Origin: a candidate division Kazan bacterium RIFCSPHIGHO2_01_FULL_44_14
GTDB taxonomy: Bacteria > Patescibacteriota > Kazan-3B-28
Direction of reading: 5' to 3'
Assembly: GCA_001771185.1 (NCBI GenBank)
Contig: METB01000001.1
Span: 567,200-631,199 of the forward strand
Length of the DNA stretch: 64,000 nucleotides
In this document: one piece after another, positions 1-64,000 of the stretch
Layout of the letters: the number at the start of each line of letters is the position of its first letter
Position numbering within the stretch: the stretch's first letter is position 1
Notes under the pieces: model-generated
Databases searched by the model: none
Told to the model about the DNA's origin: nothing
The model's input: the letters and a program-made list of their open reading frames with translations, nothing else
Position numbers and translations under genes: made by a program

Positions 1-191
1 TATACGCGAACTCCTCTTCTGCCGTACGGCAGAATCGTCAGACAACGCTATCCAGACCGGGCGATTTTCTAATCGGTCCCAAAAAGGGATCCCTTCGGGA
101 CGGACGCAATTTGCTCAATGGGGTTTGAGAGTTGTGAAGGTAGAAACACCGGACTAGGATTGACTTTATCTTATTTTCAGGTACTTTTCAG

Positions 192-386
192 GTGGGAGAG
201 AATATGAAGCACGATTATTTTAAATGGATAGCATTGGCTGTATTCGTAATAGCGGTAGGGTTTTATTTTTACCAAACAAGATATTTTATCAGCAACGCTG
301 GTTGTTCAAAATATATGCTTGGTGGAAAAACTGGAACTGGGGCGTCTGTTTTGGACAGGTGGACTGGCAAAACAGATTGTCGTTAG
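192..386 (+). CDS. small hypothetical membrane protein; start may be the internal ATG at ~204
   Basis: 64-aa ORF with one hydrophobic helix; GGGAGAG RBS-like motif just upstream of the internal ATG. Confidence 0.3.
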   Translation: MGENMKHDYFKWIALAVFVIAVGFYFYQTRYFISNAGCSKYMLGGKTGTGASVLDRWTGKTDCR

Positions 387-421
387 TCGAAAACTAATAA
401 TAGTTTTAGACGGGTTATATC

Positions 422-1864
422 ATGTGGTGGAGAAGAACAATATTAGCAGGGGGAGTCGTACTATCTTTGGTGGTAGCATGGTTTAATATACCCTCTATCT
501 CCTATGGGGCAGAATCAGACTTTACGGCAATCCCCGAGGTCTCTAGCGCGAACGACCAAAGTGCATACTCTGACTACTGGTCGCAACTAAAAATATGTTC
601 TTATGGTGATTGTTCCCAGTATGGATTTATGGCTTATCTCGACATTTTGACTGGTAGTTGCAAGTGTACCAGTGGATATGTTTTTGACTATGATTTTTTG
701 GGTCGGCTTCAGTGTGTTTTCGGTGACACGGTCTGTCATAACAAGTATGGTTATAATTCTGATTACAATTCATTTAGCAATTCATGTGAATGTTCGTATG
801 GTTATGTTATGAGTGGCGGACAATGTACATCGCACGATAAGATATGCACGGATACTCTCGGGTACAATTCGAGATACAATGTTCTGACTGGTAATTGTGA
901 GTGCAACTATGGTTACGTAATTGATGGAGGACAATGTAAATACGCCCAGACGGTTTGTCATAATAGACATGGAATTAATTCTAGATATAATTCCCTGACT
1001 AAGACATGCGAATGTGAGAGCGGGTATACGATGGATTCCTCTAGTCAATGTATCAAAAAGCAGAATAATGTTTATTTTACTCTGAAAGAGCTAGACACGG
1101 ACACAAAAAGAGCAATCATTAAAAGCGATTATGATTATAGATATTATCTTGTAGAGTATAACTCTGGCTGTTATTCGTCTTCGTTTAGGAGATATCTAAA
1201 TCGTCAAATAGTAGTTAATCTAGGTACTGACTTTTATGTAGATTTTTGGGATAAGATTGTTTTACAAGATGATAATGAAACATGCGAGATCATAGATGTC
1301 GATAGCGCTGATTTCAGCACTACGTTGGTGGAAGATGAAGATACGAATAGCGGGGTCATTTTTACACTGCCTGTGAAACAACCAATTTCGGGACCATATC
1401 AATATCTCTGGAAAGCACAGAATGGAACTATTAGTGTTGATAGAACTGCCCACGAAATTACCGCTTCAAGGGCTGACACCATTGCAATGTCGGTGACACT
1501 GGTCAATCGTTCTGGACGAGAGATTAAAGGGTTGTCGTCTTTGCCTGCTGTTGCTGGCAAGATTAATTATGGTGGTTGGGGATTGGGTACTTCAAAACCC
1601 ATCGATAATAAACCTACATGGCTAGACGCTTCTAGTTTTGTTATAAATGGCAATAGGTTTGTATATTACAACGGTCCAGATATCCCAGACGGAGGAGAAT
1701 TTACTTTGACTTGGAATATTAAAATTTCATCAACGGCTGCAAGGGGCACGTATAAAATGTATCTCAACTGTGTGAAAGAATGGGAAAATTGGACGCAACA
1801 AGTCAGCAGGGATGGAATTTTACTTCCCAGCCCTGATATCTTCTGGCGAGTATATGTAAATTAA
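422..1864 (+). CDS. secreted cysteine-rich tandem-repeat protein
   Basis: 480 aa; N-terminal signal/TM helix; about 5 tandem ~32-aa units of the form C-x3-GYNSxYN-x5-CEC-x-YGYV-x3-GQC; no recognisable enzymatic motif. Confidence 0.6.
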   Translation: MWWRRTILAGGVVLSLVVAWFNIPSISYGAESDFTAIPEVSSANDQSAYSDYWSQLKICSYGDCSQYGFMAYLDILTGSCKCTSGYVFDYDFLGRLQCVFGDTVCHNKYGYNSDYNSFSNSCECSYGYVMSGGQCTSHDKICTDTLGYNSRYNVLTGNCECNYGYVIDGGQCKYAQTVCHNRHGINSRYNSLTKTCECESGYTMDSSSQCIKKQNNVYFTLKELDTDTKRAIIKSDYDYRYYLVEYNSGCYSSSFRRYLNRQIVVNLGTDFYVDFWDKIVLQDDNETCEIIDVDSADFSTTLVEDEDTNSGVIFTLPVKQPISGPYQYLWKAQNGTISVDRTAHEITASRADTIAMSVTLVNRSGREIKGLSSLPAVAGKINYGGWGLGTSKPIDNKPTWLDASSFVINGNRFVYYNGPDIPDGGEFTLTWNIKISSTAARGTYKMYLNCVKEWENWTQQVSRDGILLPSPDIFWRVYVN

Positions 1865-1874
1865 GGAGGTTGGT

Positions 1875-2459
1875 ATGGAAAATGAACCGAAACCGAGGGG
1901 GTGGATGGCACGCCTGTCACTTTGGCAAAGAGGATTTCTAATCGTTGGGTCGTTATTTACGATGGGGGTAGTTTGGGCGGCTACTTTGCCGACTGTACCT
2001 GCTACTGATACGCCTACCAATAATTCAGTTGTCGCATCAGAAGAAACGAAGACATTCTCTGAGCAGGTGGCTATTTTACATGATTCTACAACCATAAACG
2101 ACAGTTCATTGGCGCAGGGTACTACTCAAATTCGTCAAGCGGGTAAGGACGGCGAAAAGACAATTACCTACGAAGTAAAAATCCAAGACGGTGTTGAAAT
2201 GTCGAGGAAGGTTGTTGCTGAAGAAATTACCATCCAACCAGTTTCGGAAATAAAAGCTCTTGGGACGAAAGCACCAGTTTCCACTAATGCTCCAAATGGA
2301 ACTTATAAAAATGTAGATGGCGATATTATCCAGTCGCCGTATCATGCTCCATCAGCTCCGGCTGGTGCTTCGGCTCAATGTGGGGATGGGACTTATAGCT
2401 TTAGCGCTCATCGGCAGGGTACTTGTTCACATCATGGCGGTGTGGCTAGATGGTTGTAG
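1875..2459 (+). CDS. membrane-anchored protein with G5-like domain and C-terminal DUF3761-like motif
   Basis: RBS AGGAGG upstream; N-terminal TM helix; G5-like segment TITYEV...EITIQP; C-terminal CGDGTYSFSAHRQGTCSHHGGV resembles DUF3761. Confidence 0.5.
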   Translation: MENEPKPRGWMARLSLWQRGFLIVGSLFTMGVVWAATLPTVPATDTPTNNSVVASEETKTFSEQVAILHDSTTINDSSLAQGTTQIRQAGKDGEKTITYEVKIQDGVEMSRKVVAEEITIQPVSEIKALGTKAPVSTNAPNGTYKNVDGDIIQSPYHAPSAPAGASAQCGDGTYSFSAHRQGTCSHHGGVARWL

Positions 2460-2465
2460 GAGTGG

Positions 2466-2948
2466 GTGTATAATCTGGACGGAGGCGAGATGATGGAAGA
2501 CGATAATTCGAGGAAAGAGAAGAATCTGGACACACTTTATAAGTGGCGCGATTTTTTAGATCGTGTACGGGTTAAATTGTCTAATTCTTTCGATAGGTAC
2601 CTCCTAACCATTGCCACGGGTGGTCTATATTTGTCCGTGTATTTCACATCTGGTCAAAGTGGGGTATTTCTTCATGTAGCAGCATTGGCTTGGGGTTGGG
2701 GCTTGTTACTGCTGTCAATCTTCGTGACTTTGTTATCGATTATTTTTAGTGTGATGGCATACCAGAGAGAGATTAGTATTGCCGATATGAACATAGAGGC
2801 ACAAAAAGAGAGTCAAACAGTGGTTGGGGCGAATAATGAGTGGAATTTTTGGGTGGATGCTTGTAGGTGGGTATCGATGGCTACCTTTATGGCAGGTATT
2901 GCCGCTTTAGCATATTTCTACTTTGTGAATCTTACTCTGCATACATGA
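2466..2948 (+). CDS. hypothetical integral membrane protein
   Basis: 160-aa ORF with 3-4 predicted TM helices; immediately follows the previous gene. Confidence 0.45.
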   Translation: MYNLDGGEMMEDDNSRKEKNLDTLYKWRDFLDRVRVKLSNSFDRYLLTIATGGLYLSVYFTSGQSGVFLHVAALAWGWGLLLLSIFVTLLSIIFSVMAYQREISIADMNIEAQKESQTVVGANNEWNFWVDACRWVSMATFMAGIAALAYFYFVNLTLHT

Positions 2949-3355
2949 TTAGTCGTCGTATTGGAAAAAGAGTCGTTAAACGCAAGGCGATACGAGCTCG
3001 TAATGGGCATCGGATAGTTCGCAGAAAAAAATGTGGGGGTACGTCGTCAACGGGTCGCCCACCTTTGCGGCAACAGTAATTATTTTTAGTAAATGGGAAA
3101 CGCAAAACAGTCAAAGAAACAGTCCGGTCAATATAGGGTTGTTTCTGAAATGAAGTCAGACAAGACGCCCCCGACCCCGAGGCGAGAGACCTCTAGAGAG
3201 AAGGGGACTAAACCATCCAAAAGACCACCTCTTCGGTAGAGTGTGGTCAAAGGAATTCGGCTCTGAGTTGGTGATTGAGGATTGGAAAGATTAAGAATTG
3301 GGGTGGGGTGGCGCCTTGAATCGAGCTTCACTCTGGTTCAGGGTATAATCGGGAC

Positions 3356-3658
3356 ATGAGTCAGGGTATTAGATTGACCTGTGTGGCGGTACTGGGGTTT
3401 TGTGCCTGGTTTGCATTTGATTATTGGTTGAGTGGTTGGTTACTATCTCGCAATTTACTGCCGGATGTGGTTGGGTTTGTGGTCGGTACGCTGAAGGTTA
3501 TTGTGGGGACGACTGCGGGGTGGTTGGGTCTTAACATGAAAGTACTCGACAAAGTTCCCATCAGGTACCTAATAACTTTAGTGCTATTGATTTGGGGTGC
3601 TGTTCTATGGTTAATATTGCGTAATAATGATAATAAACTACTGGTAAAACCAACTTAA
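3356..3658 (+). CDS. hypothetical small membrane protein
   Basis: 100 aa, 3 TM helices; GGGTATAAT box ending ~7 nt before the ATG (leaderless-type promoter). Confidence 0.5.
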   Translation: MSQGIRLTCVAVLGFCAWFAFDYWLSGWLLSRNLLPDVVGFVVGTLKVIVGTTAGWLGLNMKVLDKVPIRYLITLVLLIWGAVLWLILRNNDNKLLVKPT

Positions 3659-3662
3659 GAAT

Positions 3663-4343
3663 ATGGCAAAAAATTTTCTGGGAGCATTAATTATCCTTGG
3701 GGTAGGCATTATCTCTATGTATGTCCTGTTTTTGGTGCGTCCAGGTTTGCAGAATTCTGATCAGCAGACGGTTGAAAAGTATCCCGACTATGCTCGGTTG
3801 GTGGAGTCAGCTGATCGCGCTGGATTCCAAGAATTGAAAATCGTGGATTCAACGGGCCCGCATTTGAATATGGCTAGTTCTAGCAAGGATTTTGATGGTG
3901 TTCCGAAAGTGAGTTATCGATATAATCGTTCTGGTGCCAGAGTTACAGATGCTTATTTGTTATTTGAGGGGTATGTGAACGGAAGCAAAAAGTCGGGCGA
4001 AACATTATATCCAGACGATTCCCTATACTTTAAGATAAATTCATTTGGTGGTCATTTAATTTCGACTCAAGGACGGGTTGAGACACCCCAAGACCCTGGT
4101 ATGACTCGTTGGATGTTTAATTTGGGCAATATGGCTTTTTATGAGACGGCAGTCGACAAAGCACTTAAAATAGGTGGAGTGCTTAATGCTGATTTTATTA
4201 AGTATCTCAATAGCTATGCTTTGCCACCCTATAAAGCGAATGTTTTTTCGGCTATCGTCTCAAGTAGACCAACAACTAAGATAATTCGTCTTTCTATCTT
4301 TTATAAAATGGCGCAAGAGGGCGACTTTATAGAAAAGGCGTAA
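3663..4343 (+). CDS. hypothetical membrane-anchored protein
   Basis: 226 aa, N-terminal TM helix; follows the previous ORF by 4 nt. Confidence 0.5.
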   Translation: MAKNFLGALIILGVGIISMYVLFLVRPGLQNSDQQTVEKYPDYARLVESADRAGFQELKIVDSTGPHLNMASSSKDFDGVPKVSYRYNRSGARVTDAYLLFEGYVNGSKKSGETLYPDDSLYFKINSFGGHLISTQGRVETPQDPGMTRWMFNLGNMAFYETAVDKALKIGGVLNADFIKYLNSYALPPYKANVFSAIVSSRPTTKIIRLSIFYKMAQEGDFIEKA

Positions 4344-4484
4344 ATTTATGGTATAATGTGAACGTAAATTGCTCACTTGAGCAATTTTTATAAAAATTCG
4401 TCTTTTATAAAATCGGGAAATTAAAAGCGCCAACGGCGACCAGCTTTATATAAATAAACAGTTGGAGAAAGGAATCCTAGCAAA

Positions 4485-4775
4485 ATGGCTCAGAGGAGTA
4501 AAACAGGACAGAGTCGACACGATCGAGGGGTGATGCAGATGGTAACCCAGCTCAAGCAGAATGGGTTCAGTGTCAAAGCCGACCTTCCTAATTTTGTCAA
4601 ACCAGCCCAGATCGGTGGTTTTGTACCGGACGTAGAAGCACACAAGGGAGTGCAGAAAGTAATCGGAGAAGTTGAGACAAAAGACAGTATGGCGTCAGAC
4701 ATAGATCAAAGACGAGCATTCCGGACGAACGCCGATGCACTCAAGAACACCACTTTTAAACTAAAGAAGGTCTAA
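4485..4775 (+). CDS. hypothetical protein
   Basis: 96-aa ORF with GGAG upstream; no recognisable motif. Confidence 0.35.
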   Translation: MAQRSKTGQSRHDRGVMQMVTQLKQNGFSVKADLPNFVKPAQIGGFVPDVEAHKGVQKVIGEVETKDSMASDIDQRRAFRTNADALKNTTFKLKKV

Positions 4776-4901
4776 AGCAGAGCTTATAAAAGAGACCAAT
4801 TTTGCCAGTTGATTTTCCTGGTTGTTTTTGGGTGAAGTATAATATCCTGTTTTGGGATATTCGATTTTGGGATATATTCTGGGGGCGTTAAGTCCCCATT
4901 T

Positions 4902-5129
4902 ATGAATTCACAAATCTATTCCAAAGAGTACAAGGAACTGGTAAAGAAACTGCGTCAAGCACGACTTGATGTGGGTTTAACACAGAAAGAAGTGGCTCAG
5001 AAGTTAGGCAAGCCACAGTCGTTTGTATCGAAGGTGGAGGCGGGACAGAGGCGGTTGGATGTACTGGAACTTAAGACATTGGCCGTAATATATCGTCAGG
5101 ATATTAAAAAATTCTTTTATGCCAAATAA
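4902..5129 (+). CDS. controller (C) protein of a restriction-modification system; XRE-family HTH regulator
   Basis: 75 aa; HTH_3 signature GLTQKEVAQKLGKPQSFVSKVEAGQR; overlaps the start of the downstream putative endonuclease gene, as in C-R operons. Confidence 0.65.
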   Translation: MNSQIYSKEYKELVKKLRQARLDVGLTQKEVAQKLGKPQSFVSKVEAGQRRLDVLELKTLAVIYRQDIKKFFYAK

Positions 5130-6126
5130 TCAAGGACAACAAACCAATCCGGTCGATAGTATTGATTACGAGGCAATTGTAGAGAAGTATCCCTGGATAG
5201 TTGCACGAGACCAAAAAACAATTATCAGTCCAGATGCAGATGGTATTCTATGTGGATTACTAATGTCTCATTATTATGGATGGGAAATAGTCGGTTATTA
5301 TGATGGGAAAGCATTGGCGCTTAAACAAGGGTTGTCGATGCAGGAGTGTATTTTTCTTGATATTGAAATTTTTAGAGCAGGCGTCCGGAGTGTTGGGCAT
5401 CATATTATTGAGTTGGCACATCATGCGCCACCTAACAATTGGTTAACTTTCAAGCCACAATTAGATGGGTGTATCAATCCAAATATGATTCGGGGAGTTG
5501 ATTATTGGAACTCCCATTATCACTTTAAATATCCGATGGCCACAATTCACCTGTTGGTTGGTATTCTCAATGCCAATTCTGCTATTTCTATTCCACAGAG
5601 CGCTTTGGTCCCATTGCTACATGCTGATGGACTGGCAAATATTTTAATCAGCCGGTATACAGATAATTTACTAAGCTGGATGAAATATCTAGGAATTAAT
5701 CTAGAGGAACATCCATTGCATTGGCTATTTTTTCACAATATGCGGATAGTCGATTTAATGCAGGAACTAGCTAATTTTTATAGCGGTATTGGAACTGGGA
5801 GGCAGGGTAGGATTGATAAAATCTCCATTTCCGATAGTAAGGGGAATATTACCTTGAGTCCTGATGGTACAGTATATAAGTTTAGTGACGAATTAGTGAC
5901 CAAAGCAACTGGGTTTCTTGATTATCTTGCTGATAAAACGCAATGGGAGTTTAAATCAGATGCGTGGCAATTTAATAACTTGTCGGTTTATAGTTTTTCT
6001 AAAGGAGTGGCCAAGCCAACACAATCTGCGTATGCGGGAGTAATTGGACAAAACCCTCTATCATTGGCTATCACTAGCACTGACGGTATTCAGTACACGG
6101 TTGAGGGGCCAGACAATGCTCCTTAG
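5119..6126 (+). CDS. putative type II restriction endonuclease
   Basis: 335-aa ORF translationally coupled to the C gene and convergent with the methyltransferase (4-bp tail overlap); possible PD-(D/E)XK-like PDADG...LDIEIF segment; no other homology recognisable. Confidence 0.45.
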   Translation: MPNNQGQQTNPVDSIDYEAIVEKYPWIVARDQKTIISPDADGILCGLLMSHYYGWEIVGYYDGKALALKQGLSMQECIFLDIEIFRAGVRSVGHHIIELAHHAPPNNWLTFKPQLDGCINPNMIRGVDYWNSHYHFKYPMATIHLLVGILNANSAISIPQSALVPLLHADGLANILISRYTDNLLSWMKYLGINLEEHPLHWLFFHNMRIVDLMQELANFYSGIGTGRQGRIDKISISDSKGNITLSPDGTVYKFSDELVTKATGFLDYLADKTQWEFKSDAWQFNNLSVYSFSKGVAKPTQSAYAGVIGQNPLSLAITSTDGIQYTVEGPDNAP

Positions 6127-6974
6127 CGCACCAGCTCGGCGGCTATTTGGTTAGCTTCTATAACCAGACGTTGCTTGGCGATTTTACAATATTCTTCTGC
6201 AATATCTATCCCTATGAAGTTGCATCCAAGGTTTGCAGCTGCAACGAGAGTAGTCCCACTGCCAGCCATTGGATCTAGGACAATACCTTTTGGTGGGCAA
6301 AAGGTTTTTATGAAGTCAATTGGGAGTTGGTCGGGGAATGTGGCGGGGTGTTCATGCTTGAGTCGACTACCGTCGCCTGCTGTTAAGTAGTCCCAGATGG
6401 TTCCACGGCACTTCATTAAATTAATTTTTATTGAGCGAGTATCAATCCGAACACCGTTGGTTAGACGAGTGCCTCCGCCGGTCATGGTTTTTCCGCCGTG
6501 TTTTGATGGGATTTTCAGATGTTCTTTGTTGAAATACTGAGGTCGTTCGCCTTTTAGAAAAATTGGAACATATTCATGGTCTACTCGGAATCTTTTATTC
6601 CACCAGGCACCCTCGGCTCCATATTTACGATAAACAACAGTTTCGAATAACTTAAATCCAGCATTATCACACCAATCGATTATTGTTCGAAATGATGTGA
6701 GGGATTTGCCAAAATTTTTGGTTTGGTCTTGGATTACCATTACAGCAACGCCACCATCTTTAAGAACACGATAGATTTCTTTGCCGAGAGATGGCAGGTC
6801 AAGTGAAAATCCTTTGTAGTCCCGGATACTATCATAGGGTGGGGAGGTAACTACGATATCAATACAGTTGTCGGGTAATTTTTTAAGTGCTTCAACACAG
6901 TCCATGCATTGCACGGTATTTTTCCATTCAATTAAATAATTTTTTTGAGTTTTAACTATCATGCTGGTAGCCAT
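6123..6974 (-). CDS. DNA methyltransferase, beta class (motif IV before motif I), probably N4-cytosine or N6-adenine
   Basis: Motif IV VVTSPPYDS (SPPY) near the N-terminus and motif I VLDPMAGSGTTLVAA near the C-terminus. Confidence 0.8.
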   Translation of the reverse strand: MATSMIVKTQKNYLIEWKNTVQCMDCVEALKKLPDNCIDIVVTSPPYDSIRDYKGFSLDLPSLGKEIYRVLKDGGVAVMVIQDQTKNFGKSLTSFRTIIDWCDNAGFKLFETVVYRKYGAEGAWWNKRFRVDHEYVPIFLKGERPQYFNKEHLKIPSKHGGKTMTGGGTRLTNGVRIDTRSIKINLMKCRGTIWDYLTAGDGSRLKHEHPATFPDQLPIDFIKTFCPPKGIVLDPMAGSGTTLVAAANLGCNFIGIDIAEEYCKIAKQRLVIEANQIAAELVR

Positions 6975-7052
6975 ATTTTAGCATGGGGCCTTGAGATAGT
7001 CTATAGTATGTTTTCTTGACTAATATGATGGTCTACTTCAGTATATTGAGGT

Positions 7053-8357
7053 ATGAAAATAACTAAACAAACAGGGGAGAAGAATCATATTAAACTAGTC
7101 ATTGCGCTGGAGGCCTCCGAGTGGGAGAAAATTTTGGACAAAGCAAGTGTCAAAGCGAGTGAAGGGGCGAAGATTCCGGGGTTTAGAGAGGGCAGAGCAC
7201 CCAGAACGGTGGTGATTAATCAGATTGGGGAGGCCAGAGTGGTGAGTGTGGCGATTGAATTGGCGGTGGAGGAGTATTATCCACTCGCTGCCAAGCAAGA
7301 GCAGATTAAGCCGATAGCATTCCCCAAGATTTCAGTCGAGAAAGGTGGAATGACCGAACCGTTAACTTTTACCGCAGAAGTGGCGGTGTTGCCGGAAGTT
7401 GTATTAGGAGATTATTCAAAGATAAAAATAGTAAAGAGTATTGAGTTGGTGAGTGATGAGAGTGTAGAAGAGGTATTGAAGAGCTTGCAGAAAAAGGCGG
7501 TGGAGTTTCAGCCAGTTGAGCGGGAAGCTAAACTAGGGGACTGGACCGAGATTGATTTTGATGGCTTTGTGGACGGTAAACCGTTTGAAGGCGGGTCATC
7601 CAAGAAACATCCGCTGATTTTAGGGGATAAAGTTTTTATTCCTGGCTTTGAAGAGGGGATGGTGGGAATGCGAGCGCAAGAAGAGAAAGATATTGAAGTT
7701 GAATTTCCGAAGGATTATCACAACAAGGACTTGGCGGGGAAACCGGCGAAATTCACGGTGAAACTACATCAAATTAAGGCGGTGAATTATCCAGATATTG
7801 ATGATGCGTTTGCCAAGAAACATGCCAATGTGGAAACCCTAGAAGCGTTAAAGGCAGATATCAAAAAGTTTTTAGATGAAGAAGCCGAGAAAAAAGCCAG
7901 CGAAAAAGTGCGCGAGGATGCAATTATGGCGCTGACCAAATTGGCCAAGATTGATTTGCCTGATGAACTAGTGAATCAAGAGTTGGACAACATGGTGCAG
8001 GATTTAAAACATCAAGCCGAGCATGCCAAAATGACATTTGAAGATTATCTAAAGCGGGCAGGAGGTCCGCCAGCTGGCGGAGAAGAGTGGCTGAAGAATC
8101 AATGGCGCGAACAAGCCGAACAAAGAGTGTTGGCGGGATTATCGTTGGAGGCCTTCCGCGAAGCCGAAAAAATTGAAGCAACCGATGCAGAAGTGGATGA
8201 GGAAATTAATCGGATTAAAGCCCAGTATCCCCAGAACGCTGACGAAATCGAAAAAGAATATGGCAGTGCGCGGGGTAAAGCCCGGCTCGGGCAGATGGTG
8301 GGAAGTCGCAAGGCAGTAGAGAAACTAGTTGAAATCGCCACTTCAACTTCTTCTTGA
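7053..8357 (+). CDS. tig: trigger factor
   Basis: 434 aa; typical trigger-factor N-terminus (MKITKQTGEKNHIKLVIALEASEW) and FKBP-like central domain; classic neighbour of clpP. Confidence 0.8.
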   Translation: MKITKQTGEKNHIKLVIALEASEWEKILDKASVKASEGAKIPGFREGRAPRTVVINQIGEARVVSVAIELAVEEYYPLAAKQEQIKPIAFPKISVEKGGMTEPLTFTAEVAVLPEVVLGDYSKIKIVKSIELVSDESVEEVLKSLQKKAVEFQPVEREAKLGDWTEIDFDGFVDGKPFEGGSSKKHPLILGDKVFIPGFEEGMVGMRAQEEKDIEVEFPKDYHNKDLAGKPAKFTVKLHQIKAVNYPDIDDAFAKKHANVETLEALKADIKKFLDEEAEKKASEKVREDAIMALTKLAKIDLPDELVNQELDNMVQDLKHQAEHAKMTFEDYLKRAGGPPAGGEEWLKNQWREQAEQRVLAGLSLEAFREAEKIEATDAEVDEEINRIKAQYPQNADEIEKEYGSARGKARLGQMVGSRKAVEKLVEIATSTSS

Positions 8358-8383
8358 CCAAACTCTTTAGCGTCATTTTCAAT

Positions 8384-8412
8384 AATTAAATGAACGGCCG
8401 TTCATCTAATTA
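8384..8412. repeat. ~29-bp near-perfect palindrome with GAACGGCCGTTC core (copy 1), after tig
   Basis: aattaaatgaacggccgttcatctaatt followed by a T-run; same family as copies at 8916, 25575 and 54375. Confidence 0.8.
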
Positions 8413-8456
8413 TTGGGTTTTTGATATAATTAATTTGGAAAATTAAAGTTTGGGGG

Positions 8457-8927
8457 ATGAAGACCAGCCGAGGAGCGTACAGATTGATGAAGACGTTATT
8501 CCGCCTGATGGACCGGGGCGGAACGATTTGGTTAGACAAATCCTGGCAAAAGAAAGTTGGTAATAGCAACCAAGCTGGTGCGGGGCGAACTTTTAAATAT
8601 TTGTGTCAGGCCAAATATCTATTAGAGTTGGGATCTGATAGATTCCAGGTGACGGATTTGGCCAAGATTAATTTATTGCAGGAAATTGTAAAAACACGGA
8701 AACCGGACGGAAAGTTGCGATTAGTGATTTTTGATATTCCCGAAAAACTAAAAAGGAATCGGAATCATTTTCGGCGACATTTAGCGGAGATGGGATTCAA
8801 AATGCAACAACAAAGTGTCTGGGTATCACAGTATCCATGTGAGGATTTAGTTAGTTTAGTGGTGAAATATCATGGGCTGGGGAAGTACGTAGAATTGATA
8901 ATTGGCAAACTCGCGATAATTAGATGA
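8457..8927 (+). CDS. hypothetical protein with C-terminal Cas2-fold-like domain
   Basis: C-terminal LRLVIFDIPEKLKRNRNHFRRHLAEMGFKMQQQSVWVS resembles the Cas2 core (VxYDV...RR...G.RvQ.SVF); N-terminal ~80 aa is possibly a wHTH; no CRISPR array nearby; flanked by near-identical palindromes. Confidence 0.4.
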   Translation: MKTSRGAYRLMKTLFRLMDRGGTIWLDKSWQKKVGNSNQAGAGRTFKYLCQAKYLLELGSDRFQVTDLAKINLLQEIVKTRKPDGKLRLVIFDIPEKLKRNRNHFRRHLAEMGFKMQQQSVWVSQYPCEDLVSLVVKYHGLGKYVELIIGKLAIIR

Positions 8928-8947
8928 ACGGCCGTTCATCTAATTAT
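8916..8947. repeat. 32-bp perfect palindrome with GAACGGCCGTTC core (copy 2), spanning the stop codon of the Cas2-like gene
   Basis: ataattagatgaacggccgttcatctaattat, a perfect inverted repeat nearly identical to copy 1. Confidence 0.8.
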
Positions 8948-9024
8948 TTGGCCAATAAAGAGGAGGAGCAAGAAAAAGCACTACGCGCTGGAAAGCGAGT
9001 AGGGCGATTTGAGGGAGATGTGCA

Positions 9025-9369
9025 TCATCTAGGAGGAATGTCGGCATTGGCGCCGGCAGAAGCGACGGCTTCGAGCAAGGGCGTCTCCTCTATTGGTTTG
9101 ACGGCCGGATAGACATTCGCGAGCTGGACGGTCTCGATGTCGAGACCTAGTGGGGTTAACGCTTCGACGAGGAGTGTAACCTCTTGGGCGGACTTTTCGG
9201 GAAAGAAAATCCGTAAGAACGGATGAAAAGTGTTTGGTCCGCTTCTTCTGGCTTCGAGATGAGGGATTACCTCCACGCTGGTGAAGACCTCAAACTTTTT
9301 TCTAACCCGATCGTAAGTTGAGGAACTCTCTGGTGGGAGTTCCCCGTGAATCTCTACAGTAATGGTCAT
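9025..9369 (-). CDS. hypothetical protein
   Basis: 114-aa ORF with a strong AGGAGG RBS 7 nt upstream on the minus strand. Confidence 0.5.
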   Translation of the reverse strand: MTITVEIHGELPPESSSTYDRVRKKFEVFTSVEVIPHLEARRSGPNTFHPFLRIFFPEKSAQEVTLLVEALTPLGLDIETVQLANVYPAVKPIEETPLLEAVASAGANADIPPR

Positions 9370-9487
9370 GTGCAGATCCTCCTAAAACTGAAAGTACAAG
9401 TCAGATGTAGGGTAGAGTAAAATCGGCTCTGGGTCACGATTTTTGTATAGAGTATAATTGGGCTGTATATTTCTCTAATTTATTATC

Positions 9488-10630
9488 ATGAAACTTGTAT
9501 ATGTCATCTTGGGTCTTGGTTTGTTGGCTGGAGTGGGTTATGTCAGTTATAACTATGGGTCTAATCAAGGGATGACTCCAACACCGACCAATACCACAAA
9601 TACTTCAAACACGGCGACGGGTTTGAATAACTCAACGATTGATTTGAATGATTTCACTGGGAATACCACTATCCCAACCACTAATACAACCAATAATACT
9701 ACAACCAATACAACGACCATCGGAACCAAGTCGTTAGCAATTACTTCGCCGAAGAATGGGACGGTGGTGGTAGCGGATAACCCATTTAATGTGACAGGCA
9801 CGGTATCATCTAATGCCGAGAAAATTGTTGTAACGGTATATGGAACTGGGTCTTGGGATGGGTTGGATAGCCCATCGTACGAAAGGGTAGTTGATACATA
9901 TACGCTAACGAAATTCAAATTGGGTGATACGACTTGGCGGTATGGAGTGGGTGAAAAGTACGGCAATATCGAAGTGGGTGGAACGTCAAATCACAGATTT
10001 GTAATTAAAGCGTTTTATACCGATGGCACAACCAAGACAGCTGAAACCAAGGTAACTTATACTTACGAAACTGCCGAGATGGGTAAGCCGGTAATTTATC
10101 TATATCCCACCACCACTCAAGCAGTGAGTGTAAATGTAAAACCAACTTCGGGGATTTCTTACAGTGAACCAGTGATTAGTTCAGTCGGATGGCAAGTTAC
10201 GGCCAGTCCAGATGGAACTTTGGTGGATAGGGCTGGAAAAGTTTGGCCGTATTTGTTCTGGGAGGGTTTTGCGACTAATTTTGTAACGCCGAAGGAAGGG
10301 TTTGTGGTTGCAAAAAATGAAGTGTCGAAATTCTTTGATTTGCAGTTGACGCAATTGGGATTGAATCAAAAAGAAATCGCGGACTTCAAAGAATTCTGGG
10401 TACCACGGATGCAGACCAAGCCATATTATTTTGTGACATTTATTCCGCAAAATATATTTAACAGTTATGCGCCATTAACGGTAACTCCGGTGCCGGATAC
10501 GATTATTCGCGTATTCTTTGATTACAAAGGATTGGATAAACCAGTTATAGTTTCGATCCAGGTTTTACCAGCGACTCCTTCGCGGACCGGATTTACAGTG
10601 GTTGAATGGGGAGGCCGGATTTATCGGTAA
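9488..10630 (+). CDS. secreted protein with Thr/Asn-rich low-complexity linker
   Basis: N-terminal TM/signal; 70-aa T/N-rich region (TNTTNTSNTATG...); C-terminal globular domain of unknown function. Confidence 0.55.
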   Translation: MKLVYVILGLGLLAGVGYVSYNYGSNQGMTPTPTNTTNTSNTATGLNNSTIDLNDFTGNTTIPTTNTTNNTTTNTTTIGTKSLAITSPKNGTVVVADNPFNVTGTVSSNAEKIVVTVYGTGSWDGLDSPSYERVVDTYTLTKFKLGDTTWRYGVGEKYGNIEVGGTSNHRFVIKAFYTDGTTKTAETKVTYTYETAEMGKPVIYLYPTTTQAVSVNVKPTSGISYSEPVISSVGWQVTASPDGTLVDRAGKVWPYLFWEGFATNFVTPKEGFVVAKNEVSKFFDLQLTQLGLNQKEIADFKEFWVPRMQTKPYYFVTFIPQNIFNSYAPLTVTPVPDTIIRVFFDYKGLDKPVIVSIQVLPATPSRTGFTVVEWGGRIYR

Positions 10631-11510
10631 AATGATTGGATTTAAAAAAATACTACCAGACCTGGTTGTAGTGGGCCTGGTAGTGTTTGGGTTAGTAATG
10701 GTTAGTAGATTGCAATCGCCGATTCCGATTTATCCATTTGAAAAAATAAATTGGGATTGGATTTTGGGTTTGGAAGGACAGGATAAGATTGGGACCAATA
10801 CCAGGGTGGCGATTTTGCCACACGATGCACTATCACACAAAGAATTGACGATGTTCTATCGAGGTTTGGCGGTGGCAAATTCAGAGATAGAAAATGTGGT
10901 GGTGATTTCACCAAATCATTTTGAGACAGGAGCAGCAAATATTCAAACCGATACAAGGCAGTTTCAGACGGCTGATGGTGAGTTGACCCCTAGTCGCCAA
11001 TTGGTACAACAATTGCTAATTAGTGGACTTGGCAAAATTGAAAATTCGACATTCGAAAAAGAACACGGGATAACCATGCAGGCGGAATATATCAAAAGAT
11101 TTTTTCCTGAATCCAAGTTTTTGCCGATTGTATTAAAGGCAAATACGACACCAGCGGAAGTCGATGCGTTGGTTCTGTGGTTGACGAATAATTTACCAAC
11201 AGAGAATACTTTGGTGTTAGGGAGTATTGATTTTTCGCATTATTTGACTAAGACACAAGCCGATATTAATGACGCTAAGACATTGGCTCAAATTAAGACA
11301 ATGGAGTTAGATGAATTGCCGGCTAGCGATGTTGAGTGTGAATTCTTGGATTCACCGGCAACTTTGAGAGCGGTGATTGGATATGTTGGGGTGGTTGGCG
11401 GGAAGGTGCTTTCGGTGGTTAGACATGACAACACGGCTGAGATTCGGAATCAGCCAAGATTGACTTCGACGACCAGTCATTTCTACATCACCTTTGGCGG
11501 GGTGTTGTAA
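10602..11510 (+). CDS. membrane-anchored MEMO1-family-like protein (AmmeMemoRadiSam system protein B-like)
   Basis: N-terminal TM helix; motifs AILPHDALSH and VLGSIDFSHY resemble the MEMO/extradiol-dioxygenase-like PHAG... and SsDlSHy motifs. Confidence 0.4.
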   Translation: MNGEAGFIGKMIGFKKILPDLVVVGLVVFGLVMVSRLQSPIPIYPFEKINWDWILGLEGQDKIGTNTRVAILPHDALSHKELTMFYRGLAVANSEIENVVVISPNHFETGAANIQTDTRQFQTADGELTPSRQLVQQLLISGLGKIENSTFEKEHGITMQAEYIKRFFPESKFLPIVLKANTTPAEVDALVLWLTNNLPTENTLVLGSIDFSHYLTKTQADINDAKTLAQIKTMELDELPASDVECEFLDSPATLRAVIGYVGVVGGKVLSVVRHDNTAEIRNQPRLTSTTSHFYITFGGVL

Positions 11511-11788
11511 TGAACTGTCATCCTGAGCCTGCCTGCCGGTAGGCGGGTACAGCGAAGGATCTAGCGGAGCGGTCGCCACGGCGACCTAGATTCTTCACTA
11601 CGTTCAGAATGACAGGTGGGAAGGGGAAGTGGCAGGGTGACAGAGAAGATGGATTCCGGCTCGTAGGCCGGAATGACGAATAAGGAGGACCCAGGATGAC
11701 AGAGGGGGAATAGTAGTCCTTCGGTTCCTCGGGATAACAAGGGGGATTGAGGTATAATAGGCGAGTATAAGAGTTAACACATCCCGAT

Positions 11789-12385
11789 ATGAATTTAATT
11801 CCAATGGTGATTGATAAGTCACCGATGGGGGAGCGAGCGTATGACATTTATTCTCGTTTGTTAAAGGACAGAATTATTTTTATTGGTGGGCCAATTGATG
11901 ACCAGATGGCCAATTCAGTAATTGCTCAATTATTGTTTTTGGAAAGTGAAGATCCAAAGAAAGATATTTCGCTGTACATCAACAGTCCTGGAGGTTCGGT
12001 GAGCGATGGGATGGCGATTTATGACACAATGCAACATGTGAAACCGGACATCAACACGATTTGTGTCGGGATGGCGGCTTCGATGGGCGCAGTTCTACTT
12101 TCTGGCGGAGCAAAAGGAAAACGATTTGCGTTGCCGAATTCACGGGTGATGATTCATCAGGTCTTAGGCGGAGCGCAAGGACAAGCCAGTGATATTGAAA
12201 TTCACGCTAAAGAAATTCTGAAATGGAAGAGTAAACTGAATGAATTGCTGGCGCATCATAGCGGACAGAAACTGGAAAAGATTGAGAAAGACACCGATCG
12301 AGATTTCTTTATGGAAGCACCAGAGGCCAAGGACTACGGAATTATTGACCAGGTGATTACGAATAAGACATTGGTGGCTAAATAA
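11789..12385 (+). CDS. clpP: ATP-dependent Clp protease proteolytic subunit
   Basis: 198 aa; motifs [45 protein letters not shown] (active-site Ser) and MIHQ (His). Confidence 0.9.
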
Positions 12386-12827
12386 ATCTAACCAATTTTC
12401 CCAATTTTCTGTCATCCCGAGCGAAGTCGACCAATCTCACCAATAGGGCAGAAGCAGAGAGGTTTTGGTTGTTTTCTGGATTCCGGCTCGTAGGCCGGAA
12501 TGACGAGGAAGCAGGATTGGGGGGAGGAATTATTGTTCTAGGACTGGCTATTGACCCGAATTCGGGAGTATTGTAAATTAAGCGCGTCTGCTGTCGCTTA
12601 ATGTTTAGTATTGATGAACACGTGCTCAAGGCGATGGCAGATGTTCTTTTTTACTTTTAACCAGGATTTGGGAGGCGCCATGAAAAAAGTTTTGAAGCTC
12701 CCGTTGGTGAGCGGTCCCTTCTTTGTCTGACGGAAGGTGAGTCGCTAAATGCAGTCAGTCATTGTTGGTTTCTCCTAATAGCATGACCATTGATTTTTAG
12801 TCATAACGCATCCTGGTTTTAATCCGC

Positions 12828-12862
12828 CCCGCTATCTTTTTGGTAGTGGGGCGTTTTTTTGT
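12828..12862 (+). terminator. intrinsic terminator
   Basis: ccgccccgcta...tagtggggcg hairpin followed by TTTTTTT. Confidence 0.5.
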
Positions 12863-12943
12863 TTATTTTTCCAAGGGTCTACGCCACCCTTGATGGGTGT
12901 TTTTGCCACCCCATTTGCTTGTCCAAATGGGGTGGCGCCCCAA

Positions 12944-13182
12944 AAGACACCCCACTCCCAAATTCAGTTTCCAATAACCTAAAATTACCCTTTCTAGTCT
13001 CCTTGCCCGCATTGCTACGCAAAGCGTTGCGGGCGGGTAACGCAAACTCTCCCGGTGAACCGGGATCAAACATGCTGGACCAAGCAGGTGATTTTACGAT
13101 TGGATCCGCCTGCTGGCGGACTGAATTTGCTCGATGGGTCCTAACAGAATTGATACCCCGAGGGACCGAGGGGATACCTTAA
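12944..13182 (+). repeat. ~240-bp structured dispersed repeat, copy 1 (upstream of holB)
   Basis: Near-identical to 14386-14628 and partially to 59376-59545; contains a conserved GCCCGC...GCGGGC stem and a variable-sequence hairpin with compensatory changes. Confidence 0.75.
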
Positions 13183-13302
13183 TTTTTTCTACTGGGGTGG
13201 AGGTGAGAGTAGCGAGCTTGCCCTTTAGGGCGGGCTTTTGCCCGTGAGCATCGAGAGAGGAACCCACCTCGTTCCTTTCTCGAGACCTGTTAGAATGGGG
13301 AT

Positions 13303-14202
13303 ATGGAGAAAATCGCGGATATTTTTGATGGGTTAACTGGCCAACCTCGGGCGAGGGAGGTTTTGGGTGTGGCTTACGCTAATGGGAAATTACCACAGAC
13401 CATGATTTTTGTGGGGCCCAAAGGAACTGGGAGGAAGACGGTGGCGATGATGTTGGCGAGAGCGTTACATGGGCAGGGACAAGGTAGTCCCTCCGTTCGT
13501 CGGGATAACAAAGAGTTGAGACATCCGGATACCTTTATTTTTTCGGAAGTATTGGCGGAATTGCGGGCCCAAGAACAAAGTAGTCCGATAAAGCGTACCA
13601 CCGATGCAGTAATGAAGTTTTTAAGCATGTCGCCGATTGCATCAAAGATTAAAGTGGCGATTATTGATGAAGCGGATAGTTTGAGTGAAGAATCCCAAAA
13701 CGCATTACTAAAGACACTAGAAGAACCGTTAGCGGATAGTGTATTGATATTAATCAGCGAAGATGAAAAACGATTGTTACCGACAATTGTGTCGCGGTCA
13801 GTGGTGGTGCGATTTGGACCATTAAACGATGCAGATATTAAAACGGTGCTTCCTGGAATATCTGATGAAATTTTAAAGATAGTTCAAGGAAGTTTGGGTT
13901 TGGCTAAAGAATTGTTGGTCGACTTGGAAAAGTTGGATGAAATGCAGAAGATGTGTCAGTTTTGGCTAACTTTAAATAAACAATCGACAGAAGACAAATT
14001 AAAATGGACAGAAATGATGCGGGAGCGTGAATCGGCGGTGAAGTTTTTGGAAACCGGGTTAAGGGTGATTCGGAGCGAATGGCTAACTCAACCGACCGAA
14101 GCCGGGGATAGGGTACTGCGACAAATTCGAACCGCGATTTTGCAGGTGAAAGATAATGTGAACCCCCGGGTGGCGATGGAAGCGATGTTACTTGCTCTGT
14201 AA
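13303..14202 (+). CDS. holB: DNA polymerase III delta-prime subunit
   Basis: 299 aa; AAA+ Walker A GPKGTGRKT; clamp-loader SRC-type motif IIDEADSLSEESQNALLKTLEEP; carries an in-frame repeat-derived insertion (see findings). Confidence 0.75.
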   Translation: MEKIADIFDGLTGQPRAREVLGVAYANGKLPQTMIFVGPKGTGRKTVAMMLARALHGQGQGSPSVRRDNKELRHPDTFIFSEVLAELRAQEQSSPIKRTTDAVMKFLSMSPIASKIKVAIIDEADSLSEESQNALLKTLEEPLADSVLILISEDEKRLLPTIVSRSVVVRFGPLNDADIKTVLPGISDEILKIVQGSLGLAKELLVDLEKLDEMQKMCQFWLTLNKQSTEDKLKWTEMMRERESAVKFLETGLRVIRSEWLTQPTEAGDRVLRQIRTAILQVKDNVNPRVAMEAMLLAL

Positions 14203-14385
14203 TTTTCCCCAAGCGCTGGCTGGCGCTTGACCCAGTATTACCTTCCTCTTGTATTCTTGTCATCCTGAACTTGGTTCAGGATCTATTTTGTTTATGTTTT
14301 CGAGCGTAGAATGACGCTCGATCCATTGGCACTTTTTGCTTGCCTGCCTGCCGGTAGGTAGGTCCAAAAAGTGCCACAAAAAGAC

Positions 14386-14628
14386 ACCCCACTCACAAAT
14401 TCAGTTTCCAATAACTTAAAATCACCCTTTCTGGTCTCCTTGCCAGCATTGCTACGCAAAGCGTTGCGGGCGGGTAACGCAAACTTTCCCGCCGTTTTCA
14501 AAGAAAACGGTTCCCATTTTGCAAAGCAAAAATGGCGGGGTCAAACATGCTGGACCAAGCAGGTGATTTTACGATTGGATCCGCCTACTGGCGGACTGAA
14601 TTTGCTCGATGGGTCCTACTGAATCACT
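14386..14628 (+). repeat. ~240-bp structured dispersed repeat, copy 2 (downstream of holB, direct orientation)
   Basis: Approximately 85-90% identical to copy 1 with an indel in the variable hairpin. Confidence 0.75.
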
Positions 14629-14731
14629 AGGTTACTAAACCACTGTTCTGCTCCATGGGGTAAGGGAGACACAACCTGGACTGGAACACCTTTTCTGATA
14701 TACTGGGCTGGTTAAAGGAGAGGGCTTTTTT

Positions 14732-15304
14732 ATGTGGGAAGTAATCATTTTTATCGCTACGACCGCGTTCCTGATTATGGTCTTACGCAAACTCCCGGTA
14801 GACGCGGAGACCACTTTCAAGGAGACCGGGAAGAAAGCCGAGACCAAGGAGAAAAGTTTGCGAGTGGAGGCCGACGAATACTTTGAGCAAGGCGAGTCAA
14901 AGAAGGCAGAAGTGGCCTATCTGAAGTTGCTTTCAAAGGAGCCAAATGACGCTTCGTTGTTTAATAAGTTAGGGCTGATTTATTTAGAGAGTAAAAATTA
15001 TAAAGATGCCAAAGCGGCATTGTTGGCAGCGTTAAAAATTGAGCCAGAAAACGATACTTTCTACAATAATTTAGGTTTGTTGTATTACGAGATGGAAGAT
15101 TACGACTTGGCGATTGAAGCGTATGAAAAATCGGTAGCGATTAATGATAAGATTGCTTCGCGGTTGGTAAATTTGGGTCTGGCTTATTTTATGAATAAAA
15201 AGTATCGTAGAGCGGCTGACCAATACGAAAAAGCAATTATTCTTGATCCGAGAAACGAAAATTACATTGAACTTTTAAAGAAAGCAGAAGAGAAGCTTAA
15301 ATAG
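14732..15304 (+). CDS. TPR-repeat protein with N-terminal TM helix
   Basis: 190 aa; several 34-aa TPR-like units (KAEVAYLKLL..., ALLAALKIEPEN..., AIEAYEKSVAIN...). Confidence 0.6.
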   Translation: MWEVIIFIATTAFLIMVLRKLPVDAETTFKETGKKAETKEKSLRVEADEYFEQGESKKAEVAYLKLLSKEPNDASLFNKLGLIYLESKNYKDAKAALLAALKIEPENDTFYNNLGLLYYEMEDYDLAIEAYEKSVAINDKIASRLVNLGLAYFMNKKYRRAADQYEKAIILDPRNENYIELLKKAEEKLK

Positions 15305-15378
15305 TGTCAGGTGTTTAGTGTTAAGTGTCAGGATTTTTATTGCCAGATACTTGATACCGGATACATGATACTGAATAG

Positions 15379-15650
15379 GCCGACGTAGCTCAGCTGGTAG
15401 AGCAACCCCATGGTAAACAACAAATTGCCCGCTGTTAGAGAAATCTTATAGCGTATCTCGAATAACGGTTAAAGGTCCAAATATCGGGTTCAGACCGTGG
15501 CGAATAATCGCCCGAACGACTGACAAGAGGGACTAAGTCCTGCAAAGGATATGTCTGATATACAGTCTAATCTCCGTATAGATATGGGTAGTAAAAACGG
15601 AGTATCAATGAAGGGGTAGGTCGGCGGTTCAAATCCGCCCGTCGGCTCCA
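15379..15650 (+). tRNA. tRNA-Thr(GGU) interrupted by a ~196-nt insertion in the anticodon loop (candidate group I intron at ~15415-15610)
   Basis: Exon 1: GCCGACG-UA-GCUCAGCUGGUAGAGC-A-ACCCC-AUGGU. Exon 2: AA-GGGGU-AGGUC-GGCGGUUCAAAUCCGCC-CGUCGGC-U-CCA. The spliced cloverleaf is canonical with anticodon GGU. The insertion follows a U and ends in G (group I compatible) and contains a GGGACUAAGUCC P7-like segment. Confidence 0.65.
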
Positions 15651-15685
15651 CACAAAATTAACAACCTATATGTCTGGTAATATTT

Positions 15686-15772
15686 GCCGAGGTACCGAAG
15701 CGGTCAAACGGGACTGACTGTAAATCAGTTGGCTTTACGCCTTCCTAGGTTCGAATCCTAGCCTCGGCACCA
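15686..15772 (+). tRNA. tRNA-Tyr(GUA)
   Basis: Acceptor GCCGAGG/CCUCGGC; anticodon arm ACUGA-CUGUAAA-UCAGU; long variable arm; T-arm CUAGG-UUCGAAU-CCUAG; encoded CCA. Confidence 0.8.
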
Positions 15773-15947
15773 GAAGCCACCATCCAACTTGCTTGGATTG
15801 TAGCTTCTGTGACAGGTTGTGGAGTTGAAATATGTTCTGCATAAGGTTCGCTCGCGATGCTGCTTATATAAATTTGTTGTCTTCCTTGTTGCAGCGAGTG
15901 CAGGGCCCCCGCAGCCAGCGGGGAAATCATCCTAGCCTCGGTTTTAT

Positions 15948-16023
15948 GCCGCCTTAGCTCAGCTGGTAGAGCAATCGCTTTGTAAGCGAAAGGTCGTCGG
16001 TCCGAATCCGACAGGCGGCTCCA
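15948..16023 (+). tRNA. tRNA-Thr(UGU)
   Basis: Acceptor GCCGCCU/AGGCGGC; D-arm GCUCAGCUGGUAGAGC; anticodon loop UUUGUAA; T-arm GUCGG-UCCGAAU-CCGAC; encoded CCA. Confidence 0.8.
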
Positions 16024-16084
16024 GATGGGATACAATAGATGTGCACTATTTGCTATATCCGCTAAATTTTTAGGGAGTATATAT

Positions 16085-16963
16085 ATGAGAGATAAATTAG
16101 TGATGGGTGCATTATTGCTAACCCTAGTGACTATGACCAGTACGGCGGTGGCGGCACCGAGCGGGTCTTTTGGATGGCTAGGCCAGCTGGGCTCGCACAG
16201 AACTTTGGTCTTACCAGCCACGGCTGACCATTCGCCGGTTATCACGCTGGGGACGGCTGTCGATCTGACTACCGGTCAGACAGTAGATGGATATGCGATT
16301 GTTCACTACGCCAAAGGGGGCAACGGTGGCGGGAAACCCGGTAGTGGTGGTGGTTATGCGCTGATGGGGGCCAAATGGAAAACTGTAGAACCATGGTTGT
16401 TAAATCCCGTGAACACTGGTGGCTTGCCCTATGATCCACCGGGCGGATTTGGGAACAATAACTCTACTCCAGGTAGTAGCTTTGCTTTCTGGAACACATC
16501 CTATGACATCGACAAATGGGAAGATGCGGCCGATGGGGTAATGGGCAACGGTAGCGGCACTGATATTTTAGGCGACGGTACGGAAACATTTTCAACTCTG
16601 ACGGCCGATCTAGTTGCGCCCGATGGATTAAACGAGGTGTATTTTGCCGATGTATCGGAATCCGGGGCCATCGCTGTGACTATCGTGTGGGGAATTTTCA
16701 GCGGACCGCCGCAAAACCGCCAACTAGTAGAGTGGGATCAGGTCTATGACGACGTTGATTACGATTGGTCTACCTTCGGCGAAGCCAGCAAGATGGATTT
16801 TGAGAATATCGCTACGCACGAACTGGGCCACAGCGTCGGGTTGGCGGACCTGTATAGCCCAGCTGATTTAGAGCAGACGATGTACGGTTATGCCGATTTC
16901 GGAGAGACCAAAAAACAAACCCTAGAGTCAGGTGATATTGCCGGGACGGATAAGTTGTATTAG
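16085..16963 (+). CDS. secreted zinc metalloprotease, metzincin-like
   Basis: Signal peptide after MRDKLVMGALLLTLV...AVAAPSG; zinc motif HELGHSVGLAD and a downstream Met-turn (QTMYGY); the ORF-track start at 16025 overlaps the tRNA, so the start was taken at the ATG with a GGGAG RBS. Confidence 0.65.
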   Translation: MRDKLVMGALLLTLVTMTSTAVAAPSGSFGWLGQLGSHRTLVLPATADHSPVITLGTAVDLTTGQTVDGYAIVHYAKGGNGGGKPGSGGGYALMGAKWKTVEPWLLNPVNTGGLPYDPPGGFGNNNSTPGSSFAFWNTSYDIDKWEDAADGVMGNGSGTDILGDGTETFSTLTADLVAPDGLNEVYFADVSESGAIAVTIVWGIFSGPPQNRQLVEWDQVYDDVDYDWSTFGEASKMDFENIATHELGHSVGLADLYSPADLEQTMYGYADFGETKKQTLESGDIAGTDKLY

Positions 16964-16978
16964 ATGGCATTTAGTTCA

Positions 16979-17008
16979 AAAACCGCCCCCTTGTCGGGGC
17001 GGTTTTTT
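16979..17008 (+). terminator. intrinsic terminator
   Basis: aaaaccgcccc-ttgtc-ggggcggtttttt. Confidence 0.6.
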
Positions 17009-17053
17009 CGGGTGACTTGACAGGAGAGGAGGGATATTTAATAATCTCCAAGT

Positions 17054-17476
17054 ATGGCAAAGAAGGTAAAAGCAGTTGTAAAAATCCAATGTGATGCGGG
17101 GAAGGCCAATCCAGCCCCTCCAGTTGGTACAGCATTAGGTCCTCACGGGATTGCGATTATGGATTTCTGCAACCAATATAACGAACAGACCCGTTCATTG
17201 ATGGGGCAAGTGATTCCAGCCGTAATCACTATCTATGAGGATAGGACTTTTGATTTTATTTTAAAGCAGGCACCAGCATCTGAATTGATAAAAAAAGCAA
17301 TTGGTTTAGATAAGGGCTCGGGGGTTCCTAATAAGCAAAAAGTTGGCAAAATAACGCGAGCCCAGTTAAGGACGATTGCCGAACAGAAGATGCCTGATTT
17401 GAATGCTTTAGACATCGATGCGGCAATGAAGATTTTGGCTGGAACCGCAAAGCAGATGGGAGTGGAGATAGAGTAA
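17054..17476 (+). CDS. rplK: 50S ribosomal protein L11
   Basis: 140 aa; canonical L11 N-terminus [33 protein letters not shown]. Confidence 0.9.
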
Positions 17477-17614
17477 TTTTTGTTTCTCCGACGAACGGAG
17501 GAGATACCATAAGGTAACCCCTCGGTGAACTCGGGGCAACAATTAATAAATTGTTGTTTATATTCCTAAGAGGCGGGAGCCGAAAGGCGTTTGCACCGCG
17601 TAAAGGAGAAGAAG

Positions 17615-18481
17615 ATGGCGAACGAAGTGAAGTCCACCGAAGCTAAAGCGAAGGTGGATAGAAAATCTAAAAAGGTGGTAAAGAAGTCTGACAAAGGAGG
17701 TAAATCCTCCTTCGCCCCCGACTTCGCTAAAGCTACGACGGGCAAGAAGGCTACGGAGGACATCGGAGCCAAGAAGAAGGTGGCTCCTCGTAAGTTTGGA
17801 CACGGCAAGAAATATCTGGCCGTTTTACCAAAGGTAGATAAGAATAAGTTCTATCCGGCGATTGAAGCGATTCAGTTAGTCAAAGAGACATCGCCAGTTA
17901 AATTTGATGCGACAGTAGAATTACACATGCAGATGGGGTTGGATCCAAAAAAATCCGAACAGAATATTCGGAGTACGGTTACGCTCCCTGCTGGTACTGG
18001 AAAGACCTTAAAGATTTTAGTGTTGGCAGAAGCGGGTGACGCAGAAAAAGCCAAGAAAGCTGGAGCCGATTTTGCTGGGCTAGAAGATATGATTGAGAAA
18101 ATTAGCAAGGGTTGGCTGGGGTTTGATGTGGTGATTGCTACGCCAGCCGTTATGCCGCAAATTGGGAAACTGGGACAGACCTTAGGAACTAAGGGGTTAA
18201 TGCCAAATCCTAAAGCCGGAACAGTGACGACGGATGTGGCCAAGGCAGTTGAAGAATTTAAAAAAGGTAAAGTTGAATTCCGGTTAGACAAAGATGCGAT
18301 TATTCACATGGGAATTGGGAAGGTATCGTTTACAGCTGAAAATTTATTGGCGAATTTGAACATAATTCTTGGTGCGGTGCGGGCGGCTAAACCGGGAAGT
18401 TCCAAGGGCACTTACATTAAGAGATTGTCACTCGCCAGTACGATGGGGCCCGGAGTAAAAATCGACCCAGGGTCGATTTAA
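17615..18481 (+). CDS. rplA: 50S ribosomal protein L1 with a ~65-aa Lys-rich N-terminal extension
   Basis: Conserved L1 core from KKYLAVLPKVD...TVELHMQMGLDPKKSEQNIRSTVTLPAGTGK; start taken at the ATG preceded by AAGGAG (the ORF track extends to 17591). Confidence 0.85.
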   Translation: MANEVKSTEAKAKVDRKSKKVVKKSDKGGKSSFAPDFAKATTGKKATEDIGAKKKVAPRKFGHGKKYLAVLPKVDKNKFYPAIEAIQLVKETSPVKFDATVELHMQMGLDPKKSEQNIRSTVTLPAGTGKTLKILVLAEAGDAEKAKKAGADFAGLEDMIEKISKGWLGFDVVIATPAVMPQIGKLGQTLGTKGLMPNPKAGTVTTDVAKAVEEFKKGKVEFRLDKDAIIHMGIGKVSFTAENLLANLNIILGAVRAAKPGSSKGTYIKRLSLASTMGPGVKIDPGSI

Positions 18482-18542
18482 TCTAACCAATCAAGACAAT
18501 CTGACCAATCTATACAATCAAGATAATCTAATCGATGTAAAA

Positions 18543-18896
18543 ATGGGGGAGATAAATAGAGATATTTATGAGCGGTGTGTTAGGTTTTCGGAAGTTGCGG
18601 TAGCGGTTTTAAGGAAACTCAAACCTGACTATATTGATCGGGTATTAATTGTTCAGTTGGTGAGATCTGCTACTTCAGTTGGGGCAAATATGATGGAAGC
18701 CAGTGAGTCGGTTTCAAAAAGAGATTTTGTAAATCGATTAAGTATCGCATTAAAGGAAGCCAAAGAATCTCGATATTGGATTAAACTTTTGGCGGTAACG
18801 CATTCGGAAGTTGAATCGCTATTAGTTGAATCAGATGAAATAGTTAAAATTTTAGCCACCATCAAGAGAAGATATTTGCTTGCCACTCAAGTTTAA
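18543..18896 (+). CDS. four-helix-bundle protein (23S rRNA intervening-sequence protein family)
   Basis: 117 aa; motif LVRSATSVGANMMEASESVSKRDFVNRLSIALKEAKESRYWIKLL is typical of the TIGR02436-like four-helix-bundle family. Confidence 0.6.
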   Translation: MGEINRDIYERCVRFSEVAVAVLRKLKPDYIDRVLIVQLVRSATSVGANMMEASESVSKRDFVNRLSIALKEAKESRYWIKLLAVTHSEVESLLVESDEIVKILATIKRRYLLATQV

Positions 18897-18979
18897 TTGA
18901 TTAGATAATCTTAGGTTGTCTACCTTGTTACGCGGTTTGATTGATTAGATTGGTGTAGATTGGATAAATTGGTTAGATT

Positions 18980-19411
18980 ATGAGAGTTAAAATAACTCGA
19001 ATCGACAAGACCTTGCCGTTGCCGATCTATAAGACCAAGGGTTCGGTGGGGTTTGATTTAGTCACGCGAGAAGAAACAATTATTAATCCGGGTGAAATTG
19101 CGCGGATTCCCAGCAACGTCATTGTCCAAACGCCAAAGGGGTATATGTTGCTGTTAGCGCTTAGGAGTTCGACGCCCATCAAAAAGCCGGGGCTGATTGT
19201 CCCTCATAGTGTTGGGATTGTGGATCAAGATTACTCGGGACCGGAGGATGAAATAAGATTTCAAGTCCAGAATGTTGGCGACCAAGTAATTAAAGTGGAA
19301 AGAGGGGAATCGATTGGACAAGGTGTGTTTGTGAGGGTTGAACAGGCAAATTTTGTGGAAATCGATAGGCCAAACGGTGCTAGCCGGGGTGGATTTGGCA
19401 GTACTGGGTAA
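18980..19411 (+). CDS. dut: dUTP diphosphatase
   Basis: 143 aa; dUTPase motifs GIVDQDYSGPEDE (motif III) and C-terminal RGGFGSTG (motif V). Confidence 0.85.
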   Translation: MRVKITRIDKTLPLPIYKTKGSVGFDLVTREETIINPGEIARIPSNVIVQTPKGYMLLLALRSSTPIKKPGLIVPHSVGIVDQDYSGPEDEIRFQVQNVGDQVIKVERGESIGQGVFVRVEQANFVEIDRPNGASRGGFGSTG

Positions 19412-19502
19412 ACCTGTTATAGTAAGCAAGTTTCATAGAACATCACTGGGGGACAGGGATGTTTTTGTAATCTTGAAAATCTAATCTGGAGGTACACAAG
19501 TA

Positions 19503-20489
19503 ATGTGCAGTTTAGGGGATGGCGGTTTGGAAGAGGTTTTCCAGCCGGTGGATTATCTGCCTTACGAGCAGCGTCAGCCTAACATTCAGCTGGAGCTGAT
19601 TGGTGAACGGGTATTGGATGGTGAAAATTCTTGGAGAGAAGATTCTCCTCAAGGTTTTGACACCATCAAGACGGTCGGAGTGCAACTTAGGTTCGCGATG
19701 GAGCAGGGTTTCCCCATCTCCACAGCGCGTGACATGTTGGCTCCGATTATGCGCGGAGAGCAGACGTTGCCGAACATATTCGAACAGGCCATCGGGGAGT
19801 GGGCGGCGTTTGCTAACGGTGCTCACACAACAGCCAAATTTGAGAAGTTTGGTTGCTACTGGTGGGACAGGTTTCTCCCCGGCGACAGGACGGCGTTTGT
19901 CGGTCTACTCGAAGGGGACAATGGGGCTGGTTCCTATGGTCCGGCATTTACCAACTTTCCGACACACGAGGGTGTTGGTTTCGACCAGCTGACCGGAGTG
20001 ATTGAGCAGATGAAGAAATTTCCATCCCTGCGTAATCACTTAGTCAGTCCGTGGATTGCACCCTATGCTTTTCGTGGAAAAAGTCAAAAGGTGCTGGTGG
20101 CGCCTTGCCATGGCTGGATGCACTTCATGATCAACACAAAGGAAGGGGCGTTGACGATGCATCATATTCAGCGGTCCGGCGATTTGTTCGTCGGCGTGCA
20201 GGGCTGTAATATTCCGCAGTACGCGGTAGTCGGTCTGGTCGTAGCCAATATCTTGGGCCTAAAGTTCAAGGAACTGGTTTATACCATTTCGGATGCCCAC
20301 GTCTACGACTACAAGGATCAGATCAAGAAGGTGCGCAAGATTATTAAGCGCGCCAAGACAAATGCTCGCGCCTTTCCGACGGTCTGGCTGCAGCGTAACT
20401 TTACCGCTCTTGCGGAGATGCGACCGGAGCATTTTCATGTGGAGGACTATAATCCACATCCCAAGATGCTAGTGCCAACCCCTATCTAA
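19503..20489 (+). CDS. thymidylate synthase family protein (divergent ThyA or dUMP/dCMP hydroxymethylase-like)
   Basis: ThyA-like core FDQLTGVIEQMKKFPSLRNHLVSPWIAPYAF...APCHGWMHFMINTKEGALTMHHIQRSGDLFVGV with catalytic Cys in PCH; canonical QRSxD and PFNIASYAL motifs are substituted. Confidence 0.65.
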   Translation: MCSLGDGGLEEVFQPVDYLPYEQRQPNIQLELIGERVLDGENSWREDSPQGFDTIKTVGVQLRFAMEQGFPISTARDMLAPIMRGEQTLPNIFEQAIGEWAAFANGAHTTAKFEKFGCYWWDRFLPGDRTAFVGLLEGDNGAGSYGPAFTNFPTHEGVGFDQLTGVIEQMKKFPSLRNHLVSPWIAPYAFRGKSQKVLVAPCHGWMHFMINTKEGALTMHHIQRSGDLFVGVQGCNIPQYAVVGLVVANILGLKFKELVYTISDAHVYDYKDQIKKVRKIIKRAKTNARAFPTVWLQRNFTALAEMRPEHFHVEDYNPHPKMLVPTPI

Positions 20490-20504
20490 AGGAGGTGATT
20501 CGGG

Positions 20505-21449
20505 GTGAGTGTCAACATCATTGTGGCCATGGATCTGAATTTGGCCATTGGGAAAGAAGGCAAACTGCCTTGGGCTGGTAAATTACAGGCTGACATGGAG
20601 AGATTTAAAACTCTCACCATGGGTCACCCAGTGATTATGGGTCGCAAGACCTGGCAGTCGATTCCGGATAAGTATCGGCCGTTACCAGGGAGACGCAACA
20701 TTGTAGTCACGCGCCATATCGGCTCGTTCAATACTAGAGGCGCAGAGATCTGTACATCGCTGGAGGAGGCACTGAATCTCGTTGTCGAGCAAGCCGAGGT
20801 GTTTATCATTGGCGGAGCCGAGATTTATCGGCAGACATTGCAGTATGCCGACAGGCTCTATGTCACATGGTTAAATGCCAATGTGAGTGGAGACGTTTTC
20901 TTCCCCGCCATTTTCCTTGTCAGTCCGTGGGTTAAGGTGTTCGCGGAGCATCATACGGCGGACAGCAAAAATCTCTACGACTACGACTTCTGGATGCTGG
21001 AGAAGTGGCCAATCGTGAATCCCGATAATGCGCGAGCCGAATCTTACCGCGAGGAGTTAATCGCTATTGCCAACAGTGGACAGTGTCCTTTCTGCCCGGG
21101 TGGGTACACGCTGATCGATCCATCTCAGCAGAAGGATTTTGTCCACGAGAACGGCTCATGGTTGGTAAAGTTCAACAACCATCCGTTGTTGGGGGCGGAG
21201 AAGCATTTCACGCTAATTCTCAAAGCCCACAAGTGGAGGGTTAGAGAACTGAACATTCAAGAAAGCGGAGATCTCGTGCGGGCTGTCGACTGGATTATTC
21301 AGCGCTACTCGGTAAGGGGTGGAGCACTCTTTATGCGCGAGGGCGACAGCACTCTAACTGGTGCTACGGTTGGTCATCTACACGCGCAGTATGTCGTACC
21401 TAAAGTCGGCGAAGCTGTCAGCGCTCGCTTCGGTCCGCCTCCGGCCTAA
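20505..21449 (+). CDS. folA: dihydrofolate reductase fused to a C-terminal GalT-like HIT domain (GTG start)
   Basis: N-terminal 165 aa is DHFR (IVAMDLNLAIGKEGKLPWAGKLQADMERFKTLTMGHPVIMGRKTW...IGGAEIY); C-terminal ~150 aa has CPFC and a GHLHAQY (HxHxQ) triad like the galactose-1-P uridylyltransferase/Ap4A-phosphorylase branch of HIT proteins. Confidence 0.7.
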   Translation: MSVNIIVAMDLNLAIGKEGKLPWAGKLQADMERFKTLTMGHPVIMGRKTWQSIPDKYRPLPGRRNIVVTRHIGSFNTRGAEICTSLEEALNLVVEQAEVFIIGGAEIYRQTLQYADRLYVTWLNANVSGDVFFPAIFLVSPWVKVFAEHHTADSKNLYDYDFWMLEKWPIVNPDNARAESYREELIAIANSGQCPFCPGGYTLIDPSQQKDFVHENGSWLVKFNNHPLLGAEKHFTLILKAHKWRVRELNIQESGDLVRAVDWIIQRYSVRGGALFMREGDSTLTGATVGHLHAQYVVPKVGEAVSARFGPPPA

Positions 21450-21461
21450 GAGTTGTTCTTT

Positions 21462-22355
21462 TCAAACCGCCTCGTCTACGGACGAGGCGGTTTTTTCATC
21501 CGCGGTCACCGGTTTTACCCATATTAATTTCACTCCATGCTGTTTTAATGTGGTCTGACCATCTAGCATCGCGTAGCCGGAAGTAAAAAACAATTTTTTA
21601 ATGCCGGAGTGAGCGATGATGGCTGAGCAATCCGGACAAGGGAAGGTAGTAACATATAAGCTGGCATTTTCCAGTGAGATACCTTTCTGAGCGGCTTCAG
21701 CAATAACATACTGTTCAGCGTGCAGACCGTTGTGCAAGTGAGTGCTGGTTCCAAGTGGAACATAATTTCTGGGGTCGCCTTCGGCATAAGCGGCTTGAGG
21801 AGAGGGGAGGCGGAGATTGTGATGAGTGGCGATAATTTGACCATTTTTAACCAATACAGCGCCAACTTGGCGGAACCAGTCCGGGCTTTGTTGGCTGGCG
21901 TCTTTGGCCAGTTCCATTATTTGATTATCAAAATCAGCTTCGGAAATTACTGCATCATATTGAACTGGTTTTTGGGATGGGACGGTCTGTTCGTCCCAAC
22001 GCAGAAAAACGGGTAGATATTCAACTGTGATGTTGGAAAAGTATTGTTTAGCGAGCTCGCGTGAAATGGTCTCGTTGGCCAGCAGAACTTTAACCGGGCG
22101 CAAGTTGTTTAATTCTGTTTTGTTGATAACTCGCACAGATTTAAATAACTGCAAGCCGTCAATGATGGCGTGCATGTCTTCGGGTGCTATCGCGCGGATT
22201 TCACGCTGAATTAACGGGAAATCTTGGATGATATCAGAGCCAATAATACACAACTCATCCACCTGCGCCGATTGTTGGCGTAGGAGTTCGAGATAGCCCC
22301 GATGGAGTACGGGGATATAAAGCAGGAGAACTGTGGACACGGGTTTAGAGATCAA
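21462..22355 (-). CDS. dCMP/cytidine deaminase-family protein with an N-terminal ~130-aa domain of unknown function
   Basis: Zinc-binding deaminase motifs HAEQYVIAEAA and PCPDCSAIIAHSGI in the C-terminal half. Confidence 0.7.
   Translation of the reverse strand: MISKPVSTVLLLYIPVLHRGYLELLRQQSAQVDELCIIGSDIIQDFPLIQREIRAIAPEDMHAIIDGLQLFKSVRVINKTELNNLRPVKVLLANETISRELAKQYFSNITVEYLPVFLRWDEQTVPSQKPVQYDAVISEADFDNQIMELAKDASQQSPDWFRQVGAVLVKNGQIIATHHNLRLPSPQAAYAEGDPRNYVPLGTSTHLHNGLHAEQYVIAEAAQKGISLENASLYVTTFPCPDCSAIIAHSGIKKLFFTSGYAMLDGQTTLKQHGVKLIWVKPVTADEKTASSVDEAV
21465..21498. terminator. bidirectional intrinsic terminator between the folA-HIT gene and the convergent dCMP deaminase gene
   Basis: aaaccgcctcgtc-tacg-gacgaggcggtttttt. 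Confidence 0.6.
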
Positions 22356-22917
22356 TTAACTCTTCTAATCGTTTTTTGGCTTCTTCCACCATCTGGATAT
22401 TCATCATCCGGAGTTTGGCAGATGTGGTGGTTTCGGCTTGTTGAGGGAAGATTACAACTTCGCCACTATATTTTTTGATTTCAGTCCACTGGTCGGGAGT
22501 GTAATCGTTCATCTCCGAAATGACAAAGATATCTGGCTGGATTTTTTTGATTAGTTCATAGCCAGTAATGCCATGCTCGTCGTAGTCAGTAGTAATGGTG
22601 ACAAGGTCAACATGTCGCAAGTGGGTGAGCATCTCTAAGCGTTCTTCGGCGGGTACCAATGGACGGCGAGGGCCCTTGCGCAGTTTGACCGCTTCATCGG
22701 GATCAATGCCGACTATAACAATACCATTGCGTTGTTTTGCTAGTTCTAAATATCTGGCGTGACCAATGTGAGCCAGGTCGAATGTGCCGAGAACGAGAAT
22801 CACTTTCTCGCCGATTTGTTTCAAGGATTTAACAATTTCTGATAGTTGGTCGTGATCGGCGACGAATCGGCGTTTGAAGTTGGAACCTGGTCCAAAAATA
22901 TCCGCTTTGGTTTCCAT
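22345..22917 (-). CDS. cytidylyltransferase-family nucleotidyltransferase (TagD/RfaE-domain-II-like)
   Basis: HxGH motif LVLGTFDLAHIGHARYLELAK and C-terminal ISxxxxYTxxxW/ETTSAKL region similar to glycerol-3-P cytidylyltransferase; overlaps the downstream gene by 11 nt (operon). Confidence 0.6.
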   Translation of the reverse strand: METKADIFGPGSNFKRRFVADHDQLSEIVKSLKQIGEKVILVLGTFDLAHIGHARYLELAKQRNGIVIVGIDPDEAVKLRKGPRRPLVPAEERLEMLTHLRHVDLVTITTDYDEHGITGYELIKKIQPDIFVISEMNDYTPDQWTEIKKYSGEVVIFPQQAETTTSAKLRMMNIQMVEEAKKRLEELIDL

Positions 22918-23170
22918 AAAAAATAGACCTCAATTAGTGATATGCCCCCGTGGCTTCTATCTTACCATATTGCTTGACAGTCCTACGGGGGTCGGCTAGG
23001 ATGGACAAGTATCCTTTAGAGACAGCAGGCACATATTAAGCCCTGCCGAGAGGGAACAGATAACAAGCTAATAAGCTGGTTAGATGTCCGTCTCGGAGGA
23101 GATGGATTTTTTATAATTTTTGTCTGGATTCCGGGTCGAGCCCGGAATGACAGATGGGAGGAAAACGAAC

Positions 23171-23692
23171 ATGCCTAAAAGTAAGGCACAAAAAGGCGCG
23201 GTAATCGACAAACTCACTTCTGAACTGAAGGCGACCGAGTTTGGGGTGTTAACCGATTTTACCGGACTGACAATGCCAGACCTGGATACTTTTCGTAAAA
23301 AAGCTCGCGAACAGAGCGTGAAATATACAGCGGTGAAGGCCTCGCTATTTGATATTGCCGCCAAGAACGCTGGATTAACTGGAATGCCAATTGTTAAGAC
23401 GGGTAAGAGTTATGCTTTTGCTTCGGGTGGGCAAGATGAAGTCAGTATTGCAAAATTGGTTTATGAAATGGCCAAGAAGAGCGATAACCGAGTGCACATT
23501 GCTTCGGGTGTGGTCCATGGTGAAGTGATATCGGGAGCTATGGTAATGCAGTTAGCACAGTTACCATCACGCGAGGAGTTACTAAGCAGAGTGGTTGGGA
23601 GTATGAATGCCCCGATTTCAAACTTTGTTTATGGATTAAATTACAATTTACAGTCGTTTTATAACGTGATAAAAGCGATAGCAGTTAAATAA
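23171..23692 (+). CDS. rplJ: 50S ribosomal protein L10
   Basis: MPKSKAQKGAVIDKLTSELKATEFGVLTDFTGLTMPDLDTFRKKAREQSVKYTAVK; start taken at the ATG following GGGAGG (the ORF track extends through an upstream repeat element). Confidence 0.85.
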   Translation: MPKSKAQKGAVIDKLTSELKATEFGVLTDFTGLTMPDLDTFRKKAREQSVKYTAVKASLFDIAAKNAGLTGMPIVKTGKSYAFASGGQDEVSIAKLVYEMAKKSDNRVHIASGVVHGEVISGAMVMQLAQLPSREELLSRVVGSMNAPISNFVYGLNYNLQSFYNVIKAIAVK

Positions 23693-23830
23693 TAAAGGTG
23701 GTTCCTCCCTCCTTCGCCTAAATGGTTACGGACGGGCAGGTAGTACTTCGGGATAACAATTTATTGCTTTTCCGAGGAACCGAGGAAATACATTGGTAAA
23801 ATTATATAGGTAATTTAAAAGGAGAAGATT

Positions 23831-24370
23831 ATGGCAGACGAACAAGATGTCAATCCAGAAGAGCAGACCCCAGAAGTTTCCACCTCCGCTGAAGCTACGG
23901 CGGACAAAGTGGCGGACATGTCTGCTGTAGAAGAGTCAAAGGTCGACAGCAAGTCCACCGAAGCCAAAGCGAAGGTGGATGAGAGCCAATTGTCCGCTAA
24001 CGCAAAGAAAGTAGTGGACATGGTGAGTGATATGAAAGTACTGGAACTAGCCGAGCTAGTTAAAGTACTGGAAGACAAATTCGGTGTCAGTGCTGCACCA
24101 GTTGCAGTGGCCGCTGGTGGCGGAGTAGCTGCAGGCGGAGCCGAAGTCGAAGAGAAGAGTTCTTACAATGTAGTTTTGACTGATGCTGGTGCAAATAAAA
24201 TCGGTGTGATTAAAGCCGTTCGGGAAGTTGTGCCAGAACTTGGTTTGAAAGAAGCTAAGGACTTAGTTGAAGCCGCGCCAAAAGCCGTGAAGGAAGGCGT
24301 GAAGAAAGAACAAGCCGAAGAAATGAAGAAGAAGCTTGAGGAAGCTGGAGCGAAAGTCGACTTGCAATAA
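23831..24370 (+). CDS. rplL: 50S ribosomal protein L7/L12 with an acidic ~50-aa N-terminal extension
   Basis: Conserved L12 core [29 protein letters not shown]...[54 protein letters not shown] preceded by an AGGAG RBS. Confidence 0.85.
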
Positions 24371-24434
24371 AACTAACAATAATATGAACAGCAAATCCCG
24401 GGCAATTCGGGATTTGTTGTTTAATAAGGTTAGA

Positions 24435-25532
24435 ATGACTATTCAATTCAAAATTATAGCGCAGGATGGAATGGCTCGAGTAGGGGAACTAATAACTGAT
24501 CATGGTGTTGTTCCTACCCCGACTATTACTTTGAATTACACTAACGCCTTAGAGAATTGGGGATTTAAACCAGAAGATATCACCGAGGCGAGAGATGTAA
24601 TTTTGTTGCGAAATACTTTTTGGTTAAAAGAGAGGGGAATTAGCAATGTGCGGGAAGGAGTGGAATGGCCAAGACCGGTAATGTCGGATTCGGGCGGGTT
24701 TCAAATGGTGAGTATGGGAAAACATTTGAAACAAAGTTTTAGAGGACTGGAATTTGATTTGGATAGTAGAAAAATCTTTATTGCACCTCACGAAGTAGTT
24801 GAGTGGGGCAAGAGTGCGGAGGTGGATTTAATTATGCCACTCGACAATACGGTGTACACAATGGACAGAAATCCATTGAAGTTTATTTGGTCGGCAGTCA
24901 TGACAGCGGTGTGGTTCCGTTACTCAAGAAAAGTTGCCGATGATAATTTGTATTACATCGTGCAGGGTGGATTGAACAAATTTGCACGACGAATTAGTTT
25001 ATGGGATGCCAATCGGCAACTGAAGAACGGGATTTCGGCGGTAGCGATTGGTGGGCTGGCATGGGACGAACCAAGGTCAGCGATGTATAAAATGGTAAAG
25101 TTTTGTACTCAACGGTTGCCGGGGAATAAACCGCGACACTTGTTGGGCGTATGTAAGCCAATTGATATTTTGGAATGTATCGAACGAGGAATCGATAGTT
25201 TTGATGGAATCGCGGCGACTCGTGAAGGTCGACATGGACGAGTGTGGCTATGGGGAGGTAAATATTTTGATATTAATAACTCACAATATGTTAATGATAA
25301 TGGTGTGCTGGATAGCCACTGTAGTTGCCCCGTTTGTCGGGCTGGTGTATCGCGGGCAGATATCCGGACTAGATTTAAGATAGGAGACAGAGAAGCGATT
25401 CGTCAGTTGATGGCGCACAATTGGCATCAAAATTATCAGTTGGTTAGTACGGCACGCCAGGCGATTGAAGAGGGGAAATTCAGAGAGTTTAAACGAGATT
25501 TTCTCGGTACCTTTAAGCCATTCGTCGGCTGA
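24435..25532 (+). CDS. tgt: queuine tRNA-ribosyltransferase (start uncertain: 24435 or 24471)
   Basis: Tgt motifs MARVGELITDHGVVPTPT, DSGGFQMVSMGKH, LLGVCKP and zinc site CSCPVCRAG...H; the ORF-track start at 24336 overlaps rplL and is unlikely. Confidence 0.8.
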   Translation: MTIQFKIIAQDGMARVGELITDHGVVPTPTITLNYTNALENWGFKPEDITEARDVILLRNTFWLKERGISNVREGVEWPRPVMSDSGGFQMVSMGKHLKQSFRGLEFDLDSRKIFIAPHEVVEWGKSAEVDLIMPLDNTVYTMDRNPLKFIWSAVMTAVWFRYSRKVADDNLYYIVQGGLNKFARRISLWDANRQLKNGISAVAIGGLAWDEPRSAMYKMVKFCTQRLPGNKPRHLLGVCKPIDILECIERGIDSFDGIAATREGRHGRVWLWGGKYFDINNSQYVNDNGVLDSHCSCPVCRAGVSRADIRTRFKIGDREAIRQLMAHNWHQNYQLVSTARQAIEEGKFREFKRDFLGTFKPFVG

Positions 25533-25574
25533 TGAACAGCTTTTTCTTAGTTGGGAGTGGGGTAGAGACTATTT

Positions 25575-25604
25575 CCGAATATTGAACGGCCGTTCAATAT
25601 TCGG
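25575..25604. repeat. 30-bp perfect palindrome with GAACGGCCGTTC core (copy 3), after tgt
   Basis: ccgaatattgaacggccgttcaatattcgg. Confidence 0.8.
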
Positions 25605-25793
25605 TTAGAGTTATCAATCTATTGTCACTCGTTACTCAATACCCATCACTCATAACTTATTTTTCTTGACCAGAAGCGGTTTTTGGGCTTTACTGGAGGC
25701 GTCCGCCTTCGCCAAGCCGACTACGCCACAAGGGCTACGACAGGCCAAAGGGCTACGGTGGATGAATCTTAAAAATAAGGGAGAGGTGAGTGT

Positions 25794-26309
25794 GTGATGA
25801 GAAGGAGTAGAGAAAGAAAACGGGACCCGAAGGTGATACACCGTGAGCAGCAAGTTGTTTACGGTGGGTTCGGGCTGATGATGTTTCTAGTAGCTGTTGT
25901 CCTGTTTGTTTCTCCGTGGATGATACCCAATCGTCCTATAGTTAAAATCGGCGATCAGGGTTTGAAATTGGCTGAAGCGCCGATCAGTGTAGCGTCTGCA
26001 GCTCGGAATACAGTGCAGACCCAGGATAATTGGTTCGAGGTCACGGTATATGACCAGGGCGGGATTAGTTCGAAATCTCTCGCGATTGAGGGCTATGAAT
26101 TAGGAAATCCTAATCCACTTTATCGAGTTCCGGTGATTAGCATGGATGCGAAAGCGACAAAGTGGAGTTCTATGGTGAATATCCCGACAGAACCCAAAAC
26201 GAGATTCGTTGTTTTAACACTTGAGTACCAGGTAAAAGATGGTAGTGTTAAACAATATCCGTACGTTCTGTTCTTGACTGATTCTGACAAGGAGAGTGAT
26301 GCCGAGTGA
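25794..26309 (+). CDS. hypothetical membrane-anchored protein
   Basis: 171 aa with one N-terminal TM helix. Confidence 0.45.
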   Translation: MMRRSRERKRDPKVIHREQQVVYGGFGLMMFLVAVVLFVSPWMIPNRPIVKIGDQGLKLAEAPISVASAARNTVQTQDNWFEVTVYDQGGISSKSLAIEGYELGNPNPLYRVPVISMDAKATKWSSMVNIPTEPKTRFVVLTLEYQVKDGSVKQYPYVLFLTDSDKESDAE

Positions 26310-26857
26310 ACAACCCAACAGCGGCGGTTGTAGTCATTGGCGTTCTGGTTATCTTGGCAGTGATGTGGGCGTTTGGGATGTTTCCTAAGATTGAATTGCA
26401 GACAAAAATTGCCGAATCGCAATCGTCATCGACCCAACCCACAGCATCGATTTCACTAAAACGGTCTCCCGAAAAAGTTGGTTTTTATATCAACAAAGAG
26501 TGGGGAAGACCGTTACAATCTGTTTTGGGGGTCGATAAGCAAGGGGTAAGTGGGTCTTACGATATCCCAGCTGGATTTGCTAAAGGTCCAGTGTATCGAA
26601 TCCCTAGTTCGACCTTTGATCTCTATTATTACCCGGCGGCATCTGCCCCGTTTGGGATTGTGGAGATGTATAAAGTGCTGGATGATGGAAAAACCAAAAG
26701 CGAACGCTTGTATACTTTCATTGGGAATGTTCAGCTAAACGATGAATGTTCAGTGGCTAAGTGGCAAGTGACGATTCCAGGGTCCGGTAAATATATCGTC
26801 CTAGATCCAGGACGCATGACCTGGACAGAGAATTATTATTTGTACTTAGAATACTAA
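26306..26857 (+). CDS. hypothetical membrane-anchored protein
   Basis: 183 aa; TM helix near the N-terminus; overlaps the previous stop by 4 nt; followed by a terminator at ~26859-26883. Confidence 0.45.
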   Translation: MNNPTAAVVVIGVLVILAVMWAFGMFPKIELQTKIAESQSSSTQPTASISLKRSPEKVGFYINKEWGRPLQSVLGVDKQGVSGSYDIPAGFAKGPVYRIPSSTFDLYYYPAASAPFGIVEMYKVLDDGKTKSERLYTFIGNVQLNDECSVAKWQVTIPGSGKYIVLDPGRMTWTENYYLYLEY

Positions 26858-26967
26858 ACGCGGGCCCTCGGGCCCGCTTTTTTCTTGCTTTGGTAGCGAA
26901 GTTCTGGTTTACTGGAGGCGTTCTGTTGTATGGCAGGATGAAATCTTGAAAATTTGGAGGGAGAGAT

Positions 26968-27870
26968 ATGACTAGATTATGGTTAATTTGCTTGGTGTTG
27001 GCGGTTGTGACTGGTTGTAGTAAACCAGAACCGCTGGAGTTTTCAACACTTCAGGGGCCTCTCTTGACCAAGTGGGAAGGAGAGATGAAAAAAACTGTTG
27101 TGTATGCATCATCGGATTTGCCGAGCGAGGGAGGGCTATGGATTGATAATGGTCTCGGTTGGCAAGGGCCATTTGATGCATTTAGACCAGCACCATTTTA
27201 TGCGCCAAAATTTCGATTATATGTTGGACGTATAAGCAGGTCGGTTTGGTGGAACTTGCCAACGACTCCAGTTGCATTTACCGCTACTAGTGGTTTAAGT
27301 CAGAGCGTAGTTGATTCAGTCGGTTCGGCGCGATTAATTAACGCAGATAAAGTTGGACGTCTGATTCAAATACAAATCAATCAACGTACTGCCGATGGAC
27401 TGTATTGGATGGAACGAGCAGATTCTCTTGCATGTGTGTATGTTGACCCGCTGGCAATTCTCCGATGGCACGATGACCCAGTAAATGATAGAACAATTCG
27501 GATGTTAAATAAGCGGGGGAAGGAGTTTTGTTACGCATTACAAACCGAGAATGGACAATGGAGTTTGGGCGCAGAGCGGTTCGGTGTTCCCCTCCCATCG
27601 CATTTTTCCGTTGAGTTCCGTGGTGTATCAAAGATGCCTTATTATTATCACTGGACAATGCTTCTTGATTATCAACCAAAAGTAGGGATATTGGTGTCGG
27701 CTGGACTGCCAGGAGACCCAATGAAATTATTGGAGAATGGTACAGTAACGGTTCGACAGATTCCAAGCAACCCATACATTACTAGGGCAGATATTGACTT
27801 GAATCTTGGGGTAGAAAACCCCAGCAATGAAGCACTAGAATTAAGGAATGGAATATATATGTTTTTTTGA
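26968..27870 (+). CDS. lipoprotein, hypothetical
   Basis: Signal peptide with lipobox LAVVTGC; GGAGGG RBS; terminator hairpin plus T-run at ~27884-27918. Confidence 0.55.
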   Translation: MTRLWLICLVLAVVTGCSKPEPLEFSTLQGPLLTKWEGEMKKTVVYASSDLPSEGGLWIDNGLGWQGPFDAFRPAPFYAPKFRLYVGRISRSVWWNLPTTPVAFTATSGLSQSVVDSVGSARLINADKVGRLIQIQINQRTADGLYWMERADSLACVYVDPLAILRWHDDPVNDRTIRMLNKRGKEFCYALQTENGQWSLGAERFGVPLPSHFSVEFRGVSKMPYYYHWTMLLDYQPKVGILVSAGLPGDPMKLLENGTVTVRQIPSNPYITRADIDLNLGVENPSNEALELRNGIYMFF

Positions 27871-27944
27871 AGTCATGTTAGATAGTTGCGGTCCGATGTT
27901 ACATCGGGCCGCTTTTTTTATGCCAAGACATTATACTGAAGGAG

Positions 27945-28425
27945 ATGAAACATTTGTCATTACGAAAATTAAGGTTGTCTGACCAGAGCCGTTTTACTAA
28001 ATGGTGGAGAGATACGGAATTAATCAAGTTAACTAGTGGTGTTTTGGAACCAATTTCGGACAAAATGGTTGCAAAATATTTTACGACCATGTTGAAGGAT
28101 GAGCGGGATTTGAATTTTATGATTACGGTTGATGGGAAAACGGTCGGGCATGTGGCATTAATGCACCGGCCGCGAGGTTGGTATGAGACCTAAATTGTAA
28201 TTGGCGAAAAGAGCGCTTGGGGTAAGGGATACGGGACTCTAGCGATTAAAAGTTTGTTGCAGAGAGCTAAGCGGAAGAGAATTAAGAAAATCTATCTTGA
28301 AGTTCGTCCAGATAATTCCAGGGCGATAGGGGCTTACAGGAAGTGTGGGTTTGTGGGTGGGGTCGTCTTTAAACATCCGGGCAGTAAGTCCCTGCCAGCG
28401 ACTTTGAGGATGGAATTGGGGTAGG
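27945..28425 (+). pseudogene. GNAT-family N-acetyltransferase interrupted by an in-frame TAA stop at ~28194
   Basis: The GNAT core (IGEKSAWGKGYGTLAIKSLLQRAKRKRIKKIYLEVRPDNSRAIGAYRKCGFV) continues in the same frame after the stop that closes the 82-aa ORF. Confidence 0.6.
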
Positions 28426-28614
28426 GATGTGTTTGGTTGTCTTGGGTTTGCCTTTTTCCTGTTTTATGATATGATTTTAGCGCTTCCAGAGCGGATTTTG
28501 TACTATATGATTGGGGTGGCGGGAAGGTAGTAGCCCCTCCTTCGTCCCGGCTTGTCGGGACTACGGAAGGGTCTACGATTCCCCTGAGAGGGTAATTTAC
28601 GAGATAATAGCCAT

Positions 28615-31600
28615 ATGACGACCGAAACGGGGGGCCAGCCAGTTGAATTGGCAGGACAAACCACCGTTGAGGCGGTGGCTGAACGAATTCGGGAACTAGA
28701 AGTCGGACCAGTGGTAGAAATTGCTACTGGTGAGATTAGAGATAGCCAGAAATTGGCGTTTGAGTCGCTCGAGAATCAGGATGGGAAAGTGGTTCGTAAT
28801 CCGGAGTATCTCAAGTTCTTAGGAAAACTTGATCAAGAATATGTTGATGAACGACTAGATAAAGAAGGAATGGTGAGGGTAAGGAATGTGGCAGTGATGT
28901 CAATTGATATTGCCGGTTTTTCTAATTTAGCCCAGGAATTTTTACAGGCCTCCTGGGGAGATCAGCGTGGGACCTATGCGGCCAAAAAAGTTGTCGATCA
29001 AATTGCTCCGGTACGCGAAGAAATTTTGAGTTCAGTCCACTTGTTTGGCGGAGAAGTTGATCAATTTTTGGGCGATGGAATGAATGTAATGTTTCGAGGT
29101 GGCACACCGGAAGAAAATGTGGCGCGGTCGGTGCAGGCAGCTGAACTTTTACGAAGCAATATTAAGGAACATTATCAATTTGATATTCGAATCGGGATAG
29201 ATATTGGCGACGTGGAATTAGTGGGATACGGTAGCGAAACCGAAAAACGGGCCGATATGATTGGGTCGGCAGTCCAAGGAGCGGAAAAAGTTCAGTCGCA
29301 GGCCGATGTCAAAGGTGGATACAACGTGACCTTGTCTGAAAAGGCCTATGCTTTAATGGAAGACAGTCAGTTTACGGTTTTGGAAAATGGTGTGTATGCC
29401 CTAGGGGAGATTGGCAAGAACGATTCAGTCAATGTGGCGGATTGGGTAACTGGCTTGAACGAAGAGTCAACCGATTTGGCTCTGGTTGAGAATACGATTA
29501 GGGTAAGGGAAAAGTTCTTGTCGAAATCACGGCGCAAAGAATTACGGAGTGAATTTTTATATGGAACCGAGCCCAGACAAGATGCCAGTCCTGTCAGTAC
29601 GGTCTTTGTCAGGTTGAATGTAGCGAAGATGGATTATCAGGAACTGAATCCGATTATGACCGAAGTGTTTGATATCGCCGGACGGTTGCGGGGTAAAGTG
29701 GATAAGGTCCACAATAACACCGTGATGATTAATTTCATCGCTCATTTGAATGATGTTAACAGTGTGGAGGCGAGTAAATTAGTGGCTGACTATTTAACTG
29801 ATCAACGAGTGGGTTTTGATATGGCAGCCAGTCGGTCTGAAGCGTTGGTATTGGCGGTTGATGGAGTGCGGACGGTCTATGGTGACGGAGTGATTCGAGC
29901 CAGACGGTTATTAGATGTAAATAATCCTGGCAATCGGTTAGTGGTGGACAAAAGCGTGATGGATCGGATGCTAACTCGTAAAGTTTCAGCAGATTCAATT
30001 CCGCCGGTTCGAGTGAAAGGGTTTAGTGAGCCAGTCGAACGGTTTGTGATTACTAAAATTGAACGGTCTTATGAATTGCCCAAGGGTAAACATTTGGCTG
30101 GACGAGAAATAGAGATAAAAGTGTTAGAGGATGACTTTGAGCTGGCTCGTAAAGAAGGACAAAGTCGAATCCTAATTGGTGAACCCGGGATTGGTAAATC
30201 GGCGTTAACGGCCGAGTTCTTGGCGCGCAAACAAAAAGGCGGATTGATGGTAATGGTTGGCCGAGCTGAAGCTAGTACTCAAAAACAGGCCTTCTCGGTA
30301 TGGCGTAACTTGCTGGAAGGCAGTTTGTCATTGAAAGATATGTTGGTCAAAGACAAAGAAGTAGCGATTAAAGAGTTTTATTTGTCTAACTGTCCAGTAT
30401 TATCCGAATCGTTGGCGTTATTGAATCCAATTTTGGGAACCAACTTTGAAGAAGGGGAAAAGGTTAAATATTTAGATGCTGTCGAACGCGATCAGTCCCG
30501 GGCGGAATTTGTGATGGAAACAATTAAATCGCTAACTAGCGTGGGAGTGCCAGCGGCTGTATTGTTGGAAGATTTACATTTCTTTGATCCATCATCAGAA
30601 GCCCTGGCGCGGGAGGTGATGAAGCGGGTCAAGGATTCTGATATTTATATTGTGTTAACTACTTGGCCGAAAGACGATGAACATAAACTGACTTTACCCA
30701 GGAAAGAATTCATGCGGGAGTTGGCTGATGTCAAGACACTCGAATTGGGCGGGTTGCCGGTATTCGGAGGAGATTATGACACAGCCAAAGATACGGTTGA
30801 GTTTGAACAGTGGTGGCAGGCCAATAAAGAGGTCTGGTGGCAGGCGGTAGACGCCTTTTTGGATCTGGACCGAAAAGATTTTGAAAAGAAGGAAATGGGG
30901 TATCGGCGCATTTTTACCAAGCTAGCCGAAAAAACCCAGGGCAACTTCTTGTATTTGGGTAACGCTATTTTCTACTTGGCTATTTATCAAGGGGAACGAC
31001 GATATTTTGAGGAAGACCAGAATACTAAACTGTATTCTTTGTGTGAACGAATCCAGGATGAGCAATTTGCCAACATTCCCAGTACCGAGTCGATTATCCA
31101 GTATCGGTTGGGGATGTTAGACATTGAGATCAAAAACTTGGCCCAAGATGCATCGGTGGTTGGGCTAGTGTTTACTTCAGAAGTTGTGTCGCTAATTAGT
31201 GGTGTGCCGATCGATCGCGTCAGGAGTAGTTTTGCATATGCCGAACAGAAGGGCTTCACGAAAGAACTGGGTGGAGGACAATGGATGTTTGTTCATGGCG
31301 CCATTCAAAATGCGGTGTATAACTCGATAGCGGATCTTAGACGGCGGCAGTTGAAGCATCGTGAGTTGGCCCAATACTTTGAAAAAACATCGCCAGATGA
31401 TTTGCCGCTGTTGGTGCGTCATTATCGTAATAGTGATGATTACTTGAAAGCAATGAAGTATTTGGATCAGTATGCTGAACGGCTGAAGGAGCAGGTGTTG
31501 TGGGGGCCGGCGCTCGATCAGATTCATTATGCTAGTAAGATTTTTGATAAAGTCCATGAACGGGGTTGGAAGATTGTAGACATCGGCTCGACTACTTACA

Positions 31601-32859
31601 AGGGTGAGTCGATTCAGTTGGATTTGGAACAAATTGAGAAATTGGTGCACGAAGAAATCGATCGGGCAATGGCGGCACTAATGTTGCAGCGGAAGATCGG
31701 GGACCGGAACAAGACCCTGCCCATTATCGAGCGGGCGCAGGATTTGTTTAACGACTTTCATGGGCGAGGTAATGTTGAGAGTTTGCCAATACACGACAGA
31801 TTGGCTTGGATTAGGTTATTAGCCAATGAGGGGGCAGAAAGAGCCACTGCTGAGGACAAAAACAATGCACTGACAATTTTTAAAGAAGCCTTTTCTTTGG
31901 CCAGAGATTTGGACTGTGATAGCTTTAATAAAACCGAATTAAAGGGAATGAGCAGAGAGGCGTTATTCGATTTATATCTGGCATACGGTGATGCTTTGCA
32001 TGAGATGAGCGATTTTGAAGCATCAATTGCTAGTACAAAAAAAGCAAAAAGCATAGCAATAAGTTTACAAAATCAAATTATCACTTCGAACCAGATTATT
32101 ATTTGTTATAAGGGTATGGGCGAGATGCAACTAGCGAAACAGGGGTACCAGGAAACGATATCGTTAGCAGAAAAGAATAATTTAAAAGGAGAGTTGCCGA
32201 CATTGTATTCCAACTTTGCCGAGTTTTATGCGAGTGCTGGTAAGGCAGAGTTGGCAGAGACCTACTATGATAAAGCATATGAAGCTGCTAGAATAATTGG
32301 CCAGACAGCAACTATGGCAAAGGCACGAGGAAGTATGGCTTTTATCAAGCGGAATAAGGGAGAGTACGCTGACGCACTACACTTATTTATTAATGCCAGA
32401 GACGATTTTGCTCGGAGGGGACAAGTGGCGCGAGCTATAAATGCTACCGCTGAAGCGGCTTTTTGTGCAGTGCAAATAAGTTTGTTCGAACAGGCAGAAA
32501 TGTTATTGAAAGAAGTTGCGGCTAGCAATACCAAGTTTAAGGGGAGGGGTCTCACTCTCCACGCACTTAGCGATTTGATTAAAAATGGGACGAAGAATAG
32601 AGAGCTCATAAAAATAAAATTTGAGCAAGGAGCAGAGCAGTTGCTTCAAGATAAAAATAAGAGTGATTTTGCTTTTGATTGTCTCTACTTTGGCGAAGCT
32701 TTGCTTGAGAGAGGGTTTAATGAAGGGATGGAGTATGTATTGAATGCGAAAAGAATTTATGAGGAGATTGGTGAGTTGGCTCAGATGCCGAGAATTGAGA
32801 AAATTCTTGCCCGATATGGAAAGAATATCAACCAGAGGCAAGAGCCAGTTGTTGGGTAG
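28615..32859 (+). CDS. multidomain signalling protein: class III nucleotide cyclase domain, degenerate second cyclase-like domain, STAND/AAA P-loop NTPase and TPR repeats
   Basis: Cyclase motifs VAVMSIDIAGFSNL and FGGEVDQFLGDGMNVMF (metal-binding Asp pair); second domain lacks the first Asp; Walker A ILIGEPGIGKSALT and Walker B-like LLEDLHFFD; C-terminal 500 aa is TPR-like. The architecture resembles mycobacterial cyclase-ATPase-TPR proteins but has no HTH. Confidence 0.7.
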   Translation: MTTETGGQPVELAGQTTVEAVAERIRELEVGPVVEIATGEIRDSQKLAFESLENQDGKVVRNPEYLKFLGKLDQEYVDERLDKEGMVRVRNVAVMSIDIAGFSNLAQEFLQASWGDQRGTYAAKKVVDQIAPVREEILSSVHLFGGEVDQFLGDGMNVMFRGGTPEENVARSVQAAELLRSNIKEHYQFDIRIGIDIGDVELVGYGSETEKRADMIGSAVQGAEKVQSQADVKGGYNVTLSEKAYALMEDSQFTVLENGVYALGEIGKNDSVNVADWVTGLNEESTDLALVENTIRVREKFLSKSRRKELRSEFLYGTEPRQDASPVSTVFVRLNVAKMDYQELNPIMTEVFDIAGRLRGKVDKVHNNTVMINFIAHLNDVNSVEASKLVADYLTDQRVGFDMAASRSEALVLAVDGVRTVYGDGVIRARRLLDVNNPGNRLVVDKSVMDRMLTRKVSADSIPPVRVKGFSEPVERFVITKIERSYELPKGKHLAGREIEIKVLEDDFELARKEGQSRILIGEPGIGKSALTAEFLARKQKGGLMVMVGRAEASTQKQAFSVWRNLLEGSLSLKDMLVKDKEVAIKEFYLSNCPVLSESLALLNPILGTNFEEGEKVKYLDAVERDQSRAEFVMETIKSLTSVGVPAAVLLEDLHFFDPSSEALAREVMKRVKDSDIYIVLTTWPKDDEHKLTLPRKEFMRELADVKTLELGGLPVFGGDYDTAKDTVEFEQWWQANKEVWWQAVDAFLDLDRKDFEKKEMGYRRIFTKLAEKTQGNFLYLGNAIFYLAIYQGERRYFEEDQNTKLYSLCERIQDEQFANIPSTESIIQYRLGMLDIEIKNLAQDASVVGLVFTSEVVSLISGVPIDRVRSSFAYAEQKGFTKELGGGQWMFVHGAIQNAVYNSIADLRRRQLKHRELAQYFEKTSPDDLPLLVRHYRNSDDYLKAMKYLDQYAERLKEQVLWGPALDQIHYASKIFDKVHERGWKIVDIGSTTYKGESIQLDLEQIEKLVHEEIDRAMAALMLQRKIGDRNKTLPIIERAQDLFNDFHGRGNVESLPIHDRLAWIRLLANEGAERATAEDKNNALTIFKEAFSLARDLDCDSFNKTELKGMSREALFDLYLAYGDALHEMSDFEASIASTKKAKSIAISLQNQIITSNQIIICYKGMGEMQLAKQGYQETISLAEKNNLKGELPTLYSNFAEFYASAGKAELAETYYDKAYEAARIIGQTATMAKARGSMAFIKRNKGEYADALHLFINARDDFARRGQVARAINATAEAAFCAVQISLFEQAEMLLKEVAASNTKFKGRGLTLHALSDLIKNGTKNRELIKIKFEQGAEQLLQDKNKSDFAFDCLYFGEALLERGFNEGMEYVLNAKRIYEEIGELAQMPRIEKILARYGKNINQRQEPVVG

Positions 32860-32902
32860 GCATTTTACTCCCGATTTAGGTTTGTGTGACTAGGCCGAAA
32901 GA

Positions 32903-33808
32903 GTGAAAAGTCCCAGTAGAAGCGAATGCCCTTTTGTTACTATAGGAAGAAAGTTTTTAGGGTACACTGAAGGTATGAAAGTCAGGGTAGTTGCCGACAA
33001 ACGGATATTTTGTCTCTATGTGGCGCTGAATGCGATGGTTTATGGTGGGGGAAATGCCGGAGTGGTGTACTCGGTTCGTCAGCGGGTATGGGAATGGTTC
33101 GGTCAACAGAATTTGACTCTGGAACCACTGAAACAATTTTTCGCCAAGTACCCGGAGGGAAATTACTATCGTTTTCGCGATTGGGCTTTGAGTCACGGTG
33201 AACCGCCGGAGTTTAGCGAGATTAATGATTTTTGGAGACGAAACAATCCGAAGGAGCTGGACGGCTTCGCGGAGTTGCTACGCGATTTTTGGGTACAGAC
33301 CAATTTAGAACAATTGTGGCGGGATTTAAGTGAGGACTATCTTGCTGTGGTGGGGGAGACACAAATTAATGGAGAGATAGCTGCCAAGCAGGTACAGAAG
33401 TATTTGAGAATGAAAGATATGGGTATTGATGAGTTAGTAATAGTGCCTAATTTGTTGGAAAATTATAATACTGGTTTTGGTCCCAAGCTAGGTAGGGTTG
33501 CCTACGCTATATTAGGCCCGTCAGAAAACGGTTTTTCAGTGTCGAGGATTAGTCATGAACTACTACATTCGATTATCAATCCTCTAACAGAAGATTATGA
33601 TAAGGCCAAGCGCTCGAGTTTGCGTGAATACATTATTCGTGCGATGGTCCTGCGAATGAATCCAGATCAATCCAGACACCAAGAGTTAATCATAGAAACC
33701 TACCCGCAACTCGATCAGTTCTGGGGTAAATTACGGGATTTTGAAGCAGATGGCCAGCCCTTTGATGAATATTTGCGAACTTGGTTGCCAACTATCCGAC
33801 TTGATTAA
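32903..33808 (+). CDS. hypothetical protein with HExxH motif (putative metallopeptidase); start may be the internal Met at 32966
   Basis: Motif VSRISHELLHSIINP; sits immediately upstream of the radical-SAM/SPASM gene. Confidence 0.45.
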   Translation: MKSPSRSECPFVTIGRKFLGYTEGMKVRVVADKRIFCLYVALNAMVYGGGNAGVVYSVRQRVWEWFGQQNLTLEPLKQFFAKYPEGNYYRFRDWALSHGEPPEFSEINDFWRRNNPKELDGFAELLRDFWVQTNLEQLWRDLSEDYLAVVGETQINGEIAAKQVQKYLRMKDMGIDELVIVPNLLENYNTGFGPKLGRVAYAILGPSENGFSVSRISHELLHSIINPLTEDYDKAKRSSLREYIIRAMVLRMNPDQSRHQELIIETYPQLDQFWGKLRDFEADGQPFDEYLRTWLPTIRLD

Positions 33809-33877
33809 TCCGCACCAGTGGCATATAATTCCAGTAGTACTTTGAAATTACAATCTCTGTGATAAGGAGGTGGGCTT

Positions 33878-35128
33878 TTGATTGAGCTGATGTCAGCTAA
33901 ACTGATATGCGACACTATCGTCGTCAGTGACACCGACGGTGTATATCTGTATGCCCAAGCTACGAAGCGAGTGGCCCGGGTAAGTAAAATGAGCAAGACC
34001 GTCAGGAGCAACCTTGCAAACAGAGGGTTCTTTAATACGGTTCCACGATCAATGTGGCATCGTCGCCCGAAAAGGTGGCGAAGCTTAATGCTACTACTGA
34101 CCAAGAGTTGTCCGTTGGCCTGCGAGTACTGTTACGCGCATGGTGGCGAAAACGATGGAATGATGAGTCCAGAGACAGCTGATAGGGCAGTGGCGGCATA
34201 CATGGAGACCAAGCCAGTCAACCCTAAAGTAACTTTCTTTGGGGCGGGGGAGCCGACGCTTAACGTTCAAGCGATTAAGCATGTGGTGGAGAAATATGGC
34301 TCTCGGATTCGCTGGTCCATTACGACTTCCGGTGTGATGCCGGAATCATTTCTGCAGTGGCTAATTGACCACGATGTTGGTGTAACGGTATCGATGGATG
34401 GACCGCCACATATTCAAAATCGCCTACGACCATTACGCAACGGGGGTGCTTCAGCGTCCATCGTTGAGCGGACTATTAGAACTTTAGCAGAAGTCCCTGG
34501 CAGAACTGTGGCAGTACGCGCGACAGTAACCCATGAGACCCTTCAAGAAATCAATCAGGTACTAGTTTATTTCCAAGATTTAGGAATAACAACGGTCCAT
34601 CTTGAGGGAATGTACTCGTTGGGTCGAGCCCTCGACCAGCGAGAGAATGCCTTAAATCCGCTCGATTTTTCCGAAATGCTCCAGATGGTACAGGCGGGTT
34701 TGGATTGGGCGCGTTCAACCGGCAGACGGCTCAAGATTGGAGGGCTAACCTATCTGCTTACTCCGCGTATTGGTTACTATTGTGGCCCAATGTCAGGACA
34801 AACGATGGTTGTTAACTGTTTGGGCCAACTTACGGCTTGCAGTGAAGTGAGCGACGATCAAATTTCAGAATGGGAGCACTTTGGGTTGGGCTATATTGAT
34901 GGTAAGGGTCGGATTCTGGTCAATGAAGAGCGGCTGAATGACTATCAACACCGCGTTGTTAGTCGCATGGTCCCATGCCGTCAATGCTTTGCTCGTTATA
35001 TCTGTCGAGGAGGATGTGCTCACAAGGCGTGGGTTGCGACTGGTGATATCTATGTCCCGAATCCCCAACACTGCCGATTCGTTCGGGCTATTGTACCTTT
35101 TTTGATTAGGCGCATGGCCGAGCGGTAG
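33878..35128 (+). CDS. radical SAM enzyme with C-terminal SPASM domain (peptide-modifying maturase-like)
   Basis: rSAM cluster motif CPLACEYCYAHGG (Cx3Cx2C); SPASM-type Cys-rich C-terminus CRQCFARYICRGGCAHKAW...HCRF; ~85-aa N-terminal extension could be an RRE. Confidence 0.8.
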   Translation: MIELMSAKLICDTIVVSDTDGVYLYAQATKRVARVSKMSKTVRSNLANRGFFNTVPRSMWHRRPKRWRSLMLLLTKSCPLACEYCYAHGGENDGMMSPETADRAVAAYMETKPVNPKVTFFGAGEPTLNVQAIKHVVEKYGSRIRWSITTSGVMPESFLQWLIDHDVGVTVSMDGPPHIQNRLRPLRNGGASASIVERTIRTLAEVPGRTVAVRATVTHETLQEINQVLVYFQDLGITTVHLEGMYSLGRALDQRENALNPLDFSEMLQMVQAGLDWARSTGRRLKIGGLTYLLTPRIGYYCGPMSGQTMVVNCLGQLTACSEVSDDQISEWEHFGLGYIDGKGRILVNEERLNDYQHRVVSRMVPCRQCFARYICRGGCAHKAWVATGDIYVPNPQHCRFVRAIVPFLIRRMAER

Positions 35129-35165
35129 CTCACGAATAGGAAAATCTAGTTATGGAGGTAACACG

Positions 35166-35288
35166 GTGACAAACGAGATTGTAGTATCTGATGCTACAAT
35201 GCCTGAACTCTCAACTGGCGAATCGTCAGCTGGGTGTCCGGCCGACGTTAGCTGCGGTGACGACTGCAGTTGCACGGATGACAAGTAA
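35166..35288 (+). CDS. 40-aa Cys/Asp-rich putative RiPP precursor peptide (GTG start; not in the ORF track)
   Basis: GGAGG RBS 7 nt upstream of GTG; translation MTNEIVVSDATMPELSTGESSAGCPADVSCGDDCSCTDDK; followed by an intrinsic terminator; 37 nt downstream of the rSAM/SPASM gene. Confidence 0.55.
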   Translation: MTNEIVVSDATMPELSTGESSAGCPADVSCGDDCSCTDDK

Positions 35289-35311
35289 TCTGAACTTCGT
35301 CATCGCGATGA

Positions 35312-35345
35312 TGTGCCCCGGCTATAATATGCCGGGGCTTTTTTA
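35312..35345 (+). terminator. intrinsic terminator after the precursor-peptide gene
   Basis: ccccggc-tataatat-gccgggg hairpin followed by cttttttat. Confidence 0.65.
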
Positions 35346-35365
35346 TCGTTTTTTTGAATATTTTT

Positions 35366-35590
35366 TTATCGTAAACTGTCGGAGCTGAAACTTTCACCCA
35401 TAATAGCTGAGGTAGGCGAGATTGTGATTGTACTTTTAGCTAGAGAATAGCCGAATAAGATTCCAAGCATAAGCACCATAGCTAGTACTACAACTAACTC
35501 AATTTCTACTAACTTTGCTGTGATGTGAGAAGATTTAATAAGCATATTATAGAGAAGGTCACAGATTCTTATCTTCACCGAATCCTTCAC
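35366..35590 (-). CDS. small membrane protein sharing an N-terminal TM motif with the upstream Big_2 protein
   Basis: 74 aa; segment VEIELVVVLAMVLMLGILFGYSLA parallels LEASLAVLVVLGAIFGYSLAS of the 438-aa protein. Confidence 0.4.
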   Translation of the reverse strand: MKDSVKIRICDLLYNMLIKSSHITAKLVEIELVVVLAMVLMLGILFGYSLAKSTITISPTSAIMGESFSSDSLR

Positions 35591-36875
35591 CCATCACCCC
35601 AGTACTTGCATCAGTACCTTTGTTGCCGATTATGAGTTGGGAGATAAAGTTGGCAACGGTCTTAACTACATTGGTTTCGCTAGCAGGGCTAAACATTGCC
35701 TGAATGTCTCTCTTGAACTGTTCCCAGTTAAGAGAAACTCTCATAGCCAACTTTTGTGTAGTTGTGGTAGCCGTCTCGGCGATGATTTGGTTAACAGCGG
35801 TTTGTGAGACAAGGGTTGAACCGGTTTCGGTTATTTGCTTTGTTTGGGCTACGGCGAAGGCATCCAAGGCGGTAGCAACCATTGTTTTGGTTTCTGTTAC
35901 TGAACCGTCAGTACTAGGCGCAGTCAAAGCGTCGGCAACTGTATCGAGAGCGGTGTTCCCTTCGCTGGCACCTGGGTAGGTGGCTGATTCCTCCGCGCCG
36001 AGGTATTTGTCAGTAGTAGTATCGGTTGAAGGGATATTAACAATCTTGGATGGGACAGTAGCGACTGTCTCGCGGACAGTAATGGTCGCAGTTGCGCTAG
36101 CACCATTGGCGGTGGCTTTAACTTTTACTGTACCTGCTTGAACACCAGTCAATTCGCCAGTGGCTGAATTGATGGTGGCGCGTTCTTTCGAAATTTCGTC
36201 AGCGAAACTCCATGTGATTTGCAAATCAGAAATACTGTTGCCGGTGGCATCTAAGGCGACAGCGGAGAAGTCACGGGTTTGGCCAACGGTAAGTGAAGCA
36301 ATGCTGGGCAGAACGTAAAGTGTGGATACCGGTGGTGTGATTGGCTTAACGGTGTCTCCACTAGATGAACCAGGAGTAAGGGTAATACTTTTAATAGTGC
36401 TACCACCAGCAAAGGTCATTACGATAACATCTACACTATTTAGGGCGATGGCTCCTTGAGGGGTGCTTACCGAAGTGTCGCCTATTGTTACTCTGTCGTA
36501 GCCACCTTGGACATAAACAACTCCGGTGAATGGTTCGGTTAATGGTTGTACGAAAGTATAGTTAGCGCCTGAAGTTTGGCCAACTATACCATTAAGGCCT
36601 TGTGAGACATTGCCCGGAGTAGTGTTGGCAGAAGTAGCGCGGACCCGGTATTGGCCACTTAAGTTCTGATTGGTGAAGTTAATCCCACTATAGATTCGAC
36701 TATTAATAGAGAATGAAGTAGTGGTTCCGGCAATCTGAATATCGCCGGCAACTAGTTCAGTGCTGGCGAGTGAATATCCAAAAATGGCTCCTAGCACAAC
36801 AAGTACGGCTAGGGAGGCCTCTAATTCTTTTTCGACCAGCCCCCAAAATTTATGGAAAACGGTGCTCTTTTTCAT
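35559..36875 (-). CDS. cell-surface protein with bacterial Ig-like (Big_2) domain
   Basis: 438 aa; N-terminal TM anchor; Big_2-like segment LTVGQTRDFSAVALDATGNSISDLQITWSF...GTVKVKATANGASATATITV; Thr/Ala-rich C-terminal region. Confidence 0.6.
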   Translation of the reverse strand: MKKSTVFHKFWGLVEKELEASLAVLVVLGAIFGYSLASTELVAGDIQIAGTTTSFSINSRIYSGINFTNQNLSGQYRVRATSANTTPGNVSQGLNGIVGQTSGANYTFVQPLTEPFTGVVYVQGGYDRVTIGDTSVSTPQGAIALNSVDVIVMTFAGGSTIKSITLTPGSSSGDTVKPITPPVSTLYVLPSIASLTVGQTRDFSAVALDATGNSISDLQITWSFADEISKERATINSATGELTGVQAGTVKVKATANGASATATITVRETVATVPSKIVNIPSTDTTTDKYLGAEESATYPGASEGNTALDTVADALTAPSTDGSVTETKTMVATALDAFAVAQTKQITETGSTLVSQTAVNQIIAETATTTTQKLAMRVSLNWEQFKRDIQAMFSPASETNVVKTVANFISQLIIGNKGTDASTGVMGEGFGEDKNL

Positions 36876-37318
36876 TTTGTTTTTATGTTTCTACTGGGGT
36901 TATATTTACCAGCTTTTCATTCTATTGTAGCACAAAAATCAGATTATGTCAACCCCGTTAGAAATCCAACGCCACTGACCATATGAACGGATAATAATGG
37001 TCCAGCGAACGGTGCTATCGCTTGGTTTGGTCAATAAATATCACATTGGTTGGGCAATTTCTAACGGGGTCAACCCCCATCCTTTCTGTCACCCTGAGCG
37101 GAGTAGCAGTCGAGTCGAAGGATCTAGATTCCTCGATTTCGCTATGCTCCACTCGGAATGACAGGAAAAAAATAATGCTCCACTCGGAATGACAAAAAGA
37201 CATTATTCGGAGTGATAGTTTTTTGTTTCTGTCTAGATTCCGGCTCGGTGGCCGGAATGACAGAGGGAGAGGGGCTTACTATTTGATTTTCTCGCTCTAC
37301 TAGGGCATAATTCATACT

Positions 37319-38401
37319 ATGTTATACGCTGTTATCGTGGCCGGGGGGCAGGGGACCCGGCTCTGGCCGGTGAGCCGGCGAGACAATCCAAAGCAGATTA
37401 GACCGTTCATAGGCGGACGGACGATGTTGCAAAAGACCTATAATCGGGTGGGCAAAATTGTGCCAGTCGAAAATATTTGGGTGGCAACCAATGTGGCCTA
37501 TCGAGAAGAGTTTTGTCAGCAATTGCCTGGATTGTCTAGCGACAGGATGATTCTGGAACCGATAAAACGGAATACGGCGGCGGCAGTTGGGCTGGCGGCG
37601 GTAGTTTTGGCGAAGCATGACTTGGAGGCCACGATGATTAATGTCTGGTCGGATCATTTTATTCGTCACGAAGATGTCTATAAAGAAAAGATTTTGCAGG
37701 CGGAAAAGATTTTAGAGCAACATCCAGAGTGCTTGATAGATATAGTAGCGCGTCCGGAATACCCGGCGACTGGATTTGGTTATTTGGAAGCGGGCGAAGA
37801 ATTGGCACGAATAGATGATGTAGTTGCTTACAAAGCCAAACGATTTGTGGAGAAACCGGATTTGAATACTGCTCAAGAATATTTGTCAGCCGGTAATTTT
37901 TATTGGAACACAGCAATTTTTGTTTGGAAAGTGAGGACATTGCTAGCGATGTACGAAAAGTACTTGCCAGAAATGTATACGGGGTTGATGCAAATTCAAT
38001 CAGCGTGGGGGACTGACGACCAAGAACGAGTAATGAATGAGATTTTTCCAACCCTGGAGAGTGTAGCGATTGATTATGCCATTTTTGAGAAGACCCCAAA
38101 CATTGCGTTGATTCCAGCCGAACTGGGTTGGCGAGATGTTGGGAGCTGGCAAGCCATTTACGATATCTTAACCGAGACCAAAAATGGGGTGGTGCAAAAG
38201 GGGAAAGTGATGGCAGTCGATACCCAGGACACCTTGATTTTTAACGAAAACGAGGGTAAGTTGGTGGCTGTGGTCGGAATTAAGGATTTGGTGATTGTCG
38301 ATACTAAAGATTCTTTGCTTATCATGCACAAAAGCCAAGATCAGGATATTAAAAAAATTATTACGCAACTAGAAGAAACGGGAGAGGTGGAGCAGTTGTA
38401 G
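37319..38401 (+). CDS. manC: mannose-1-phosphate guanylyltransferase
   Basis: Nucleotidyltransferase N-terminus MLYAVIVAGGQGTRLWPVSRRDNPKQ; length and C-terminal left-handed beta-helix region typical of GDP-mannose pyrophosphorylase. Confidence 0.75.
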   Translation: MLYAVIVAGGQGTRLWPVSRRDNPKQIRPFIGGRTMLQKTYNRVGKIVPVENIWVATNVAYREEFCQQLPGLSSDRMILEPIKRNTAAAVGLAAVVLAKHDLEATMINVWSDHFIRHEDVYKEKILQAEKILEQHPECLIDIVARPEYPATGFGYLEAGEELARIDDVVAYKAKRFVEKPDLNTAQEYLSAGNFYWNTAIFVWKVRTLLAMYEKYLPEMYTGLMQIQSAWGTDDQERVMNEIFPTLESVAIDYAIFEKTPNIALIPAELGWRDVGSWQAIYDILTETKNGVVQKGKVMAVDTQDTLIFNENEGKLVAVVGIKDLVIVDTKDSLLIMHKSQDQDIKKIITQLEETGEVEQL

Positions 38402-38607
38402 AAGATAATCTAACCAATTTATCCAATCTGACCAATCTGACTAATTAAATCGCGGAGATGGGAGAGAGGAGAATGATAAGTGAAAAGTTAAGGTATCCCC
38501 TCGGTAAACTCGGGACATCGCCCCTCGGTTCCTCGGGGTAACAGATATTATTATGGTAGCTCTTCGGCTTCTCCTTGACTACGATCGAAGTCGCTTAGGA
38601 AATAAAT

Positions 38608-39951
38608 ATGAATAAGAGGATTTGGTTAATTAGTTTCATTGTCATCGTACTGCTTGGTGCGATTATCGTTGATGTACCGCCAGTAGCGAAATTTTTAGGA
38701 ATTACATCCAAGTTCACCGTTCATCAGGGTTTGGATTTGCAGGGTGGAACTCATTTGGTGTATCAGACAGACCTGTCCAAAGTTAGCGCTGATGGAGTAG
38801 CCGATGCGGCAACTGGAGTGGTGGAAGTAATTCGGCGCCGGATTGACGCACTAGGTGTAACTGAACCAACTATCCAAAAGACCCGCGATAACTCGCGGGT
38901 GATTGTGGAACTGCCTGGAGTTCAAGATGTGAATGAGGCGATTAAGTTAATTGGTGAAACGGCTCAATTAGAATTCAAGGAAGCGATTGATGGAAAGAGT
39001 TGGGTGGATAGCAGTATTAAATCGTATGAATATGCGGATTGGAAGGATACTGGTTTGACTGGAGCCAATTTCCAAAAGGCCGAAGTCCAATTTGATAATA
39101 GTGGGACAACGCTGGTATCGAAACCACAGATTGGAATTACTTTCAATGAAGAAGGTCGGAAATTATTTGCTGATGTGACTGGGCGCAACATCGAGAAACC
39201 GTTGGCGATTTTCTTGGATAAGAATTTGCTGTCGGCGCCAACCGTGCAGGGGAAAATCGATAGCGATTCAGCCGTAATTACTGGTAACTTTAATGTGCAA
39301 GAAGCCAAGCAGTTGGCGATTCAGCTGAATGCCGGGGCTCTGCCGGTGCCAATTGAATTGGTATCGCAAAGCAATATTGGAGCCACGCTAGGAACTGAAT
39401 CGGTGCAGAAAAGTGTGGTGGCAGGTCTGATTGGATTGTTACTGGTGATTTTGTTTATGTTGTTTTACTATCGATTGCCAGGGTTGATTGCTTCAGTGGC
39501 GCTGATTATTTATGCACTGATTACTTTGGCGGTATTTATTACCGTACCGGTGACATTAACCTTGGCTGGGATTGCTGGTTTTATTTTATCGATTGGGATG
39601 GCGATTGATGCCAATATTCTGATTTTTGAACGGATGAAAGAAGAATTGCGGGGAGGTAATGCTTTGGTGGCCGCAATCGATACTGGTTTCAAACGGGCCT
39701 GGACTTCAATTCGGGACTCTAATATGTCGTCACTAATTACTGCGGTTATTTTGTATTATTTTGGATCGAGTTTAATCCGGGGATTTGCAGTGACACTGGG
39801 AATTGGTATTTTAGTGAGTTTGTTTACTGCTTTAACGATTACGCATACAATTTTGCAAATGGTAGCGCGGACTGGGCTGAAAAAGAAATTGAATTGGTGG
39901 ACAGGGGGACAATCTAACCAATTTCGCCAATCTAATCAATCTAACCAATGA
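38608..39951 (+). CDS. secD: protein translocase subunit SecD
   Basis: 447 aa; LDLQGGTHLVYQ motif; periplasmic domain followed by 6 C-terminal TM helices. Confidence 0.85.
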   Translation: MNKRIWLISFIVIVLLGAIIVDVPPVAKFLGITSKFTVHQGLDLQGGTHLVYQTDLSKVSADGVADAATGVVEVIRRRIDALGVTEPTIQKTRDNSRVIVELPGVQDVNEAIKLIGETAQLEFKEAIDGKSWVDSSIKSYEYADWKDTGLTGANFQKAEVQFDNSGTTLVSKPQIGITFNEEGRKLFADVTGRNIEKPLAIFLDKNLLSAPTVQGKIDSDSAVITGNFNVQEAKQLAIQLNAGALPVPIELVSQSNIGATLGTESVQKSVVAGLIGLLLVILFMLFYYRLPGLIASVALIIYALITLAVFITVPVTLTLAGIAGFILSIGMAIDANILIFERMKEELRGGNALVAAIDTGFKRAWTSIRDSNMSSLITAVILYYFGSSLIRGFAVTLGIGILVSLFTALTITHTILQMVARTGLKKKLNWWTGGQSNQFRQSNQSNQ

Positions 39952-40865
39952 ATATACTTGGAGCCAGAAAAATTTGGTTAACCATCTCTGCCGTATTGGT
40001 GGCAGTTAGTATTGCGGCAATGGCTGTGTACGGTTTTAGACCGGGAATTGATTTTGCGGGTGGAACATTGTTGGAGGTAAGAATCGATAATGTTGACCAA
40101 AGTAAATTGCCGGCCGGAACCAGTATTGAAAGTTATCTAACTGAAACTTACAAGAGTAGTACTGGTCAGGAAATGGTGGCGCAGAAAGAAGGCGAGAACC
40201 AGTTCTTGCTTCGAAGCAAATCAGTTACTAACGAACAGAAAAACGCTTGGATTGAAAGTATCAAGACGGTACTGCCTCAAGTAACCGAATTACGATTTGA
40301 ATCGGTTAGCCCAACTCTGGGTGGAGAAGTGGTGCGGAAAGCCGTCTTGGCGGTAATCGTGGCAATGTTGGCAATCCTGCTGTATCTGGCCTATGCCTTC
40401 AGACGGGTACCCAAACCAACTAGTTCGTGGCAGTTTGGAGCGGCAGCAGTAATTGCCTTGCTAGCTCATGATGTAATTATTTTGCTGGGAGTGTATTCGG
40501 TGATGGGACATTTCTGGGGCGCGGAAGCGGACAGCATGTTTATTACGGCATTGCTTACTCTGCTGGGATTTTCGGTGCATGACACAATTGTTACTTTTGA
40601 TCGGTTGAGAGAAAATCTGTTGAAGCGGGGTCCGTCTGATTTTGAGAAGAAGATGAATGACAGTATTGTGGAGACCGTAACTCGGTCAATTAATACTTCG
40701 TTTACAGTGGCATTAGTTCTTGGTGCTATGGTATTAATGGGTGGTTCAACCATTTTCTTTTTCACTTTGTCGCTGTTAATCGGGATTATTCTAGGAACTT
40801 ACTCGTCAATTTTTGTGGCCAGTCCACTACTTTTGATGTGGTATAGGATGTCGGAGAAAAAGTAG
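39948..40865 (+). CDS. secF: protein translocase subunit SecF
   Basis: 305 aa; overlaps secD by 4 nt; motif GIDFAGGTLLEV and a 6-TM topology. Confidence 0.85.
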   Translation: MNILGARKIWLTISAVLVAVSIAAMAVYGFRPGIDFAGGTLLEVRIDNVDQSKLPAGTSIESYLTETYKSSTGQEMVAQKEGENQFLLRSKSVTNEQKNAWIESIKTVLPQVTELRFESVSPTLGGEVVRKAVLAVIVAMLAILLYLAYAFRRVPKPTSSWQFGAAAVIALLAHDVIILLGVYSVMGHFWGAEADSMFITALLTLLGFSVHDTIVTFDRLRENLLKRGPSDFEKKMNDSIVETVTRSINTSFTVALVLGAMVLMGGSTIFFFTLSLLIGIILGTYSSIFVASPLLLMWYRMSEKK

Positions 40866-41335
40866 TTTTTGTAGTATTATTTTTTTGTTTTCTTTTTCGA
40901 GCGCATAACGGCGCTCGACCCGTTCCCGCTTTGTCTTGGCAAAGCGGGGTAAACCGTCTCCGCAGTCGCCCTCTTTATTCATCTAATAAAATCCCCTTAC
41001 TGCTTTCGCCAAACTCGTCGCTTCGCTCCTCAAACAGTTGGCTTCGCACCAGGGATTTTATTGATTCAGAACACTCGGGCTCCAATGCTTGGCCAAGAAG
41101 GAATTATCCGATTCATGATTCGTGATTCATGATTCTGGCTTGGTTCGATGGGTCTCACTAGGGCACTAAATCACTTATTTGCTCACCTTTCACTTTTAAC
41201 TATTCACTATCCCTTGAATGACTGAATGTTTCAAAATTAAGACATTAGGTTATTCACTCAAAATTCAAAATTCATCATTCAAAATTCGAGCTCGCTAGAC
41301 GGTCCGAAGAGAGGGGAAATGGTAGTATAGGGTAT

Positions 41336-43021
41336 ATGGCTATGAGGACTAACATTAAGACCGACACGCGGTGGGTAGTGTCGGATATTCAGCCAGTGCC
41401 AGAGGAATTGGCTGGTTTTGATTTTGTAACTGCGCAGTTGTTGTTACAAAGGCAGATTAATACCAAGGTTGGGGCCGAAGAGTTTTTGCGACCGGACTTG
41501 GCTAATTTGGGCGACTTGCATCAGTTGGCCGATTTAGATAGAGCCGTGGAGCGGATTAAACAAGCAATTACTCAAAAACAAGTAATTGTAGTGTATGGCG
41601 ATTATGATGTGGACGGAGTAACCTCGGCAACTTTATTGTCGAATGTTTTGAAAGAACTTGGGGCAACGGTATCGGTTTATTTACCGGAACGGCTGACAGA
41701 GGGATATGGCTTAAATTCAGAAGCTATTCGTCAGTTGAAAACTGACGGTACGGATTTGATTATTACCGTCGATAATGGAACGACTAATGTGACAGAAATT
41801 GCTTTGGCTAATAGTTTGGGGTTAGAAGTAATTGTGGTGGACCATCACCAAGTGCCAGCCGAACTTCCGCCCGCATATGCTTTGATTAATCCGAAACGAG
41901 CAGATGATAAATATCCATTCAAGGACGCGGCGGCGGTGGGAGTAACTTATTATTTAGCCAAAGCATTAATTGGGGATGGGGCCAACAAATATTTGGACTT
42001 AGTGGCGCTGGGGACAGTTGCCGATGTGGTGCCATTAGTGGGAGATAACCGGGCGATGGTGGTGGCAGGTCTAAGACAGATGAATGAAAAGACCCGTCCG
42101 GGGATAGCGGTGTTGAAGGAAGTGGCGGGATTGAAAGACCAAGCGTTAGATGTTTATCATATTGGGTTTCAGTTGGGGCCTCGGTTGAATGCGGCTGGTC
42201 GAATTGATCATGCGCGAATTGCCTTTGATTTATTGAATGCTGAAAGCGAAGAAATTGCCAGACCGCTGGCCCAAGAATTAGATGCACTAAATACTAGACG
42301 GCAGGAAATGACTGACCGGATTTTGGAGGAGACAAAAACTCAAGCGACCGAAAGCCAAGATAAAATTATTATTGTAGGAGGCCCGGATTGGTCGATTGGA
42401 GTGGTAGGAATTGTGGCGGGACGATTGGTGGAAGAATTCTTTAAACCGGCATTGGTATTCGAATACCAAGATGAGATGTACAAGGGCTCTGGCCGAAGTG
42501 TGGAAGGAGTCCATTTAGTTGATTTGCTAGGCAAGGTCGGTCATCTGATTGATCATTTTGGCGGACATGCTAAAGCGGCGGGTTTAAGCGTAACAAAAGA
42601 TAATTTTGAAAAATTCCGAACCGAATTAATTAAAATTGCCAATACCGAAATTGATAGTGCGCTATTAACTGCTAGTTTGCGAGTGGATGTTTTATTACAA
42701 ATAAATCATGTAACGCCAAAGTTAATGGCGACGATTGAAGCGTTTGCACCGTTCGGATTTGGGAATGTTACGCCGGTATTTGGAGTAATGGATGCCGAAC
42801 TGACTGGTGAAATGCCGGGGATGAACGGAGTGTTCTTGGATTTGTTTTTCAAAGATGAGAGTGGCAGGTCTCTAGTGGTAAAAGTGTTTGGCGATTGGAC
42901 GGCTCTAAGTTTGCGACTGACTCAAGGGGCACATTATGACATCGCTTTTACGATGGCGACTCGGGAGTGGAATGGAAGGAAGTTTATGCAACAAAAGTTA
43001 GTTGGGATTCGCTCCGCGTAG
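41336..43021 (+). CDS. recJ: single-stranded-DNA-specific exonuclease RecJ
   Basis: DHH motifs VVYGDYDVDGVTSATLL, IITVDNG, VVDHHQ; DHHA1 region GGHAKAAG. Confidence 0.85.
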   Translation: MAMRTNIKTDTRWVVSDIQPVPEELAGFDFVTAQLLLQRQINTKVGAEEFLRPDLANLGDLHQLADLDRAVERIKQAITQKQVIVVYGDYDVDGVTSATLLSNVLKELGATVSVYLPERLTEGYGLNSEAIRQLKTDGTDLIITVDNGTTNVTEIALANSLGLEVIVVDHHQVPAELPPAYALINPKRADDKYPFKDAAAVGVTYYLAKALIGDGANKYLDLVALGTVADVVPLVGDNRAMVVAGLRQMNEKTRPGIAVLKEVAGLKDQALDVYHIGFQLGPRLNAAGRIDHARIAFDLLNAESEEIARPLAQELDALNTRRQEMTDRILEETKTQATESQDKIIIVGGPDWSIGVVGIVAGRLVEEFFKPALVFEYQDEMYKGSGRSVEGVHLVDLLGKVGHLIDHFGGHAKAAGLSVTKDNFEKFRTELIKIANTEIDSALLTASLRVDVLLQINHVTPKLMATIEAFAPFGFGNVTPVFGVMDAELTGEMPGMNGVFLDLFFKDESGRSLVVKVFGDWTALSLRLTQGAHYDIAFTMATREWNGRKFMQQKLVGIRSA

Positions 43022-43311
43022 GTTTTTCAAGCGCAAGCTGGCGCTTGACCCAGCGTTACTTTCCTCTTGGGGAAAGTAACCAAAACCGTGGCCCTGGTTC
43101 ACTCGGTCTATTCATTGGCTAAATCCCTGGGCGCTCTCGGCGGTATAACCGCCTCCGCCCACTAGGGATTTAGCTCAATTCAGAACGACCTCGTTCCAAA
43201 GGGCCAGTAAAGAGAAGGGATTGTCTGCTCCATGATTCATGATTCATGGTTCTGGCTCGGGGGGTCGGGACTACAGTTAAAAGGTATTTTGGTTATAATG
43301 GACATACGGAT

Positions 43312-44586
43312 ATGGCGAGAAACATTCAAAAACCCCGGGGGACCCAAGACATTCTGCCGATTGAGCAGAGATATTGGTTTTGGATAGAAGATAATTGGCG
43401 GAAGATGATGCTCTCGGCTGGATTTGGTCGGATTACGACGCCGACTTTTGAAGACACGAATTTGTTCACTCGGGGAGTGGGTGAGACCACCGATATCGTG
43501 AGTAAAGAAATGTATTCGTTTAAGGATCGGAGTGATAATCCATTGACCTTACGGCCAGAGGGAACGGCTGGAGTGGTGAGGGCCTACATTGAAAATGGGA
43601 TGCATAAAGATCCGCAACCGGTAAAGTTGTATTATTTTGGTCCGATGTTCAGATATGATCGGCCACAATCCGGGCGCTATCGGGAATTTTACCAAGCCGG
43701 AGTGGAACTGTTGGGCGAATTGGATCCAATTGTCGATGCGCAGATTATTGCAATTGTGATGAAGTATTATACCAAGTTGGGCTTGAAAGATATTGTGGTG
43801 CGGATTAATAGCGTTGGGGACGCTAAGTCGCGTCCAAAGATCCAGCGGGCGCTGATCGATTTCCTGTCAGCTCATCGGCGGAATTTGTGTAAAGATTGCA
43901 AACGACGAATGACAAAAAACCCCCTGCGGGTTTTAGATTGCAAAGAAAAGTCCTGCCAAGCAGTAGCCGAAGAAGCCGGTGGGGTGGTACTGGATAATTT
44001 GAATAACGATTCGCGCAATTATTTCACCAAAGTGCTGGAATATTTGGATGATATGCGGGTGGAGTATGAGTTGGATCCGAGATTGGTTAGGGGATTGGAT
44101 TATTACACTCATACAGTGTTTGAGGTGACGACTAAAACGGGAGGCCTGTCCTTGGGTGCGGGTGGTCGATACGATGGGCTGGTCGAACTTTTAGGTGGTC
44201 CAGACACACCGGCGGTCGGTTTTGCGGTGGGGGTGGAGCGGACAATCGATACTTTGAAACAACAGCAGGCAAATGTGCCAGAGCCAATGAAGCCAAATGT
44301 GTTTGTGGTTCAACTGGGAGATGATGCTAAAAAGAAAGCGATTCAAGTAATCGATCGGTTGGATAATGCGGGTTACCAAGTGGCTCATGCATTGGGTCGA
44401 GGCAGTATTAAATCGCAACTGCGAGTGGCTGATCGGCTAGGGACTAGTTTGGCGGTAATTATCGGTAGCCAAGAAGTCCATGATAAATCGGTAATTATTC
44501 GCGATCTCAACGACCGAACTCAAGAATCGGTATTGGATCGGGATATGATTAAGGCCGTTCAGAGGAAATTGAAAGAGAAAAAGTAG
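43312..44586 (+). CDS. hisS: histidine--tRNA ligase
   Basis: Class II aaRS motifs LRPEGTAGVVRAY, FRYDRPQSGRYREFYQ, GGRYDGL; start taken at MARNIQKPRGTQDILP (the ORF track starts 66 nt upstream). Confidence 0.85.
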   Translation: MARNIQKPRGTQDILPIEQRYWFWIEDNWRKMMLSAGFGRITTPTFEDTNLFTRGVGETTDIVSKEMYSFKDRSDNPLTLRPEGTAGVVRAYIENGMHKDPQPVKLYYFGPMFRYDRPQSGRYREFYQAGVELLGELDPIVDAQIIAIVMKYYTKLGLKDIVVRINSVGDAKSRPKIQRALIDFLSAHRRNLCKDCKRRMTKNPLRVLDCKEKSCQAVAEEAGGVVLDNLNNDSRNYFTKVLEYLDDMRVEYELDPRLVRGLDYYTHTVFEVTTKTGGLSLGAGGRYDGLVELLGGPDTPAVGFAVGVERTIDTLKQQQANVPEPMKPNVFVVQLGDDAKKKAIQVIDRLDNAGYQVAHALGRGSIKSQLRVADRLGTSLAVIIGSQEVHDKSVIIRDLNDRTQESVLDRDMIKAVQRKLKEKK

Positions 44587-44698
44587 CGAGTAGCGAGTAG
44601 CGAGTAATGAGTAGTGGGTTGCGGGAAACGGGACGATCATAAAATAAAAAGACCACCATCACTCGTAACTCTATACTCATAACTCACAACTCAAATCT

Positions 44699-45022
44699 AT
44701 GAATGATGAAAAATGGGGAACGATTTTGGACCGGATTCAAAGTCAATTTCAAGTTATTGATCAGGGCGAAGAAACCATCGCTGACATTCCCAATGGCAAA
44801 TTAGAGTTTATTGTTTTTGATAGTCCAATGGGGAGATTGAAACTGGAGCGGGTGACCAAGCCAAAAGTGTTAGATCGAAAAAGTTTTGGGGGTTCAAAAT
44901 ATGGAGCGGCGAGTGGAGTAGAATATATTTATTCCGATTCCGAAATGACCCATATGTTTTCAGCATTTAAAGATGCGGATGGAGAATGGGAGTCATTTAA
45001 TGCCGAAGGATTGACCAATTAA
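44699..45022 (+). CDS. hypothetical protein
   Basis: 107-aa ORF with no recognisable motif. Confidence 0.4.
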   Translation: MNDEKWGTILDRIQSQFQVIDQGEETIADIPNGKLEFIVFDSPMGRLKLERVTKPKVLDRKSFGGSKYGAASGVEYIYSDSEMTHMFSAFKDADGEWESFNAEGLTN

Positions 45023-45034
45023 GTCACAACTCGT

Positions 45035-45430
45035 ATGGAACTAACTATTCATACGCAAGGCCAATTTGATTTTGTTGATATCACGACGGAAATTAATGGC
45101 GCGTTAAAAGAAACGAATATTCAAAATGGAGCGGTGTTAATTTGTTCTCGGCATACCACGGCATCAATAGTGGTAAACGAGAGTGAACAAGGGATTAAAG
45201 AAGACACGATTAATTTCTGGAGCCGGTTGATTCCGCCCAAAGGGGATTACCAACACAATCAAATTCGGCAAGATGACAACGCTCACGCTCATATGTTGGC
45301 GATGTTTTTGGGACCATCGGTTACTTTACCAATAAAGCGGGGTGTGTTAGATTTGGGCGTCTGGCAGAGAGTTTTTCTGGTGGAACTAGATAAATCCAGG
45401 GAGCGCCAGGTATTAGTTCAAGTTCTTTGA
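45035..45430 (+). CDS. YjbQ/UPF0047-family protein (secondary thiamine-phosphate synthase-like)
   Basis: 131 aa; family-typical segments ICSRHTTASIVVNESE and DDNAHAHMLAMFLGPS. Confidence 0.65.
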   Translation: MELTIHTQGQFDFVDITTEINGALKETNIQNGAVLICSRHTTASIVVNESEQGIKEDTINFWSRLIPPKGDYQHNQIRQDDNAHAHMLAMFLGPSVTLPIKRGVLDLGVWQRVFLVELDKSRERQVLVQVL

Positions 45431-45595
45431 CAATTAAGTTTTCGGGAGGTGTGTTGTGGATGACAAGAGAGCAATAAGTGGCAAGATTGCAATTCTATCT
45501 TTTCTGGCCTGTGGGGCGATTATTGTAATCGTCATGCTTCTGCAGGAAGTAATGAGGCAATGACAATATAAGAAATACAAGAACTGTTAGCTGAA

Positions 45596-45895
45596 GTGCA
45601 TAAGCAATTTAGCCGACTCAAGGATTTTTCTGAAATGTGGGTGTTGGGAGAGGAAGCTGAAGCAATTGTGTTCGTGTCTTCTGATGAACAGTATAACGAT
45701 GACCATTTCAACAATTACTGTGACACGACACTTAACTTAGAAAGGCAACTCAGAAAAGATGGGTGGGCGGGTGTCAAAGAGCATGACGACCTAGAAACGG
45801 TTGGATTTATTTTTCTTTCAGTCGGTCATGACCCGCGTAAAGTTATTCATAAGGACTTTGTACTTTATGTGCCCAGACAAGATGACGGGGCGTAG
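45596..45895 (+). CDS. hypothetical protein
   Basis: 99-aa ORF followed by a terminator (ggggcgtagttttacgcccc + T-run at ~45887-45914). Confidence 0.4.
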   Translation: MHKQFSRLKDFSEMWVLGEEAEAIVFVSSDEQYNDDHFNNYCDTTLNLERQLRKDGWAGVKEHDDLETVGFIFLSVGHDPRKVIHKDFVLYVPRQDDGA

Positions 45896-45960
45896 TTTTA
45901 CGCCCCGTTTTTTATATGAAAAATCGGCCCCGAAGGGCCGATTTAAATTTAAGTTAAAGA

Positions 45961-46296
45961 TCAAACAGCAACACAAATTGCTACTGGTTTTGGTGCATCA
46001 TCGCGAATGCCGTTGCAGTTGTAAGCATGTGCTCCGCAAGCGGAGCAGATATACCAACCGCACTTGGCACACCGTACTTGTGTGTCCGAATCAATCGGAC
46101 CAGAGCATTTGCGACAGATATGCTGGTAGCGTTGGATAGACAGTTGTAAGGTATATGTCCGAAAACATCTCGAACAAATATAAATAACATCGATTGACTC
46201 CAACCGATTTTTCCATGGCACAGTGATTGGCCGAGAAAGTCGAATTGGGGTTAAAATATGTCCGCAACAGCGGATACGGGTGATTTGTGAGCCCAA
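45961..46296 (-). CDS. Cys-rich hypothetical protein (possible zinc-ribbon)
   Basis: 111 aa with 13 Cys including CAKCGWYICSACG; an alternative overlapping minus-strand ORF exists. Confidence 0.3.
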   Translation of the reverse strand: MGSQITRIRCCGHILTPIRLSRPITVPWKNRLESIDVIYICSRCFRTYTLQLSIQRYQHICRKCSGPIDSDTQVRCAKCGWYICSACGAHAYNCNGIRDDAPKPVAICVAV

Positions 46297-46425
46297 TTGC
46301 GCTCACCTCCTGCAAAAAGATAGTGTAAGTCGCACTGTCGACTAAGTTGGCAGACCTCCTGGTGACCGCCTGTCTACAAATTGTTAAAGAACAAATGCGC
46401 TTCAGGCGCATACTAACCCATTTGA

Positions 46426-47145
46426 ATGACGCTGTCTAGGCCGATATTGGCTTCGTCTATTCTCTGTTATGATGAGCTTATTATGGCAGAAGAAAAGGCC
46501 TTAAAACTGTCTCCGAATAGTTTGAATCTTTATCGCGAATGTCCGCGGTGTTTTTGGTTGCAATTCAATAAAGGGATCCATCGACCAAGAGGAATTTTCC
46601 CGTCACTTCCAGGCGGGATGGATGGAATTTTGAAGACCTATTTTGATGAATATCGGGGAACAGGTCACCTGCCACCAATTGTAGAAGGCAAATTAGAAGG
46701 ACAGTTGATGAATCCGTTGGCTAAGTCATTGATGTATAAAGATACTGATTTGCAAGTGATTTTGTTTGGGAAGTTAGACGAAGCCTTGGATTTTGGGGAC
46801 GGAACTTATGCGGTGGTGGATCATAAGACCCGCGGATATGCGCCAAAAGAAGAAATAATCGAGGCCTATCAATTGCAAATGGATGTCTATGATTTTTTGA
46901 TGAGGCAAAATAATTTGATGACGAAAAATGTTGCGTATTTGATTTATTACTATCCAACTACTGGTCAGTTGCACGAGAATTTTCCGTTTGAAGTAGTGGT
47001 AAAGTCAATCACGACCAATCCAGAACGGGCTAGGCAAGTATTTGAAGACGCAGTGAATTTGTTGCGGAGTGATGAAATACCACATGCTAGTAAAACCTGT
47101 GAGTATTGTGGGTGGGCGAAGGCGATGAATAATTTAGGCGATTAA
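46426..47145 (+). CDS. PD-(D/E)XK nuclease-family protein, Cas4/RecB-like with Fe-S Cys ligands
   Basis: N-terminal YRECPRCFWL, central VVDHKTRGY...YQLQMDVY (D/E...K), C-terminal CEYCGW; start may be at the MAEEK Met (46483). Confidence 0.55.
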   Translation: MTLSRPILASSILCYDELIMAEEKALKLSPNSLNLYRECPRCFWLQFNKGIHRPRGIFPSLPGGMDGILKTYFDEYRGTGHLPPIVEGKLEGQLMNPLAKSLMYKDTDLQVILFGKLDEALDFGDGTYAVVDHKTRGYAPKEEIIEAYQLQMDVYDFLMRQNNLMTKNVAYLIYYYPTTGQLHENFPFEVVVKSITTNPERARQVFEDAVNLLRSDEIPHASKTCEYCGWAKAMNNLGD

Positions 47146-47546
47146 AATCGCAGGCAACCAAACGCAAGCTGGCGTTTGATCCAGCGGTACCCATTCGACC
47201 ATGCTCAGGGCAGGCCTTTTTGCTTGTCCAATATGCTTTTGCAACGCCTGTGTCGCGTTGCATCGACAGCCACTTTGTCTTGGCAAAGTGGCTCAAACCG
47301 CTGGCCAACGTCCTTGGACTTATTCACTGACTAAATCTCTGGGTGTTCCCGCCGAACTCGCTTCGCTCAAACATGCGGCTTCACTCACTGAGATTTAGTT
47401 CAGTTCAGAACAGTCCTCGTCCTAGGGCCAATAAAGAAGAAAACAGATGACGCGATTGGTTCAATGGGGTATTTTAAGGATATGGAAGATTCGATTTATC
47501 GGAAAATTTATAAAATGGATCCCCGCCTACGCGGGGACGCTTAAAG

Positions 47547-47921
47547 ATGAACAGTATAGAGGAATCTATTTTTTCGCGATTTGCGAGCGGGGAAATTCGG
47601 CCTGACAAGATTCGATATGAAGATGATGACATGTTGGCGTTTGATGATATTAGTCCAAAAGCCCCAACTCATATTTTGATACTGCCGAAAAAACCAATTC
47701 AGAGTATTGCCCAGATGGAGGCGGGGGATACGGAACTTATCGGGAAAATGATTTATCGGGCGAAAGTGTTGGCTGAAGAAATGGGGATTGCGGAGAGTGG
47801 TTATCGGTTGACGATTAATGTGGGGAAGTGGGGTGGACAGGCGGTGCCGTATCTGCATATCCATTTGCTGGGTGGGCAACCTTTGAACGAAGATATTGAA
47901 CATTTCAGTCATGGGGAGTAG
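47547..47921 (+). CDS. HIT-family (histidine triad) hydrolase
   Basis: 124 aa; LAFDDISPKAPTHILILPKK and triad PYLHIHLLGG. Confidence 0.8.
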   Translation: MNSIEESIFSRFASGEIRPDKIRYEDDDMLAFDDISPKAPTHILILPKKPIQSIAQMEAGDTELIGKMIYRAKVLAEEMGIAESGYRLTINVGKWGGQAVPYLHIHLLGGQPLNEDIEHFSHGE

Positions 47922-58167: not shown

Positions 58168-58496
58168 CCCGTCTTCGGGTCATCCTCGAGCCAAAAGTGC
58201 AACGCTTCGACATCGGGGATCTGTCCCGGTGTGTTATCCCGTCATTCTGGCTTGTTCAGAATCGTATAATAAATCTTTAAATCTTTTCGCTACCATTTTG
58301 TTCGCCCAAAACGGTAGCGCCAAAAGGGCGGCCCGACTGCGCCAAGCTATCCGTAATGTAAAATCGGCTTACCGCTAATGGGCCGAACTCGTCGTCCTGC
58401 TGGACAGCAGGACTCCTCAAACAACGACCCCGCGATGCCGATTTTCCAAACGGATAACGCTCGGCTCCGTAAGGGCGTAAAATCACTAGAGTCCCA

Positions 58497-59231
58497 ATGA
58501 ATGAAATAATTGAATTAGAATTAGAGACCGAAACATTACCAATCGCAGAAGTGGCAGGTTTGAGGGTCGAACTGTATGCCAAGATTAGCGAGGCCTTAGC
58601 GTGGGGAGTTTTCAATAATGAAAAAGCATCTGAATGGGAGGCCGGGTTTGAGGCCTGTACCGAAATTGAACACATGGAGAATTTGGTTGAAATTATTGAT
58701 GAATTTATTGATTCGGGGCGGGAGTTAATTTATCAATTAGAAACCACACTGGCAAATGAGGCATTTATCGAATCGGAACGCCAACAAAAGCGGAGTGAAG
58801 TGGAACAACTTAGTTTCCGGGCCCAAGAATGGATGCTAAGACAACTATCCGACACGGTTGACCGAGTTGAAAAACAGAGACAGAAATTGGTAGTGATTTT
58901 GTCGAATAGTCACCATATATCATCAGAGACCGCTAAAAGGTTATTGGGTAAATTCGTTGAAACAGAGTCGGAACGAAAAGAAATAGTTTTAGATGAGGCA
59001 GTGCAGTTGGAACTTAAAAACACCGCTGAATACAGGCGGTTAAATCGAGAAACTCAAGATCAGGTTCGTCAATTAATTTTAGCTGGTGAATTAGATTCGG
59101 CTGAACAGATGTTGGGTGGGGCTTTGCCGAAAGTAATTAGTGTGGCTGAATATGTTTCTTTACGAGGAGAATTAGATATAGCACAAATACGAGAAGCGCG
59201 AGCAAATCTAGTTAGTTCTTCGAGCGCATAA
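58497..59231 (+). CDS. hypothetical coiled-coil protein
   Basis: 244 aa, acidic, heptad-rich. Confidence 0.4.
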   Translation: MNEIIELELETETLPIAEVAGLRVELYAKISEALAWGVFNNEKASEWEAGFEACTEIEHMENLVEIIDEFIDSGRELIYQLETTLANEAFIESERQQKRSEVEQLSFRAQEWMLRQLSDTVDRVEKQRQKLVVILSNSHHISSETAKRLLGKFVETESERKEIVLDEAVQLELKNTAEYRRLNRETQDQVRQLILAGELDSAEQMLGGALPKVISVAEYVSLRGELDIAQIREARANLVSSSSA

Positions 59232-59375
59232 CGGCACTCGACCCGTTCCCGCCTTGTCTTGTGTTTTTGTCATTCTGAACGAAGTGAAAAATCTAGTCCC
59301 GGTAGGCCGGGACGTTTCTTCTGCCACCATTTTGCTCACCCAAAACGGTGGCGCCAAAAGGGTGCCCCCACTCAC

Positions 59376-59545
59376 CAATTGCTAGCCAAAATAGAAAATC
59401 ACCCTTTCTGGTCTCCTCGCCCGCATTGCTACGCAAAGCGTTGCGGGCGGGTAACGCAAACTCTTCTGCTGTACAGCAGGATCAAACATGCGGCTTCACC
59501 CACCGAGATTTAGTTCAGTTCAGGACAGTCCTCGTCCTAAGGCCA
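59376..59545 (+). repeat. structured dispersed repeat, partial copy 3 of the 12944/14386 family plus 3' module shared with 47385-47440
   Basis: Shares CACCCTTTCTGGTCTCCTCGCCCGCATTGCTACGCAAAGCGTTGCGGGCGGGTAACGCAAACT with copies 1-2, with a different but again self-complementary variable hairpin (TCCTGCTGTACAGCAGGA). Confidence 0.7.
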
Positions 59546-59795
59546 AGTTGGGATTTGGGATTTGTTTAGAAATTAGATATTAGTCCGCCGGCTGGCGGAC
59601 TGAAAGAATACCTTAATTTCTAATTTCTAATCAAATCCCAATGACTGAATGTTTAAAAATTAAGACATTAGGTAATTCACTCAAAATTCAAAATTCATCA
59701 TTCAAAATTATTTACCAAGATACCATAACTTTTAACTGATTACTTTGGTTGTTGCTGTGGACCTGTCTGACCGGTAGGCAGGGTATAATTGGAAT

Positions 59796-60026
59796 ATGAG
59801 AGTTAAAGTGTTGGCGGTACCGAGATCTTCTCGCAATGCTATCGAAGAACTGCCAGATGGCAGTTTAAAAGTGTGGGTGCAAACAGTTCCAGAAAAAGGA
59901 AAAGCGAATATTGCAGTGATTGAAGTTCTGTCACTTCATTTCCGAGTGCCAAAAAGTAAGATTGAGTTGATTTCGGGGCATCGGGATAAACATAAGGTGT
60001 TTGAGATAATTTCGAATCAAATCTAA
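59796..60026 (+). CDS. DUF167/YggU-family protein
   Basis: 76 aa; family-typical MRVKVLAVPRSSRNAIEE...VWVQTVPEKGKANIAVIEVLS; GGTATAAT box ~7 nt upstream of the ATG. Confidence 0.65.
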   Translation: MRVKVLAVPRSSRNAIEELPDGSLKVWVQTVPEKGKANIAVIEVLSLHFRVPKSKIELISGHRDKHKVFEIISNQI

Positions 60027-60152
60027 GTGGCTGAATGTTTAAAAATTAAGACATTAGGTAATTCACTCAAAATTCAAAATTCTAGCCCCCTAGATCTGTC
60101 TAAAGAGAGGGGAGAGGGTAATGTAGGATGTGTAGATATTATACTATTGACA

Positions 60153-60174
60153 ATATAACGAATTCGTTATATTA
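60153..60174. promoter_or_regulatory. perfect 22-bp palindrome (putative HigBA operator) abutting the higB start
   Basis: aatataacgaattcgttatatt is its own reverse complement. Confidence 0.5.
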
Positions 60175-60485
60175 TGAAAATGAAAGTATTTATTGATTCT
60201 CGGATAGGTTCCTTTATAGATAATCTTTCCGAAGAGCTTCAGGCGGATGTATGGGAGTATATAAAACTCTTGGAAGACAACGGCTTCACTCTGTTCCCAC
60301 CCGTGTTCAAAAAGTTGTCTGGGCATAAGCTTTGGGAGTTAAGACCGAAAAATGTTCGTCTTTTGTTGGGGAAGATAAAAGACGGGGTAGTGGTGGTAGT
60401 TGGTTTCTATAAGACAACCAATCAAACTCCTCAACGGCATATCAAATTAGCATTGGAAAGGATGAAATTATGGCAAACAAAGTAA
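60174..60485 (+). CDS. higB: type II toxin-antitoxin system toxin, HigB/Gp49-like (RelE/ParE superfamily)
   Basis: 103 aa; Gp49-family pattern KLSGHKLWELRPKNVRLLLGKI...VVVVVGFYKTTNQTPQRHIKLALERMK; overlaps the downstream XRE gene (toxin-first HigBA order). Confidence 0.6.
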   Translation: MKMKVFIDSRIGSFIDNLSEELQADVWEYIKLLEDNGFTLFPPVFKKLSGHKLWELRPKNVRLLLGKIKDGVVVVVGFYKTTNQTPQRHIKLALERMKLWQTK

Positions 60486-60757
60486 AACTTATTCCATTCA
60501 GTCAAGTTGAGAAAAGATGGATGAAGAATCCCGAATTTCGTCGTATCGTCAAGGAGCGCGAACCTCACTTTAATGTTGTAAGACAACTTGTAAAAGAAAG
60601 AATCAAGCAGAAGCGAACTCAAGAATATATGGCTAAGAAGACGGGGTTGCGACAAGAGGCAATTTCTGCGATGGAATCTTTAAAGCGAGAACCCCAGCTT
60701 TCTACGTTGTATAAGTATGCCACTGCGCTTGGTGTGAAGGCACTGAAATTGTCCTAA
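60470..60757 (+). CDS. higA: HigA-like antitoxin, XRE-family HTH
   Basis: 95 aa; HTH KKTGLRQEAISAMESLKREPQLSTLYKYATALGVKL; 16-nt overlap with higB. Confidence 0.55.
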   Translation: MANKVKLIPFSQVEKRWMKNPEFRRIVKEREPHFNVVRQLVKERIKQKRTQEYMAKKTGLRQEAISAMESLKREPQLSTLYKYATALGVKALKLS

Positions 60758-61181
60758 TCTTTTGTTGAGGCATACTTGAAGTTAGTGAGACGATTTAGCT
60801 CAATTTAGAACGACCGACCTCCAAAGGGCCGGTAGAGTCAATGATATAATAATTCTAGCTATCATCCCAGGGGTGGTGGCTGTTGTACTCCTCCCAATGG
60901 ATTCTCGGATAGCTCTGTGGTTTGTGACCGGCGCGACGGGCCAATTGTGCTACCTCTGAATTGGTCGTGGAGTCAACCTACACATTGTTAACGACATCAG
61001 ACATGGGATTGAAAATCAAAATCCTTTATCGTCGGGCAGACAACGGTCGGATTGTAACTAGGGAGTTCGCGGTTAAGCATCCAAAGACCACAGTTAAAGA
61101 GACGATGAAGATAGCGACCAAGAAGTAGTAGACAATCGTTGGGGGATAATGCGCCGGATGTCCCCCGGCGGGGTATAATCA

Positions 61182-61607
61182 ATGAAGGTTATGGTCGTAA
61201 AAACACTTAAAGAATTATTAGAGCACGATTCTCGATTAGAAGCCATACGTTCAGAGCTTGAGGCGAATATTGGCGACGAACAGTTGGAGTATGCTCTTAT
61301 TTTGGAGTCAAGAGGATCGTTACAGAAACCACCATCGGCGAATGGAATTTTACCTAGCGTGGCTATTTTGACGGCTAGGGAGCTGATATTGGTGGAGACG
61401 AAACCTAACAAAGAAGATGCAAGGGGGTATATACCGATCATCAATAGGATGTTAATTGCTGATATTGTTGGAACGACACAAGAGGCCGGTAGGTTTAAGG
61501 TATTGTTGGGAGGTGGCGGTAATGTTGTGTTTGATGTAGACCAGCCTTCTGCGCTACTACCATTCATAGGGACACTAAGCGGTCTTATACGAAATGTCTC
61601 CAGTTAA
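61182..61607 (+). CDS. hypothetical protein
   Basis: 141-aa ORF with a GGGGTATAAT box just upstream. Confidence 0.4.
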   Translation: MKVMVVKTLKELLEHDSRLEAIRSELEANIGDEQLEYALILESRGSLQKPPSANGILPSVAILTARELILVETKPNKEDARGYIPIINRMLIADIVGTTQEAGRFKVLLGGGGNVVFDVDQPSALLPFIGTLSGLIRNVSS

Positions 61608-61851
61608 AGGAACGACTACATTTACTGATCCGACAAAGTTGCAGTGGTGGCAAACACCAGCAGGGTATTGGGTGTCTATCATTCTTGTGGCGATTGTTTC
61701 CACTGGCCTTGGTTTGCTCGTTAATCATTTTGGATTTGGTGCTCGTATCGCGGCACTTGAAATATCTCGTGATGATGCTAAGCAAAACTCGGATAGAATA
61801 GAGAGTAGGGTTACCAGAATTGAGGATAATTTTCTACGAAAACTCCCTTAA
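61594..61851 (+). CDS. hypothetical small membrane protein
   Basis: 85 aa with one TM helix; overlaps the previous gene by 14 nt. Confidence 0.4.
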   Translation: MSPVKGTTTFTDPTKLQWWQTPAGYWVSIILVAIVSTGLGLLVNHFGFGARIAALEISRDDAKQNSDRIESRVTRIEDNFLRKLP

Positions 61852-61951
61852 GTAAACGATTGACTCTAAGACAAGATTGTGGTAAAAATCCTACTTCAAA
61901 TTGATAATGTTCGGTTAGAAGGCCCAGGGCGGGGGTGGGGTATAATTGAGA

Positions 61952-64000
61952 CATGAAAGAAGTAGCCCAAGAAAAGATTAGGGCTTTAGTTGAGAAGTAC
62001 AACGAGGTTAAAGCAGCAGGAAAACTAAAGTCGTATACCGAGGAAGAGACCAAAAAAGAATTTATTCTTCCTCTTTTTGAGGCGTTGGGGTGGGAGGTAC
62101 ACAAAAAAGAAGAGGTATCTGCAGAAGAAAAGATTTCTTCTAGTTTTGTTGATTATGGTTTTTATTCTGATGGCAGAGTTAAGTTTTATCTTGAGGCCAA
62201 AAAACTTGGTGCGGATTTGCATAAAGAAGAATTTGCAAATCAGGCAATACGTTACTCGTGGAACAAGGGAGCTACTTGGGCCGTACTTACAGATTTCGAA
62301 AGTATTAAAGTGTTTAATGCACAGGTAATAGATGGTTCATTGTCGGATAAACTCTTTTTTGAAATTTCGTGTACAGAATACTTGGAACGATTGGATCAAC
62401 TGTGGTTGTTATCAAAAGAGTCGTTCAATAAAAATCTTTTGGATAAATGCGCTGAGGGGTGGGGTAAAAAACTTCAGCGTATTTCTGTTACTAATCTTTT
62501 ATATAAAGACCTACAAAAATGTCGTGCTATTCTTACTAAATCACTTTCCGCATGGAACCCTAAAGTTGATAAGGATTTATTGGATGAGGGTGTCCAAAAG
62601 CTTTTGGATCGGATAATTTTCATTCGGGTTGCGGAAGACAGAGATATTGAACCCAAGACACTTATTCCTATGATTCGTGAATGGGAACCACAGAAGGGTA
62701 GAATCACGCTTTACAAAATGATGGTGGATAAGTTCAGGGAACTGGATGACATATATGACTCAAATTTGTTTTCGAAGCACTCATTTGAAACATGGGATGA
62801 ATATGATGGATCTACATCTGAAGTAATTAAAATCCTTCACGGCAAAGAAGGGTATTATGAATACGATTTTCGCGCTATGCCCACAGATGTTCTTGGTGCA
62901 GTATATGAAAATTATCTTGGCTATAAACTAGAGCAGTCCCAAAAAGGAGTCGCGGTTCAGAAAGATACGAAAAAACGCAAAGAGCAAGGAATATACTACA
63001 CTCCCACGTACGTTGTGGACTACATAGTAAAGAATGCTTTAGGTCCCGTTTTGAACCAGTGCAAAACTATCACCGATCTCAAAAAGATTCGGATCTTGGA
63101 TCCAGCTTGTGGATCTGGATCATTTTTGATCAAAGCATTCGAATTGTTGGTTGAGAAATACAAAGAATTTGGTGTAAAAGAGAGTTCCTTGTCTAAATAT
63201 GAAATTCTTACCCAAAATATTTATGGAGTGGATTTAGATCCACAGGCCGTCGAGATTGCGCGGCTCAATCTTTTGTTGGCGGCGTTGGATAAAAAAATCA
63301 AGTTACCACTATTAACACATAATATTCAGATGGGCAATTCTCTTATTTCTGGCTCTGACGATGAATTGAAAAAATATTTTGGCAATGATTTTCGTAAGCA
63401 AATGCCGTTTGAGTGGGAGAAAGAATTCAAAGAAATATTCGAACAAGGAGGTTTCGATGTCGTACTGGGAAACCCGCCATGGGGTGCCATGCTCGATAGT
63501 TCGATGAAGCAATATCTAGTAGAAAAATATGAATTTCTAGAATACCAAATCGACACCTACGTAGCTTTTATTGGGAGAGCGTTCCAACTCTTAAAGGAGA
63601 AGGGGAGAATGTCATTTGTTGTACCATCGACCTGGTTGAATATGCATTATTTTAAAAAAATAAGACGGCTATTAATTGAGAATTCTCGTTTGGAGAAGAT
63701 GATAGTTTTTCTATACCAGGTGTTCAACAGAGTGACAGCAGAAATTTGTATTTTTGTTTGTAGTAAAGTCCAACCAGCAGATGGCGAGGTTCTAGTCGCT
63801 AATGTTAAAAGCGTGGAAGAATTCGGCAACATTCAATACGATAAGATAAAACAAAATCTTTGGGTAGGCAACTACGAGTTGGGTTTCAATACTTTTTATA
63901 GTGCAAGTGAGGTTGCCCTTGTCAATAGAGTTTCAGAGGGAACTATTGTTCTGGATGAAATTGCTGATATTACCGTCGGAATAAAACCATACCAAGTGGG
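61952..64000 (+). CDS. type IIL/IIG restriction-modification enzyme, MmeI-like (N-terminal PD-(D/E)XK nuclease plus gamma-class N6-adenine methyltransferase); partial, continues past the window
   Basis: Open frame from the ATG at 61952 to the window end (no stop). N-terminal HsdR-N/Mrr-like YTEEETKKEFILPLFEALGW...VDYGFY...LEAKKLG (D...EAK). MTase motif I ILDPACGSGSFL then motif IV GNPPWG. GGTATAAT 6-7 nt upstream of the ATG. Confidence 0.7.

What the first reader, a model, noticed from the sequence alone, without database searches (positions are those of the whole stretch)
8384..8947. Lone Cas2-fold-like gene bracketed by near-identical 30-bp palindromes, inserted between tig and clpP
The 156-aa protein ends with a segment matching the Cas2 core pattern (LVIFDIP...RNHFRRHL...GFKMQQQSVWVS), but no CRISPR array or other cas genes are present in 64 kb. 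It is flanked on both sides by a palindrome of the form AATTA[A/G]ATGAACGGCCGTTCATCTAATTAT: 32 bp and perfect downstream, ~29 bp with one mismatch upstream. The downstream copy contains the gene's stop codon.

tig and clpP are usually adjacent. Here about 3.4 kb of accessory genes separates them and clpX is missing. The palindrome-bounded cassette could be a small mobile or recombination unit, or the palindromes could be protein-binding or terminator sites.
Basis: partly seen in the sequence, partly recalled or inferred. Interest (0 to 1): 0.55.

Follow-up and report, generated by a model that had tools for sequence, protein, structure and literature searches.

The report
Winged-helix/Cas2-fold regulator bracketed by operators
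The "lone Cas2" is a small PaaX-like DNA-binding protein of candidate-phyla-radiation bacteria whose gene is framed by two copies of what is most likely its own palindromic binding site; about 83% of its relatives share this layout, and it is neither a CRISPR remnant nor a mobile cassette.

Summary
ORF 8457-8927 (156 aa) is flanked by near-identical palindromes at 8382-8413 (one mismatched pair) and 8916-8947 (perfect, holding the stop codon).

The protein is a winged helix plus a Cas2-fold domain (Pfam PaaX_M, E 1.9e-17). Its best structural match is E. coli PaaX, then type II-A Cas2. No cas genes or CRISPR array were found in the window.

The "mobile cassette" reading is not supported:
- The gene sits after tig in a sister genome too, and has diverged about as much as Tig (71% vs 67.5% identity).
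- No relatives were found in viral or plasmid collections.
- Neighbouring genes are housekeeping genes, with no recombinases.

The "protein-binding site" reading is strongly supported. In 122 of 147 related Patescibacteria loci the same ~30-bp dyad site occurs just upstream of the start codon (often overlapping an extended -10 box) and again at or just after the stop codon. Sites differ between lineages but match within a genome. In one subgroup the symmetry is confined to three blocks about 11 bp apart, which fits a protein-bound duplex rather than a hairpin.

Most likely mechanism: an autoregulator with an operator pair around its own gene. The role of the 3' site (looping or roadblock) is inferred. 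This is a new variant of a known kind, of moderate interest.

The parts
8382..8413 (.). Upstream site (U): 32-bp dyad ATAATTAAATGAACGGCCGTTCATCTAATTAT with one mismatched pair, extendable to 8380-8415. It begins 25 bp after the tig stop codon and ends 8 bp before the TG of the extended -10 box.
   Evidence: Orthologous U sites were found in L008, L010, L006, L011-L014 and L089-L091.
8422..8430 (+). TGATATAAT, a perfect extended -10 box and candidate promoter of the gene. An overlapping sigma-70-like match is TTGATA-N17-TAAAGT at 8421-8449, whose -10 ends 7 nt before the ATG (leaderless geometry, as in the orthologues).
   Evidence: Read directly from the sequence and found by the consensus scan. 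TATAAT or TGnTATAAT lies 6-8 nt before the ATG in L006, L010, L011 and L013. This is a consensus match only; no transcription start has been mapped.
8457..8696 (+). N-terminal winged-helix domain of the protein (residues 1-80). This is the most variable part among orthologues.
   Evidence: AF2 model with mean pLDDT 87.8, showing the order H-E-H-H-E-E-H. Foldseek aligns the whole protein (165 columns) with E. coli PaaX 8a39 and with other winged-helix proteins. No Pfam hit by sequence. Only one invariant residue, Y48.
8700..8909 (+). Cas2-fold (PaaX_M) domain, residues 82-151, containing 12 of the 13 residues that are invariant in the family alignment: D84, G85, R88, F92, D93, P95, R102, R106, Q118, S120, P127 and C128.
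8916..8947 (.). Downstream site (D): a perfect 32-bp palindrome. Its left arm encodes the last three codons and the stop codon (TGA 8925-8927). It lies in a convergent intergenic region, with a minus-strand terminator-like hairpin at 8989-8977.
   Evidence: D sites lie over or just after the stop codon in the relatives.
25575..25604 (.). Solo 30-bp perfect palindrome CCGAATATTGAACGGCCGTTCAATATTCGG. It shares the 14-bp core TGAACGGCCGTTCA but has different outer arms. It starts 43 bp after the tgt stop codon.
   Evidence: Whether the protein binds it is unknown.
54374..54409 (.). Solo 36-bp perfect palindrome TGTAGTATAAACCAACGGCCGTTGGTTTATACTACA. It shares the 10-bp centre AACGGCCGTT. It lies downstream of the ftsZ intrinsic terminator and 418 bp upstream of nrdR.
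   Evidence: Whether the protein binds it is unknown.

Best explanation
The gene encodes a 'mini-PaaX': a winged-helix DNA-binding domain joined to a Cas2-fold dimerisation domain, without the ligand-binding C-terminal domain of true PaaX.

The two palindromes are most likely the cognate duplex-DNA binding sites (operators) of a homodimer of this protein. The upstream site lies over or against the gene's own promoter, so binding there would repress the gene's own transcription. PaaX does the same at its Px promoter.

The second copy, at the stop codon, would be bound by the same protein. It would either pair with the upstream site to close a loop of about 0.55 kb around the gene, or act as a roadblock that seals the transcription unit.

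What is shown: the fold, the homology, the site pair, its family-wide conservation, its position, its co-variation with lineage, and the lack of mobility.

What is inferred: that this protein is the binder, that it represses, and what the 3' site does.
For: 1. Protein. PaaX_M gives E 1.9e-17. The AF2 model is confident (mean pLDDT 87.8) and shows a winged helix followed by a beta-alpha-beta-beta-alpha-beta domain. The top Foldseek match is E. coli PaaX 8a39 over 165 columns, followed by type II-A Cas2. According to a review, PaaX has an N-terminal winged helix and a central dimerisation motif, binds TGATTC-N27-GAATCA, and represses its own Px promoter by blocking RNA polymerase (PMC9493321).

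2. Site pair across the family. In 122 of 147 related loci from two independent collections, the 135 bp before the start codon and the 160 bp around the stop codon share a sequence scoring above the 99th percentile of displaced controls (5 of 688 controls exceed it).

3. Position. The U site ends a median of 20.5 nt before the start codon. The D site starts a median of 11.5 nt after the stop codon. In 22 Paceibacteria loci the right outer box of U runs into TGCTATAAT, an extended -10 box, 7-8 nt before the ATG. The D copy reads TGCTAAAT instead, so it lacks the box.

4. Duplex site rather than hairpin. In those 41 sites, dyad symmetry is 0.88-1.0 at positions 3-9 (0.68 at position 7) and 0.95-1.0 at positions 14-16, but only 0.17-0.59 at positions 10-13. 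The three symmetric blocks are about 11 bp apart. The median RNA folding energy is only -11 kcal/mol. In the Kazan-type sites, the tolerated mismatches fall at the same linker positions.

5. Specificity. Sites are nearly confined to the gene's own flanks. Only 9 extra copies were found in 1.52 Mb across 117 loci, against 0 for shuffled cores. Among the 22 Paceibacteria loci (374 kb) there is 1 extra copy.

6. Co-evolution. The centres are lineage-specific: CGATCG 51, CGACCG/CGGTCG 30, CTATAG 15, CGGCCG 12. The window and its sister genome differ at two arm positions, and the change appears in three of the window's four half-sites and in all four of the sister genome's (the window's outer upstream half-site keeps A at the second position). 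U-D identity is 0.90 within a genome against 0.80 between genomes (permutation p < 5e-5).

7. Resident, not mobile.
Against: No binding experiment exists for any member of this family, and no dimer-DNA model could be built here.

In the window the U site lies 8 bp upstream of the extended -10 box rather than on it. In the sister genome it is 77 bp from the start codon, so simple occlusion is less clear in this sub-clade.

The window's palindromes are perfect and continuous (16-18 bp arms). That is more than a dimer footprint needs, and they would also make stable hairpins or cruciforms (-12 to -22 kcal/mol as RNA).

The two solo palindromes share only the centre, not the outer boxes, so they fit a single-specificity model poorly.

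One genome (L028) carries at least 5 identical 36-42-bp copies within about 7 kb. That looks like copying rather than independent operator evolution.

The family keeps the Cas2-type FDIP aspartate that E. coli PaaX has lost, so an enzymatic activity is not excluded.

Within-genome concerted change at low-information linker positions (0.85 vs 0.60) could reflect gene conversion rather than selection for binding.
Confidence: 0.65

Rival explanations
1. The palindromes act as folded nucleic acid: an RNA hairpin at transcript 3' ends, or a DNA cruciform. The Cas2-fold domain, an RRM-like fold with a conserved metal-binding aspartate, would bind or cut that structure. The role would be RNA processing or stabilisation, factor-dependent termination, or structure-specific DNA cleavage.
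For: The window's four ACGGCCGT-centred palindromes are perfect or near-perfect, have no loop, and share only the centre. This resembles structure-plus-loop recognition.

All four lie downstream of a plus-strand gene. The extra site in L057 lies 10 bp after the ruvB stop codon.

Nine of the D sites classified lie in convergent intergenic regions, where no promoter is needed.

L010's U site has two T-G mismatches, which would be wobble pairs on the sense strand.

The invariant FDIP...R...R...Q.SV signature is shared with Cas2 and is absent from E. coli PaaX.
Against: The U site abuts or overlaps the -10 box of leaderless promoters, so it is not in the gene's own transcript.

In the best-sampled subgroup the inner arms are not complementary, and the hairpin is weak and not conserved, while the sequence blocks are conserved.

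The palindromy runs through the centre, which a hairpin loop does not need.

The mismatches in the window and in L008 are A-C pairs, not wobble pairs.

Neither palindrome is followed by a T-tract, and the scan found no terminator-like site on the + strand of 8200-9600.

The N-terminal domain is a winged helix, a duplex-DNA reader.
Confidence: 0.12
2. The unit 'site - gene - site' is, or recently was, a mobile or recombining cassette. The two copies would be ends or att-like sites, with solo palindromes as empty targets or footprints. This would resemble REP/RAYT, an integron cassette, or a dif-type module.
For: Identical repeats bracket a single gene.

The Kazan-type gene occurs in at least three genomic contexts: tig-X, rpsP-KH-X-trmD, and others.

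L028 has at least 5 identical copies in about 7 kb, and L044 and L089 have three.

U and D evolve in concert within a genome.

Solo sites with the same centre exist.
Against: No recombinase or transposase appears among the most frequent families in the nearest ORFs flanking the gene (74 upstream, 78 downstream; only the top 25 families per side were listed). They are Tmk, TrmD, NUDIX, dUTPase, M50 peptidase and the like.

No relatives were found in 2.9 million viral contigs or 72,556 plasmids.

Each context is stable across deep divergence. TrmD ranges from 52% to 100% identity with the gene still in place. Tig is 67.5% identical against 71% for the protein.

There is a single copy in the window.

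Asymmetric centres are usually in direct orientation, whereas terminal inverted repeats would be inverted. The U copy is fused to the promoter.

The protein is more conserved than its neighbours: 80-93% against 45-89%.

Extra copies are rare: 9 in 1.52 Mb.
Confidence: 0.06
3. The palindromes have nothing to do with this protein. They would be bound by another factor, or be generic intergenic repeats of a repeat-rich genome that happen to flank it.
For: The window is rich in other intergenic repeat families. Two more palindromes with the same centre lie far from the gene.
Against: The pairing of gene and site is reproduced in 83% of 147 loci across Patescibacteria, with different site sequences in different lineages. 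The sites are almost absent elsewhere in 1.5 Mb of flanks.
Confidence: 0.05

Closest known systems
PaaX, the phenylacetyl-CoA-responsive repressor of E. coli and Pseudomonas (PDB 8a39, 3l09)
   Same: Same order of an N-terminal winged helix followed by a Cas2-like central domain (Pfam PaaX_M). It is the best whole-protein structural match. PaaX binds a long dyad operator, TGATTC-N27-GAATCA, and represses its own promoter by occlusion (PMC9493321).
   Different: The window protein is half the size (156 vs 316 aa) and has no PaaX_C ligand-binding domain. It has no sequence match to the PaaX N-terminal domain model and scores 18.6 bits against TIGR02277, whose cut-off is 264.55. There are no paa genes nearby. 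It keeps the Cas2-type FDIP aspartate, where E. coli PaaX has SEGL. It has a second site at the 3' end of its own gene.
Cas2 of CRISPR-Cas adaptation modules (especially type II-A)
   Same: Same ferredoxin-like fold and a shared sequence signature, (V/I)xFD(I/L)P...R...(F/L)R..L...GF...Q.SV. It is associated with short palindromic repeats.
   Different: No cas1, no CRISPR array and no other cas genes. It carries an N-terminal DNA-binding domain. Only the first 40 of 96 positions of the cas2 model are matched. The 'repeats' number two and frame the gene itself.
REP elements and their RAYT genes (REPtrons/REPINs)
   Same: A single-copy, vertically inherited gene flanked by palindromic repeats that are lineage-specific. 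Occasional extra copies lie in intergenic regions downstream of genes.
   Different: The protein is not an HUH/Y1 transposase. Extra copies are rare (about 0.6 per 100 kb) rather than tens to hundreds per genome. The upstream copy is part of the promoter. Asymmetric centres are usually direct, not inverted.
Repressors that loop DNA between an operator at the promoter and a second one downstream (LacI O1-O2, GalR OE-OI), and autoregulated controller proteins with private operators (C-proteins of restriction-modification systems)
   Same: Two copies of one dyad site, one at the promoter and one hundreds of bp downstream. A protein-site pair that regulates mainly itself and diverges quickly between lineages.
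   Different: Here the second site sits exactly at the end of the regulator's own gene throughout a very large family, and no regulated partner gene is evident. Looping is only inferred. (The comparison rests on general knowledge of these systems.)

Membership tests
CRISPR-associated Cas2 | Match to the Cas2 sequence models over the whole domain | tested here: inconclusive
   TIGR01573 scores 29.4 bits (cut-off 24.5), but only over model positions 1-40 of 96. Pfam CRISPR_Cas2 scores 23.3 bits, below its 23.8 cut-off. A profile of the family hits type II-A Cas2 chains in the PDB at E 5e-4 over about 38 residues.
CRISPR-associated Cas2 | Ferredoxin-like beta-alpha-beta-beta-alpha-beta fold | tested here: met
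   AF2 secondary-structure elements are E86-92, H96-111, E115-118, E121-124, H129-139 and E145-151. Foldseek probability is 1.00 to several Cas2 structures, with TM-scores up to 0.65 normalised to the target.
CRISPR-associated Cas2 | Encoded next to cas1 and a CRISPR array | tested here: not met
   No cas1 or other cas gene among the 26 ORFs of at least 250 aa scanned or otherwise identified (one, 55312-58167, was not scanned). No CRISPR-like repeat family among those listed. No CRISPR direct-repeat family in Rfam. The same holds for the neighbours in 78 related loci.
PaaX transcriptional repressor (TIGR02277 / COG3327) | Central PaaX_M (Cas2-like) domain | tested here: met
   PF20803, E 1.9e-17, 63.6 bits against a cut-off of 24.
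PaaX transcriptional repressor (TIGR02277 / COG3327) | N-terminal PaaX winged-helix domain (PF07848) | tested here: inconclusive
   No Pfam hit for residues 1-80. However, the model shows a winged helix that superposes on the PaaX N-terminal domain in the whole-chain alignment.
PaaX transcriptional repressor (TIGR02277 / COG3327) | C-terminal PaaX_C domain that binds phenylacetyl-CoA; full-length equivalog score | tested here: not met
   The protein ends about 5 residues after the PaaX_M match. There is no PF08223 hit. TIGR02277 scores 18.6 bits against a cut-off of 264.55.
PaaX transcriptional repressor (TIGR02277 / COG3327) | Located with paa catabolic genes | tested here: not met
   The neighbours are tig, a Memo-like gene, clpP and holB. 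No paa genes were found.
PaaX transcriptional repressor (TIGR02277 / COG3327) | Binds a long dyad operator at its own promoter | not testable with these tools
   Comparative data fit this, but binding itself has not been measured.
REP/RAYT (REPtron) | HUH/Y1 transposase-like protein | tested here: not met
   The only Pfam and NCBIfam hits are PaaX_M and Cas2.
REP/RAYT (REPtron) | Many dispersed copies of the flanking palindrome in the genome | tested here: not met
   9 extra copies in 1.52 Mb of flanks. In the window, two copies with the same arms plus two that share only the centre, in 64 kb. The exception is L028. Whole genomes could not be scanned.
IS/MITE-type transposon or integrative cassette | Recombinase or transposase; terminal inverted repeats; variable position among close relatives; carriage on phages or plasmids | tested here: not met
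   Target-site duplications and excision products were not tested.
Intrinsic (Rho-independent) terminator | GC-rich stem, 3-8 nt loop, T-tract | tested here: not met
   The scan of 8200-9600 reports no terminator-like site on the + strand (its two hits are on the - strand), and neither palindrome is followed by a T-tract. The stems are AT-rich with no loop. The genome has canonical terminators elsewhere, for example 16978-17007 and 54257-54283.

The most novel reading that the evidence does not exclude
The Cas2-fold dimer itself sits on the conserved CGNNCG centre of the site while the two winged helices read the outer boxes. Dimers bound at the two sites bridge them, enclosing the gene in a private loop of about 0.55 kb.

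In the strongest form of this reading, the retained Cas2-type acidic site (invariant D93, with P127, C128 and D130) still nicks or processes these palindromes. That would explain their concerted evolution and their occasional proliferation (L028).

The family would then be a free-living relative of Cas2 that recognises short palindromic repeats on its own. It would bear on where the repeat-recognising adaptation module of CRISPR came from.
Probability: 0.1. Interest if true: 0.8.

Novelty: new variant of a known kind. Interest (0 to 1): 0.45.

Why it matters
1. Annotation. NCBI's cas2 model passes its cut-off on these proteins, so they are named 'CRISPR-associated endonuclease Cas2' in Patescibacteria genomes. 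This inflates counts of orphan cas genes in a group where the scarcity of CRISPR is itself a research topic.

2. Biology. The family is large: 5,136 clusters at 50% identity. In Paceibacteria the protein is more conserved than its neighbours (80-93% identity). Yet it has no described function in the literature searched.

3. Testability. A conserved protein-site pair with a defined ~30-bp site gives a directly testable handle on gene regulation or DNA organisation in organisms with very few regulators. The 'regulator framed by two of its own operators' layout is, as far as I could find, undescribed as a family-wide rule.

4. Evolution. It shows a Cas2-fold domain with Cas2-like sequence features working alongside a sequence-specific DNA reader and palindromic repeats, outside CRISPR.

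Tried and rejected
- **DnaA boxes.** Two sites in L021 are followed by TTATCCACA. A scan of all loci showed no meaningful enrichment near the gene (0.17 vs 0.12 per kb), so this was dropped.
- **Common regulon theme.** The genes next to extra sites are heterogeneous: a DeoR-type HTH protein, ribosomal protein L9, PilB, a Mur ligase, YchF and unknowns.
- **Nucleotide-metabolism link.** Neighbours of the gene are enriched in Tmk (11 of 78), dNK, NUDIX (9 of 74), dUTPase and dCTP deaminase. Many are on the opposite strand, so this may be plain synteny within one order. Kept only as a lead.
- **Replication origin or terminus.** GC skew is uniformly positive across the window.
- **Known RNA family at the locus.** None found.
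- **Defence-system models.** PADLOC returns only Cas2 models.
- **Phage or plasmid origin.** No hits.
- **Paralogues in the window.** None.
- **Literature.** Searches for PaaX with Cas2-like, Patescibacteria with palindromes and Cas2, and PF20803/PaaX-like returned nothing relevant.
- **Terminal-inverted-repeat idea.** It looked attractive for L006, L012 and L014, where the outer half-sites match best. It was contradicted by the window and by the direct orientation in 19 or more Paceibacteria genomes.
Full report
**1. The observation**

The ORF at 8457-8927 (+, 156 aa) lies 100 bp after tig (7053-8357). It is framed by two copies of one 32-bp palindrome.
- The upstream copy is 8382-8413, with a single non-complementary pair (A8389/C8406). 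It extends to 36 bp.
- The downstream copy is 8916-8947 and is perfect. It contains the stop codon TGA at 8925-8927.
- At up to 3 mismatches the 32-mer occurs only at these two places, against 0 expected in shuffles.
- All four ACGGCCGT octamers in the 64 kb are centres of long zero-loop palindromes. The other two are solo sites with different arms, at 25575-25604 (43 bp after tgt) and 54374-54409 (after the ftsZ terminator).
- These are also the three longest perfect zero-loop palindromes in the window.

**2. The protein**

Sequence matches:
- Pfam assigns residues 82-151 to PaaX_M, 'PaaX protein central Cas2-like domain' (E 1.9e-17).
- Cas2 models match only the first beta-alpha-beta: TIGR01573 scores 29.4 bits (cut-off 24.5) over positions 1-40 of 96, and Pfam CRISPR_Cas2 scores 23.3 bits (cut-off 23.8).

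Structure:
- An AlphaFold2 model built on 18 relatives is confident (mean pLDDT 87.8). It shows a winged helix at residues 1-80 and a ferredoxin-like domain at residues 86-151.
- The best Foldseek match in the PDB is E. coli PaaX (8a39), aligned over both domains. Type II-A Cas2 structures come next.

Differences from true PaaX:
- E. coli PaaX has three Pfam domains (PaaX, PaaX_M, PaaX_C). The window protein and its relatives have only PaaX_M by sequence, and they end where PaaX_C would begin.
- The relatives keep the Cas2-like signature FDIP...R...R..L...GF...Q.SV. E. coli PaaX reads SEGL at the aspartate position.

CRISPR context: no cas gene (among the large ORFs checked), CRISPR array or ClpX was found in the window.

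**3. Distribution and mobility**

Size and range of the family:
- A word-indexed search found 21 close relatives, which sources label 'PaaX family regulator' or 'Cas2' from candidate division Kazan.
- A profile search of 1.84 billion cluster representatives found 5,136 clusters.
- All 80 loci retrieved from species-representative genomes are Patescibacteria or unclassified MAGs.

Position in the genome:
- In the nearest genome (OY968788.1) the gene again follows tig and precedes clpP. Identities are Tig 67.5%, the protein 71% and ClpP 90%, which is consistent with vertical descent.
- In seven other Kazan-type genomes it sits between rpsP-KH and trmD, with TrmD ranging from 52% to 100% identity.
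- Two metagenomic relatives are in other contexts.

Signs of mobility were looked for and not found:
- The most frequent families in the nearest flanking ORFs (74 upstream, 78 downstream) are housekeeping: Tmk, dNK, TrmD, NUDIX, dUTPase, M50 peptidase. No recombinase or transposase appears among the 25 families listed per side.
- There are no relatives in IMG/VR or PLSDB.
- There is no second copy in the window.

The unit is therefore a resident gene, not a recently inserted cassette.

**4. The palindromes across the family**

The orthologues in L001/L008, L002/L010 and L006 have the same layout with different sequences:
- CACAATTAGCTGAACGGCCGTTCAGCTAATTGTG
- GCACTACACTGAACGGCCGTTCAGTGTAGTGC
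- GCCCACTCTGACGACGGCCGTCGTCAGAGTGGGC

In each case there is one copy upstream and one over the stop codon.

A palindrome-free test was applied to all 147 loci with enough flank, drawn from two independent collections.
- 122 loci share a sequence between the 135 bp before the start codon and the 160 bp around the stop codon that scores above the 99th percentile of displaced controls. Only 5 of 688 controls exceed that level.
- The upstream copy ends a median of 20.5 nt before the start codon. The downstream copy starts a median of 11.5 nt after the stop codon.
- The centres are CGATCG (51), CGACCG/CGGTCG (30), CTATAG (15) and CGGCCG (12).

**5. Duplex binding site or hairpin?**

The best-sampled subgroup is the 187-aa proteins of Paceibacteria: 22 loci, 374 kb, with the protein 80-93% identical.
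- It has a conserved 34-bp site, TTAGCATTAGTGCGCGACCGCTTGTTAATGCTAA, found twice per locus and once elsewhere (10 bp after ruvB in L057).
- The centre is asymmetric. It is usually in the same orientation in both copies, which argues against terminal inverted repeats.
- Dyad symmetry is high at positions 3-9 and 14-16 but only 0.17-0.59 at positions 10-13. This gives three conserved blocks about one helical turn apart. The RNA hairpin is weak (median -11 kcal/mol).
- The right outer box of the upstream copy runs into TGCTATAAT, an extended -10 box, 7-8 nt before the ATG. The downstream copy reads TGCTAAAT.
- In Kazan-type genomes TATAAT-like boxes also lie 6-8 nt before the ATG, directly after the site.
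- In the window the site ends 8 bp before TGATATAAT (8422-8430). A second consensus match, TTGATA-N17-TAAAGT, ends 7 nt before the ATG.

According to a review, PaaX binds TGATTC-N27-GAATCA and represses its own promoter by occlusion (PMC9493321). Long dyad operators with distal boxes are therefore a trait of the wider family.

**6. Co-variation**

- The window and its sister genome differ at two arm positions. The change is present in three of the window's four half-sites and all four of the sister genome's; the window's outer upstream half-site keeps A at the second position.
- Across 19 Paceibacteria genomes, U-D identity within a genome is 0.90. This compares with 0.80 between genomes and 0.81 for U against U (permutation p < 5e-5). 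At linker positions the figures are 0.85 and 0.60.
- This fits co-adaptation of a private protein-site pair. It would also fit gene conversion between the two copies.

**7. Specificity**

- With a 20-bp core and up to 3 mismatches, only 9 extra copies occur in 1.52 Mb around 117 loci, and none with shuffled cores.
- The genes next to these extra copies have no common theme.
- The exception is a Uhrbacteria contig (L028), which has at least 5 identical 36-42-bp copies in about 7 kb.

**8. Interpretation**

The most economical reading has three parts:
- The protein is a homodimeric winged-helix/Cas2-fold DNA-binding protein.
- The two sites are its operators.
- The upstream one gives autorepression.

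The 3'-end copy is found across the family and often lies between convergent genes (9 of the D sites classified), so it is not a promoter operator. Looping with the upstream site or a transcriptional roadblock are the natural roles, but both are inference.

Several observations remain unexplained:
- the perfect 30-36-bp palindromes of the Kazan clade;
- the two solo palindromes that share only the centre;
- the retained Cas2-type aspartate together with an invariant Pro-Cys;
- the proliferation of the site in L028.

These keep a structure-specific or enzymatic role alive at low probability.

**9. Verdict**

Interest is moderate.

Noticed in passing
window 4902-6974: A probable type II restriction-modification unit lies just upstream of tig: an HTH_3 controller-like protein (75 aa), an unknown 335-aa ORF, and an N6/N4 DNA methylase on the minus strand. 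The sister genome has Eco57I-like and T5orf172 genes at the same spot (L001 1-3309), so this looks like a variable defence locus.
   Followed up: partly
window 12942-13143 and 14379-14618 (third copy at 59356-59468): Direct repeats of about 200 bp, 95-98% identical, bracket holB (13303-14202). This is a second 'bracketed gene' in the window, of a different kind.
   Followed up: no
window 12385-12405, 18468-18539, 38395-38448, 39908-39961, 50249-50311: Short arrays of a 9-bp-period motif (..CAATCTR..) occur at or just after the ends of several genes (clpP, rplA, a nucleotidyl transferase, secD). Their function is unknown.
   Followed up: no
window 25575-25604 and 54374-54409: Two solo perfect palindromes (30 and 36 bp) share the AACGGCCGTT centre of the gene-flanking sites but have unrelated arms. 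One lies after tgt. The other lies between the ftsZ terminator and nrdR.
   Followed up: partly
window 48150-49217 and 49329-49841: An IS110-family transposase ORF is followed by two 138-nt repeats that are 92% identical.
   Followed up: no
window 54617-54817: Four or more tandem copies of a 34-bp unit (CGGGTTTCCCTCCGTTCGTCGGGACCTGGTACAG) lie directly upstream of nrdR. Related single units are scattered through the window (11713, 13484, 38517).
   Followed up: no
L028 5698-12432 (Uhrbacteria contig JACPJN010000007.1): At least five identical 36-42-bp copies of that genome's site (TGTCCCAAAATCTCACGGCCGTGAGATTTTGGGACA) separate successive transcription units. Two copies also share 30 bp of left flank. 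This is the only locus where the site looks amplified.
   Followed up: partly
L015-L087, the ~180-190-aa subfamily (for example L057 9713-10276, and P0020): Most non-Kazan relatives carry an extra N-terminal hydrophobic segment of about 15-25 residues before the winged helix. It may be a membrane anchor. The window protein lacks it.
   Followed up: no
related loci, nearest neighbouring genes: Neighbours of the gene are enriched in nucleotide-metabolism genes: thymidylate kinase (11 of 78), deoxynucleoside kinase (7), NUDIX (9 of 74), dUTPase (5) and dCTP deaminase (4). They are often on the opposite strand. This could be synteny within one order or a functional link.
   Followed up: partly

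What the first reader, a model, noticed from the sequence alone, without database searches (positions are those of the whole stretch)
15379..15650. tRNA-Thr(GGU) interrupted by a ~196-nt group-I-compatible insertion after anticodon position 36
The two halves assemble into a perfect cloverleaf (acceptor GCCGACG/CGUCGGC, anticodon stem ACCCC/GGGGU, loop AUGGUAA). The intervening ~196 nt (about 15415-15610) follows a U and ends with G, as required for group I splicing. It contains a GGGACUAAGUCC segment reminiscent of the P7 region.

Bacterial tRNA introns are rare and best known in tRNA-Leu(UAA), fMet, Arg(CCU) and Ile(CAU). A tRNA-Thr(GGU) host would be unusual. The gene order Thr-Tyr-Thr upstream of the L11 operon mirrors the thrU-tyrU-(glyT)-thrT arrangement in E. 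coli, which supports the tRNA identities.
Basis: seen in the sequence. Interest (0 to 1): 0.6.

Follow-up and report, generated by a model that had tools for sequence, protein, structure and literature searches.

The report
Small self-splicing intron in tRNA-Thr
A tRNA-Thr(GGU) gene of an uncultured Kazan-group (CPR) bacterium is split after the anticodon by a 196-base ORF-less group I intron; related copies sit at the same site in many groundwater bacteria, and standard tRNA and Rfam searches miss them.

Summary
Bases 15379-15414 and 15611-15650 join into a perfect 76-nt tRNA-Thr(GGU). They are separated by exactly 196 nt (15415-15610) that follow U36 and end in G.

The closest genome in the genome collection (Kazan bacterium CP011216) has the same tRNA uninterrupted, differing by 1 nt. 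One metagenome scan found 18 homologous inserts of 189-212 nt. All lie at the same site of tRNA-Thr(GGU), and all end in G.

On 17-18 distinct sequences, a complete group I fold is supported: P1 with a U.G pair, P2, P3, P4, P5, P6, P7, P8, P9.0 and P9, including the P3/P7 pseudoknot.
- 93-94% of cells are paired, against 26-47% in register-shifted controls.
- 27-28 pairs show changes on both sides.
- RNAalifold recovers the nested helices independently.

An invariant L2 GAAA loop faces an 11-nt-receptor-like motif in P8, as in the Azoarcus intron. L9 is not a tetraloop and appears instead to pair with L5.

Rfam RF00028 does not match at any threshold tried. I found no paper describing this host tRNA.

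Verdict: a real, most likely self-splicing group I intron, and a new member of a known kind. Splicing itself is inferred, not shown. Interest is moderate.

The parts
15340..15369 (+). Promoter-like site (TTGCCA, 18-nt spacer, CATGAT) just upstream of the tRNA cluster
   Evidence: Consensus scan, 9 of 12 matches. This is weak evidence and only suggestive.
15379..15414 (+). 5' exon of tRNA-Thr(GGU): acceptor 5' strand, D arm, anticodon stem 5' strand, and loop up to U36
   Evidence: ARAGORN with introns allowed. Nearly identical to the intronless gene in L001.
15415..15610 (+). 196-nt ORF-less group I intron. Intron position n corresponds to window coordinate 15414+n.
   Evidence: Clean insertion relative to L001, L002 and L003. 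Eighteen homologues at the same site. Own covariance model R1 scores 210.6 bits over 15405-15618.
15412..15429 (+). P1: exon G34 G35 U36 plus intron A1 A2 paired with U11 U12 G13 C14 C15 (15425-15429). U36.G13 is the wobble pair at the 5' splice site, and GCC is the internal guide.
   Evidence: G-C, G-C and U.G are present in 17 of 17 sequences. The two intron-side pairs covary.
15430..15453 (+). P2 hairpin (16-25 paired with 30-39) capped by the invariant GAAA tetraloop L2 (15440-15443)
   Evidence: Eight of 9 pairs change on both sides. GAAA is invariant in all 17 sequences although the search pattern did not require it. L088 shows G17-C38 changed to A-U.
15456..15459 (+). P3 5' strand (UCUC), which pairs with 15527-15530
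   Evidence: 97% of cells paired. Both-sided changes occur at 2 of the 4 pairs: U-A to C-G, and C-G to U-A.
15465..15498 (+). P4 (15465-15470 with 15493-15498), J4/5 AAA (15471-15473), P5 (15474-15478 with 15486-15491, one bulged U), and L5 (15479-15485)
   Evidence: P4 is invariant in 18 of 18 sequences and was not forced by the pattern. P5 covaries; L088 shows C-G to A-U and G.U to A-U.
15499..15512 (+). P6 hairpin GGCGA/UCGCC
   Evidence: 93% of cells paired, with both-sided changes; length varies among homologues.
15516..15522 (+). P7 5' strand: A102, bulged C103, then G104 A105 C106 U107 G108. G104-C153 is the presumed guanosine-binding pair.
   Evidence: Pairs with 15563-15568. RNAalifold predicts this helix. 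L106 changes A102-U154 to G-C and the bulge from C to A. GACU/AGUC was fixed by the search pattern, so its invariance among homologues carries no weight.
15527..15530 (+). P3 3' strand (GAGG). With P7 it forms the group I pseudoknot.
   Evidence: Covariation with 15456-15459.
15531..15555 (+). P8: base pairs 15531-15533 with 15553-15555; an internal loop ACUAAG/UAUGU matching the core of the 11-nt GAAA-tetraloop receptor; a distal stem; and L8 GCAA (15542-15545)
   Evidence: Read directly from the sequence. The stems covary. CUAAG/UAUG was fixed by the search pattern in the homologues.
15556..15562 (+). J8/7 (UGAUAUA)
   Evidence: The position and sequence resemble the group I consensus GAUAUAGUC (recalled from memory). 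GRYAUA was fixed by the search pattern.
15563..15568 (+). P7 3' strand (CAGUCU)
15570..15609 (+). P9.0 (15570-15571 with 15608-15609) enclosing P9 (15572-15577 with 15597-15602) and the 19-nt loop L9 (15578-15596). L9 contains GAUAU, which is complementary to AUAUC in L5.
   Evidence: P9.0 is 97% paired, with AU, UA, GC and CG pair types. P9 is 100% paired, with 4 of 6 pairs changed on both sides. L5-L9 duplex energy is -4.7 kcal/mol for cognate pairs against -2.5 for non-cognate pairs, permutation p about 1.5e-4.
15610..15610 (+). Terminal guanosine (omega-G) at the 3' splice site
   Evidence: G in all 19 sequences.
15611..15650 (+). 3' exon of tRNA-Thr(GGU): A37 A38, anticodon stem 3' strand, variable loop, T arm, acceptor 3' strand, and encoded CCA
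   Evidence: The anticodon stem covaries across homologues, with CG, UA and AU types.

Best explanation
Bases 15415-15610 are a compact, ORF-less group I intron that interrupts the anticodon loop of tRNA-Thr(GGU) between U36 and A37. It resembles the IC3 class, the Azoarcus type.

**Proposed mechanism (inferred).** The pre-tRNA is transcribed with the intron, and the intron folds into two domains, P4-P6 and P3-P9.
- The internal guide GCC (15427-15429) pairs with the anticodon bases G34 G35 U36. This makes P1, with a U36.G13 wobble at the cleavage site.
- A free guanosine or GTP binds at the G104-C153 pair of P7, next to the bulged C103, and attacks the bond after U36.
- The terminal G196, positioned by P9.0, then takes the place of the free guanosine.
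- The 3'-OH of U36 attacks the bond after G196. This joins U36 to A37, restores the loop AUGGUAA and releases the intron.

**Proposed folding clamps.** The L2 GAAA tetraloop docks into the 11-nt-receptor-like motif of P8, as in Azoarcus. A base-paired contact between loops L5 and L9 takes the place of the usual L9 tetraloop-P5 contact.

**Shown here:**
- the exact boundaries;
- the empty site in sister genomes;
- conservation of the site in 18 homologues;
- the secondary structure, with covariation;
- continued constraint on both tRNA halves.

**Inferred:**
- catalysis itself;
- independence from protein cofactors;
- the two tertiary contacts;
- mainly vertical inheritance with occasional loss.
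For: 1. **Boundaries and tRNA.** ARAGORN calls Thr(ggt) i(37,196), and the spliced product is a canonical cloverleaf.
2. **Empty site.** L001 (Kazan bacterium, L11 93% identical), L002 and L003 carry an uninterrupted tRNA-Thr(GGU). The window exons differ from L001 by 1 nt.
3. **Family.** The metagenome scan gave 24 loci. Eighteen hold a homologous 189-212-nt insert, every one after U36 of a tRNA-Thr(GGU) and every one ending in G. The other 6 are chance hits in coding DNA.
4. **Structure.**
   - On the MAFFT alignment A3, 92.5% of cells are paired against 26-47% when partners are slid. Twenty-seven of 54 pairs change on both sides, and 0 of 500 shuffles reach any measure.
   - On the model-based alignment A4, with P7 and P9.0 added, the figures are 93.7% paired and 28 of 55 pairs.
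   - RNAalifold, given none of my input, recovers the anticodon stem, P1, P2, P4, P5, P6, P7, P8 and P9.
   - A strain variant, L088, carries 11 substitutions. They include compensatory changes in P2 and P5.
5. **Elements not forced by the search pattern are invariant.** These are L2 GAAA, J3/4, P4, J4/5, J6/7 and G108-C149.
6. **The tRNA is still under constraint.** The anticodon stem covaries across exons. Intron and exon divergence are correlated, r = 0.61, Mantel p < 0.0002.
7. **L2-P8 and L9-P5 tetraloop-receptor contacts** are documented for Azoarcus (PMC2813881).
8. **Literature.** Group I introns in CPR tRNAs have been mentioned in passing (PMC8172020).
Against: - Rfam RF00028 (Intron_gpI) gives no hit. 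This holds at gathering score on the window and on 14 homologous loci. It also holds at E <= 10 on a 401-nt slice of the window and on five small loci.
- P3 has only 4 base pairs, and P10 is weak (1-4 bp).
- The single-sequence fold is only marginally better than shuffles, z = -1.97.
- P7, the P8 receptor and J8/7 were required by the search pattern. Their conservation among homologues is therefore not independent evidence.
- No splicing data exist, neither RNA-seq nor in vitro.
- I could not obtain a real reference IC3 sequence. The comparison with the Azoarcus core rests on published descriptions and on memory.
Confidence: 0.88

Rival explanations
1. The insert derives from a group I intron but no longer splices, or splices only with help from a host protein. 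The interrupted gene would then be a pseudogene or poorly expressed, with ACY codons read by the neighbouring tRNA-Thr(UGU).
For: - There are no splicing data.
- RF00028 does not recognise the insert.
- P3 and P10 are short.
- A tRNA-Thr(UGU) lies 300 nt downstream.
- Sister genomes do without the intron.
Against: - Both exon halves stay intact, and their anticodon stems covary across at least 12 distinct sequences.
- The catalytic core, splice-site U.G, terminal G and P9.0 are conserved with compensatory changes over introns only 63% identical.
- No second Thr(GGU) gene is present in the window.
Confidence: 0.07
2. The insert is a protein-spliced tRNA intron of the archaeal or eukaryal kind, cut by an endonuclease at a bulge-helix-bulge motif. 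Alternatively, it is processed by RNases into split tRNA halves.
For: The insert lies in the anticodon loop, one base from the canonical 37/38 site. CPR genomes are known for unusual RNA processing; this is general knowledge and was not tested here.
Against: - The site is 36/37, not 37/38.
- The intron starts (AAACAAC, GGCCUC, UCGUCG and others) and ends (AAAUG or AAAAG) show no complementarity that could form the 4-bp helix of a bulge-helix-bulge motif.
- At 190-210 nt, with a conserved pseudoknotted core, the insert is far more than such introns need.
- The U at -1 and the terminal G are invariant, which fits group I chemistry.
Confidence: 0.02
3. The insert is a non-intron mobile element, such as a MITE or integration scar, that happened to land in the tRNA gene.
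For: - The window holds several dispersed noncoding repeats.
- A 175-nt insert bounded by a direct repeat sits next to tRNA-Tyr.
- Presence of the insert is patchy among close relatives.
Against: - Covariance model R1 finds no second copy in the window or in any other fetched locus.
- There are no terminal inverted repeats and no target-site duplication beyond the ambiguous AA.
- The site is identical in every homologue, and the RNA structure is conserved.
Confidence: 0.02

Closest known systems
Azoarcus sp. BH72 pre-tRNA-Ile(CAU) group I intron (subgroup IC3)
   Same: - Inserted in the anticodon loop directly after U36, so the anticodon itself is the 5' strand of P1.
- ORF-less and very small.
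- Simple P2, P5, P6, P8 and P9 without large peripheral domains.
- An L2 GAAA tetraloop facing an 11-nt receptor in P8 (PMC2813881).
- P7 of the form bulge-G-A-C-U paired with A-G-U-C (recalled from memory).
   Different: - The host is tRNA-Thr(GGU) in CPR bacteria, not tRNA-Ile in Betaproteobacteria.
- L9 is a 16-26-nt A/U-rich loop instead of a GAAA tetraloop. It seems to pair with L5 rather than dock on a P5 receptor.
- P3 is only 4 bp.
- Some members are 189 nt; Azoarcus is about 205 nt (recalled from memory).
- Not recognised by RF00028.
Cyanobacterial and plastid tRNA-Leu(UAA) and cyanobacterial tRNA-fMet group I introns
   Same: [quoted passage not shown]
- The tRNA-Leu intron is old and mostly vertically inherited with losses. 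This resembles the intron-exon co-divergence seen here.
   Different: - The Leu intron sits inside the anticodon at 34/35 (recalled from memory).
- Hosts and lineages differ.
- Those introns are described as detectable by RNA-family search (PMC8450103). The introns here are not.
Alphaproteobacterial tRNA-Arg(CCU) intron, and tRNA-Ile2 introns of Acidovorax and Burkholderia
   Same: - Insertion after U36 of a tRNA that reads A-starting codons.
- Sporadic distribution among close relatives (PMC4033280; PMC8450103).
   Different: A different tRNA and a different phylum. Sequence relatedness could not be tested with the tools available.
Group I introns in CPR 16S and 23S rRNA genes
   Same: The same bacterial radiation, which is known to be rich in intervening sequences. 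Many of those sequences also escape the Rfam intron models (PMC11270868).
   Different: Those lie in rRNA, are usually longer, and often encode LAGLIDADG endonucleases. This one lies in a tRNA and has no ORF.

Membership tests
Group I intron | The 5' splice site follows a U that forms a U.G wobble pair with the internal guide sequence in P1 | tested here: met
   U36.G13, flanked by G35-C14 and G34-C15, in 17 of 17 sequences. U36 is also fixed by the anticodon.
Group I intron | The intron ends with a guanosine (omega-G) | tested here: met
   G15610 in the window. G in all 19 sequences examined.
Group I intron | Core helices occur in the order P3-P4-P5-P6-P7-P3'-P8-P7', with a P3/P7 pseudoknot | tested here: met
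   - All helices are present.
- 93-94% of cells are paired against 26-47% in slid controls.
- 27-28 pairs change on both sides.
- P4 and P7 are invariant, so they are uninformative.
- P3 is 97% paired, with changes on both sides at 2 of its 4 pairs.
- RNAalifold agrees for the nested helices.
Group I intron | A guanosine-binding G-C pair in P7 next to a bulged nucleotide | tested here: met
   - In the window, A102-U154 is followed by bulged C103 and then G104-C153.
- L106 shows G-C replacing A102-U154 and A replacing the bulged C.
- This is a match at the structural level only; binding was not tested.
- GACU/AGUC was imposed by the search pattern in the homologues.
Group I intron | P9.0 and P10 pairings that align the 3' splice site | tested here: inconclusive
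   P9.0 (156-157 with 194-195) is 97% paired, with AU, UA, GC and CG types. P10 between A37 A38 and U12 U11 is only 1-4 bp and is not conserved (read).
Group I intron | Significant match to the curated covariance model Rfam RF00028 | tested here: not met
   No hit at gathering score or at E <= 10 on short slices.
Group I intron | Guanosine-initiated two-step transesterification (self-splicing) | not testable with these tools
   Requires in vitro splicing or RNA sequencing.
IC3 subgroup (tRNA introns of the Azoarcus and Anabaena type) | Located in a tRNA anticodon loop, small, without P2.1 or extended P5abc or P9 domains | tested here: met
   Site 36/37. Length 189-212 nt. P2, P5, P6, P8 and P9 are all single hairpins.
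IC3 subgroup (tRNA introns of the Azoarcus and Anabaena type) | An L2 GAAA tetraloop with an 11-nt receptor in P8 | tested here: met
   GAAA at 15440-15443 is invariant in 17 of 17 sequences and was not forced. ACUAAG/UAUGU is present in P8 of the window. The Azoarcus precedent is in PMC2813881.
IC3 subgroup (tRNA introns of the Azoarcus and Anabaena type) | An L9 GNRA tetraloop docking on a P5 receptor | tested here: not met
   L9 is a 16-26-nt loop, or 6 nt in L106. P5 carries no receptor motif. A complementary L5-L9 segment is found instead.
IC3 subgroup (tRNA introns of the Azoarcus and Anabaena type) | Sequence homology to established IC3 members | not tested
   No reference IC3 sequence could be obtained. 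A literature search for the Azoarcus sequence found nothing, and blastn against phage records found nothing.
Archaeal/eukaryal protein-spliced tRNA intron | A bulge-helix-bulge motif at the exon-intron junctions, canonical site 37/38 | tested here: not met
   The site is 36/37. The intron termini share no complementarity that could form the central 4-bp helix (read).

The most novel reading that the evidence does not exclude
This is a previously undescribed, CPR-wide family of minimal group I ribozymes, 189-212 nt and among the smallest natural ones. The family is dedicated to tRNA-Thr(GGU) and inherited largely vertically with sporadic loss. In it, the near-universal L9-tetraloop/P5 clamp has been replaced by an L5-L9 kissing-loop pairing.

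Lacking any ORF, the intron may move with help in trans. Candidates are the free-standing LAGLIDADG and GIY-YIG endonuclease genes that crowd the spacers of the same tRNA cluster in related genomes, which would amount to 'collaborative homing'.
Probability: 0.35. Interest if true: 0.6.

Novelty: new member of a known kind. Interest (0 to 1): 0.45.

Why it matters
**Annotation.** Default tRNA finders and the Rfam intron model both miss this gene. Genomes that carry it will therefore appear to lack tRNA-Thr(GGU), which distorts tRNA inventories and completeness checks for CPR genomes. Covariance model R1, or the pattern used, would fix that.

**Biology.** The finding adds a new host tRNA and a new bacterial radiation to the short list of bacterial tRNA group I introns. 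It fits the pattern that site-36/37 introns sit in tRNAs with U36.

**RNA structure and engineering.** This is a natural set of very small, ORF-less group I ribozymes with an apparently different peripheral clamp. It offers comparative material next to Azoarcus and Anabaena.

The finding does not change how group I splicing is understood.

Tried and rejected
- **Rfam.** I searched at gathering score and at E <= 10 on the window and on homologous loci. RF00028 gave no hit; the only low-scoring matches came from the tRNA T-arm.
- **Alternative P7.** I rejected it because it leaves no room for P8 between P3' and P7'. It would also need a P3 that destroys P2 and the P8 hairpin, both of which covary.
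- **Crude L5-L9 test.** The longest complementary stretch barely separates cognate from non-cognate loops (4.18 against 3.66). That test was not used as evidence. Duplex energies do separate them.
- **Other searches.**
  - The viral-contig scan with the core pattern gave 0 hits.
  - blastn of the intron against 50,697 phage records gave no match.
  - A full-text search for the Azoarcus sequence, intended as a reference, gave 0 hits.
- **Synteny query.** The L11-based genome scan mostly returned distant phyla, because L11 is too conserved. Only L001-L004 and a few other CPR loci were useful.
- **Bulge-helix-bulge and group II readings.** Both were rejected by inspection.
- **Boundary mis-calls.** ARAGORN's 'tRNA-Arg(gcg)' call for L105 and 'tRNA-Pro(ggg)' calls for L106 and L114 are boundary errors. 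The same loci read as Thr(GGU) with a U-1 and terminal-G intron.
- **Tyr/Thr spacer.** The 175-nt spacer has no homology to the endonuclease-bearing spacers of relatives.
- **Host taxonomy.** The hosts of the non-Kazan homologues could not be named with the tools left. They look CPR-like by gene content only.

Full report
**1. The observation**

- Bases 15379-15414 carry the acceptor 5' strand, D arm, anticodon stem 5' strand (ACCCC) and loop bases AUGGU of a tRNA.
- Bases 15611-15650 carry AA, GGGGU, the variable loop, T arm, acceptor 3' strand, discriminator U and CCA.
- Between them lie exactly 196 nt (15415-15610), preceded by U15414 (tRNA position 36) and ending in G15610.

ARAGORN in default mode misses the gene, and so does the Rfam tRNA model. 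With introns allowed, ARAGORN reports tRNA-Thr(ggt) i(37,196). The joined halves fold into a canonical 76-nt cloverleaf.

**2. Origin and the empty site**

A search of one genome per species with the neighbouring L11 protein gave, as best match, candidate division Kazan bacterium GW2011_GWA1_50_15 (CP011216, L11 93% identical). Next came a Patescibacteria MAG at 79%. Both have the same Thr(GGU)-Tyr-Thr(UGU) cluster upstream of L11, and in both the tRNA-Thr(GGU) is uninterrupted.

The window's exons differ from the Kazan gene by one D-loop base, so the 196 nt align as a clean gap. The window organism itself recurs in aquifer metagenomes with a 100% identical locus.

One contig, L088, carries 11 substitutions in the 5' half of the intron.

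**3. A family of homologues**

I scanned the metagenome collection once with a degenerate core pattern, GACT..CTAAG..TATG..GRYATANAGTC. It returned 24 loci.
- Six are chance matches in coding DNA, roughly as expected.
- Eighteen are homologous inserts of 189-212 nt.

Every homologous insert lies in a tRNA-Thr(GGU) directly after U36, and every one ends in G. Three ARAGORN calls of 'Arg' or 'Pro' are boundary mis-calls of the same arrangement.

Where the intron begins with G or U there is no AA ambiguity, which fixes the site at 36/37.

Two contexts occur:
- Thr(GGU)i-Tyr-Thr(UGU), in the window, L101 and L107. Their L11 proteins are closest to L002 (85-87% identical), the MAG next closest to the window after the Kazan genome.
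- Thr(UGU)-Tyr-Thr(GGU)i-Trp, in the others, on contigs with CPR-like gene content.

Presence is therefore patchy even within the Kazan-like group.

**4. Structure**

Reading the window sequence against the group I plan gives the model below. Intron position n corresponds to window coordinate 15414+n.

| Element | Pairing or sequence (intron numbering) |
|---|---|
| P1 | Exon GGU + A1 A2 with U11 U12 G13 C14 C15 |
| P2 | 16-25 with 30-39; L2 = GAAA |
| P3 | 42-45 with 113-116 |
| P4 | 51-56 with 79-84 |
| J4/5 | AAA |
| P5 | 60-64 with 72-77 |
| P6 | 85-89 with 94-98 |
| P7 | 102, 104-108 with 149-154; C103 bulged |
| P8 | 117-127 with 132-141; internal loop ACUAAG/UAUGU; L8 = GCAA |
| J8/7 | UGAUAUA |
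| P9.0 | 156-157 with 194-195 |
| P9 | 158-163 with 183-188 |
| omega-G | 196 |

On a MAFFT alignment of 17 distinct sequences (A3), this structure has 92.5% of cells paired, against 26-47% when the 3' partners are slid by 1-3 columns. Twenty-seven of 54 pairs change on both sides, and none of 500 shuffles reaches any measure.

A covariance model built from A3 (R1) re-aligned 20 copies (A4). With P7 and P9.0 added, 93.7% of cells pair and 28 of 55 pairs change on both sides. P9.0 is 97% paired, with AU, UA, GC and CG types.

RNAalifold, given none of my input, recovers the anticodon stem, P1, P2, P4, P5, P6, P7, P8 and P9. It cannot predict pseudoknots, so P3 rests on the counts: 97% paired, with U-A to C-G and C-G to U-A exchanges.

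The L088 variant alone supplies these changes:
- G17-C38 to A-U in P2;
- C64-G72 to A-U in P5;
- G.U to A-U in P5;
- U.G to C-G in P5.

**5. Caveat on ascertainment**

The search pattern required GACU/AGUC (P7), CUAAG/UAUG (the P8 receptor) and GRYAUA (J8/7). Their invariance among the homologues says nothing.

Several elements the pattern did not require are nevertheless invariant:
- L2 GAAA;
- J3/4;
- all six pairs of P4;
- J4/5;
- J6/7;
- G108-C149.

In L106, the pair below the bulge changes from A-U to G-C and the bulge from C to A.

**6. Tertiary contacts (inferred)**

An invariant GAAA in L2, together with an 11-nt-receptor core in P8, matches the L2-P8 contact of the Azoarcus intron. 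That intron also has an L9 GAAA-P5 contact (PMC2813881).

Here L9 is a 16-26-nt A/U-rich loop and P5 carries no receptor. Instead, a 4-6-nt stretch of L9 is complementary to L5, and the pair differs between lineages:

| Lineage | L5 / L9 |
|---|---|
| window | AUAUC / GAUAU |
| L093 | GCAC / GUGC |
| L095 | ACACA / UGUGU |
| L105 | GGCAA / UUGCC |
| L099 | UAUG / CAUA |
| L091 | GCGC / GCGU |

L106 has both loops shortened.

A longest-stretch test did not discriminate. Duplex energies do: -4.7 kcal/mol for cognate pairs against -2.5 for non-cognate pairs over nine loop types, permutation p about 1.5e-4. I regard this contact as likely but unproven.

**7. Is the tRNA still used?**

The anticodon stems of the exons covary across homologues (ACCCC/GGGGU, UCUCC/GGAGA, CGUCC/GGACG, CAUCC/GGAUG). 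All spliced forms are cloverleaf Thr(GGU).

Intron identity (63-99%) tracks exon identity (70-100%), with r = 0.61 and Mantel p < 0.0002. This fits long co-residence with the host gene plus occasional loss, rather than frequent hopping.

No second Thr(GGU) gene and no second intron copy occurs in the window.

**8. What argues against**

- RF00028 does not match at all. I treat that as a failed membership criterion for 'recognisable by the curated model', not as evidence against the fold. A study of CPR rRNA insertions likewise classified only 35-45% with the Rfam intron models (PMC11270868).
- P3 is short and P10 is weak.
- The single-sequence fold has z = -1.97 only.
- No splicing data exist.

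**9. Comparison with what is known**

Bacterial tRNA group I introns are documented in four host tRNAs (PMC4033280; PMC8450103):
- tRNA-Leu(UAA);
- tRNA-fMet;
- tRNA-Ile(CAU);
- tRNA-Arg(CCU).

That CPR tRNAs can carry group I introns has been remarked in one sentence, without detail (PMC8172020). Nine full-text searches found no description of a tRNA-Thr host or of this family.

The closest analogue is the Azoarcus tRNA-Ile intron. It shares the site after U36, the small ORF-less form and the L2-P8 clamp. It differs in host, in lineage, in the L9 solution and in being detectable by the Rfam model.

**10. Verdict**

This is a real group I intron, most likely self-splicing, in a new host tRNA and a new lineage. 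It belongs to a conserved family that current annotation tools miss, and it is a new member of a known kind. Confidence in the group I assignment is about 0.88. Interest is moderate (0.45).

Noticed in passing
window 15773-15947: A 175-nt spacer lies between tRNA-Tyr and tRNA-Thr(UGU). It is bounded by a direct repeat of the tRNA-Tyr 3' end (CCTAGCCTCGG at 15757-15767 and 15931-15941). In L107 and L002 the two tRNAs are only 2-3 nt apart, so this looks like an insertion or a scar at the tRNA-Tyr 3' end. It has no ORF, no Rfam hit and no similarity to relatives' spacers; fold z = -1.5.
   Followed up: partly
L097 953-1877; L101 6508-7385 and 5918-6423; L001 5426-5760; L002 5318-5662; also L109, L099, L098, L095, L100 spacers: In related genomes, the spacers of the Thr-Tyr-Thr(-Trp) tRNA cluster carry free-standing endonuclease-like genes.
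- LAGLIDADG_3: 270 aa and 265 aa, E = 7e-12 and 1e-13.
- GIY-YIG: about 87-106 aa, E = 2e-14 and 3e-9.
- ORFs of 194-210 aa with a helix-turn-helix and a 'LYWGEG' motif, with no Pfam nuclease hit.

They occur next to both intron-bearing and intronless tRNA-Thr(GGU) genes. None is present in the window's own cluster. They may be relevant to intron mobility.
   Followed up: partly
window 12857-13143 and 14286-14618 (partial third copy 59356-59468): A noncoding repeat of about 290 nt, 95-98% identical between two copies, flanks the DNA polymerase III delta' gene (13303-14202). The intergenic regions holding it are unusually long for a CPR genome. There is no Rfam match at E <= 1. Its nature is unknown: possibly a MITE-like element or a structured RNA.
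   Followed up: partly
window 41191, 52775, 59614, 60000 (120 nt); 49329 and 49704 (138 nt); 47367 and 59482 (65 nt); 54617-54817 (34-nt tandem units): Several further dispersed and tandem repeat families occur in the second half of the window. They were not examined.
   Followed up: no
L088 1173-1659: This contig is a mosaic.
- The upstream gene and 5' exon are 100% identical to the window.
- The intron's 5' half has 11 substitutions, many of them compensatory.
- The intron's 3' half and the 3' exon are identical to the window.
- The sequence downstream, including a different tRNA-Tyr, is unrelated.

The cause is either recombination between intron variants or a chimeric assembly.
   Followed up: partly
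L091 1877-1999; L092 5541-5660: LOOT RNA (RF03000) hits of 84-87 bits lie about 1.3-1.5 kb from the intron-bearing tRNA on two homologous contigs.
   Followed up: no
window 12815-12829: GGTTTTAATCCGCCC resembles the T-arm of the tRNA-Thr(GGU) (GGTTCAAATCCGCCC, 15626-15640). It sits just upstream of the first 290-nt repeat copy and may be a tRNA-fragment remnant.
   Followed up: no

What the first reader, a model, noticed from the sequence alone, without database searches (positions are those of the whole stretch)
18543..22917. Complete dTMP-synthesis module inserted between rplA and rplJ
L11-L1 and L10-L7/L12 are almost universally contiguous. Here about 4.4 kb separates them. It encodes a four-helix-bundle intervening-sequence-type protein, dUTPase, a divergent thymidylate synthase, a DHFR fusion, and on the opposite strand a dCMP deaminase with an extra N-terminal domain plus a cytidylyltransferase.

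Together these convert dCMP and dUTP to dTMP with folate recycling. The same module is found in large phages. Placement inside the most conserved ribosomal operon, the divergent ThyA active-site motifs and the four-helix-bundle gene suggest horizontal acquisition. Horizontal acquisition is inference.
Basis: partly seen in the sequence, partly recalled or inferred. Interest (0 to 1): 0.6.

Follow-up and report, generated by a model that had tools for sequence, protein, structure and literature searches.

The report
Conserved CPR thymidylate cluster, not phage insert
The thymidine-nucleotide genes sitting between ribosomal genes rplA and rplJ are real, but they are an old arrangement shared by hundreds of ultra-small Patescibacteria (CPR) bacteria rather than a phage-derived insertion, and they always travel with three uncharacterised nucleotide-handling proteins.

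Summary
Between rplA (ends 18481) and rplJ lie a four-helix-bundle gene, dut, thyA and a DHFR fusion on the + strand. On the − strand lie a cytidylyltransferase (CT) and a dCMP deaminase with an extra N-terminal domain.

The interpretation of horizontal or phage acquisition is not supported. The window comes from a candidate division Kazan (CPR) genome. Kazan-like contigs carry the same arrangement. The core CT → N-dom-deaminase / ← HIT ← DHFR ← ThyA was found in 552 species-representative genomes, and all that carry an informative name are Patescibacteria. In 38 of 63 evaluable loci it sits directly after secE-nusG-rplK. In three further loci, one Saccharibacteria-labelled, it sits between rplA and rplJ.

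Nothing related was found in IMG/VR. The best cultured-phage ThyA match is 29% identical, against 40-48% in other CPR.

New points:
- The DHFR C-domain is a HIT hydrolase.
- The deaminase N-domain is a degenerate cytidylyltransferase fold (HxGH→HxGY).
- The canonical deaminase allosteric motif is absent.
- The module genes co-evolve tightly.

The four-helix-bundle gene is a separate, recent cassette with the hairpin shape of an rRNA intervening sequence (IVS), inserted exactly at the rplA-dut junction. The roles of CT, HIT and the N-domain are inferred only.

The parts
17054..17476 (+). rplK (L11), upstream anchor of the cluster
   Evidence: TIGR01632 194 bits. In 38 of 63 evaluable CPR loci rplK lies directly upstream of the module.
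17615..18481 (+). rplA (L1) with a Lys-rich N-terminal extension of about 65 aa. The likely start is ATG 17615; the ORF opens at TTG 17591.
   Evidence: TIGR01169 312 bits over aa 71-293. An RBS and start similar to that of rplL (D7).
18479..18539 (+). 5' arm of the inverted repeat flanking the four-helix-bundle gene. It is built from 9-nt CAATCTNAC-type repeats and begins at the rplA stop codon.
   Evidence: Inverted repeats I1, I2 and I5. The RNA fold pairs this arm with 18895-18981, z = -5.4.
18543..18896 (+). Four-helix-bundle protein (23S rRNA IVS-protein family). It is a lineage-restricted cassette and not part of the conserved module.
   Evidence: TIGR02436 73 bits, PF05635 58 bits. Lowest GC3 in the window, 0.31, z -2.3. 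Present in L010 and L011; absent in L001 (rplA-dut gap of 4 nt), L003 and L006.
18895..18981 (+). 3' arm of the inverted repeat. It ends at the dut start codon.
18980..19411 (+). dut, trimeric dUTPase (dUTP → dUMP + PPi)
   Evidence: PF00692 58.7 bits; NF001862 93.5 bits, below the cut-off of 103. Within 10 kb of the module in 24 of 78 CPR loci.
19503..20489 (+). thyA, CPR-type thymidylate synthase
   Evidence: PF00303 151 bits; TIGR03284 above its cut-off. Catalytic residues conserved, R21 and R127 equivalents replaced in all CPR-type sequences. 830 homologues; those named are Patescibacteria.
20505..21005 (+). DHFR domain of the fusion protein
   Evidence: PF00186 176 bits, aa 3-167. CPR folA genes complement E. 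coli ΔfolA (PMC11974145).
21006..21449 (+). HIT (histidine-triad) domain fused to DHFR, with motifs CPFCP and HLHAQ
   Evidence: 28% identity, E 1e-21, to the stand-alone PF01230 HIT protein of L007. Family profile hits Hint/Fhit-type PDB chains, E 4e-6. Motif survey.
21472..21490 (+). Terminator-like hairpin plus T-run at the convergent junction. Consensus match only.
   Evidence: Terminator-like sites were not enriched in the region (11 found against 6.9 ± 2.8 expected).
21462..21935 (-). dCMP-deaminase (DCTD-fold) domain of the fusion protein
   Evidence: PF00383 70.9 bits. HAE and PCPDC motifs aligned to S-TIM5 and T4 dCMP deaminases. AF2 pLDDT 92; best fold matches 1vq2, 4p9c and 2hvw.
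21936..22355 (-). N-terminal domain of the deaminase: a degenerate cytidylyltransferase-like Rossmann domain. Invariant residues are P15, H18, Y21, F117, L118 and R119; G20, R54, W120 and D121 are at least 90% conserved.
   Evidence: No Pfam hit even at E 10. 362 representative clusters, nearly all at the N-terminus of 275-300-aa proteins. AF2 pLDDT 88. Foldseek best hits HldC, TagD, 3glv, NMNAT and PPAT, TM about 0.55, E 2e-3.
22345..22917 (-). Cytidylyltransferase-family protein (GCT/HldC-like) with intact GxFDxxHxGH. Its stop overlaps the deaminase start.
   Evidence: PF01467 71.6 bits; TIGR02199 92.7 bits against a cut-off of 181.5. PDB best hits 3elb and 5x9q. Invariant motifs in 110 orthologues. 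Immediately upstream of the deaminase in 75 of 78 loci. One CT+N-dom+deaminase triple fusion, P0348.
22918..23170 (.). Divergent intergenic region between CT and rplJ, with a promoter-like site at 22974-23002 (+) and a hairpin at 23086-23107
   Evidence: Consensus matches only, not enriched over shuffles.
23171..23692 (+). rplJ (L10). The ORF opens at TTG 23120; the likely start is MPKSKAQ at 23171.
   Evidence: NF000955 118 bits, aa 24-188 of the long ORF.
23831..24370 (+). rplL (L7/L12) with an acidic N-terminal extension of about 55 aa
   Evidence: TIGR00855 134 bits, aa 57-178.

Best explanation
This is a resident, lineage-conserved thymidylate-synthesis gene cluster of Patescibacteria (CPR). 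Its home is the gap after rplK/rplA and before rplJL. It is not a recent phage-derived insertion.

Well supported by family assignment:
- Dut makes dUMP from dUTP.
- The DCTD-fold deaminase makes dUMP from a deoxycytidine nucleotide.
- ThyA methylates dUMP to dTMP.
- DHFR regenerates tetrahydrofolate.
- The genome's class II ribonucleotide reductase supplies the deoxynucleotides.

Shown by comparative genomics: three further proteins are obligate members of the cluster. They are a catalytically intact GCT/HldC-type nucleotidyltransferase (CT), a degenerate copy of that fold fused to the N-terminus of the deaminase, and a Hint-like HIT hydrolase, here fused to DHFR.

Inferred:
- CT pairs with the pseudo-CT domain, as the two tandem domains of ethanolamine-phosphate cytidylyltransferase do.
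- Together with HIT it controls or feeds the deaminase.
- One route is conversion of (d)CTP to dCMP through a nucleotidylated intermediate that HIT hydrolyses.
- The other is nucleotide sensing that replaces the lost dCTP/dTTP allosteric site.

In the Kazan lineage the whole block is inverted relative to most CPR, dut has been recruited next to rplA, and DHFR and HIT are fused. The four-helix-bundle gene is a later, separate IVS-like hairpin cassette dropped exactly between the rplA stop and the dut start.
For: Gene identities.

Organism: the ThyA is 100% identical to that of candidate division Kazan bacterium RIFCSPHIGHO2_01_FULL_44_14, on a contig of about 700 kb.

Synteny:
- The same rplA-[module]-rplJ arrangement is seen in Kazan-like contigs with ThyA 74, 62 and 51% identical.
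- Distant CPR (ThyA 45%) have thyA-HIT/DHFR~HIT, deaminase and CT next to secE-nusG-rplK.
- 552 species-representative genomes encode the fusion deaminase.
- In 78 mapped loci, CT is adjacent in 75 of 78, HIT is convergent in 63 of 66, thyA is present in 64 of 66, and rplK lies upstream in 38 of 63.
- L062, L072 and L079 have rplK-rplA-[module]-rplJ-rplL.

Orthology of the accessory parts.

Structure and motifs:
- N-domain fold.
- CT motifs invariant.
- HIT triad kept in 97 of 113 ORFs.
- HIT profile hits Hint/Fhit.
- DCTD allosteric motif G(Y/W)N(A/G) (PMC12088426) is HHNL here and xHNxH in the family.

Coupling: triple fusion P0348. Intra-module co-evolution gives Mantel r 0.69-0.81, like nusG-rplK at 0.75.

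Against a phage source. Composition. RNR. Four-helix-bundle cassette.
Against: - No biochemical data exist for CT, the N-domain or HIT. Their conserved linkage could be inherited gene order without shared function.
- Only one triple fusion was seen, and it could be a gene-calling artefact.
- The module is only weakly congruent with the neighbouring rplK and nusG genes (Mantel r 0.16-0.47).
- Two locus pairs show sharp discordance between flank and module. Exchange or replacement of the module among CPR lineages, or strong rate shifts, therefore occurred.
- thyA and folA~HIT are the highest-GC3 genes in the window.
- Taxon labels of many MAGs are automatic and unreliable. The tblastn search for the poorly conserved L10 may miss rplJ in some loci.
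Confidence: 0.8

Rival explanations
1. This is the first reader's reading: a recent horizontal acquisition, from a large phage or other mobile element, of a dTMP module that split the rplKA-rplJL operon in this genome.
For: - thyA and folA~HIT have the highest GC3 in the window, z +2.7 to +2.8.
- Phages carry homologues of Dut, ThyA, DHFR and dCMP deaminase.
- The deaminase domain's closest solved structures are phage enzymes.
- The four-helix-bundle gene is indeed a recent insertion.
Against: - The same slot is occupied in Kazan-like relatives down to 51% ThyA identity, and in distant CPR.
- The best phage ThyA is 29% identical, against 40-48% for CPR.
- No IMG/VR relative of the fusion deaminase was found.
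- N-dom and HIT have no PHROG hit.
- GC elevation of thyA and folA recurs in other CPR lineages.
- No integrase was found among the ORFs flanking the block. The one long direct repeat that brackets it lies inside rplA and rplL.
Confidence: 0.04
2. The cluster is ancestral to the locus but is laterally exchanged, or replaced in situ, as a unit among Patescibacteria. On this view the Kazan copy could be a xenologue from another CPR lineage. This is compatible with the best explanation for what the cluster is, but it changes its history.
For: - Module genes co-vary strongly with each other (r 0.69-0.81) but weakly with rplK and nusG (r 0.16-0.47).
- L028 and L049 have nusG and rplK 93% identical, but module proteins only 50-62%.
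- L072 and L079 have ThyA 90% identical, against ribosomal proteins at 42-57%.
- The module is inverted in Kazan relative to most CPR.
- A paper reports a putative thyA transfer into Patescibacteria (PMC12455944).
Against: - Within the Kazan-like set, module identities track ribosomal-protein identities.
- Lineage-specific rate shifts would give the same Mantel pattern. Divergent ThyA groups still cluster with their relatives.
- No mobile-element genes flank the block.
Confidence: 0.3
3. CT and HIT, and possibly the N-domain, have nothing to do with thymidylate synthesis. CT would be, for example, a RibL-like FAD synthase, an NMN adenylyltransferase or a sugar-phosphate nucleotidyltransferase, and HIT a general housekeeping hydrolase. 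They would be neighbours only through frozen gene order in small genomes.
For: - CT's nearest characterised relatives act on sugar or alcohol phosphates.
- HIT proteins are generalists.
- CPR genomes keep much conserved synteny.
- No direct functional data exist.
Against: - CT and the deaminase genes overlap or abut in 75 of 78 loci, with one fusion.
- DHFR~HIT fusions occur in at least 10 lineages.
- The deaminase carries a degenerate copy of the CT fold.
- thyA-CT distance matrices correlate at r 0.81.
- The block keeps its internal order even where it has left rplK (L012-L018).
Confidence: 0.2
4. The fused deaminase is a defence-type dCTP deaminase (DcdV-like nucleotide depletion), or the cluster makes a modified DNA base, rather than housekeeping dTMP.
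For: - There are weak partial hits of the catalytic stretch to NF041025 (anti-phage dCTP deaminase) and to the PADLOC 'dCTPase' model.
- DCTD-fold enzymes with extra domains can act on dCTP (PMC12088426; DcdV preprint listed).
Against: - NF041025 scores 65 bits against a cut-off of 400, and only aa 210-263 match.
- The N-domain is not a P-loop kinase.
- The cluster is near-universal, single-copy and embedded in a housekeeping locus.
- ThyA keeps the Asn177 equivalent, which I recall (own knowledge) marks dUMP specificity, and sits next to DHFR, consistent with true methylation.
Confidence: 0.05

Closest known systems
Bacterial and phage thyA-folA (td-frd) thymidylate units, and the T4 dNTP-synthesis gene set (dUTPase/dCTPase, dCMP deaminase, Td, Frd)
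   Same: The same four core chemistries are present: dUTP → dUMP, dC-nucleotide → dUMP, dUMP → dTMP, DHF → THF. ThyA and DHFR are adjacent. The deaminase domain is of the zinc DCTD type, closest to the T4 and S-TIM5 enzymes.
   Different: - The cluster is chromosomal and restricted to Patescibacteria among named genomes.
- It is fixed in the rplK/rplA-rplJ gap.
- It carries CT, a pseudo-CT domain on the deaminase and a HIT hydrolase. These are absent from phage families.
- The deaminase lacks the G(Y/W)N(A/G) allosteric motif.
- ThyA lacks two of the four phosphate-binding arginines.
Ethanolamine-phosphate cytidylyltransferase (ECT, PDB 3elb) and the GCT/HldC family of HxGH nucleotidyltransferases
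   Same: CT has an intact GxFDxxHxGH motif and a C-terminal T-x-T-x-x-K motif. Its best PDB hits are ECT, HldC, CCT and TagD. An active CT next to a second, divergent CT-fold domain recalls ECT's tandem domains.
   Different: - The second domain is on a different polypeptide, fused to a deaminase.
- It has HxGY and no second signature motif.
- The CT scores below the HldC/RfaE-II equivalog cut-off (92.7 against 181.5), so its substrate is unknown.
Multidomain DCTD-fold deaminases (vertebrate CDADC1, V. cholerae DcdV, PBCV-1 bi-DCD)
   Same: A DCTD catalytic domain is combined with an extra nucleotide-related domain. Precedent shows such enzymes may take dCTP or dCDP rather than dCMP and may dispense with canonical allostery (PMC12088426).
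   Different: The extra domain here is a nucleotidyltransferase-like Rossmann fold, not a second deaminase domain or a P-loop kinase. The genomic context is housekeeping dTMP synthesis.
23S rRNA intervening sequences (IVS) encoding four-helix-bundle proteins (PF05635 / TIGR02436)
   Same: The protein family is the same. The ORF sits in the loop of a long stem formed by flanking inverted repeats, as in RNase III-processed rRNA IVSs. Such ORFs are known in CPR rRNA insertions (PMC11270868).
   Different: The element is inserted in an mRNA intergenic spacer of a ribosomal-protein/thymidylate operon, not in rRNA. Its arms are built from a genome-wide 9-nt intergenic repeat.

Membership tests
Thymidylate synthase ThyA (PF00303 / TIGR03284) | Profile score above the curated cut-off | tested here: met
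   PF00303 151.5 bits against 24.3; TIGR03284 117.7 against 108.35. All PDB hits are thymidylate synthases.
Thymidylate synthase ThyA (PF00303 / TIGR03284) | Catalytic Cys146-His147, Q165-R166-S167-x-D169, N177, H207 and Y209 (E. coli numbering) | tested here: met
   C202, H203, Q223, R224, S225, D227, N236 and H266 are invariant in the alignment with E. coli ThyA.
Thymidylate synthase ThyA (PF00303 / TIGR03284) | All four dUMP-phosphate arginines (R21, R126', R127', R166) | tested here: not met
   R21 is replaced by P (Q in other CPR) and R127 by N (T in other CPR) in every CPR-type sequence aligned. R126 and R166 are kept. This is a lineage trait, not specific to this genome.
Dihydrofolate reductase (PF00186) | Full-length DHFR domain above the cut-off | tested here: met
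   176.4 bits against 25, aa 3-167 matching profile positions 2-159 of 159.
HIT superfamily (PF01230, Hint/Fhit branch) | Histidine-triad motif H-x-H-x-H/Q-x-x with the nucleophilic second His | tested here: met
   HLHAQYV in the window. 73 HxHxH and 24 HxHxQ among 113 orthologous ORFs. H124 and H126 are invariant.
HIT superfamily (PF01230, Hint/Fhit branch) | Sequence-profile membership | tested here: inconclusive
   The window domain alone gives no Pfam hit. It aligns at E 1e-21 to the L007 protein that carries PF01230. The L072 orthologue hits PF01230 at 41 bits. The family profile hits Hint/Fhit chains in the PDB at E 4e-6.
dCMP deaminase (DCTD, EC 3.5.4.12) | HxE and PCxxC zinc and catalytic motifs | tested here: met
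   H212-A-E214 and P239-C240-P-D-C243 are invariant or nearly so. They align to the S-TIM5 and T4 enzymes.
dCMP deaminase (DCTD, EC 3.5.4.12) | Allosteric G(Y/W)N(A/G) motif for dCTP/dTTP (as defined in PMC12088426) | tested here: not met
   The corresponding residues are H-H-N-L in the window and xHNxH in the family consensus. Only the Asn is conserved.
dCMP deaminase (DCTD, EC 3.5.4.12) | Substrate is the monophosphate; homohexamer | not testable with these tools
   Needs enzymology. Precedents exist for DCTD-fold enzymes acting on dCTP.
HxGH (HIGH) nucleotidyltransferases / cytidylyltransferase-like (PF01467): the CT protein | GxFDxxHxGH motif and C-terminal nucleotide-binding motif | tested here: met
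   G44, D47, H50, G52, H53, T163, T165, K168 and R170 are 93-100% conserved in 110 orthologues. PF01467 71.6 bits.
D-glycero-β-D-manno-heptose-1-phosphate adenylyltransferase (RfaE domain II / HldC, TIGR02199) | Equivalog score above the cut-off | tested here: not met
   92.7 bits against a cut-off of 181.5. The automatic names saying 'heptose' are therefore unsupported.
HxGH nucleotidyltransferase fold: the N-terminal domain of the deaminase | Rossmann-like fold matching family structures | tested here: inconclusive
   The best Foldseek PDB hits are all from this family (HldC, TagD, 3glv, NMNAT, PPAT) at probability 0.96-1.0. TM is only 0.44-0.57 and E 2e-3 to 1e-2. There is no sequence-profile hit.
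HxGH nucleotidyltransferase fold: the N-terminal domain of the deaminase | Catalytic HxGH | tested here: not met
   H18 and Y21 are invariant and G20 is at least 90% conserved, giving H18-x-G20-Y21 with the second His replaced by Tyr. There is no second signature motif.
Trimeric dUTPase (PF00692) | Domain above the Pfam cut-off; equivalog cut-off | tested here: met
   PF00692 58.7 bits against 22 is met. NCBIfam equivalog NF001862 at 93.5 against 103 is not met, so this is a divergent member.
23S rRNA IVS four-helix-bundle protein (TIGR02436 / PF05635) | Profile membership | tested here: met
   TIGR02436 73.4 bits against 24; PF05635 58.3 against 33.8.
23S rRNA IVS element | Located inside an rRNA gene; stem formed by the flanks and cut by RNase III | tested here: not met
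   No rRNA is present in the window, and the element lies between rplA and dut. The flank stem is predicted, z -5.4. Cleavage is not testable here.
Anti-phage dCTP deaminase (NF041025 / PADLOC dCTPase) | Full-length profile match | tested here: not met
   65 bits against a cut-off of 400. Only aa ~210-263 match.
Phage-derived or mobile genomic island | Mobility genes or att repeats, foreign composition, absence from relatives, phage-affiliated phylogeny | tested here: not met
   - No integrase was found among the flanking ORFs, and the only long direct repeat bracketing the block lies inside rplA and rplL.
- The block is present in relatives.
- Composition is mixed but shared by other CPR.
- The closest homologues are CPR, not phage.

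The most novel reading that the evidence does not exclude
The CT, the pseudo-CT domain fused to the deaminase, and the HIT hydrolase together form a previously unrecognised, Patescibacteria-wide enzyme or regulatory system for pyrimidine deoxynucleotide interconversion. One possibility is a two-step nucleotidyl-transfer and HIT-hydrolysis route from (d)CTP to dCMP that feeds the deaminase downstream of an RNR. Another is a new nucleotide-sensing device that replaces the classical dCTP/dTTP allosteric site. Either would be physically coupled to ThyA and DHFR. The location of the cluster in the rplK-rplJ gap would then tie dTMP supply to ribosomal-protein expression in these minimal cells.
Probability: 0.3. 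Interest if true: 0.7.

Novelty: new variant of a known kind. Interest (0 to 1): 0.5.

Why it matters
CPR bacteria cannot make most nucleotides and live on what their hosts provide. How they balance dCTP and dTTP is therefore central to their replication.

A thymidylate cluster conserved in at least 552 species-level genomes points to undescribed biochemistry or regulation in a very well-studied pathway. It always includes an active nucleotidyltransferase, a degenerate copy of that fold welded to a dCMP deaminase lacking the classical allosteric motif, and a HIT hydrolase often fused to DHFR.

The result also corrects a tempting misreading. In this radiation, interruption of the rplKA-rplJL operon is the common state at these loci, not a sign of recent gene transfer.

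The side finding may help to explain how four-helix-bundle elements spread and are processed. It is an rRNA-IVS-type four-helix-bundle hairpin cassette inserted precisely between two protein-coding genes.

Tried and rejected
- **Phage origin.** tblastn of ThyA and Dut against 50,697 phage records gave at best 29% and 40% identity. A scan of IMG/VR with the fusion-deaminase alignment found nothing. Rejected.
- **Composition as an HGT signal.** thyA and folA~HIT are GC3 outliers in the window. The same genes are GC-enriched relative to their neighbours in four other CPR loci, so this was rejected as evidence of recent transfer.
- **Identity to the window against identity of rplK across loci.** This had no power because non-Kazan CPR are roughly equidistant from the window. 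It was replaced by Mantel tests.
- **The 137-aa ORF in the L003 slot.** It is not a four-helix-bundle homologue.
- **Pfam on the isolated N-domain and HIT domain at E 10.** No useful hit. PDB sequence search with the HIT domain alone gave only noise.
- **Full-length deaminase model against the PDB.** Only the deaminase domain matched, so the N-domain was modelled separately.
- **Rfam.** Only two tRNAs; no L10 or L1 leader and no rRNA.
- **Promoter and terminator scans.** Not enriched over shuffles, so the operon structure is unresolved.
- **Defence-system reading.** Only a partial catalytic-motif hit. Rejected.
- **Literature.** Searches for the CT/HIT/deaminase/ThyA cluster in CPR found nothing specific. 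PMC4281768 is not held.

Full report
**1. What is there**

- rplK, 17054-17476.
- rplA, ending at 18481, with a Lys-rich N-terminal extension.
- A four-helix-bundle protein of the 23S-rRNA-IVS family, 18543-18896 (TIGR02436, 73 bits).
- dut, 18980-19411.
- thyA, 19503-20489 (TIGR03284 above its cut-off).
- A 314-aa protein, 20505-21449, whose first 167 residues are DHFR.
- On the opposite strand and convergent, a 297-aa protein, 21462-22355. Its C-terminal half is a zinc dCMP-deaminase domain.
- A 190-aa cytidylyltransferase-family protein (CT), 22345-22917, whose stop overlaps the deaminase start.
- rplJ and rplL follow, from about 23171 and from 23831.

The ThyA is 100% identical to that of 'candidate division Kazan bacterium RIFCSPHIGHO2_01_FULL_44_14', on a contig of about 700 kb. 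The window is therefore from a CPR/Patescibacteria genome.

The surrounding region is already unlike the textbook operon.
- There is no secE-nusG upstream. A matrixin-like peptidase follows tRNA-Tyr and tRNA-Thr instead.
- There is no rpoBC downstream. A tgt gene follows instead.

**2. The two unassigned domains**

*C-terminal domain of the DHFR protein.* It gives no Pfam hit on its own. It aligns at E 1e-21 with a stand-alone protein at the equivalent position in a distant CPR contig, and that protein carries PF01230, HIT.

It has the N-terminal CPFC motif and the triad HLHAQ. A survey of 113 orthologous ORFs found HxHxH in 73 and HxHxQ in 24. A family profile hits Hint/Fhit-type HIT proteins in the PDB at E 4e-6. 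DHFR~HIT fusions occur in at least ten lineages, and many loci carry a second HIT paralogue.

*N-terminal ~140 residues of the deaminase.*
- They have no Pfam match.
- They define a family of 362 representative clusters, found almost only at the N-terminus of 275-300-aa proteins.
- P15, H18, Y21, F117, L118 and R119 are invariant; G20, R54, W120 and D121 are at least 90% conserved.
- AlphaFold models are confident: pLDDT 92 for the full length and 88 for the domain.
- The domain is a five-stranded Rossmann-like fold.
- Its best PDB matches are all HxGH nucleotidyltransferases: HldC, TagD, 3glv, NMNAT and PPAT. TM is about 0.55, E about 2e-3 and probability about 1.
- These are the same families that the neighbouring CT gene belongs to.

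*The CT itself.* It keeps GxFDxxHxGH, KGxxRP and a C-terminal TxTxxKxR in 110 orthologues. It scores well below the HldC/RfaE-II equivalog cut-off, so its substrate is unknown.

*The deaminase domain.* It has HAE and PCxxC and is closest to the T4, S-TIM5 and S. mutans dCMP deaminases. The allosteric G(Y/W)N(A/G) motif that binds dCTP and dTTP in DCTDs (PMC12088426) is HHNL here and xHNxH in the family.

**3. Is ThyA divergent?**

Yes, but as a lineage trait. R21 and R127 are replaced in every CPR-type sequence, and there are CPR-specific insertions. The 120 best homologues are 40-48% identical outside the Kazan group, and all that carry a name are Patescibacteria.

**4. Synteny**

*Kazan-like contigs.* Contigs with ThyA 74%, 62% and 51% identical show the same order and orientation, rplK-rplA-[dut]-thyA-DHFR~HIT / deaminase-CT / rplJ.

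*Distant CPR.* Contigs with ThyA 45% identical have thyA → HIT (or DHFR~HIT) → ← deaminase ← CT (← DHFR) ← rplK ← nusG ← secE. Full-length orthology holds for the deaminase (38%), CT (39%) and HIT (28%).

*Genome survey.* A scan of one genome per GTDB species with the fusion-deaminase alignment found 552 genomes. The 80 best loci that carry informative names are all Patescibacteria. A tblastn map of 78 loci gave these counts.

| Feature | Loci |
|---|---|
| CT immediately upstream of the deaminase | 75 of 78 |
| Convergent HIT | 63 of 66 evaluable |
| thyA present | 64 of 66 evaluable |
| DHFR within 10 kb | 66 of 78 |
| dut within 10 kb | 24 of 78 |
| tmk within 10 kb | 11 of 78 |
| secE-nusG-rplK directly upstream, same strand | 38 of 63 evaluable |

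Three loci have rplK-rplA-[module]-rplJ-rplL (L062, L072, L079). For L072, a Saccharibacteria-labelled genome, this was checked by Pfam, and the module there also holds a Tmk~ThyX fusion.

Most loci lack rplA nearby. This fits the reported frequent loss of L1 in CPR (bioRxiv 10.1101/2022.01.07.475337).

The block therefore belongs to the rplK/rplA-rplJ gap across the radiation. In the Kazan lineage it is inverted relative to the common orientation.

**5. Tests of horizontal or phage origin**

*Phage comparison.*
- Cultured-phage ThyA is at most 29% identical.
- Dut is at most 40% identical, which is uninformative for so short a protein. Kazan-like Dut is 56-83% identical and other CPR Dut has a median of 33%.
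- IMG/VR has no relative of the fusion deaminase.
- PHROGs match only the generic enzyme domains.

*Composition.* dut, the deaminase and CT lie within 1 sd of the window's genes. thyA and folA~HIT have the highest GC3, 0.60, z about +2.8. thyA and DHFR are also GC-enriched relative to their neighbours in four other CPR loci, with GC3 following in most of them.

*Within the Kazan-like set.* Module identities fall in step with those of the ribosomal proteins.

| Locus | Ribosomal proteins | Module proteins |
|---|---|---|
| L010 | rplK 93%, rplA 85% | ThyA 90%, deaminase 81% |
| L001 | rplK 74%, rplA 75% | ThyA 73%, deaminase 75%, CT 79% |

*Across CPR.* Distance-matrix (Mantel) tests show the module genes co-evolving as tightly as nusG and rplK do, but only weakly with those neighbours.

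| Pair | Mantel r |
|---|---|
| thyA-CT | 0.81 |
| thyA-deaminase | 0.70 |
| deaminase-CT | 0.69 |
| nusG-rplK | 0.75 |
| module genes against rplK or nusG | 0.16-0.47 |

Two locus pairs show sharp discordance.
- L028 and L049: nusG and rplK 93% identical, module 50-62%.
- L072 and L079: ThyA 90% identical, ribosomal proteins 42-57%.

Either the block undergoes lineage-specific rate shifts, or it is sometimes exchanged among CPR. I cannot separate these. Neither points to phage.

**6. How it most likely works**

*Well supported by family membership and conserved catalytic residues.*
- Dut: dUTP → dUMP.
- The deaminase: dC-nucleotide → dU-nucleotide.
- ThyA: dUMP → dTMP.
- DHFR: DHF → THF. CPR folA genes complement E. 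coli ΔfolA (PMC11974145).
- The window also encodes a class II ribonucleotide reductase at 55312-58167, so deoxycytidine di- or triphosphates are made in the cell.

*Shown by comparative genomics.* CT, the pseudo-CT domain and HIT are obligate members of the block. One CT+N-dom+deaminase fusion exists (P0348), though a single case could be an artefact.

*Inferred (about 0.3).* CT pairs with the pseudo-CT domain and, with HIT, either generates the deaminase substrate or senses nucleotides.
- In the first case an NTP plus an acceptor gives NMP-X plus PPi, and HIT hydrolysis of NMP-X gives the NMP. The net reaction is a dCTP → dCMP route.
- In the second case the pair provides nucleotide sensing in place of the missing classical allosteric site.

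The phosphorylation state of the deaminase substrate is open, given the precedents for dCTP-active DCTD-fold enzymes.

**7. The four-helix-bundle gene is a separate matter**

It has the lowest GC3 in the window. It is present only in the closest relatives, L010 and L011. It is absent in L001, where the rplA stop and dut start are 4 nt apart, and the slot holds an unrelated ORF in L003.

It is bracketed by imperfect inverted repeats of about 50-60 nt that start at the rplA stop codon and end at the dut start codon. The RNA fold pairs these arms into a long stem enclosing the ORF, z = -5.4. This is the architecture of RNase III-processed rRNA IVSs, whose ORFs of this family are known in CPR rRNA insertions (PMC11270868). 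Here it lies in an mRNA spacer. Processing is an inference.

**8. Verdict**

The functional reading is supported. The horizontal or phage acquisition reading is not supported.

This is a new variant of a known kind: a thymidylate-synthesis cluster with three conserved, uncharacterised nucleotide-handling partners, fixed in the ribosomal-protein gap of a whole radiation. I found no description of it in the searchable literature, which does not prove that none exists.

Noticed in passing
window 17630-17659 and 23951-23980 (also 17602-17626 / 23818-23842): A 30-nt stretch, 29 of 30 identical, encodes [10 protein letters not shown] in the N-terminal extensions of both L1 and L7/L12. None is expected by chance. 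The RBS and start regions of the two genes are also similar. Kazan-like relatives have L1 extensions without this motif. As a direct repeat it brackets rplA, the module and rplJ.
   Followed up: partly
window 12384-12444, 18479-18539, 18937-18981 (reverse orientation), 38406-38445, 39910-39949, 50260-50290: Tandem 9-nt repeats of the type CAATCTAAC/CAATCTGAC occur 13 times, against 0.7 expected (pattern TAATCTAACCAATC, up to 2 mismatches). They lie almost only in intergenic spacers, abutting stop codons or running into start codons (for example ...CAATCTAACCAATG at 39948 and 50289). Their function is unknown. They form the arms of the four-helix-bundle cassette.
   Followed up: partly
window 55312-58167: A class II (B12-dependent) ribonucleotide reductase with a TSCPD domain. 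It is relevant to which deoxycytidine nucleotide feeds the deaminase.
   Followed up: no
window 15686-16963: tRNA-Tyr and tRNA-Thr are followed by a matrixin-like (Peptidase_M10) gene directly upstream of rplK, where secE-nusG would be expected. The peptidase-rplK order is conserved in Kazan-like contigs L001 and L006.
   Followed up: partly
L072 6990-9305: A 771-aa fusion of thymidylate kinase with a ThyX (Thy1) domain lies between rplA and the CT gene in a Saccharibacteria-labelled genome that also has ThyA in the same block. Its rplA encodes a 354-aa L1 with an N-terminal extension of about 150 aa.
   Followed up: no
L014, L019, L024, L030, L036, L047, L055 and others, about 500-1700 bp downstream of the deaminase: Many CPR loci carry two, and in L055 more, HIT-family ORFs between the deaminase and thyA. 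Some second copies lack a recognisable triad.
   Followed up: no
L028 versus L049; L072 versus L079: There is sharp discordance between flank and module divergence. In L028/L049, nusG and rplK are 93% identical but the module is 50-62%. In L072/L079, ThyA is 90% identical but ribosomal proteins are 42-57%. This suggests rate shifts or module exchange within CPR.
   Followed up: partly
window 28615-32859: A 1414-aa protein with a nucleotide-cyclase-like domain, an AAA_16 ATPase and TPR repeats (a STAND-like architecture) lies a few kb downstream of rplL, where rpoB and rpoC would usually be.
   Followed up: no
window 17017-17045: The best sigma-70-like match in the region (TTGACA-17-AATAAT, 11 of 12) ends only 8 nt before the rplK start codon. 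If it is used, the transcript would be nearly leaderless. It is a consensus match only.
   Followed up: no

What the first reader, a model, noticed from the sequence alone, without database searches (positions are those of the whole stretch)
28615..32859. 1414-aa protein combining class III nucleotide cyclase, degenerate cyclase, STAND-type NTPase and TPR array, directly upstream of the RiPP-like genes
The first cyclase domain keeps both metal-binding Asp motifs (IDIAGFS and GDG), so it is probably catalytic. The second cyclase-like domain has lost the first Asp. A P-loop NTPase (GEPGIGKS) and ~500 aa of TPR repeats follow, with no DNA-binding domain.

This resembles the mycobacterial cyclase-ATPase-TPR(-LuxR) proteins but lacks the HTH. 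It also recalls the effector-NTPase-sensor layout of antiviral STAND (Avs-like) proteins, here with a nucleotide-cyclase effector. It is only 44 nt upstream of the HExxH/rSAM/peptide genes on the same strand, so it may regulate or be co-transcribed with them.
Basis: partly seen in the sequence, partly recalled or inferred. Interest (0 to 1): 0.6.

Follow-up and report, generated by a model that had tools for sequence, protein, structure and literature searches.

The report
sAC-like tandem cyclase–STAND–TPR signalling protein
This is a real 1414-residue signalling protein of a Saccharibacteria (TM7) bacterium, built like full-length mammalian soluble adenylyl cyclase (two complementary cyclase halves, then an ATP-switch and a TPR sensor); it is a divergent member of a common bacterial type, and related genomes show no conserved link to the peptide-maturation genes next to it.

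Summary
The ORF (28615-32859, +, 1414 aa) and all the quoted motifs are real.

**Architecture.** It runs C1 cyclase, C2 cyclase, STAND NTPase (NBD-HD-WHD), then arm plus TPR solenoid, with no HTH.

**Active site.** The second cyclase domain is not simply degenerate. Across 15 relatives (25-74% identity), C1 keeps both metal-binding Asp. C2 keeps the complementary Lys, Thr and Arg. This predicts one composite active site, as in soluble and transmembrane adenylyl cyclases. The transition-state Asn is Ile in the window and Asn in 6 of 15 relatives.

**How common it is.** The closest solved structure to the tandem domains is human sAC. The closest to the C-terminal part is the TPR-STAND protein PH0952. 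Tandem-cyclase/AAA_16/TPR proteins without an HTH are common in bacteria.

**Lineage.** Relatives come from Candidatus Saccharibacteria and unnamed small-genome bacteria sharing the same gene order.

**Link to the RiPP genes.** All five homologous loci with downstream DNA run cyclase gene, convergent gene, then manC and/or secD where the DNA extends. None has the HExxH/rSAM/peptide genes. Four rSAM-homologue contexts (five loci) have no cyclase gene. The RiPP cassette therefore looks like a local insertion between the cyclase stop codon and a terminator. Read-through is possible here but is not a conserved partnership.

No Avs profile matched and the neighbourhood is housekeeping.

Verdict: a new, divergent member of a known kind, of moderate to low interest.

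The parts
28448..28475 (+). Sigma-70-like promoter candidate (TTGCCT-16-TATGAT, with an extended TG), 140 nt upstream of the start codon.
   Evidence: Consensus scan. This is a pattern match only.
28615..32859 (+). Complete ORF of 1414 aa encoding the tandem cyclase-STAND-TPR protein.
   Evidence: Full-length homologues of 1379-1547 aa are listed; ORFs of 1393-1457 aa at the related loci are.
28876..29400 (+). C1 cyclase homology domain (about residues 88-262). It carries the metal-binding Asp98 and Asp154. Gln150 occupies the position of sAC Lys95.
   Evidence: Pfam PF00211. phmmer and profile matches to human sAC C1 and to CyaB. Asp98 and Asp154 are conserved in 13 of 13 relatives.
29578..30060 (+). 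C2 cyclase homology domain (about residues 322-482). The metal Asp positions are Arg333 and Asn368. It keeps Lys364, Thr420 and Arg431. The Asn position is Ile427.
   Evidence: Profile match to CyaB 3r5g at E 1.6e-6, with K/T/R aligned to CyaB K/T/R and Ile aligned to the CyaB Asn. C1-C2 hhalign. Family conservation.
30094..30759 (+). STAND nucleotide-binding domain (about residues 494-715). Walker A GEPGIGKS is at 522-529 (nt 30178-30201). Walker B VLLED is at 649-653 (nt 30559-30573), followed by the LHFFD motif.
   Evidence: Pfam AAA_16, E 2.4e-10. Lys528 is conserved in 14 of 15 relatives and Glu652 in 15 of 15. AF2 model. Foldseek.
30775..31323 (+). Helical domain plus winged-helix domain of the NOD (about residues 721-903). 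Boundaries are approximate.
   Evidence: Secondary structure of the AF2 model, pLDDT mostly above 85. The Foldseek top hit 6mfv (PH0952, a STAND with a TPR sensor) has E 3.2e-12 over 859 columns.
31336..32838 (+). Arm plus TPR solenoid (about residues 908-1408). It has about 25 helices and the protein ends inside it. No further domain follows.
   Evidence: AF2 model. Pfam TPR_12, and TPR_MalT in relatives. Foldseek hits to LGN, Rap and MalT TPR domains.
32975..33808 (+). Neighbouring gene, not part of the conserved unit: an HExxH (HELLH) protein. The likely true start is ATG 32975; the mechanical ORF starts at GTG 32903.
   Evidence: Homologues align from residue 25-27.
33878..35128 (+). Neighbouring gene: a radical SAM/SPASM peptide maturase.
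   Evidence: NCBIfam sub-threshold matches to rSAM_nif11 and PapB. Pfam Radical_SAM. A family of about 33 homologues.
35166..35288 (+). Neighbouring gene: a 40-aa precursor peptide, MTNEIVVSDATMPELSTGESSAGCPADVSCGDDCSCTDDK, with a GGAGG ribosome-binding site.
   Evidence: Peptides sharing a C-terminal CGDDC[ST]C core (GCPAD[VI]xCGDDC[ST]C or close to it in three of the four) follow the rSAM homologues in L010, L012 and L013.
35315..35338 (+). Intrinsic terminator (8 G-C pairs followed by a T run). It is the first terminator-like site downstream of the cyclase gene whose stem is all G-C pairs and that lies outside a coding region.

Best explanation
The gene encodes a cytosolic, signal-regulated class III nucleotidyl cyclase, most likely an adenylyl cyclase.

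**Catalytic part.** It has the layout of full-length soluble adenylyl cyclase. Two cyclase homology domains on one chain would pack as a pseudo-heterodimer with a single composite active site. C1 supplies the two metal-binding Asp (Asp98, Asp154). C2 supplies the base-recognising Lys364 and Thr420 and the transition-state Arg431.

**Regulatory part.** Downstream lies a MalT/PH0952-type STAND module: an NBD with intact Walker A and B motifs, a helical domain, a winged helix, an arm, and a TPR sensor of about 500 residues.

**Inferred mechanism, by analogy with MalT, PH0952 and sAC.** In the resting ADP-bound state, arm and TPR contacts keep the NOD closed and hold the cyclase at low activity. 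A still unknown ligand, either a small molecule or a peptide/protein, binds the TPR/arm. This opens the NOD and allows ADP-to-ATP exchange and multimerisation. That in turn relieves inhibition of, or clusters, the C1-C2 units and raises cNMP output.

**Shown here:** the domain composition, residue conservation, fold similarity, phylogenetic distribution and gene order.

**Inferred only:** catalysis, substrate, ligand, oligomerisation and direction of regulation.

**Genomic setting.** The gene is a vertically inherited resident of a Saccharibacteria clade, lying between tgt and manC-secDF. The adjacent HExxH/rSAM/peptide cassette is a separate unit that landed between its stop codon and a terminator.
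For: - **Domains.** Pfam AAA_16, Guanylate_cyc and TPR_12 match the protein.
- **C1.** It matches human sAC C1 at E 1e-5 for the single sequence. As a profile it matches sAC at 4e-10 and CyaB at 1.2e-11.
- **C2.** The profile matches CyaB at 1.6e-6, with the Lys, Thr and Arg columns aligned.
- **Conservation across 15 relatives at 25-74% identity.** C1 Asp98 and Asp154 are kept in 13 of 13. C2 Lys364, Thr420 and Arg431 are kept in 15 of 15. Walker A Lys is kept in 14 of 15 and Walker B Glu in 15 of 15.
- **Fold of the cyclase part.** The top 19 Foldseek hits to the C1-C2 model are human sAC catalytic cores aligned over both domains (E about 3e-15, TM 0.54).
- **Fold of the regulatory part.** The AF2 model of residues 486-1414 has pLDDT 87.6. 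Its top Foldseek hit is the TPR-sensor STAND PH0952 (6mfv, E 3.2e-12). MalT and Apaf-1 also appear.
- **Literature.** Full-length sAC is described as C1-C2 plus an autoinhibitory region plus a predicted STAND domain with a P-loop (PMC12802110). The autoinhibition model for TPR-STANDs is in PMC6468293.
- **Eukaryotic relative.** The family profile aligns to a 1648-aa Balamuthia cyclase/AAA_16 protein from C2 through the NOD to the arm (hhalign probability 99.8%, E 8.5e-29).
- **Same architecture elsewhere.** Proteins with two Guanylate_cyc stretches, AAA_16 and TPR and no HTH are common among the distant hits.
- **Gene order.** A conserved order is seen in L001, L002, L004, L005 and L006.
Against: - **Missing Asn.** The transition-state Asn of C2 is Ile427 in the window. 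It is Ile, Val or Ser in 9 of 15 relatives. From my own knowledge of mammalian AC mutagenesis, losing this Asn lowers kcat strongly. Activity may therefore be weak, or the chemistry may be altered.
- **Weak cyclase model.** The AF2 model of C1-C2 is low-confidence (mean pLDDT 59, three sequences). The pseudo-heterodimer packing is therefore not shown structurally.
- **C2 does not match sAC C2.** The C2 profile did not retrieve sAC C2 from the PDB. Specific orthology with ADCY10 is not shown.
- **Bicarbonate site.** The Lys that binds bicarbonate in sAC is Gln150 here and varies across the family.
- **No receptor found.** A simple PROSITE-pattern scan found no cNMP-binding motif in the 64-kb window. 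No cNMP receptor is therefore identified.
- **sAC regulation is itself unknown.** No regulator acting through the STAND part of sAC was found (PMC12802110). The regulatory half of the mechanism rests on analogy with MalT and PH0952.
Confidence: 0.65

Rival explanations
1. The protein is a dedicated regulator, or an operon partner, of the adjacent RiPP (HExxH/rSAM/Cys-Asp-rich peptide) cluster. For example, the TPR array could sense the peptide and cAMP could control its production.
For: - The genes lie on the same strand.
- No terminator-like site lies between the cyclase stop (32859) and the next gene. The first convincing terminator is at 35315-35338, after the peptide gene.
- In relative L001 the scan finds a terminator-like hairpin directly after the cyclase stop. 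By eye, L004 and L005 have similar hairpins, though the scan did not call them. The cassette seems to sit between the ORF and its terminator, which would allow read-through.
- There is precedent for cyclase/AAA/TPR proteins in RiPP neighbourhoods: NCBIfam TIGR03903, 'TOMM system kinase/cyclase fusion protein', gives a weak partial hit.
- The TPR model resembles the peptide-binding Rap receptors.
Against: - None of the five homologous loci with downstream DNA (L001, L002, L004, L005, L006) has HExxH, rSAM or peptide genes.
- None of the four contexts of rSAM homologues (L010, L011/L012, L013/L014) has the cyclase gene. This was confirmed by tblastn in both directions.
- L010 has the RiPP cassette upstream of manC-secD without the cyclase gene.
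- A promoter-like site lies in front of the rSAM gene (33801-33829).
- The TIGR03903 score is 49.7 bits against a cut-off of 705.75, and there is no kinase domain.
Confidence: 0.08
2. The protein is an antiviral STAND (Avs-like) or Pycsar-like defence protein. The TPR would sense a phage protein and the cyclase would make an immune cNMP signal.
For: - The effector-NTPase-sensor order matches.
- There are weak PADLOC matches to Pycsar cyclases (best E 5.3e-8).
- Defence and non-defence STAND clades are interspersed in the published phylogeny (PMC13581612).
Against: - No Avs model matched. The PycC matches cover only the generic cyclase fold of C1.
- No adjacent cNMP-activated effector gene is present.
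- The gene holds one fixed position among housekeeping genes (rplJ/L, tgt, manC, secDF) in genomes whose copies are only 31-41% identical. This pattern indicates vertical inheritance, not a defence island.
- In the window the active site would be formed within one chain, so oligomerisation is not needed to create it.
Confidence: 0.06
3. The protein is a catalytically dead cyclase-like scaffold. The C1-C2 unit would bind nucleotide or a partner without making cNMP, and the protein would act only as an ATP-dependent STAND hub.
For: - The Asn-to-Ile427 change is at a transition-state residue in the window and in its nearest relatives.
- Pfam scores for the cyclase domains are low (25.7 bits), and PF00211 is missed entirely in P0003, P0089 and the L005 and L006 proteins.
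- No cNMP-binding motif was seen nearby.
Against: - Five catalytic residues, split between two domains, are invariant across 25-74% identity. This includes the subclade that lacks the Asn. Such conservation is hard to explain without selection on the active site.
- Six of 15 relatives keep the Asn.
Confidence: 0.15

Closest known systems
Full-length soluble adenylyl cyclase (sACfl, ADCY10) and its relatives
   Same: - The order of parts matches: C1, then C2, on one chain, followed by a STAND-type P-loop NTPase and a long helical C-terminal region (PMC12802110).
- C1 keeps the metal Asp residues. By my own recollection of sAC, its C2 likewise supplies the Lys, Thr and Arg.
- Human sAC is the best PDB match by sequence for C1 and by fold for C1-C2.
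- A eukaryotic (Balamuthia) cyclase/AAA_16 protein aligns from C2 through the NOD to the arm.
   Different: - Identity is only 13-16% in the Foldseek alignments of the low-confidence model.
- The bicarbonate-binding Lys95 position is Gln150.
- The C2 Asn is Ile.
- The C2 profile does not retrieve sAC C2.
- The autoinhibitory and haem regions of sAC were not examined.
- Whether the C1/C2 duplication is shared by descent was not tested.
Bacterial tandem class III cyclase/AAA_16/TPR proteins (about 1300-1400 aa; annotated 'class 3 adenylate cyclase/predicted ATPase' or 'AAA family ATPase')
   Same: - The domain order is identical and there is no HTH (P0110, P0119, P0121, P0104, P0195).
- They align to the window family in a single stretch from C1 to the NBD.
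- Members include Acidimicrobiia and candidate division Kazan.
   Different: - The Saccharibacteria clade is a distant outlier. Only about 11 cluster representatives match over the full length (E at or below 1e-102). The next hits are at E about 1e-53.
- Its cyclase domains are so divergent that Pfam barely detects them.
MalT and PH0952 (STAND ATPases with a TPR sensor)
   Same: - The NBD-HD-WHD-arm-TPR fold matches. The Foldseek top hit is 6mfv, and MalT 8bob is also found.
- Relatives match TPR_MalT.
- The Walker B-LHFFD motif resembles, from my recollection, the LAL/MalT-type DDLHW[AV]D motif.
   Different: MalT and PH0952 carry a DNA-binding effector. Here the effector is an N-terminal tandem cyclase.
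Mycobacterial CHD+LuxR proteins (Rv0386, Rv1358, Rv2488c)
   Same: A cyclase homology domain is fused to an AAA ATPase and TPR. The CHD+LuxR sub-family is described in PMC3466318.
   Different: By my own knowledge, those proteins have one cyclase domain. They end in a LuxR HTH, and the sub-family is reported as restricted to Mycobacterium. The window protein has two cyclase domains and no HTH.
TOMM system kinase/cyclase fusion protein (NCBIfam TIGR03903)
   Same: It is a large protein whose model aligns to the window protein across the end of the cyclase domain and the AAA region (model length 1267). The family name ties it to a RiPP (TOMM) system. It gives a partial match over residues 428-686.
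   Different: The score is 49.7 bits against a cut-off of 705.75. There is no kinase domain. The neighbouring RiPP genes here are of the rSAM/SPASM type, not TOMM. The linkage is not conserved.

Membership tests
Class III nucleotidyl cyclase (PF00211) | Sequence match to the cyclase homology domain | tested here: met
   C1 scores 25.7 bits against the PF00211 cut-off of 21.9. The C1 profile matches CyaB at 1.2e-11 and sAC at 4e-10. The C2 profile matches CyaB at 1.6e-6.
Class III nucleotidyl cyclase (PF00211) | Two metal-binding Asp | tested here: met
   Asp98 and Asp154 in C1 are kept in 13 of 13 relatives that include C1.
Class III nucleotidyl cyclase (PF00211) | Base-specifying Lys plus Asp/Thr on the partner domain | tested here: met
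   Lys364 and Thr420 in C2 align with the CyaB Lys and Thr. Both are kept in 15 of 15 relatives.
Class III nucleotidyl cyclase (PF00211) | Transition-state Asn and Arg | tested here: inconclusive
   Arg431 is kept in 15 of 15 relatives. The Asn position is Ile427 in the window and Asn in 6 of 15 relatives.
Class III nucleotidyl cyclase (PF00211) | Cyclase activity | not testable with these tools
   This needs an enzyme assay.
Soluble adenylyl cyclase (ADCY10) type | Tandem C1-C2 on one chain, followed by a STAND P-loop module | tested here: met
   The sACfl layout is described in PMC12802110.
Soluble adenylyl cyclase (ADCY10) type | Bicarbonate-site Lys (Lys95 in human sAC C1) | tested here: not met
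   The aligned residue is Gln150. It is variable (Q/N/G/K/E) across the family.
Soluble adenylyl cyclase (ADCY10) type | Specific orthology, with C1 and C2 each closest to sAC C1 and C2 | tested here: inconclusive
   The C1 profile hits CyaB slightly better than sAC. C2 does not retrieve sAC C2. No phylogeny was made.
STAND NTPase with TPR sensor (MalT/PH0952 type) | Walker A GxxxxGK[ST] and Walker B hhhhD/E-D | tested here: met
   GEPGIGKS at 522-529 and VLLED at 649-653. Lys528 is kept in 14 of 15 relatives and Glu652 in 15 of 15.
STAND NTPase with TPR sensor (MalT/PH0952 type) | NBD-HD-WHD-arm-TPR fold | tested here: met
   AF2 model with pLDDT 87.6. The Foldseek top hit is 6mfv at E 3.2e-12 over 859 columns, and MalT 8bob and Apaf-1 3shf are also found. 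TM scores are low (0.26-0.34), as expected for a flexible multi-domain chain.
STAND NTPase with TPR sensor (MalT/PH0952 type) | Inducer-dependent ADP/ATP switch and multimerisation | not testable with these tools
   This needs biochemistry.
Mycobacterial CHD-ATPase-TPR-LuxR proteins (Rv0386 type) | C-terminal LuxR/GerE HTH | tested here: not met
   No HTH family matched the window protein or its relatives. The model ends within the TPR solenoid.
Mycobacterial CHD-ATPase-TPR-LuxR proteins (Rv0386 type) | Single cyclase homology domain | tested here: not met
   Two cyclase domains are present.
Avs / antiviral STAND | Match to Avs profiles | tested here: not met
   PADLOC gave no Avs hit, only PycC and TPR hits.
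Avs / antiviral STAND | Defence-island or otherwise variable genomic context | tested here: not met
   The gene holds a fixed position next to tgt, manC and secDF in five related loci.
Pycsar (PycC plus effector) | Cyclase with an adjacent cNMP-activated effector gene | tested here: not met
   PycC matches are weak (E at best 5.3e-8) and cover only C1. Neighbouring genes are a disrupted GNAT gene upstream and the RiPP genes or a Big_2 protein downstream.
TOMM kinase/cyclase fusion (TIGR03903) | Score at or above the curated cut-off, and an N-terminal kinase domain | tested here: not met
   49.7 bits against a cut-off of 705.75. No kinase family appears in Pfam.

The most novel reading that the evidence does not exclude
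In ultra-small, host-dependent Saccharibacteria, this sAC-like cyclase-STAND could be a conserved master sensor. Its TPR array would bind a host-derived or peptide cue and convert it into cAMP that governs the episymbiotic lifestyle.

In this particular genome, insertion of a ranthipeptide-like cassette between the ORF and its terminator would have placed a secreted-peptide pathway under the same promoter. That would create a new sensor/peptide circuit.

A compact bacterial homologue might also reveal what the unexplained STAND half of mammalian sAC does.
Probability: 0.1. Interest if true: 0.65.

Novelty: new member of a known kind. Interest (0 to 1): 0.33.

Why it matters
A gene of this size (4.2 kb) takes up a noticeable share of a genome this small; one relative lies on a 560-kb chromosome. 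It keeps one chromosomal position while diverging to about 31-41% identity among the more distant relatives, which suggests an important signalling role.

An adenylate cyclase has been listed as a feature that distinguishes clade G6 from clade G1 oral Saccharibacteria (PMC8386444). I did not verify that it is the same gene.

The protein is also a simple relative of the full-length soluble adenylyl cyclase layout, whose STAND half still has no known regulator (PMC12802110).

For the genome scan, the practical result is negative. The cyclase gene should not be counted as part of the neighbouring RiPP cluster or as a defence gene.

Tried and rejected
- **Word-indexed homologue search with residues 60-490.** It returned nothing, not even the identical partial protein. 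This is a failure of the search and was not used as evidence.
- **AF2 model of C1-C2 from a three-sequence alignment.** Mean pLDDT was only 59. It was used only for the coarse Foldseek result, not for residue geometry.
- **Rfam on the whole window.** It found only two tRNAs. There is no riboswitch in the 190-nt leader.
- **Flanking direct or inverted repeats around the RiPP cassette.** Only short, chance-level matches were found. No insertion scars were identified.
- **PROSITE cNMP-binding patterns on the six-frame translation of the window.** No match. This is a weak test and covers only 64 kb.
- **'P0002 lacks C1'.** Rejected. Its contig has a run of N inside the gene, and C1 is encoded just upstream.
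- **The 65-aa ORF 35191-35388 as the precursor peptide.** Rejected. It runs through the terminator, whereas the 40-aa ORF 35166-35288 has a ribosome-binding site and conserved homologues.
- **PMC2447327, a survey of actinobacterial cyclases.** The held text did not contain the relevant passages.

Full report
**Observation**

The window has an uninterrupted ORF at 28615..32859 on the + strand (ATG start, 1414 aa).
- IDIAGFS at 97-103
- GDG at 153-155
- GEPGIGKS at 522-529

Pfam reports AAA_16 (residues 494-674, E 2.4e-10) and Guanylate_cyc (25.7 bits, cut-off 21.9). It also reports TPR_12 (1157-1226) and weaker TPR families. It reports no DNA-binding family.

**The two cyclase domains**

phmmer against PDB sequences gives human soluble adenylyl cyclase (ADCY10) C1 as the best solved relative. 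It covers query residues 93-249 at E 1e-5. In that alignment Asp98 and Asp154 match the two metal-binding Asp of sAC. Gln150 matches the sAC Lys in the motif LKFAGD.

I collected relatives and built separate profiles for the two domains.
- The C1 profile hits CyaB (3r5g, 1.2e-11) and sAC (4e-10).
- The C2 profile hits CyaB at 1.6e-6.
- In the CyaB alignment, query K(VDK) aligns with the CyaB Lys of 'IDKFVGD'. Query Thr420 aligns with the Thr of 'YTIIG'. Arg431 aligns with the Arg of 'VNLASRL'. The CyaB Asn aligns with Ile427.
- C1 and C2 align to each other in the same register (hhalign E 4.8e-5).

The 15-sequence family alignment spans 25-74% identity to the window. It shows the following conservation:

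| Residue | Role | Conserved in |
|---|---|---|
| C1 Asp98, Asp154 | metal binding | 13 of 13 |
| C2 Lys364, Thr420, Arg431 | base recognition, transition state | 15 of 15 |
| C2 position 427 | transition-state Asn | Asn in 6 of 15; Ile, Val or Ser otherwise |
| C2 positions 333, 368 | former metal Asp sites | mostly not Asp at 333 (Arg in 9 of 15); 368 is Asp in 8 of 15 but Asn in the window |

This split, with metals on one domain and Lys/Thr/Arg on the other, is what a C1/C2 pseudo-heterodimer with one active site would show. So 'degenerate' understates the second domain.

The AF2 model of residues 60-492 is poor (mean pLDDT 59, three sequences). Even so, its 19 best Foldseek matches in the PDB are human sAC catalytic cores. 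They align across both domains over about 465 columns (E about 3e-15, TM 0.54). AC9, a transmembrane cyclase, first appears at rank 20.

**The NTPase and the repeats**

I built an 11-sequence alignment for residues 486-1414. It gave a confident AF2 model (mean pLDDT 87.6, pTM 0.70). The approximate layout is:
- an alpha/beta NBD, about residues 498-715
- a helical domain, about 721-791
- a winged-helix region, about 798-903
- an uninterrupted helical solenoid, about 908-1408, running to the end of the chain

The Foldseek top hit is 6mfv, the Pyrococcus PH0952 'STAND with a TPR sensor' (E 3.2e-12, 859 columns). MalT (8bob), Apaf-1 (3shf) and many TPR proteins, including Rap receptors, follow.

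The Walker A Lys is kept in 14 of 15 relatives. The Walker B Glu is kept in 15 of 15. Relatives also match TPR_MalT. The STAND/TPR call is supported, and so is the absence of an HTH.

**Who else has it**

- The word-indexed search found only three close proteins, then a drop to E 1e-20.
- The exhaustive profile search used residues 60-1000 against 1.84 billion representatives. About 11 representatives matched over the full length (E at or below 1e-102). The next hits were at about 1e-53. There were 264 hits at or below 1e-30 and 18,931 at or below 1e-10.
- Several distant hits of 1300-1400 aa match in one stretch from C1 to the NBD. They have two Guanylate_cyc stretches plus AAA_16 plus TPR and no HTH (P0110, P0119, P0121, P0104, P0195).
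- Named examples come from Acidimicrobiia, candidate division Kazan, Anaerolineales and the amoebozoan Balamuthia.
- The family profile aligns to the 1648-aa Balamuthia protein from C2 through the NOD to the arm (probability 99.8%, E 8.5e-29).

Full-length mammalian sAC is described as C1-C2 plus an autoinhibitory region plus a predicted STAND domain with a P-loop (PMC12802110). Bacterial sAC-like cyclases have been known since the Chloroflexus work cited in PMC11006738. The architecture is therefore known and widespread. What is new is only a very divergent clade.

**Taxon and gene order**

- The genome-collection scan found a 73%-identical copy in an 'uncultured Candidatus Saccharibacteria bacterium' MAG.
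- It also found a 33%-identical copy on a 560-kb chromosome of an uncultured bacterium.
- The metagenome scan added three more loci.

The gene order recurs in L001, L002, L004, L005 and L006. It runs (rplJ-rplL-)tgt, variable genes, cyclase-STAND-TPR (1393-1457 aa), a convergent unknown or Big_2-like gene, manC, then secD-secF, as far as each contig extends (L002 ends in the convergent gene; in L004 secD follows it directly).

Identity to the window is 31-41% for the cyclase protein in these loci. It is 61-73% for SecD and 65-75% for L7/L12.

The apparently short P0002 is an assembly artefact. A run of N splits the gene, and C1 is encoded just upstream.

**Link to the RiPP genes**

In the window, the cyclase stop is followed by these features:
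- an HExxH protein: mechanical ORF from 32903, but homologues align from residue 25-27, so ATG 32975 is the likely start
- an rSAM/SPASM maturase at 33878-35128
- a 40-aa peptide ORF at 35166-35288 with a GGAGG site
- a strong terminator at 35315-35338

None of the five related cyclase loci has any of these genes (tblastn).

The rSAM protein has about 33 homologues. I read the contexts of three of them, which gave five loci in four contexts. L010 is a 209-kb contig with HExxH, rSAM and peptide, then GIY-YIG, manC and secD. L011 and L012 carry the Brennerbacteria-named protein. L013 and L014 make up the remaining contexts. All lack the cyclase gene.

In most of those loci the rSAM gene is followed by a peptide sharing the CGDDC[ST]C core. 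Three of the four sequences also share the preceding CPAD motif.

The two units are therefore inherited independently. The window is the only place seen where they are adjacent.

In L001 the scan finds a terminator-like hairpin right after the cyclase stop. By eye, L004 and L005 have similar hairpins, though the scan did not call them. In the window no terminator-like site lies between the cyclase stop and the next gene, and the first convincing one comes after the peptide gene. The cassette appears to have been inserted between the ORF and a terminator. Read-through transcription here is plausible but untested. A promoter-like site also precedes the rSAM gene (33801-33829).

**Defence reading**

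PADLOC returns only weak PycC (cyclase fold) hits and a generic TPR hit. No Avs model matched. The fixed housekeeping neighbourhood and the lack of an adjacent effector argue against Avs or Pycsar membership.

**Mechanism**

*Shown:* the domain set, the conserved split catalytic residues, intact NTPase motifs, a STAND/TPR fold, and no HTH.

*Inferred, by analogy with MalT/PH0952 (PMC6468293) and with the lower activity of sACfl relative to truncated sAC (PMC12802110 and PMC11006738):*
- The TPR/arm holds the ADP-bound NOD closed and the cyclase at low activity.
- Ligand binding opens the NOD.
- ATP binding and multimerisation then raise cNMP synthesis.

A Lys/Thr pair predicts ATP as the substrate. 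That prediction rests on my own knowledge of class III cyclases.

*Caveats:*
- Ile427 replaces the catalytic Asn.
- The bicarbonate Lys is absent.
- No cNMP receptor was seen in the window.
- The ligand is unknown.

**Verdict**

- The protein is a new, divergent (Saccharibacteria/CPR) member of the known sAC-like tandem-cyclase/STAND/TPR kind.
- It is not a defence protein, and it is not a conserved partner of the RiPP cluster.

Noticed in passing
window 35166-35288 (+): The likely RiPP precursor is a 40-aa peptide, MTNEIVVSDATMPELSTGESSAGCPADVSCGDDCSCTDDK. It has a GGAGG ribosome-binding site and is followed by a strong terminator at 35315-35338. Homologous peptides sharing a CGDDC[ST]C core (preceded by CPAD[VI] in most) follow the rSAM homologues in L010, L012 and L013. 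The Cys/Asp-rich core and the PapB-like rSAM suggest a ranthipeptide-type product. The 65-aa ORF 35191-35388 runs through the terminator and is probably not a gene.
   Followed up: partly
window 32903-33808 (+): Homologues of the HExxH (HELLH) protein align only from its residue 25-27. The real start is probably ATG 32975, which makes the gap to the cyclase stop about 115 nt. Its only family hint is a sub-threshold DUF4932 match.
   Followed up: partly
window 27945-28424 (+): A GNAT acetyltransferase gene just upstream of the cyclase gene is interrupted by an in-frame TAA at 28191-28193. The reading frame continues with typical GNAT sequence to 28424. This is either a pseudogene or a sequencing error.
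   Followed up: no
window about 25600-37300; loci L001, L004, L005, L006, L010: The stretch between tgt and manC-secDF looks like a variable slot in these small genomes. It holds the cyclase-STAND gene plus a Big_2-like gene in some genomes. It holds glycosyltransferase, ABC transporter or DUF6624 genes in others. In L010 it holds a RiPP cluster with a second rSAM, M16 and MA-type peptidases and a GIY-YIG gene. The window has both the cyclase gene and a RiPP cassette.
   Followed up: partly
L002 about 2750-2900: A run of N in the MAG contig CAYOPS010000005.1 splits the homologous gene. As a result, the database protein P0002 (1145 aa) wrongly appears to lack the first cyclase domain.
   Followed up: yes
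window 28425-28614 (+): The 190-nt leader of the cyclase gene contains an imperfect GC-rich hairpin at about 28535-28575. No Rfam family matches it.
   Followed up: no
window 35366-35590 and 35559-36875 (-): A small predicted membrane protein and a 438-aa Big_2-domain protein lie convergent to the cyclase gene. Their counterparts directly follow the cyclase gene in L001, L002, L004 and L006 (26-36% identity). This pair may be the conserved neighbour of the cyclase gene.
   Followed up: partly
window 1-64000: GC skew is strongly and uniformly positive (0.09-0.32 in every 2-kb bin), and most long ORFs are on the + strand. This fits a single replichore with strong gene-strand bias.
   Followed up: no
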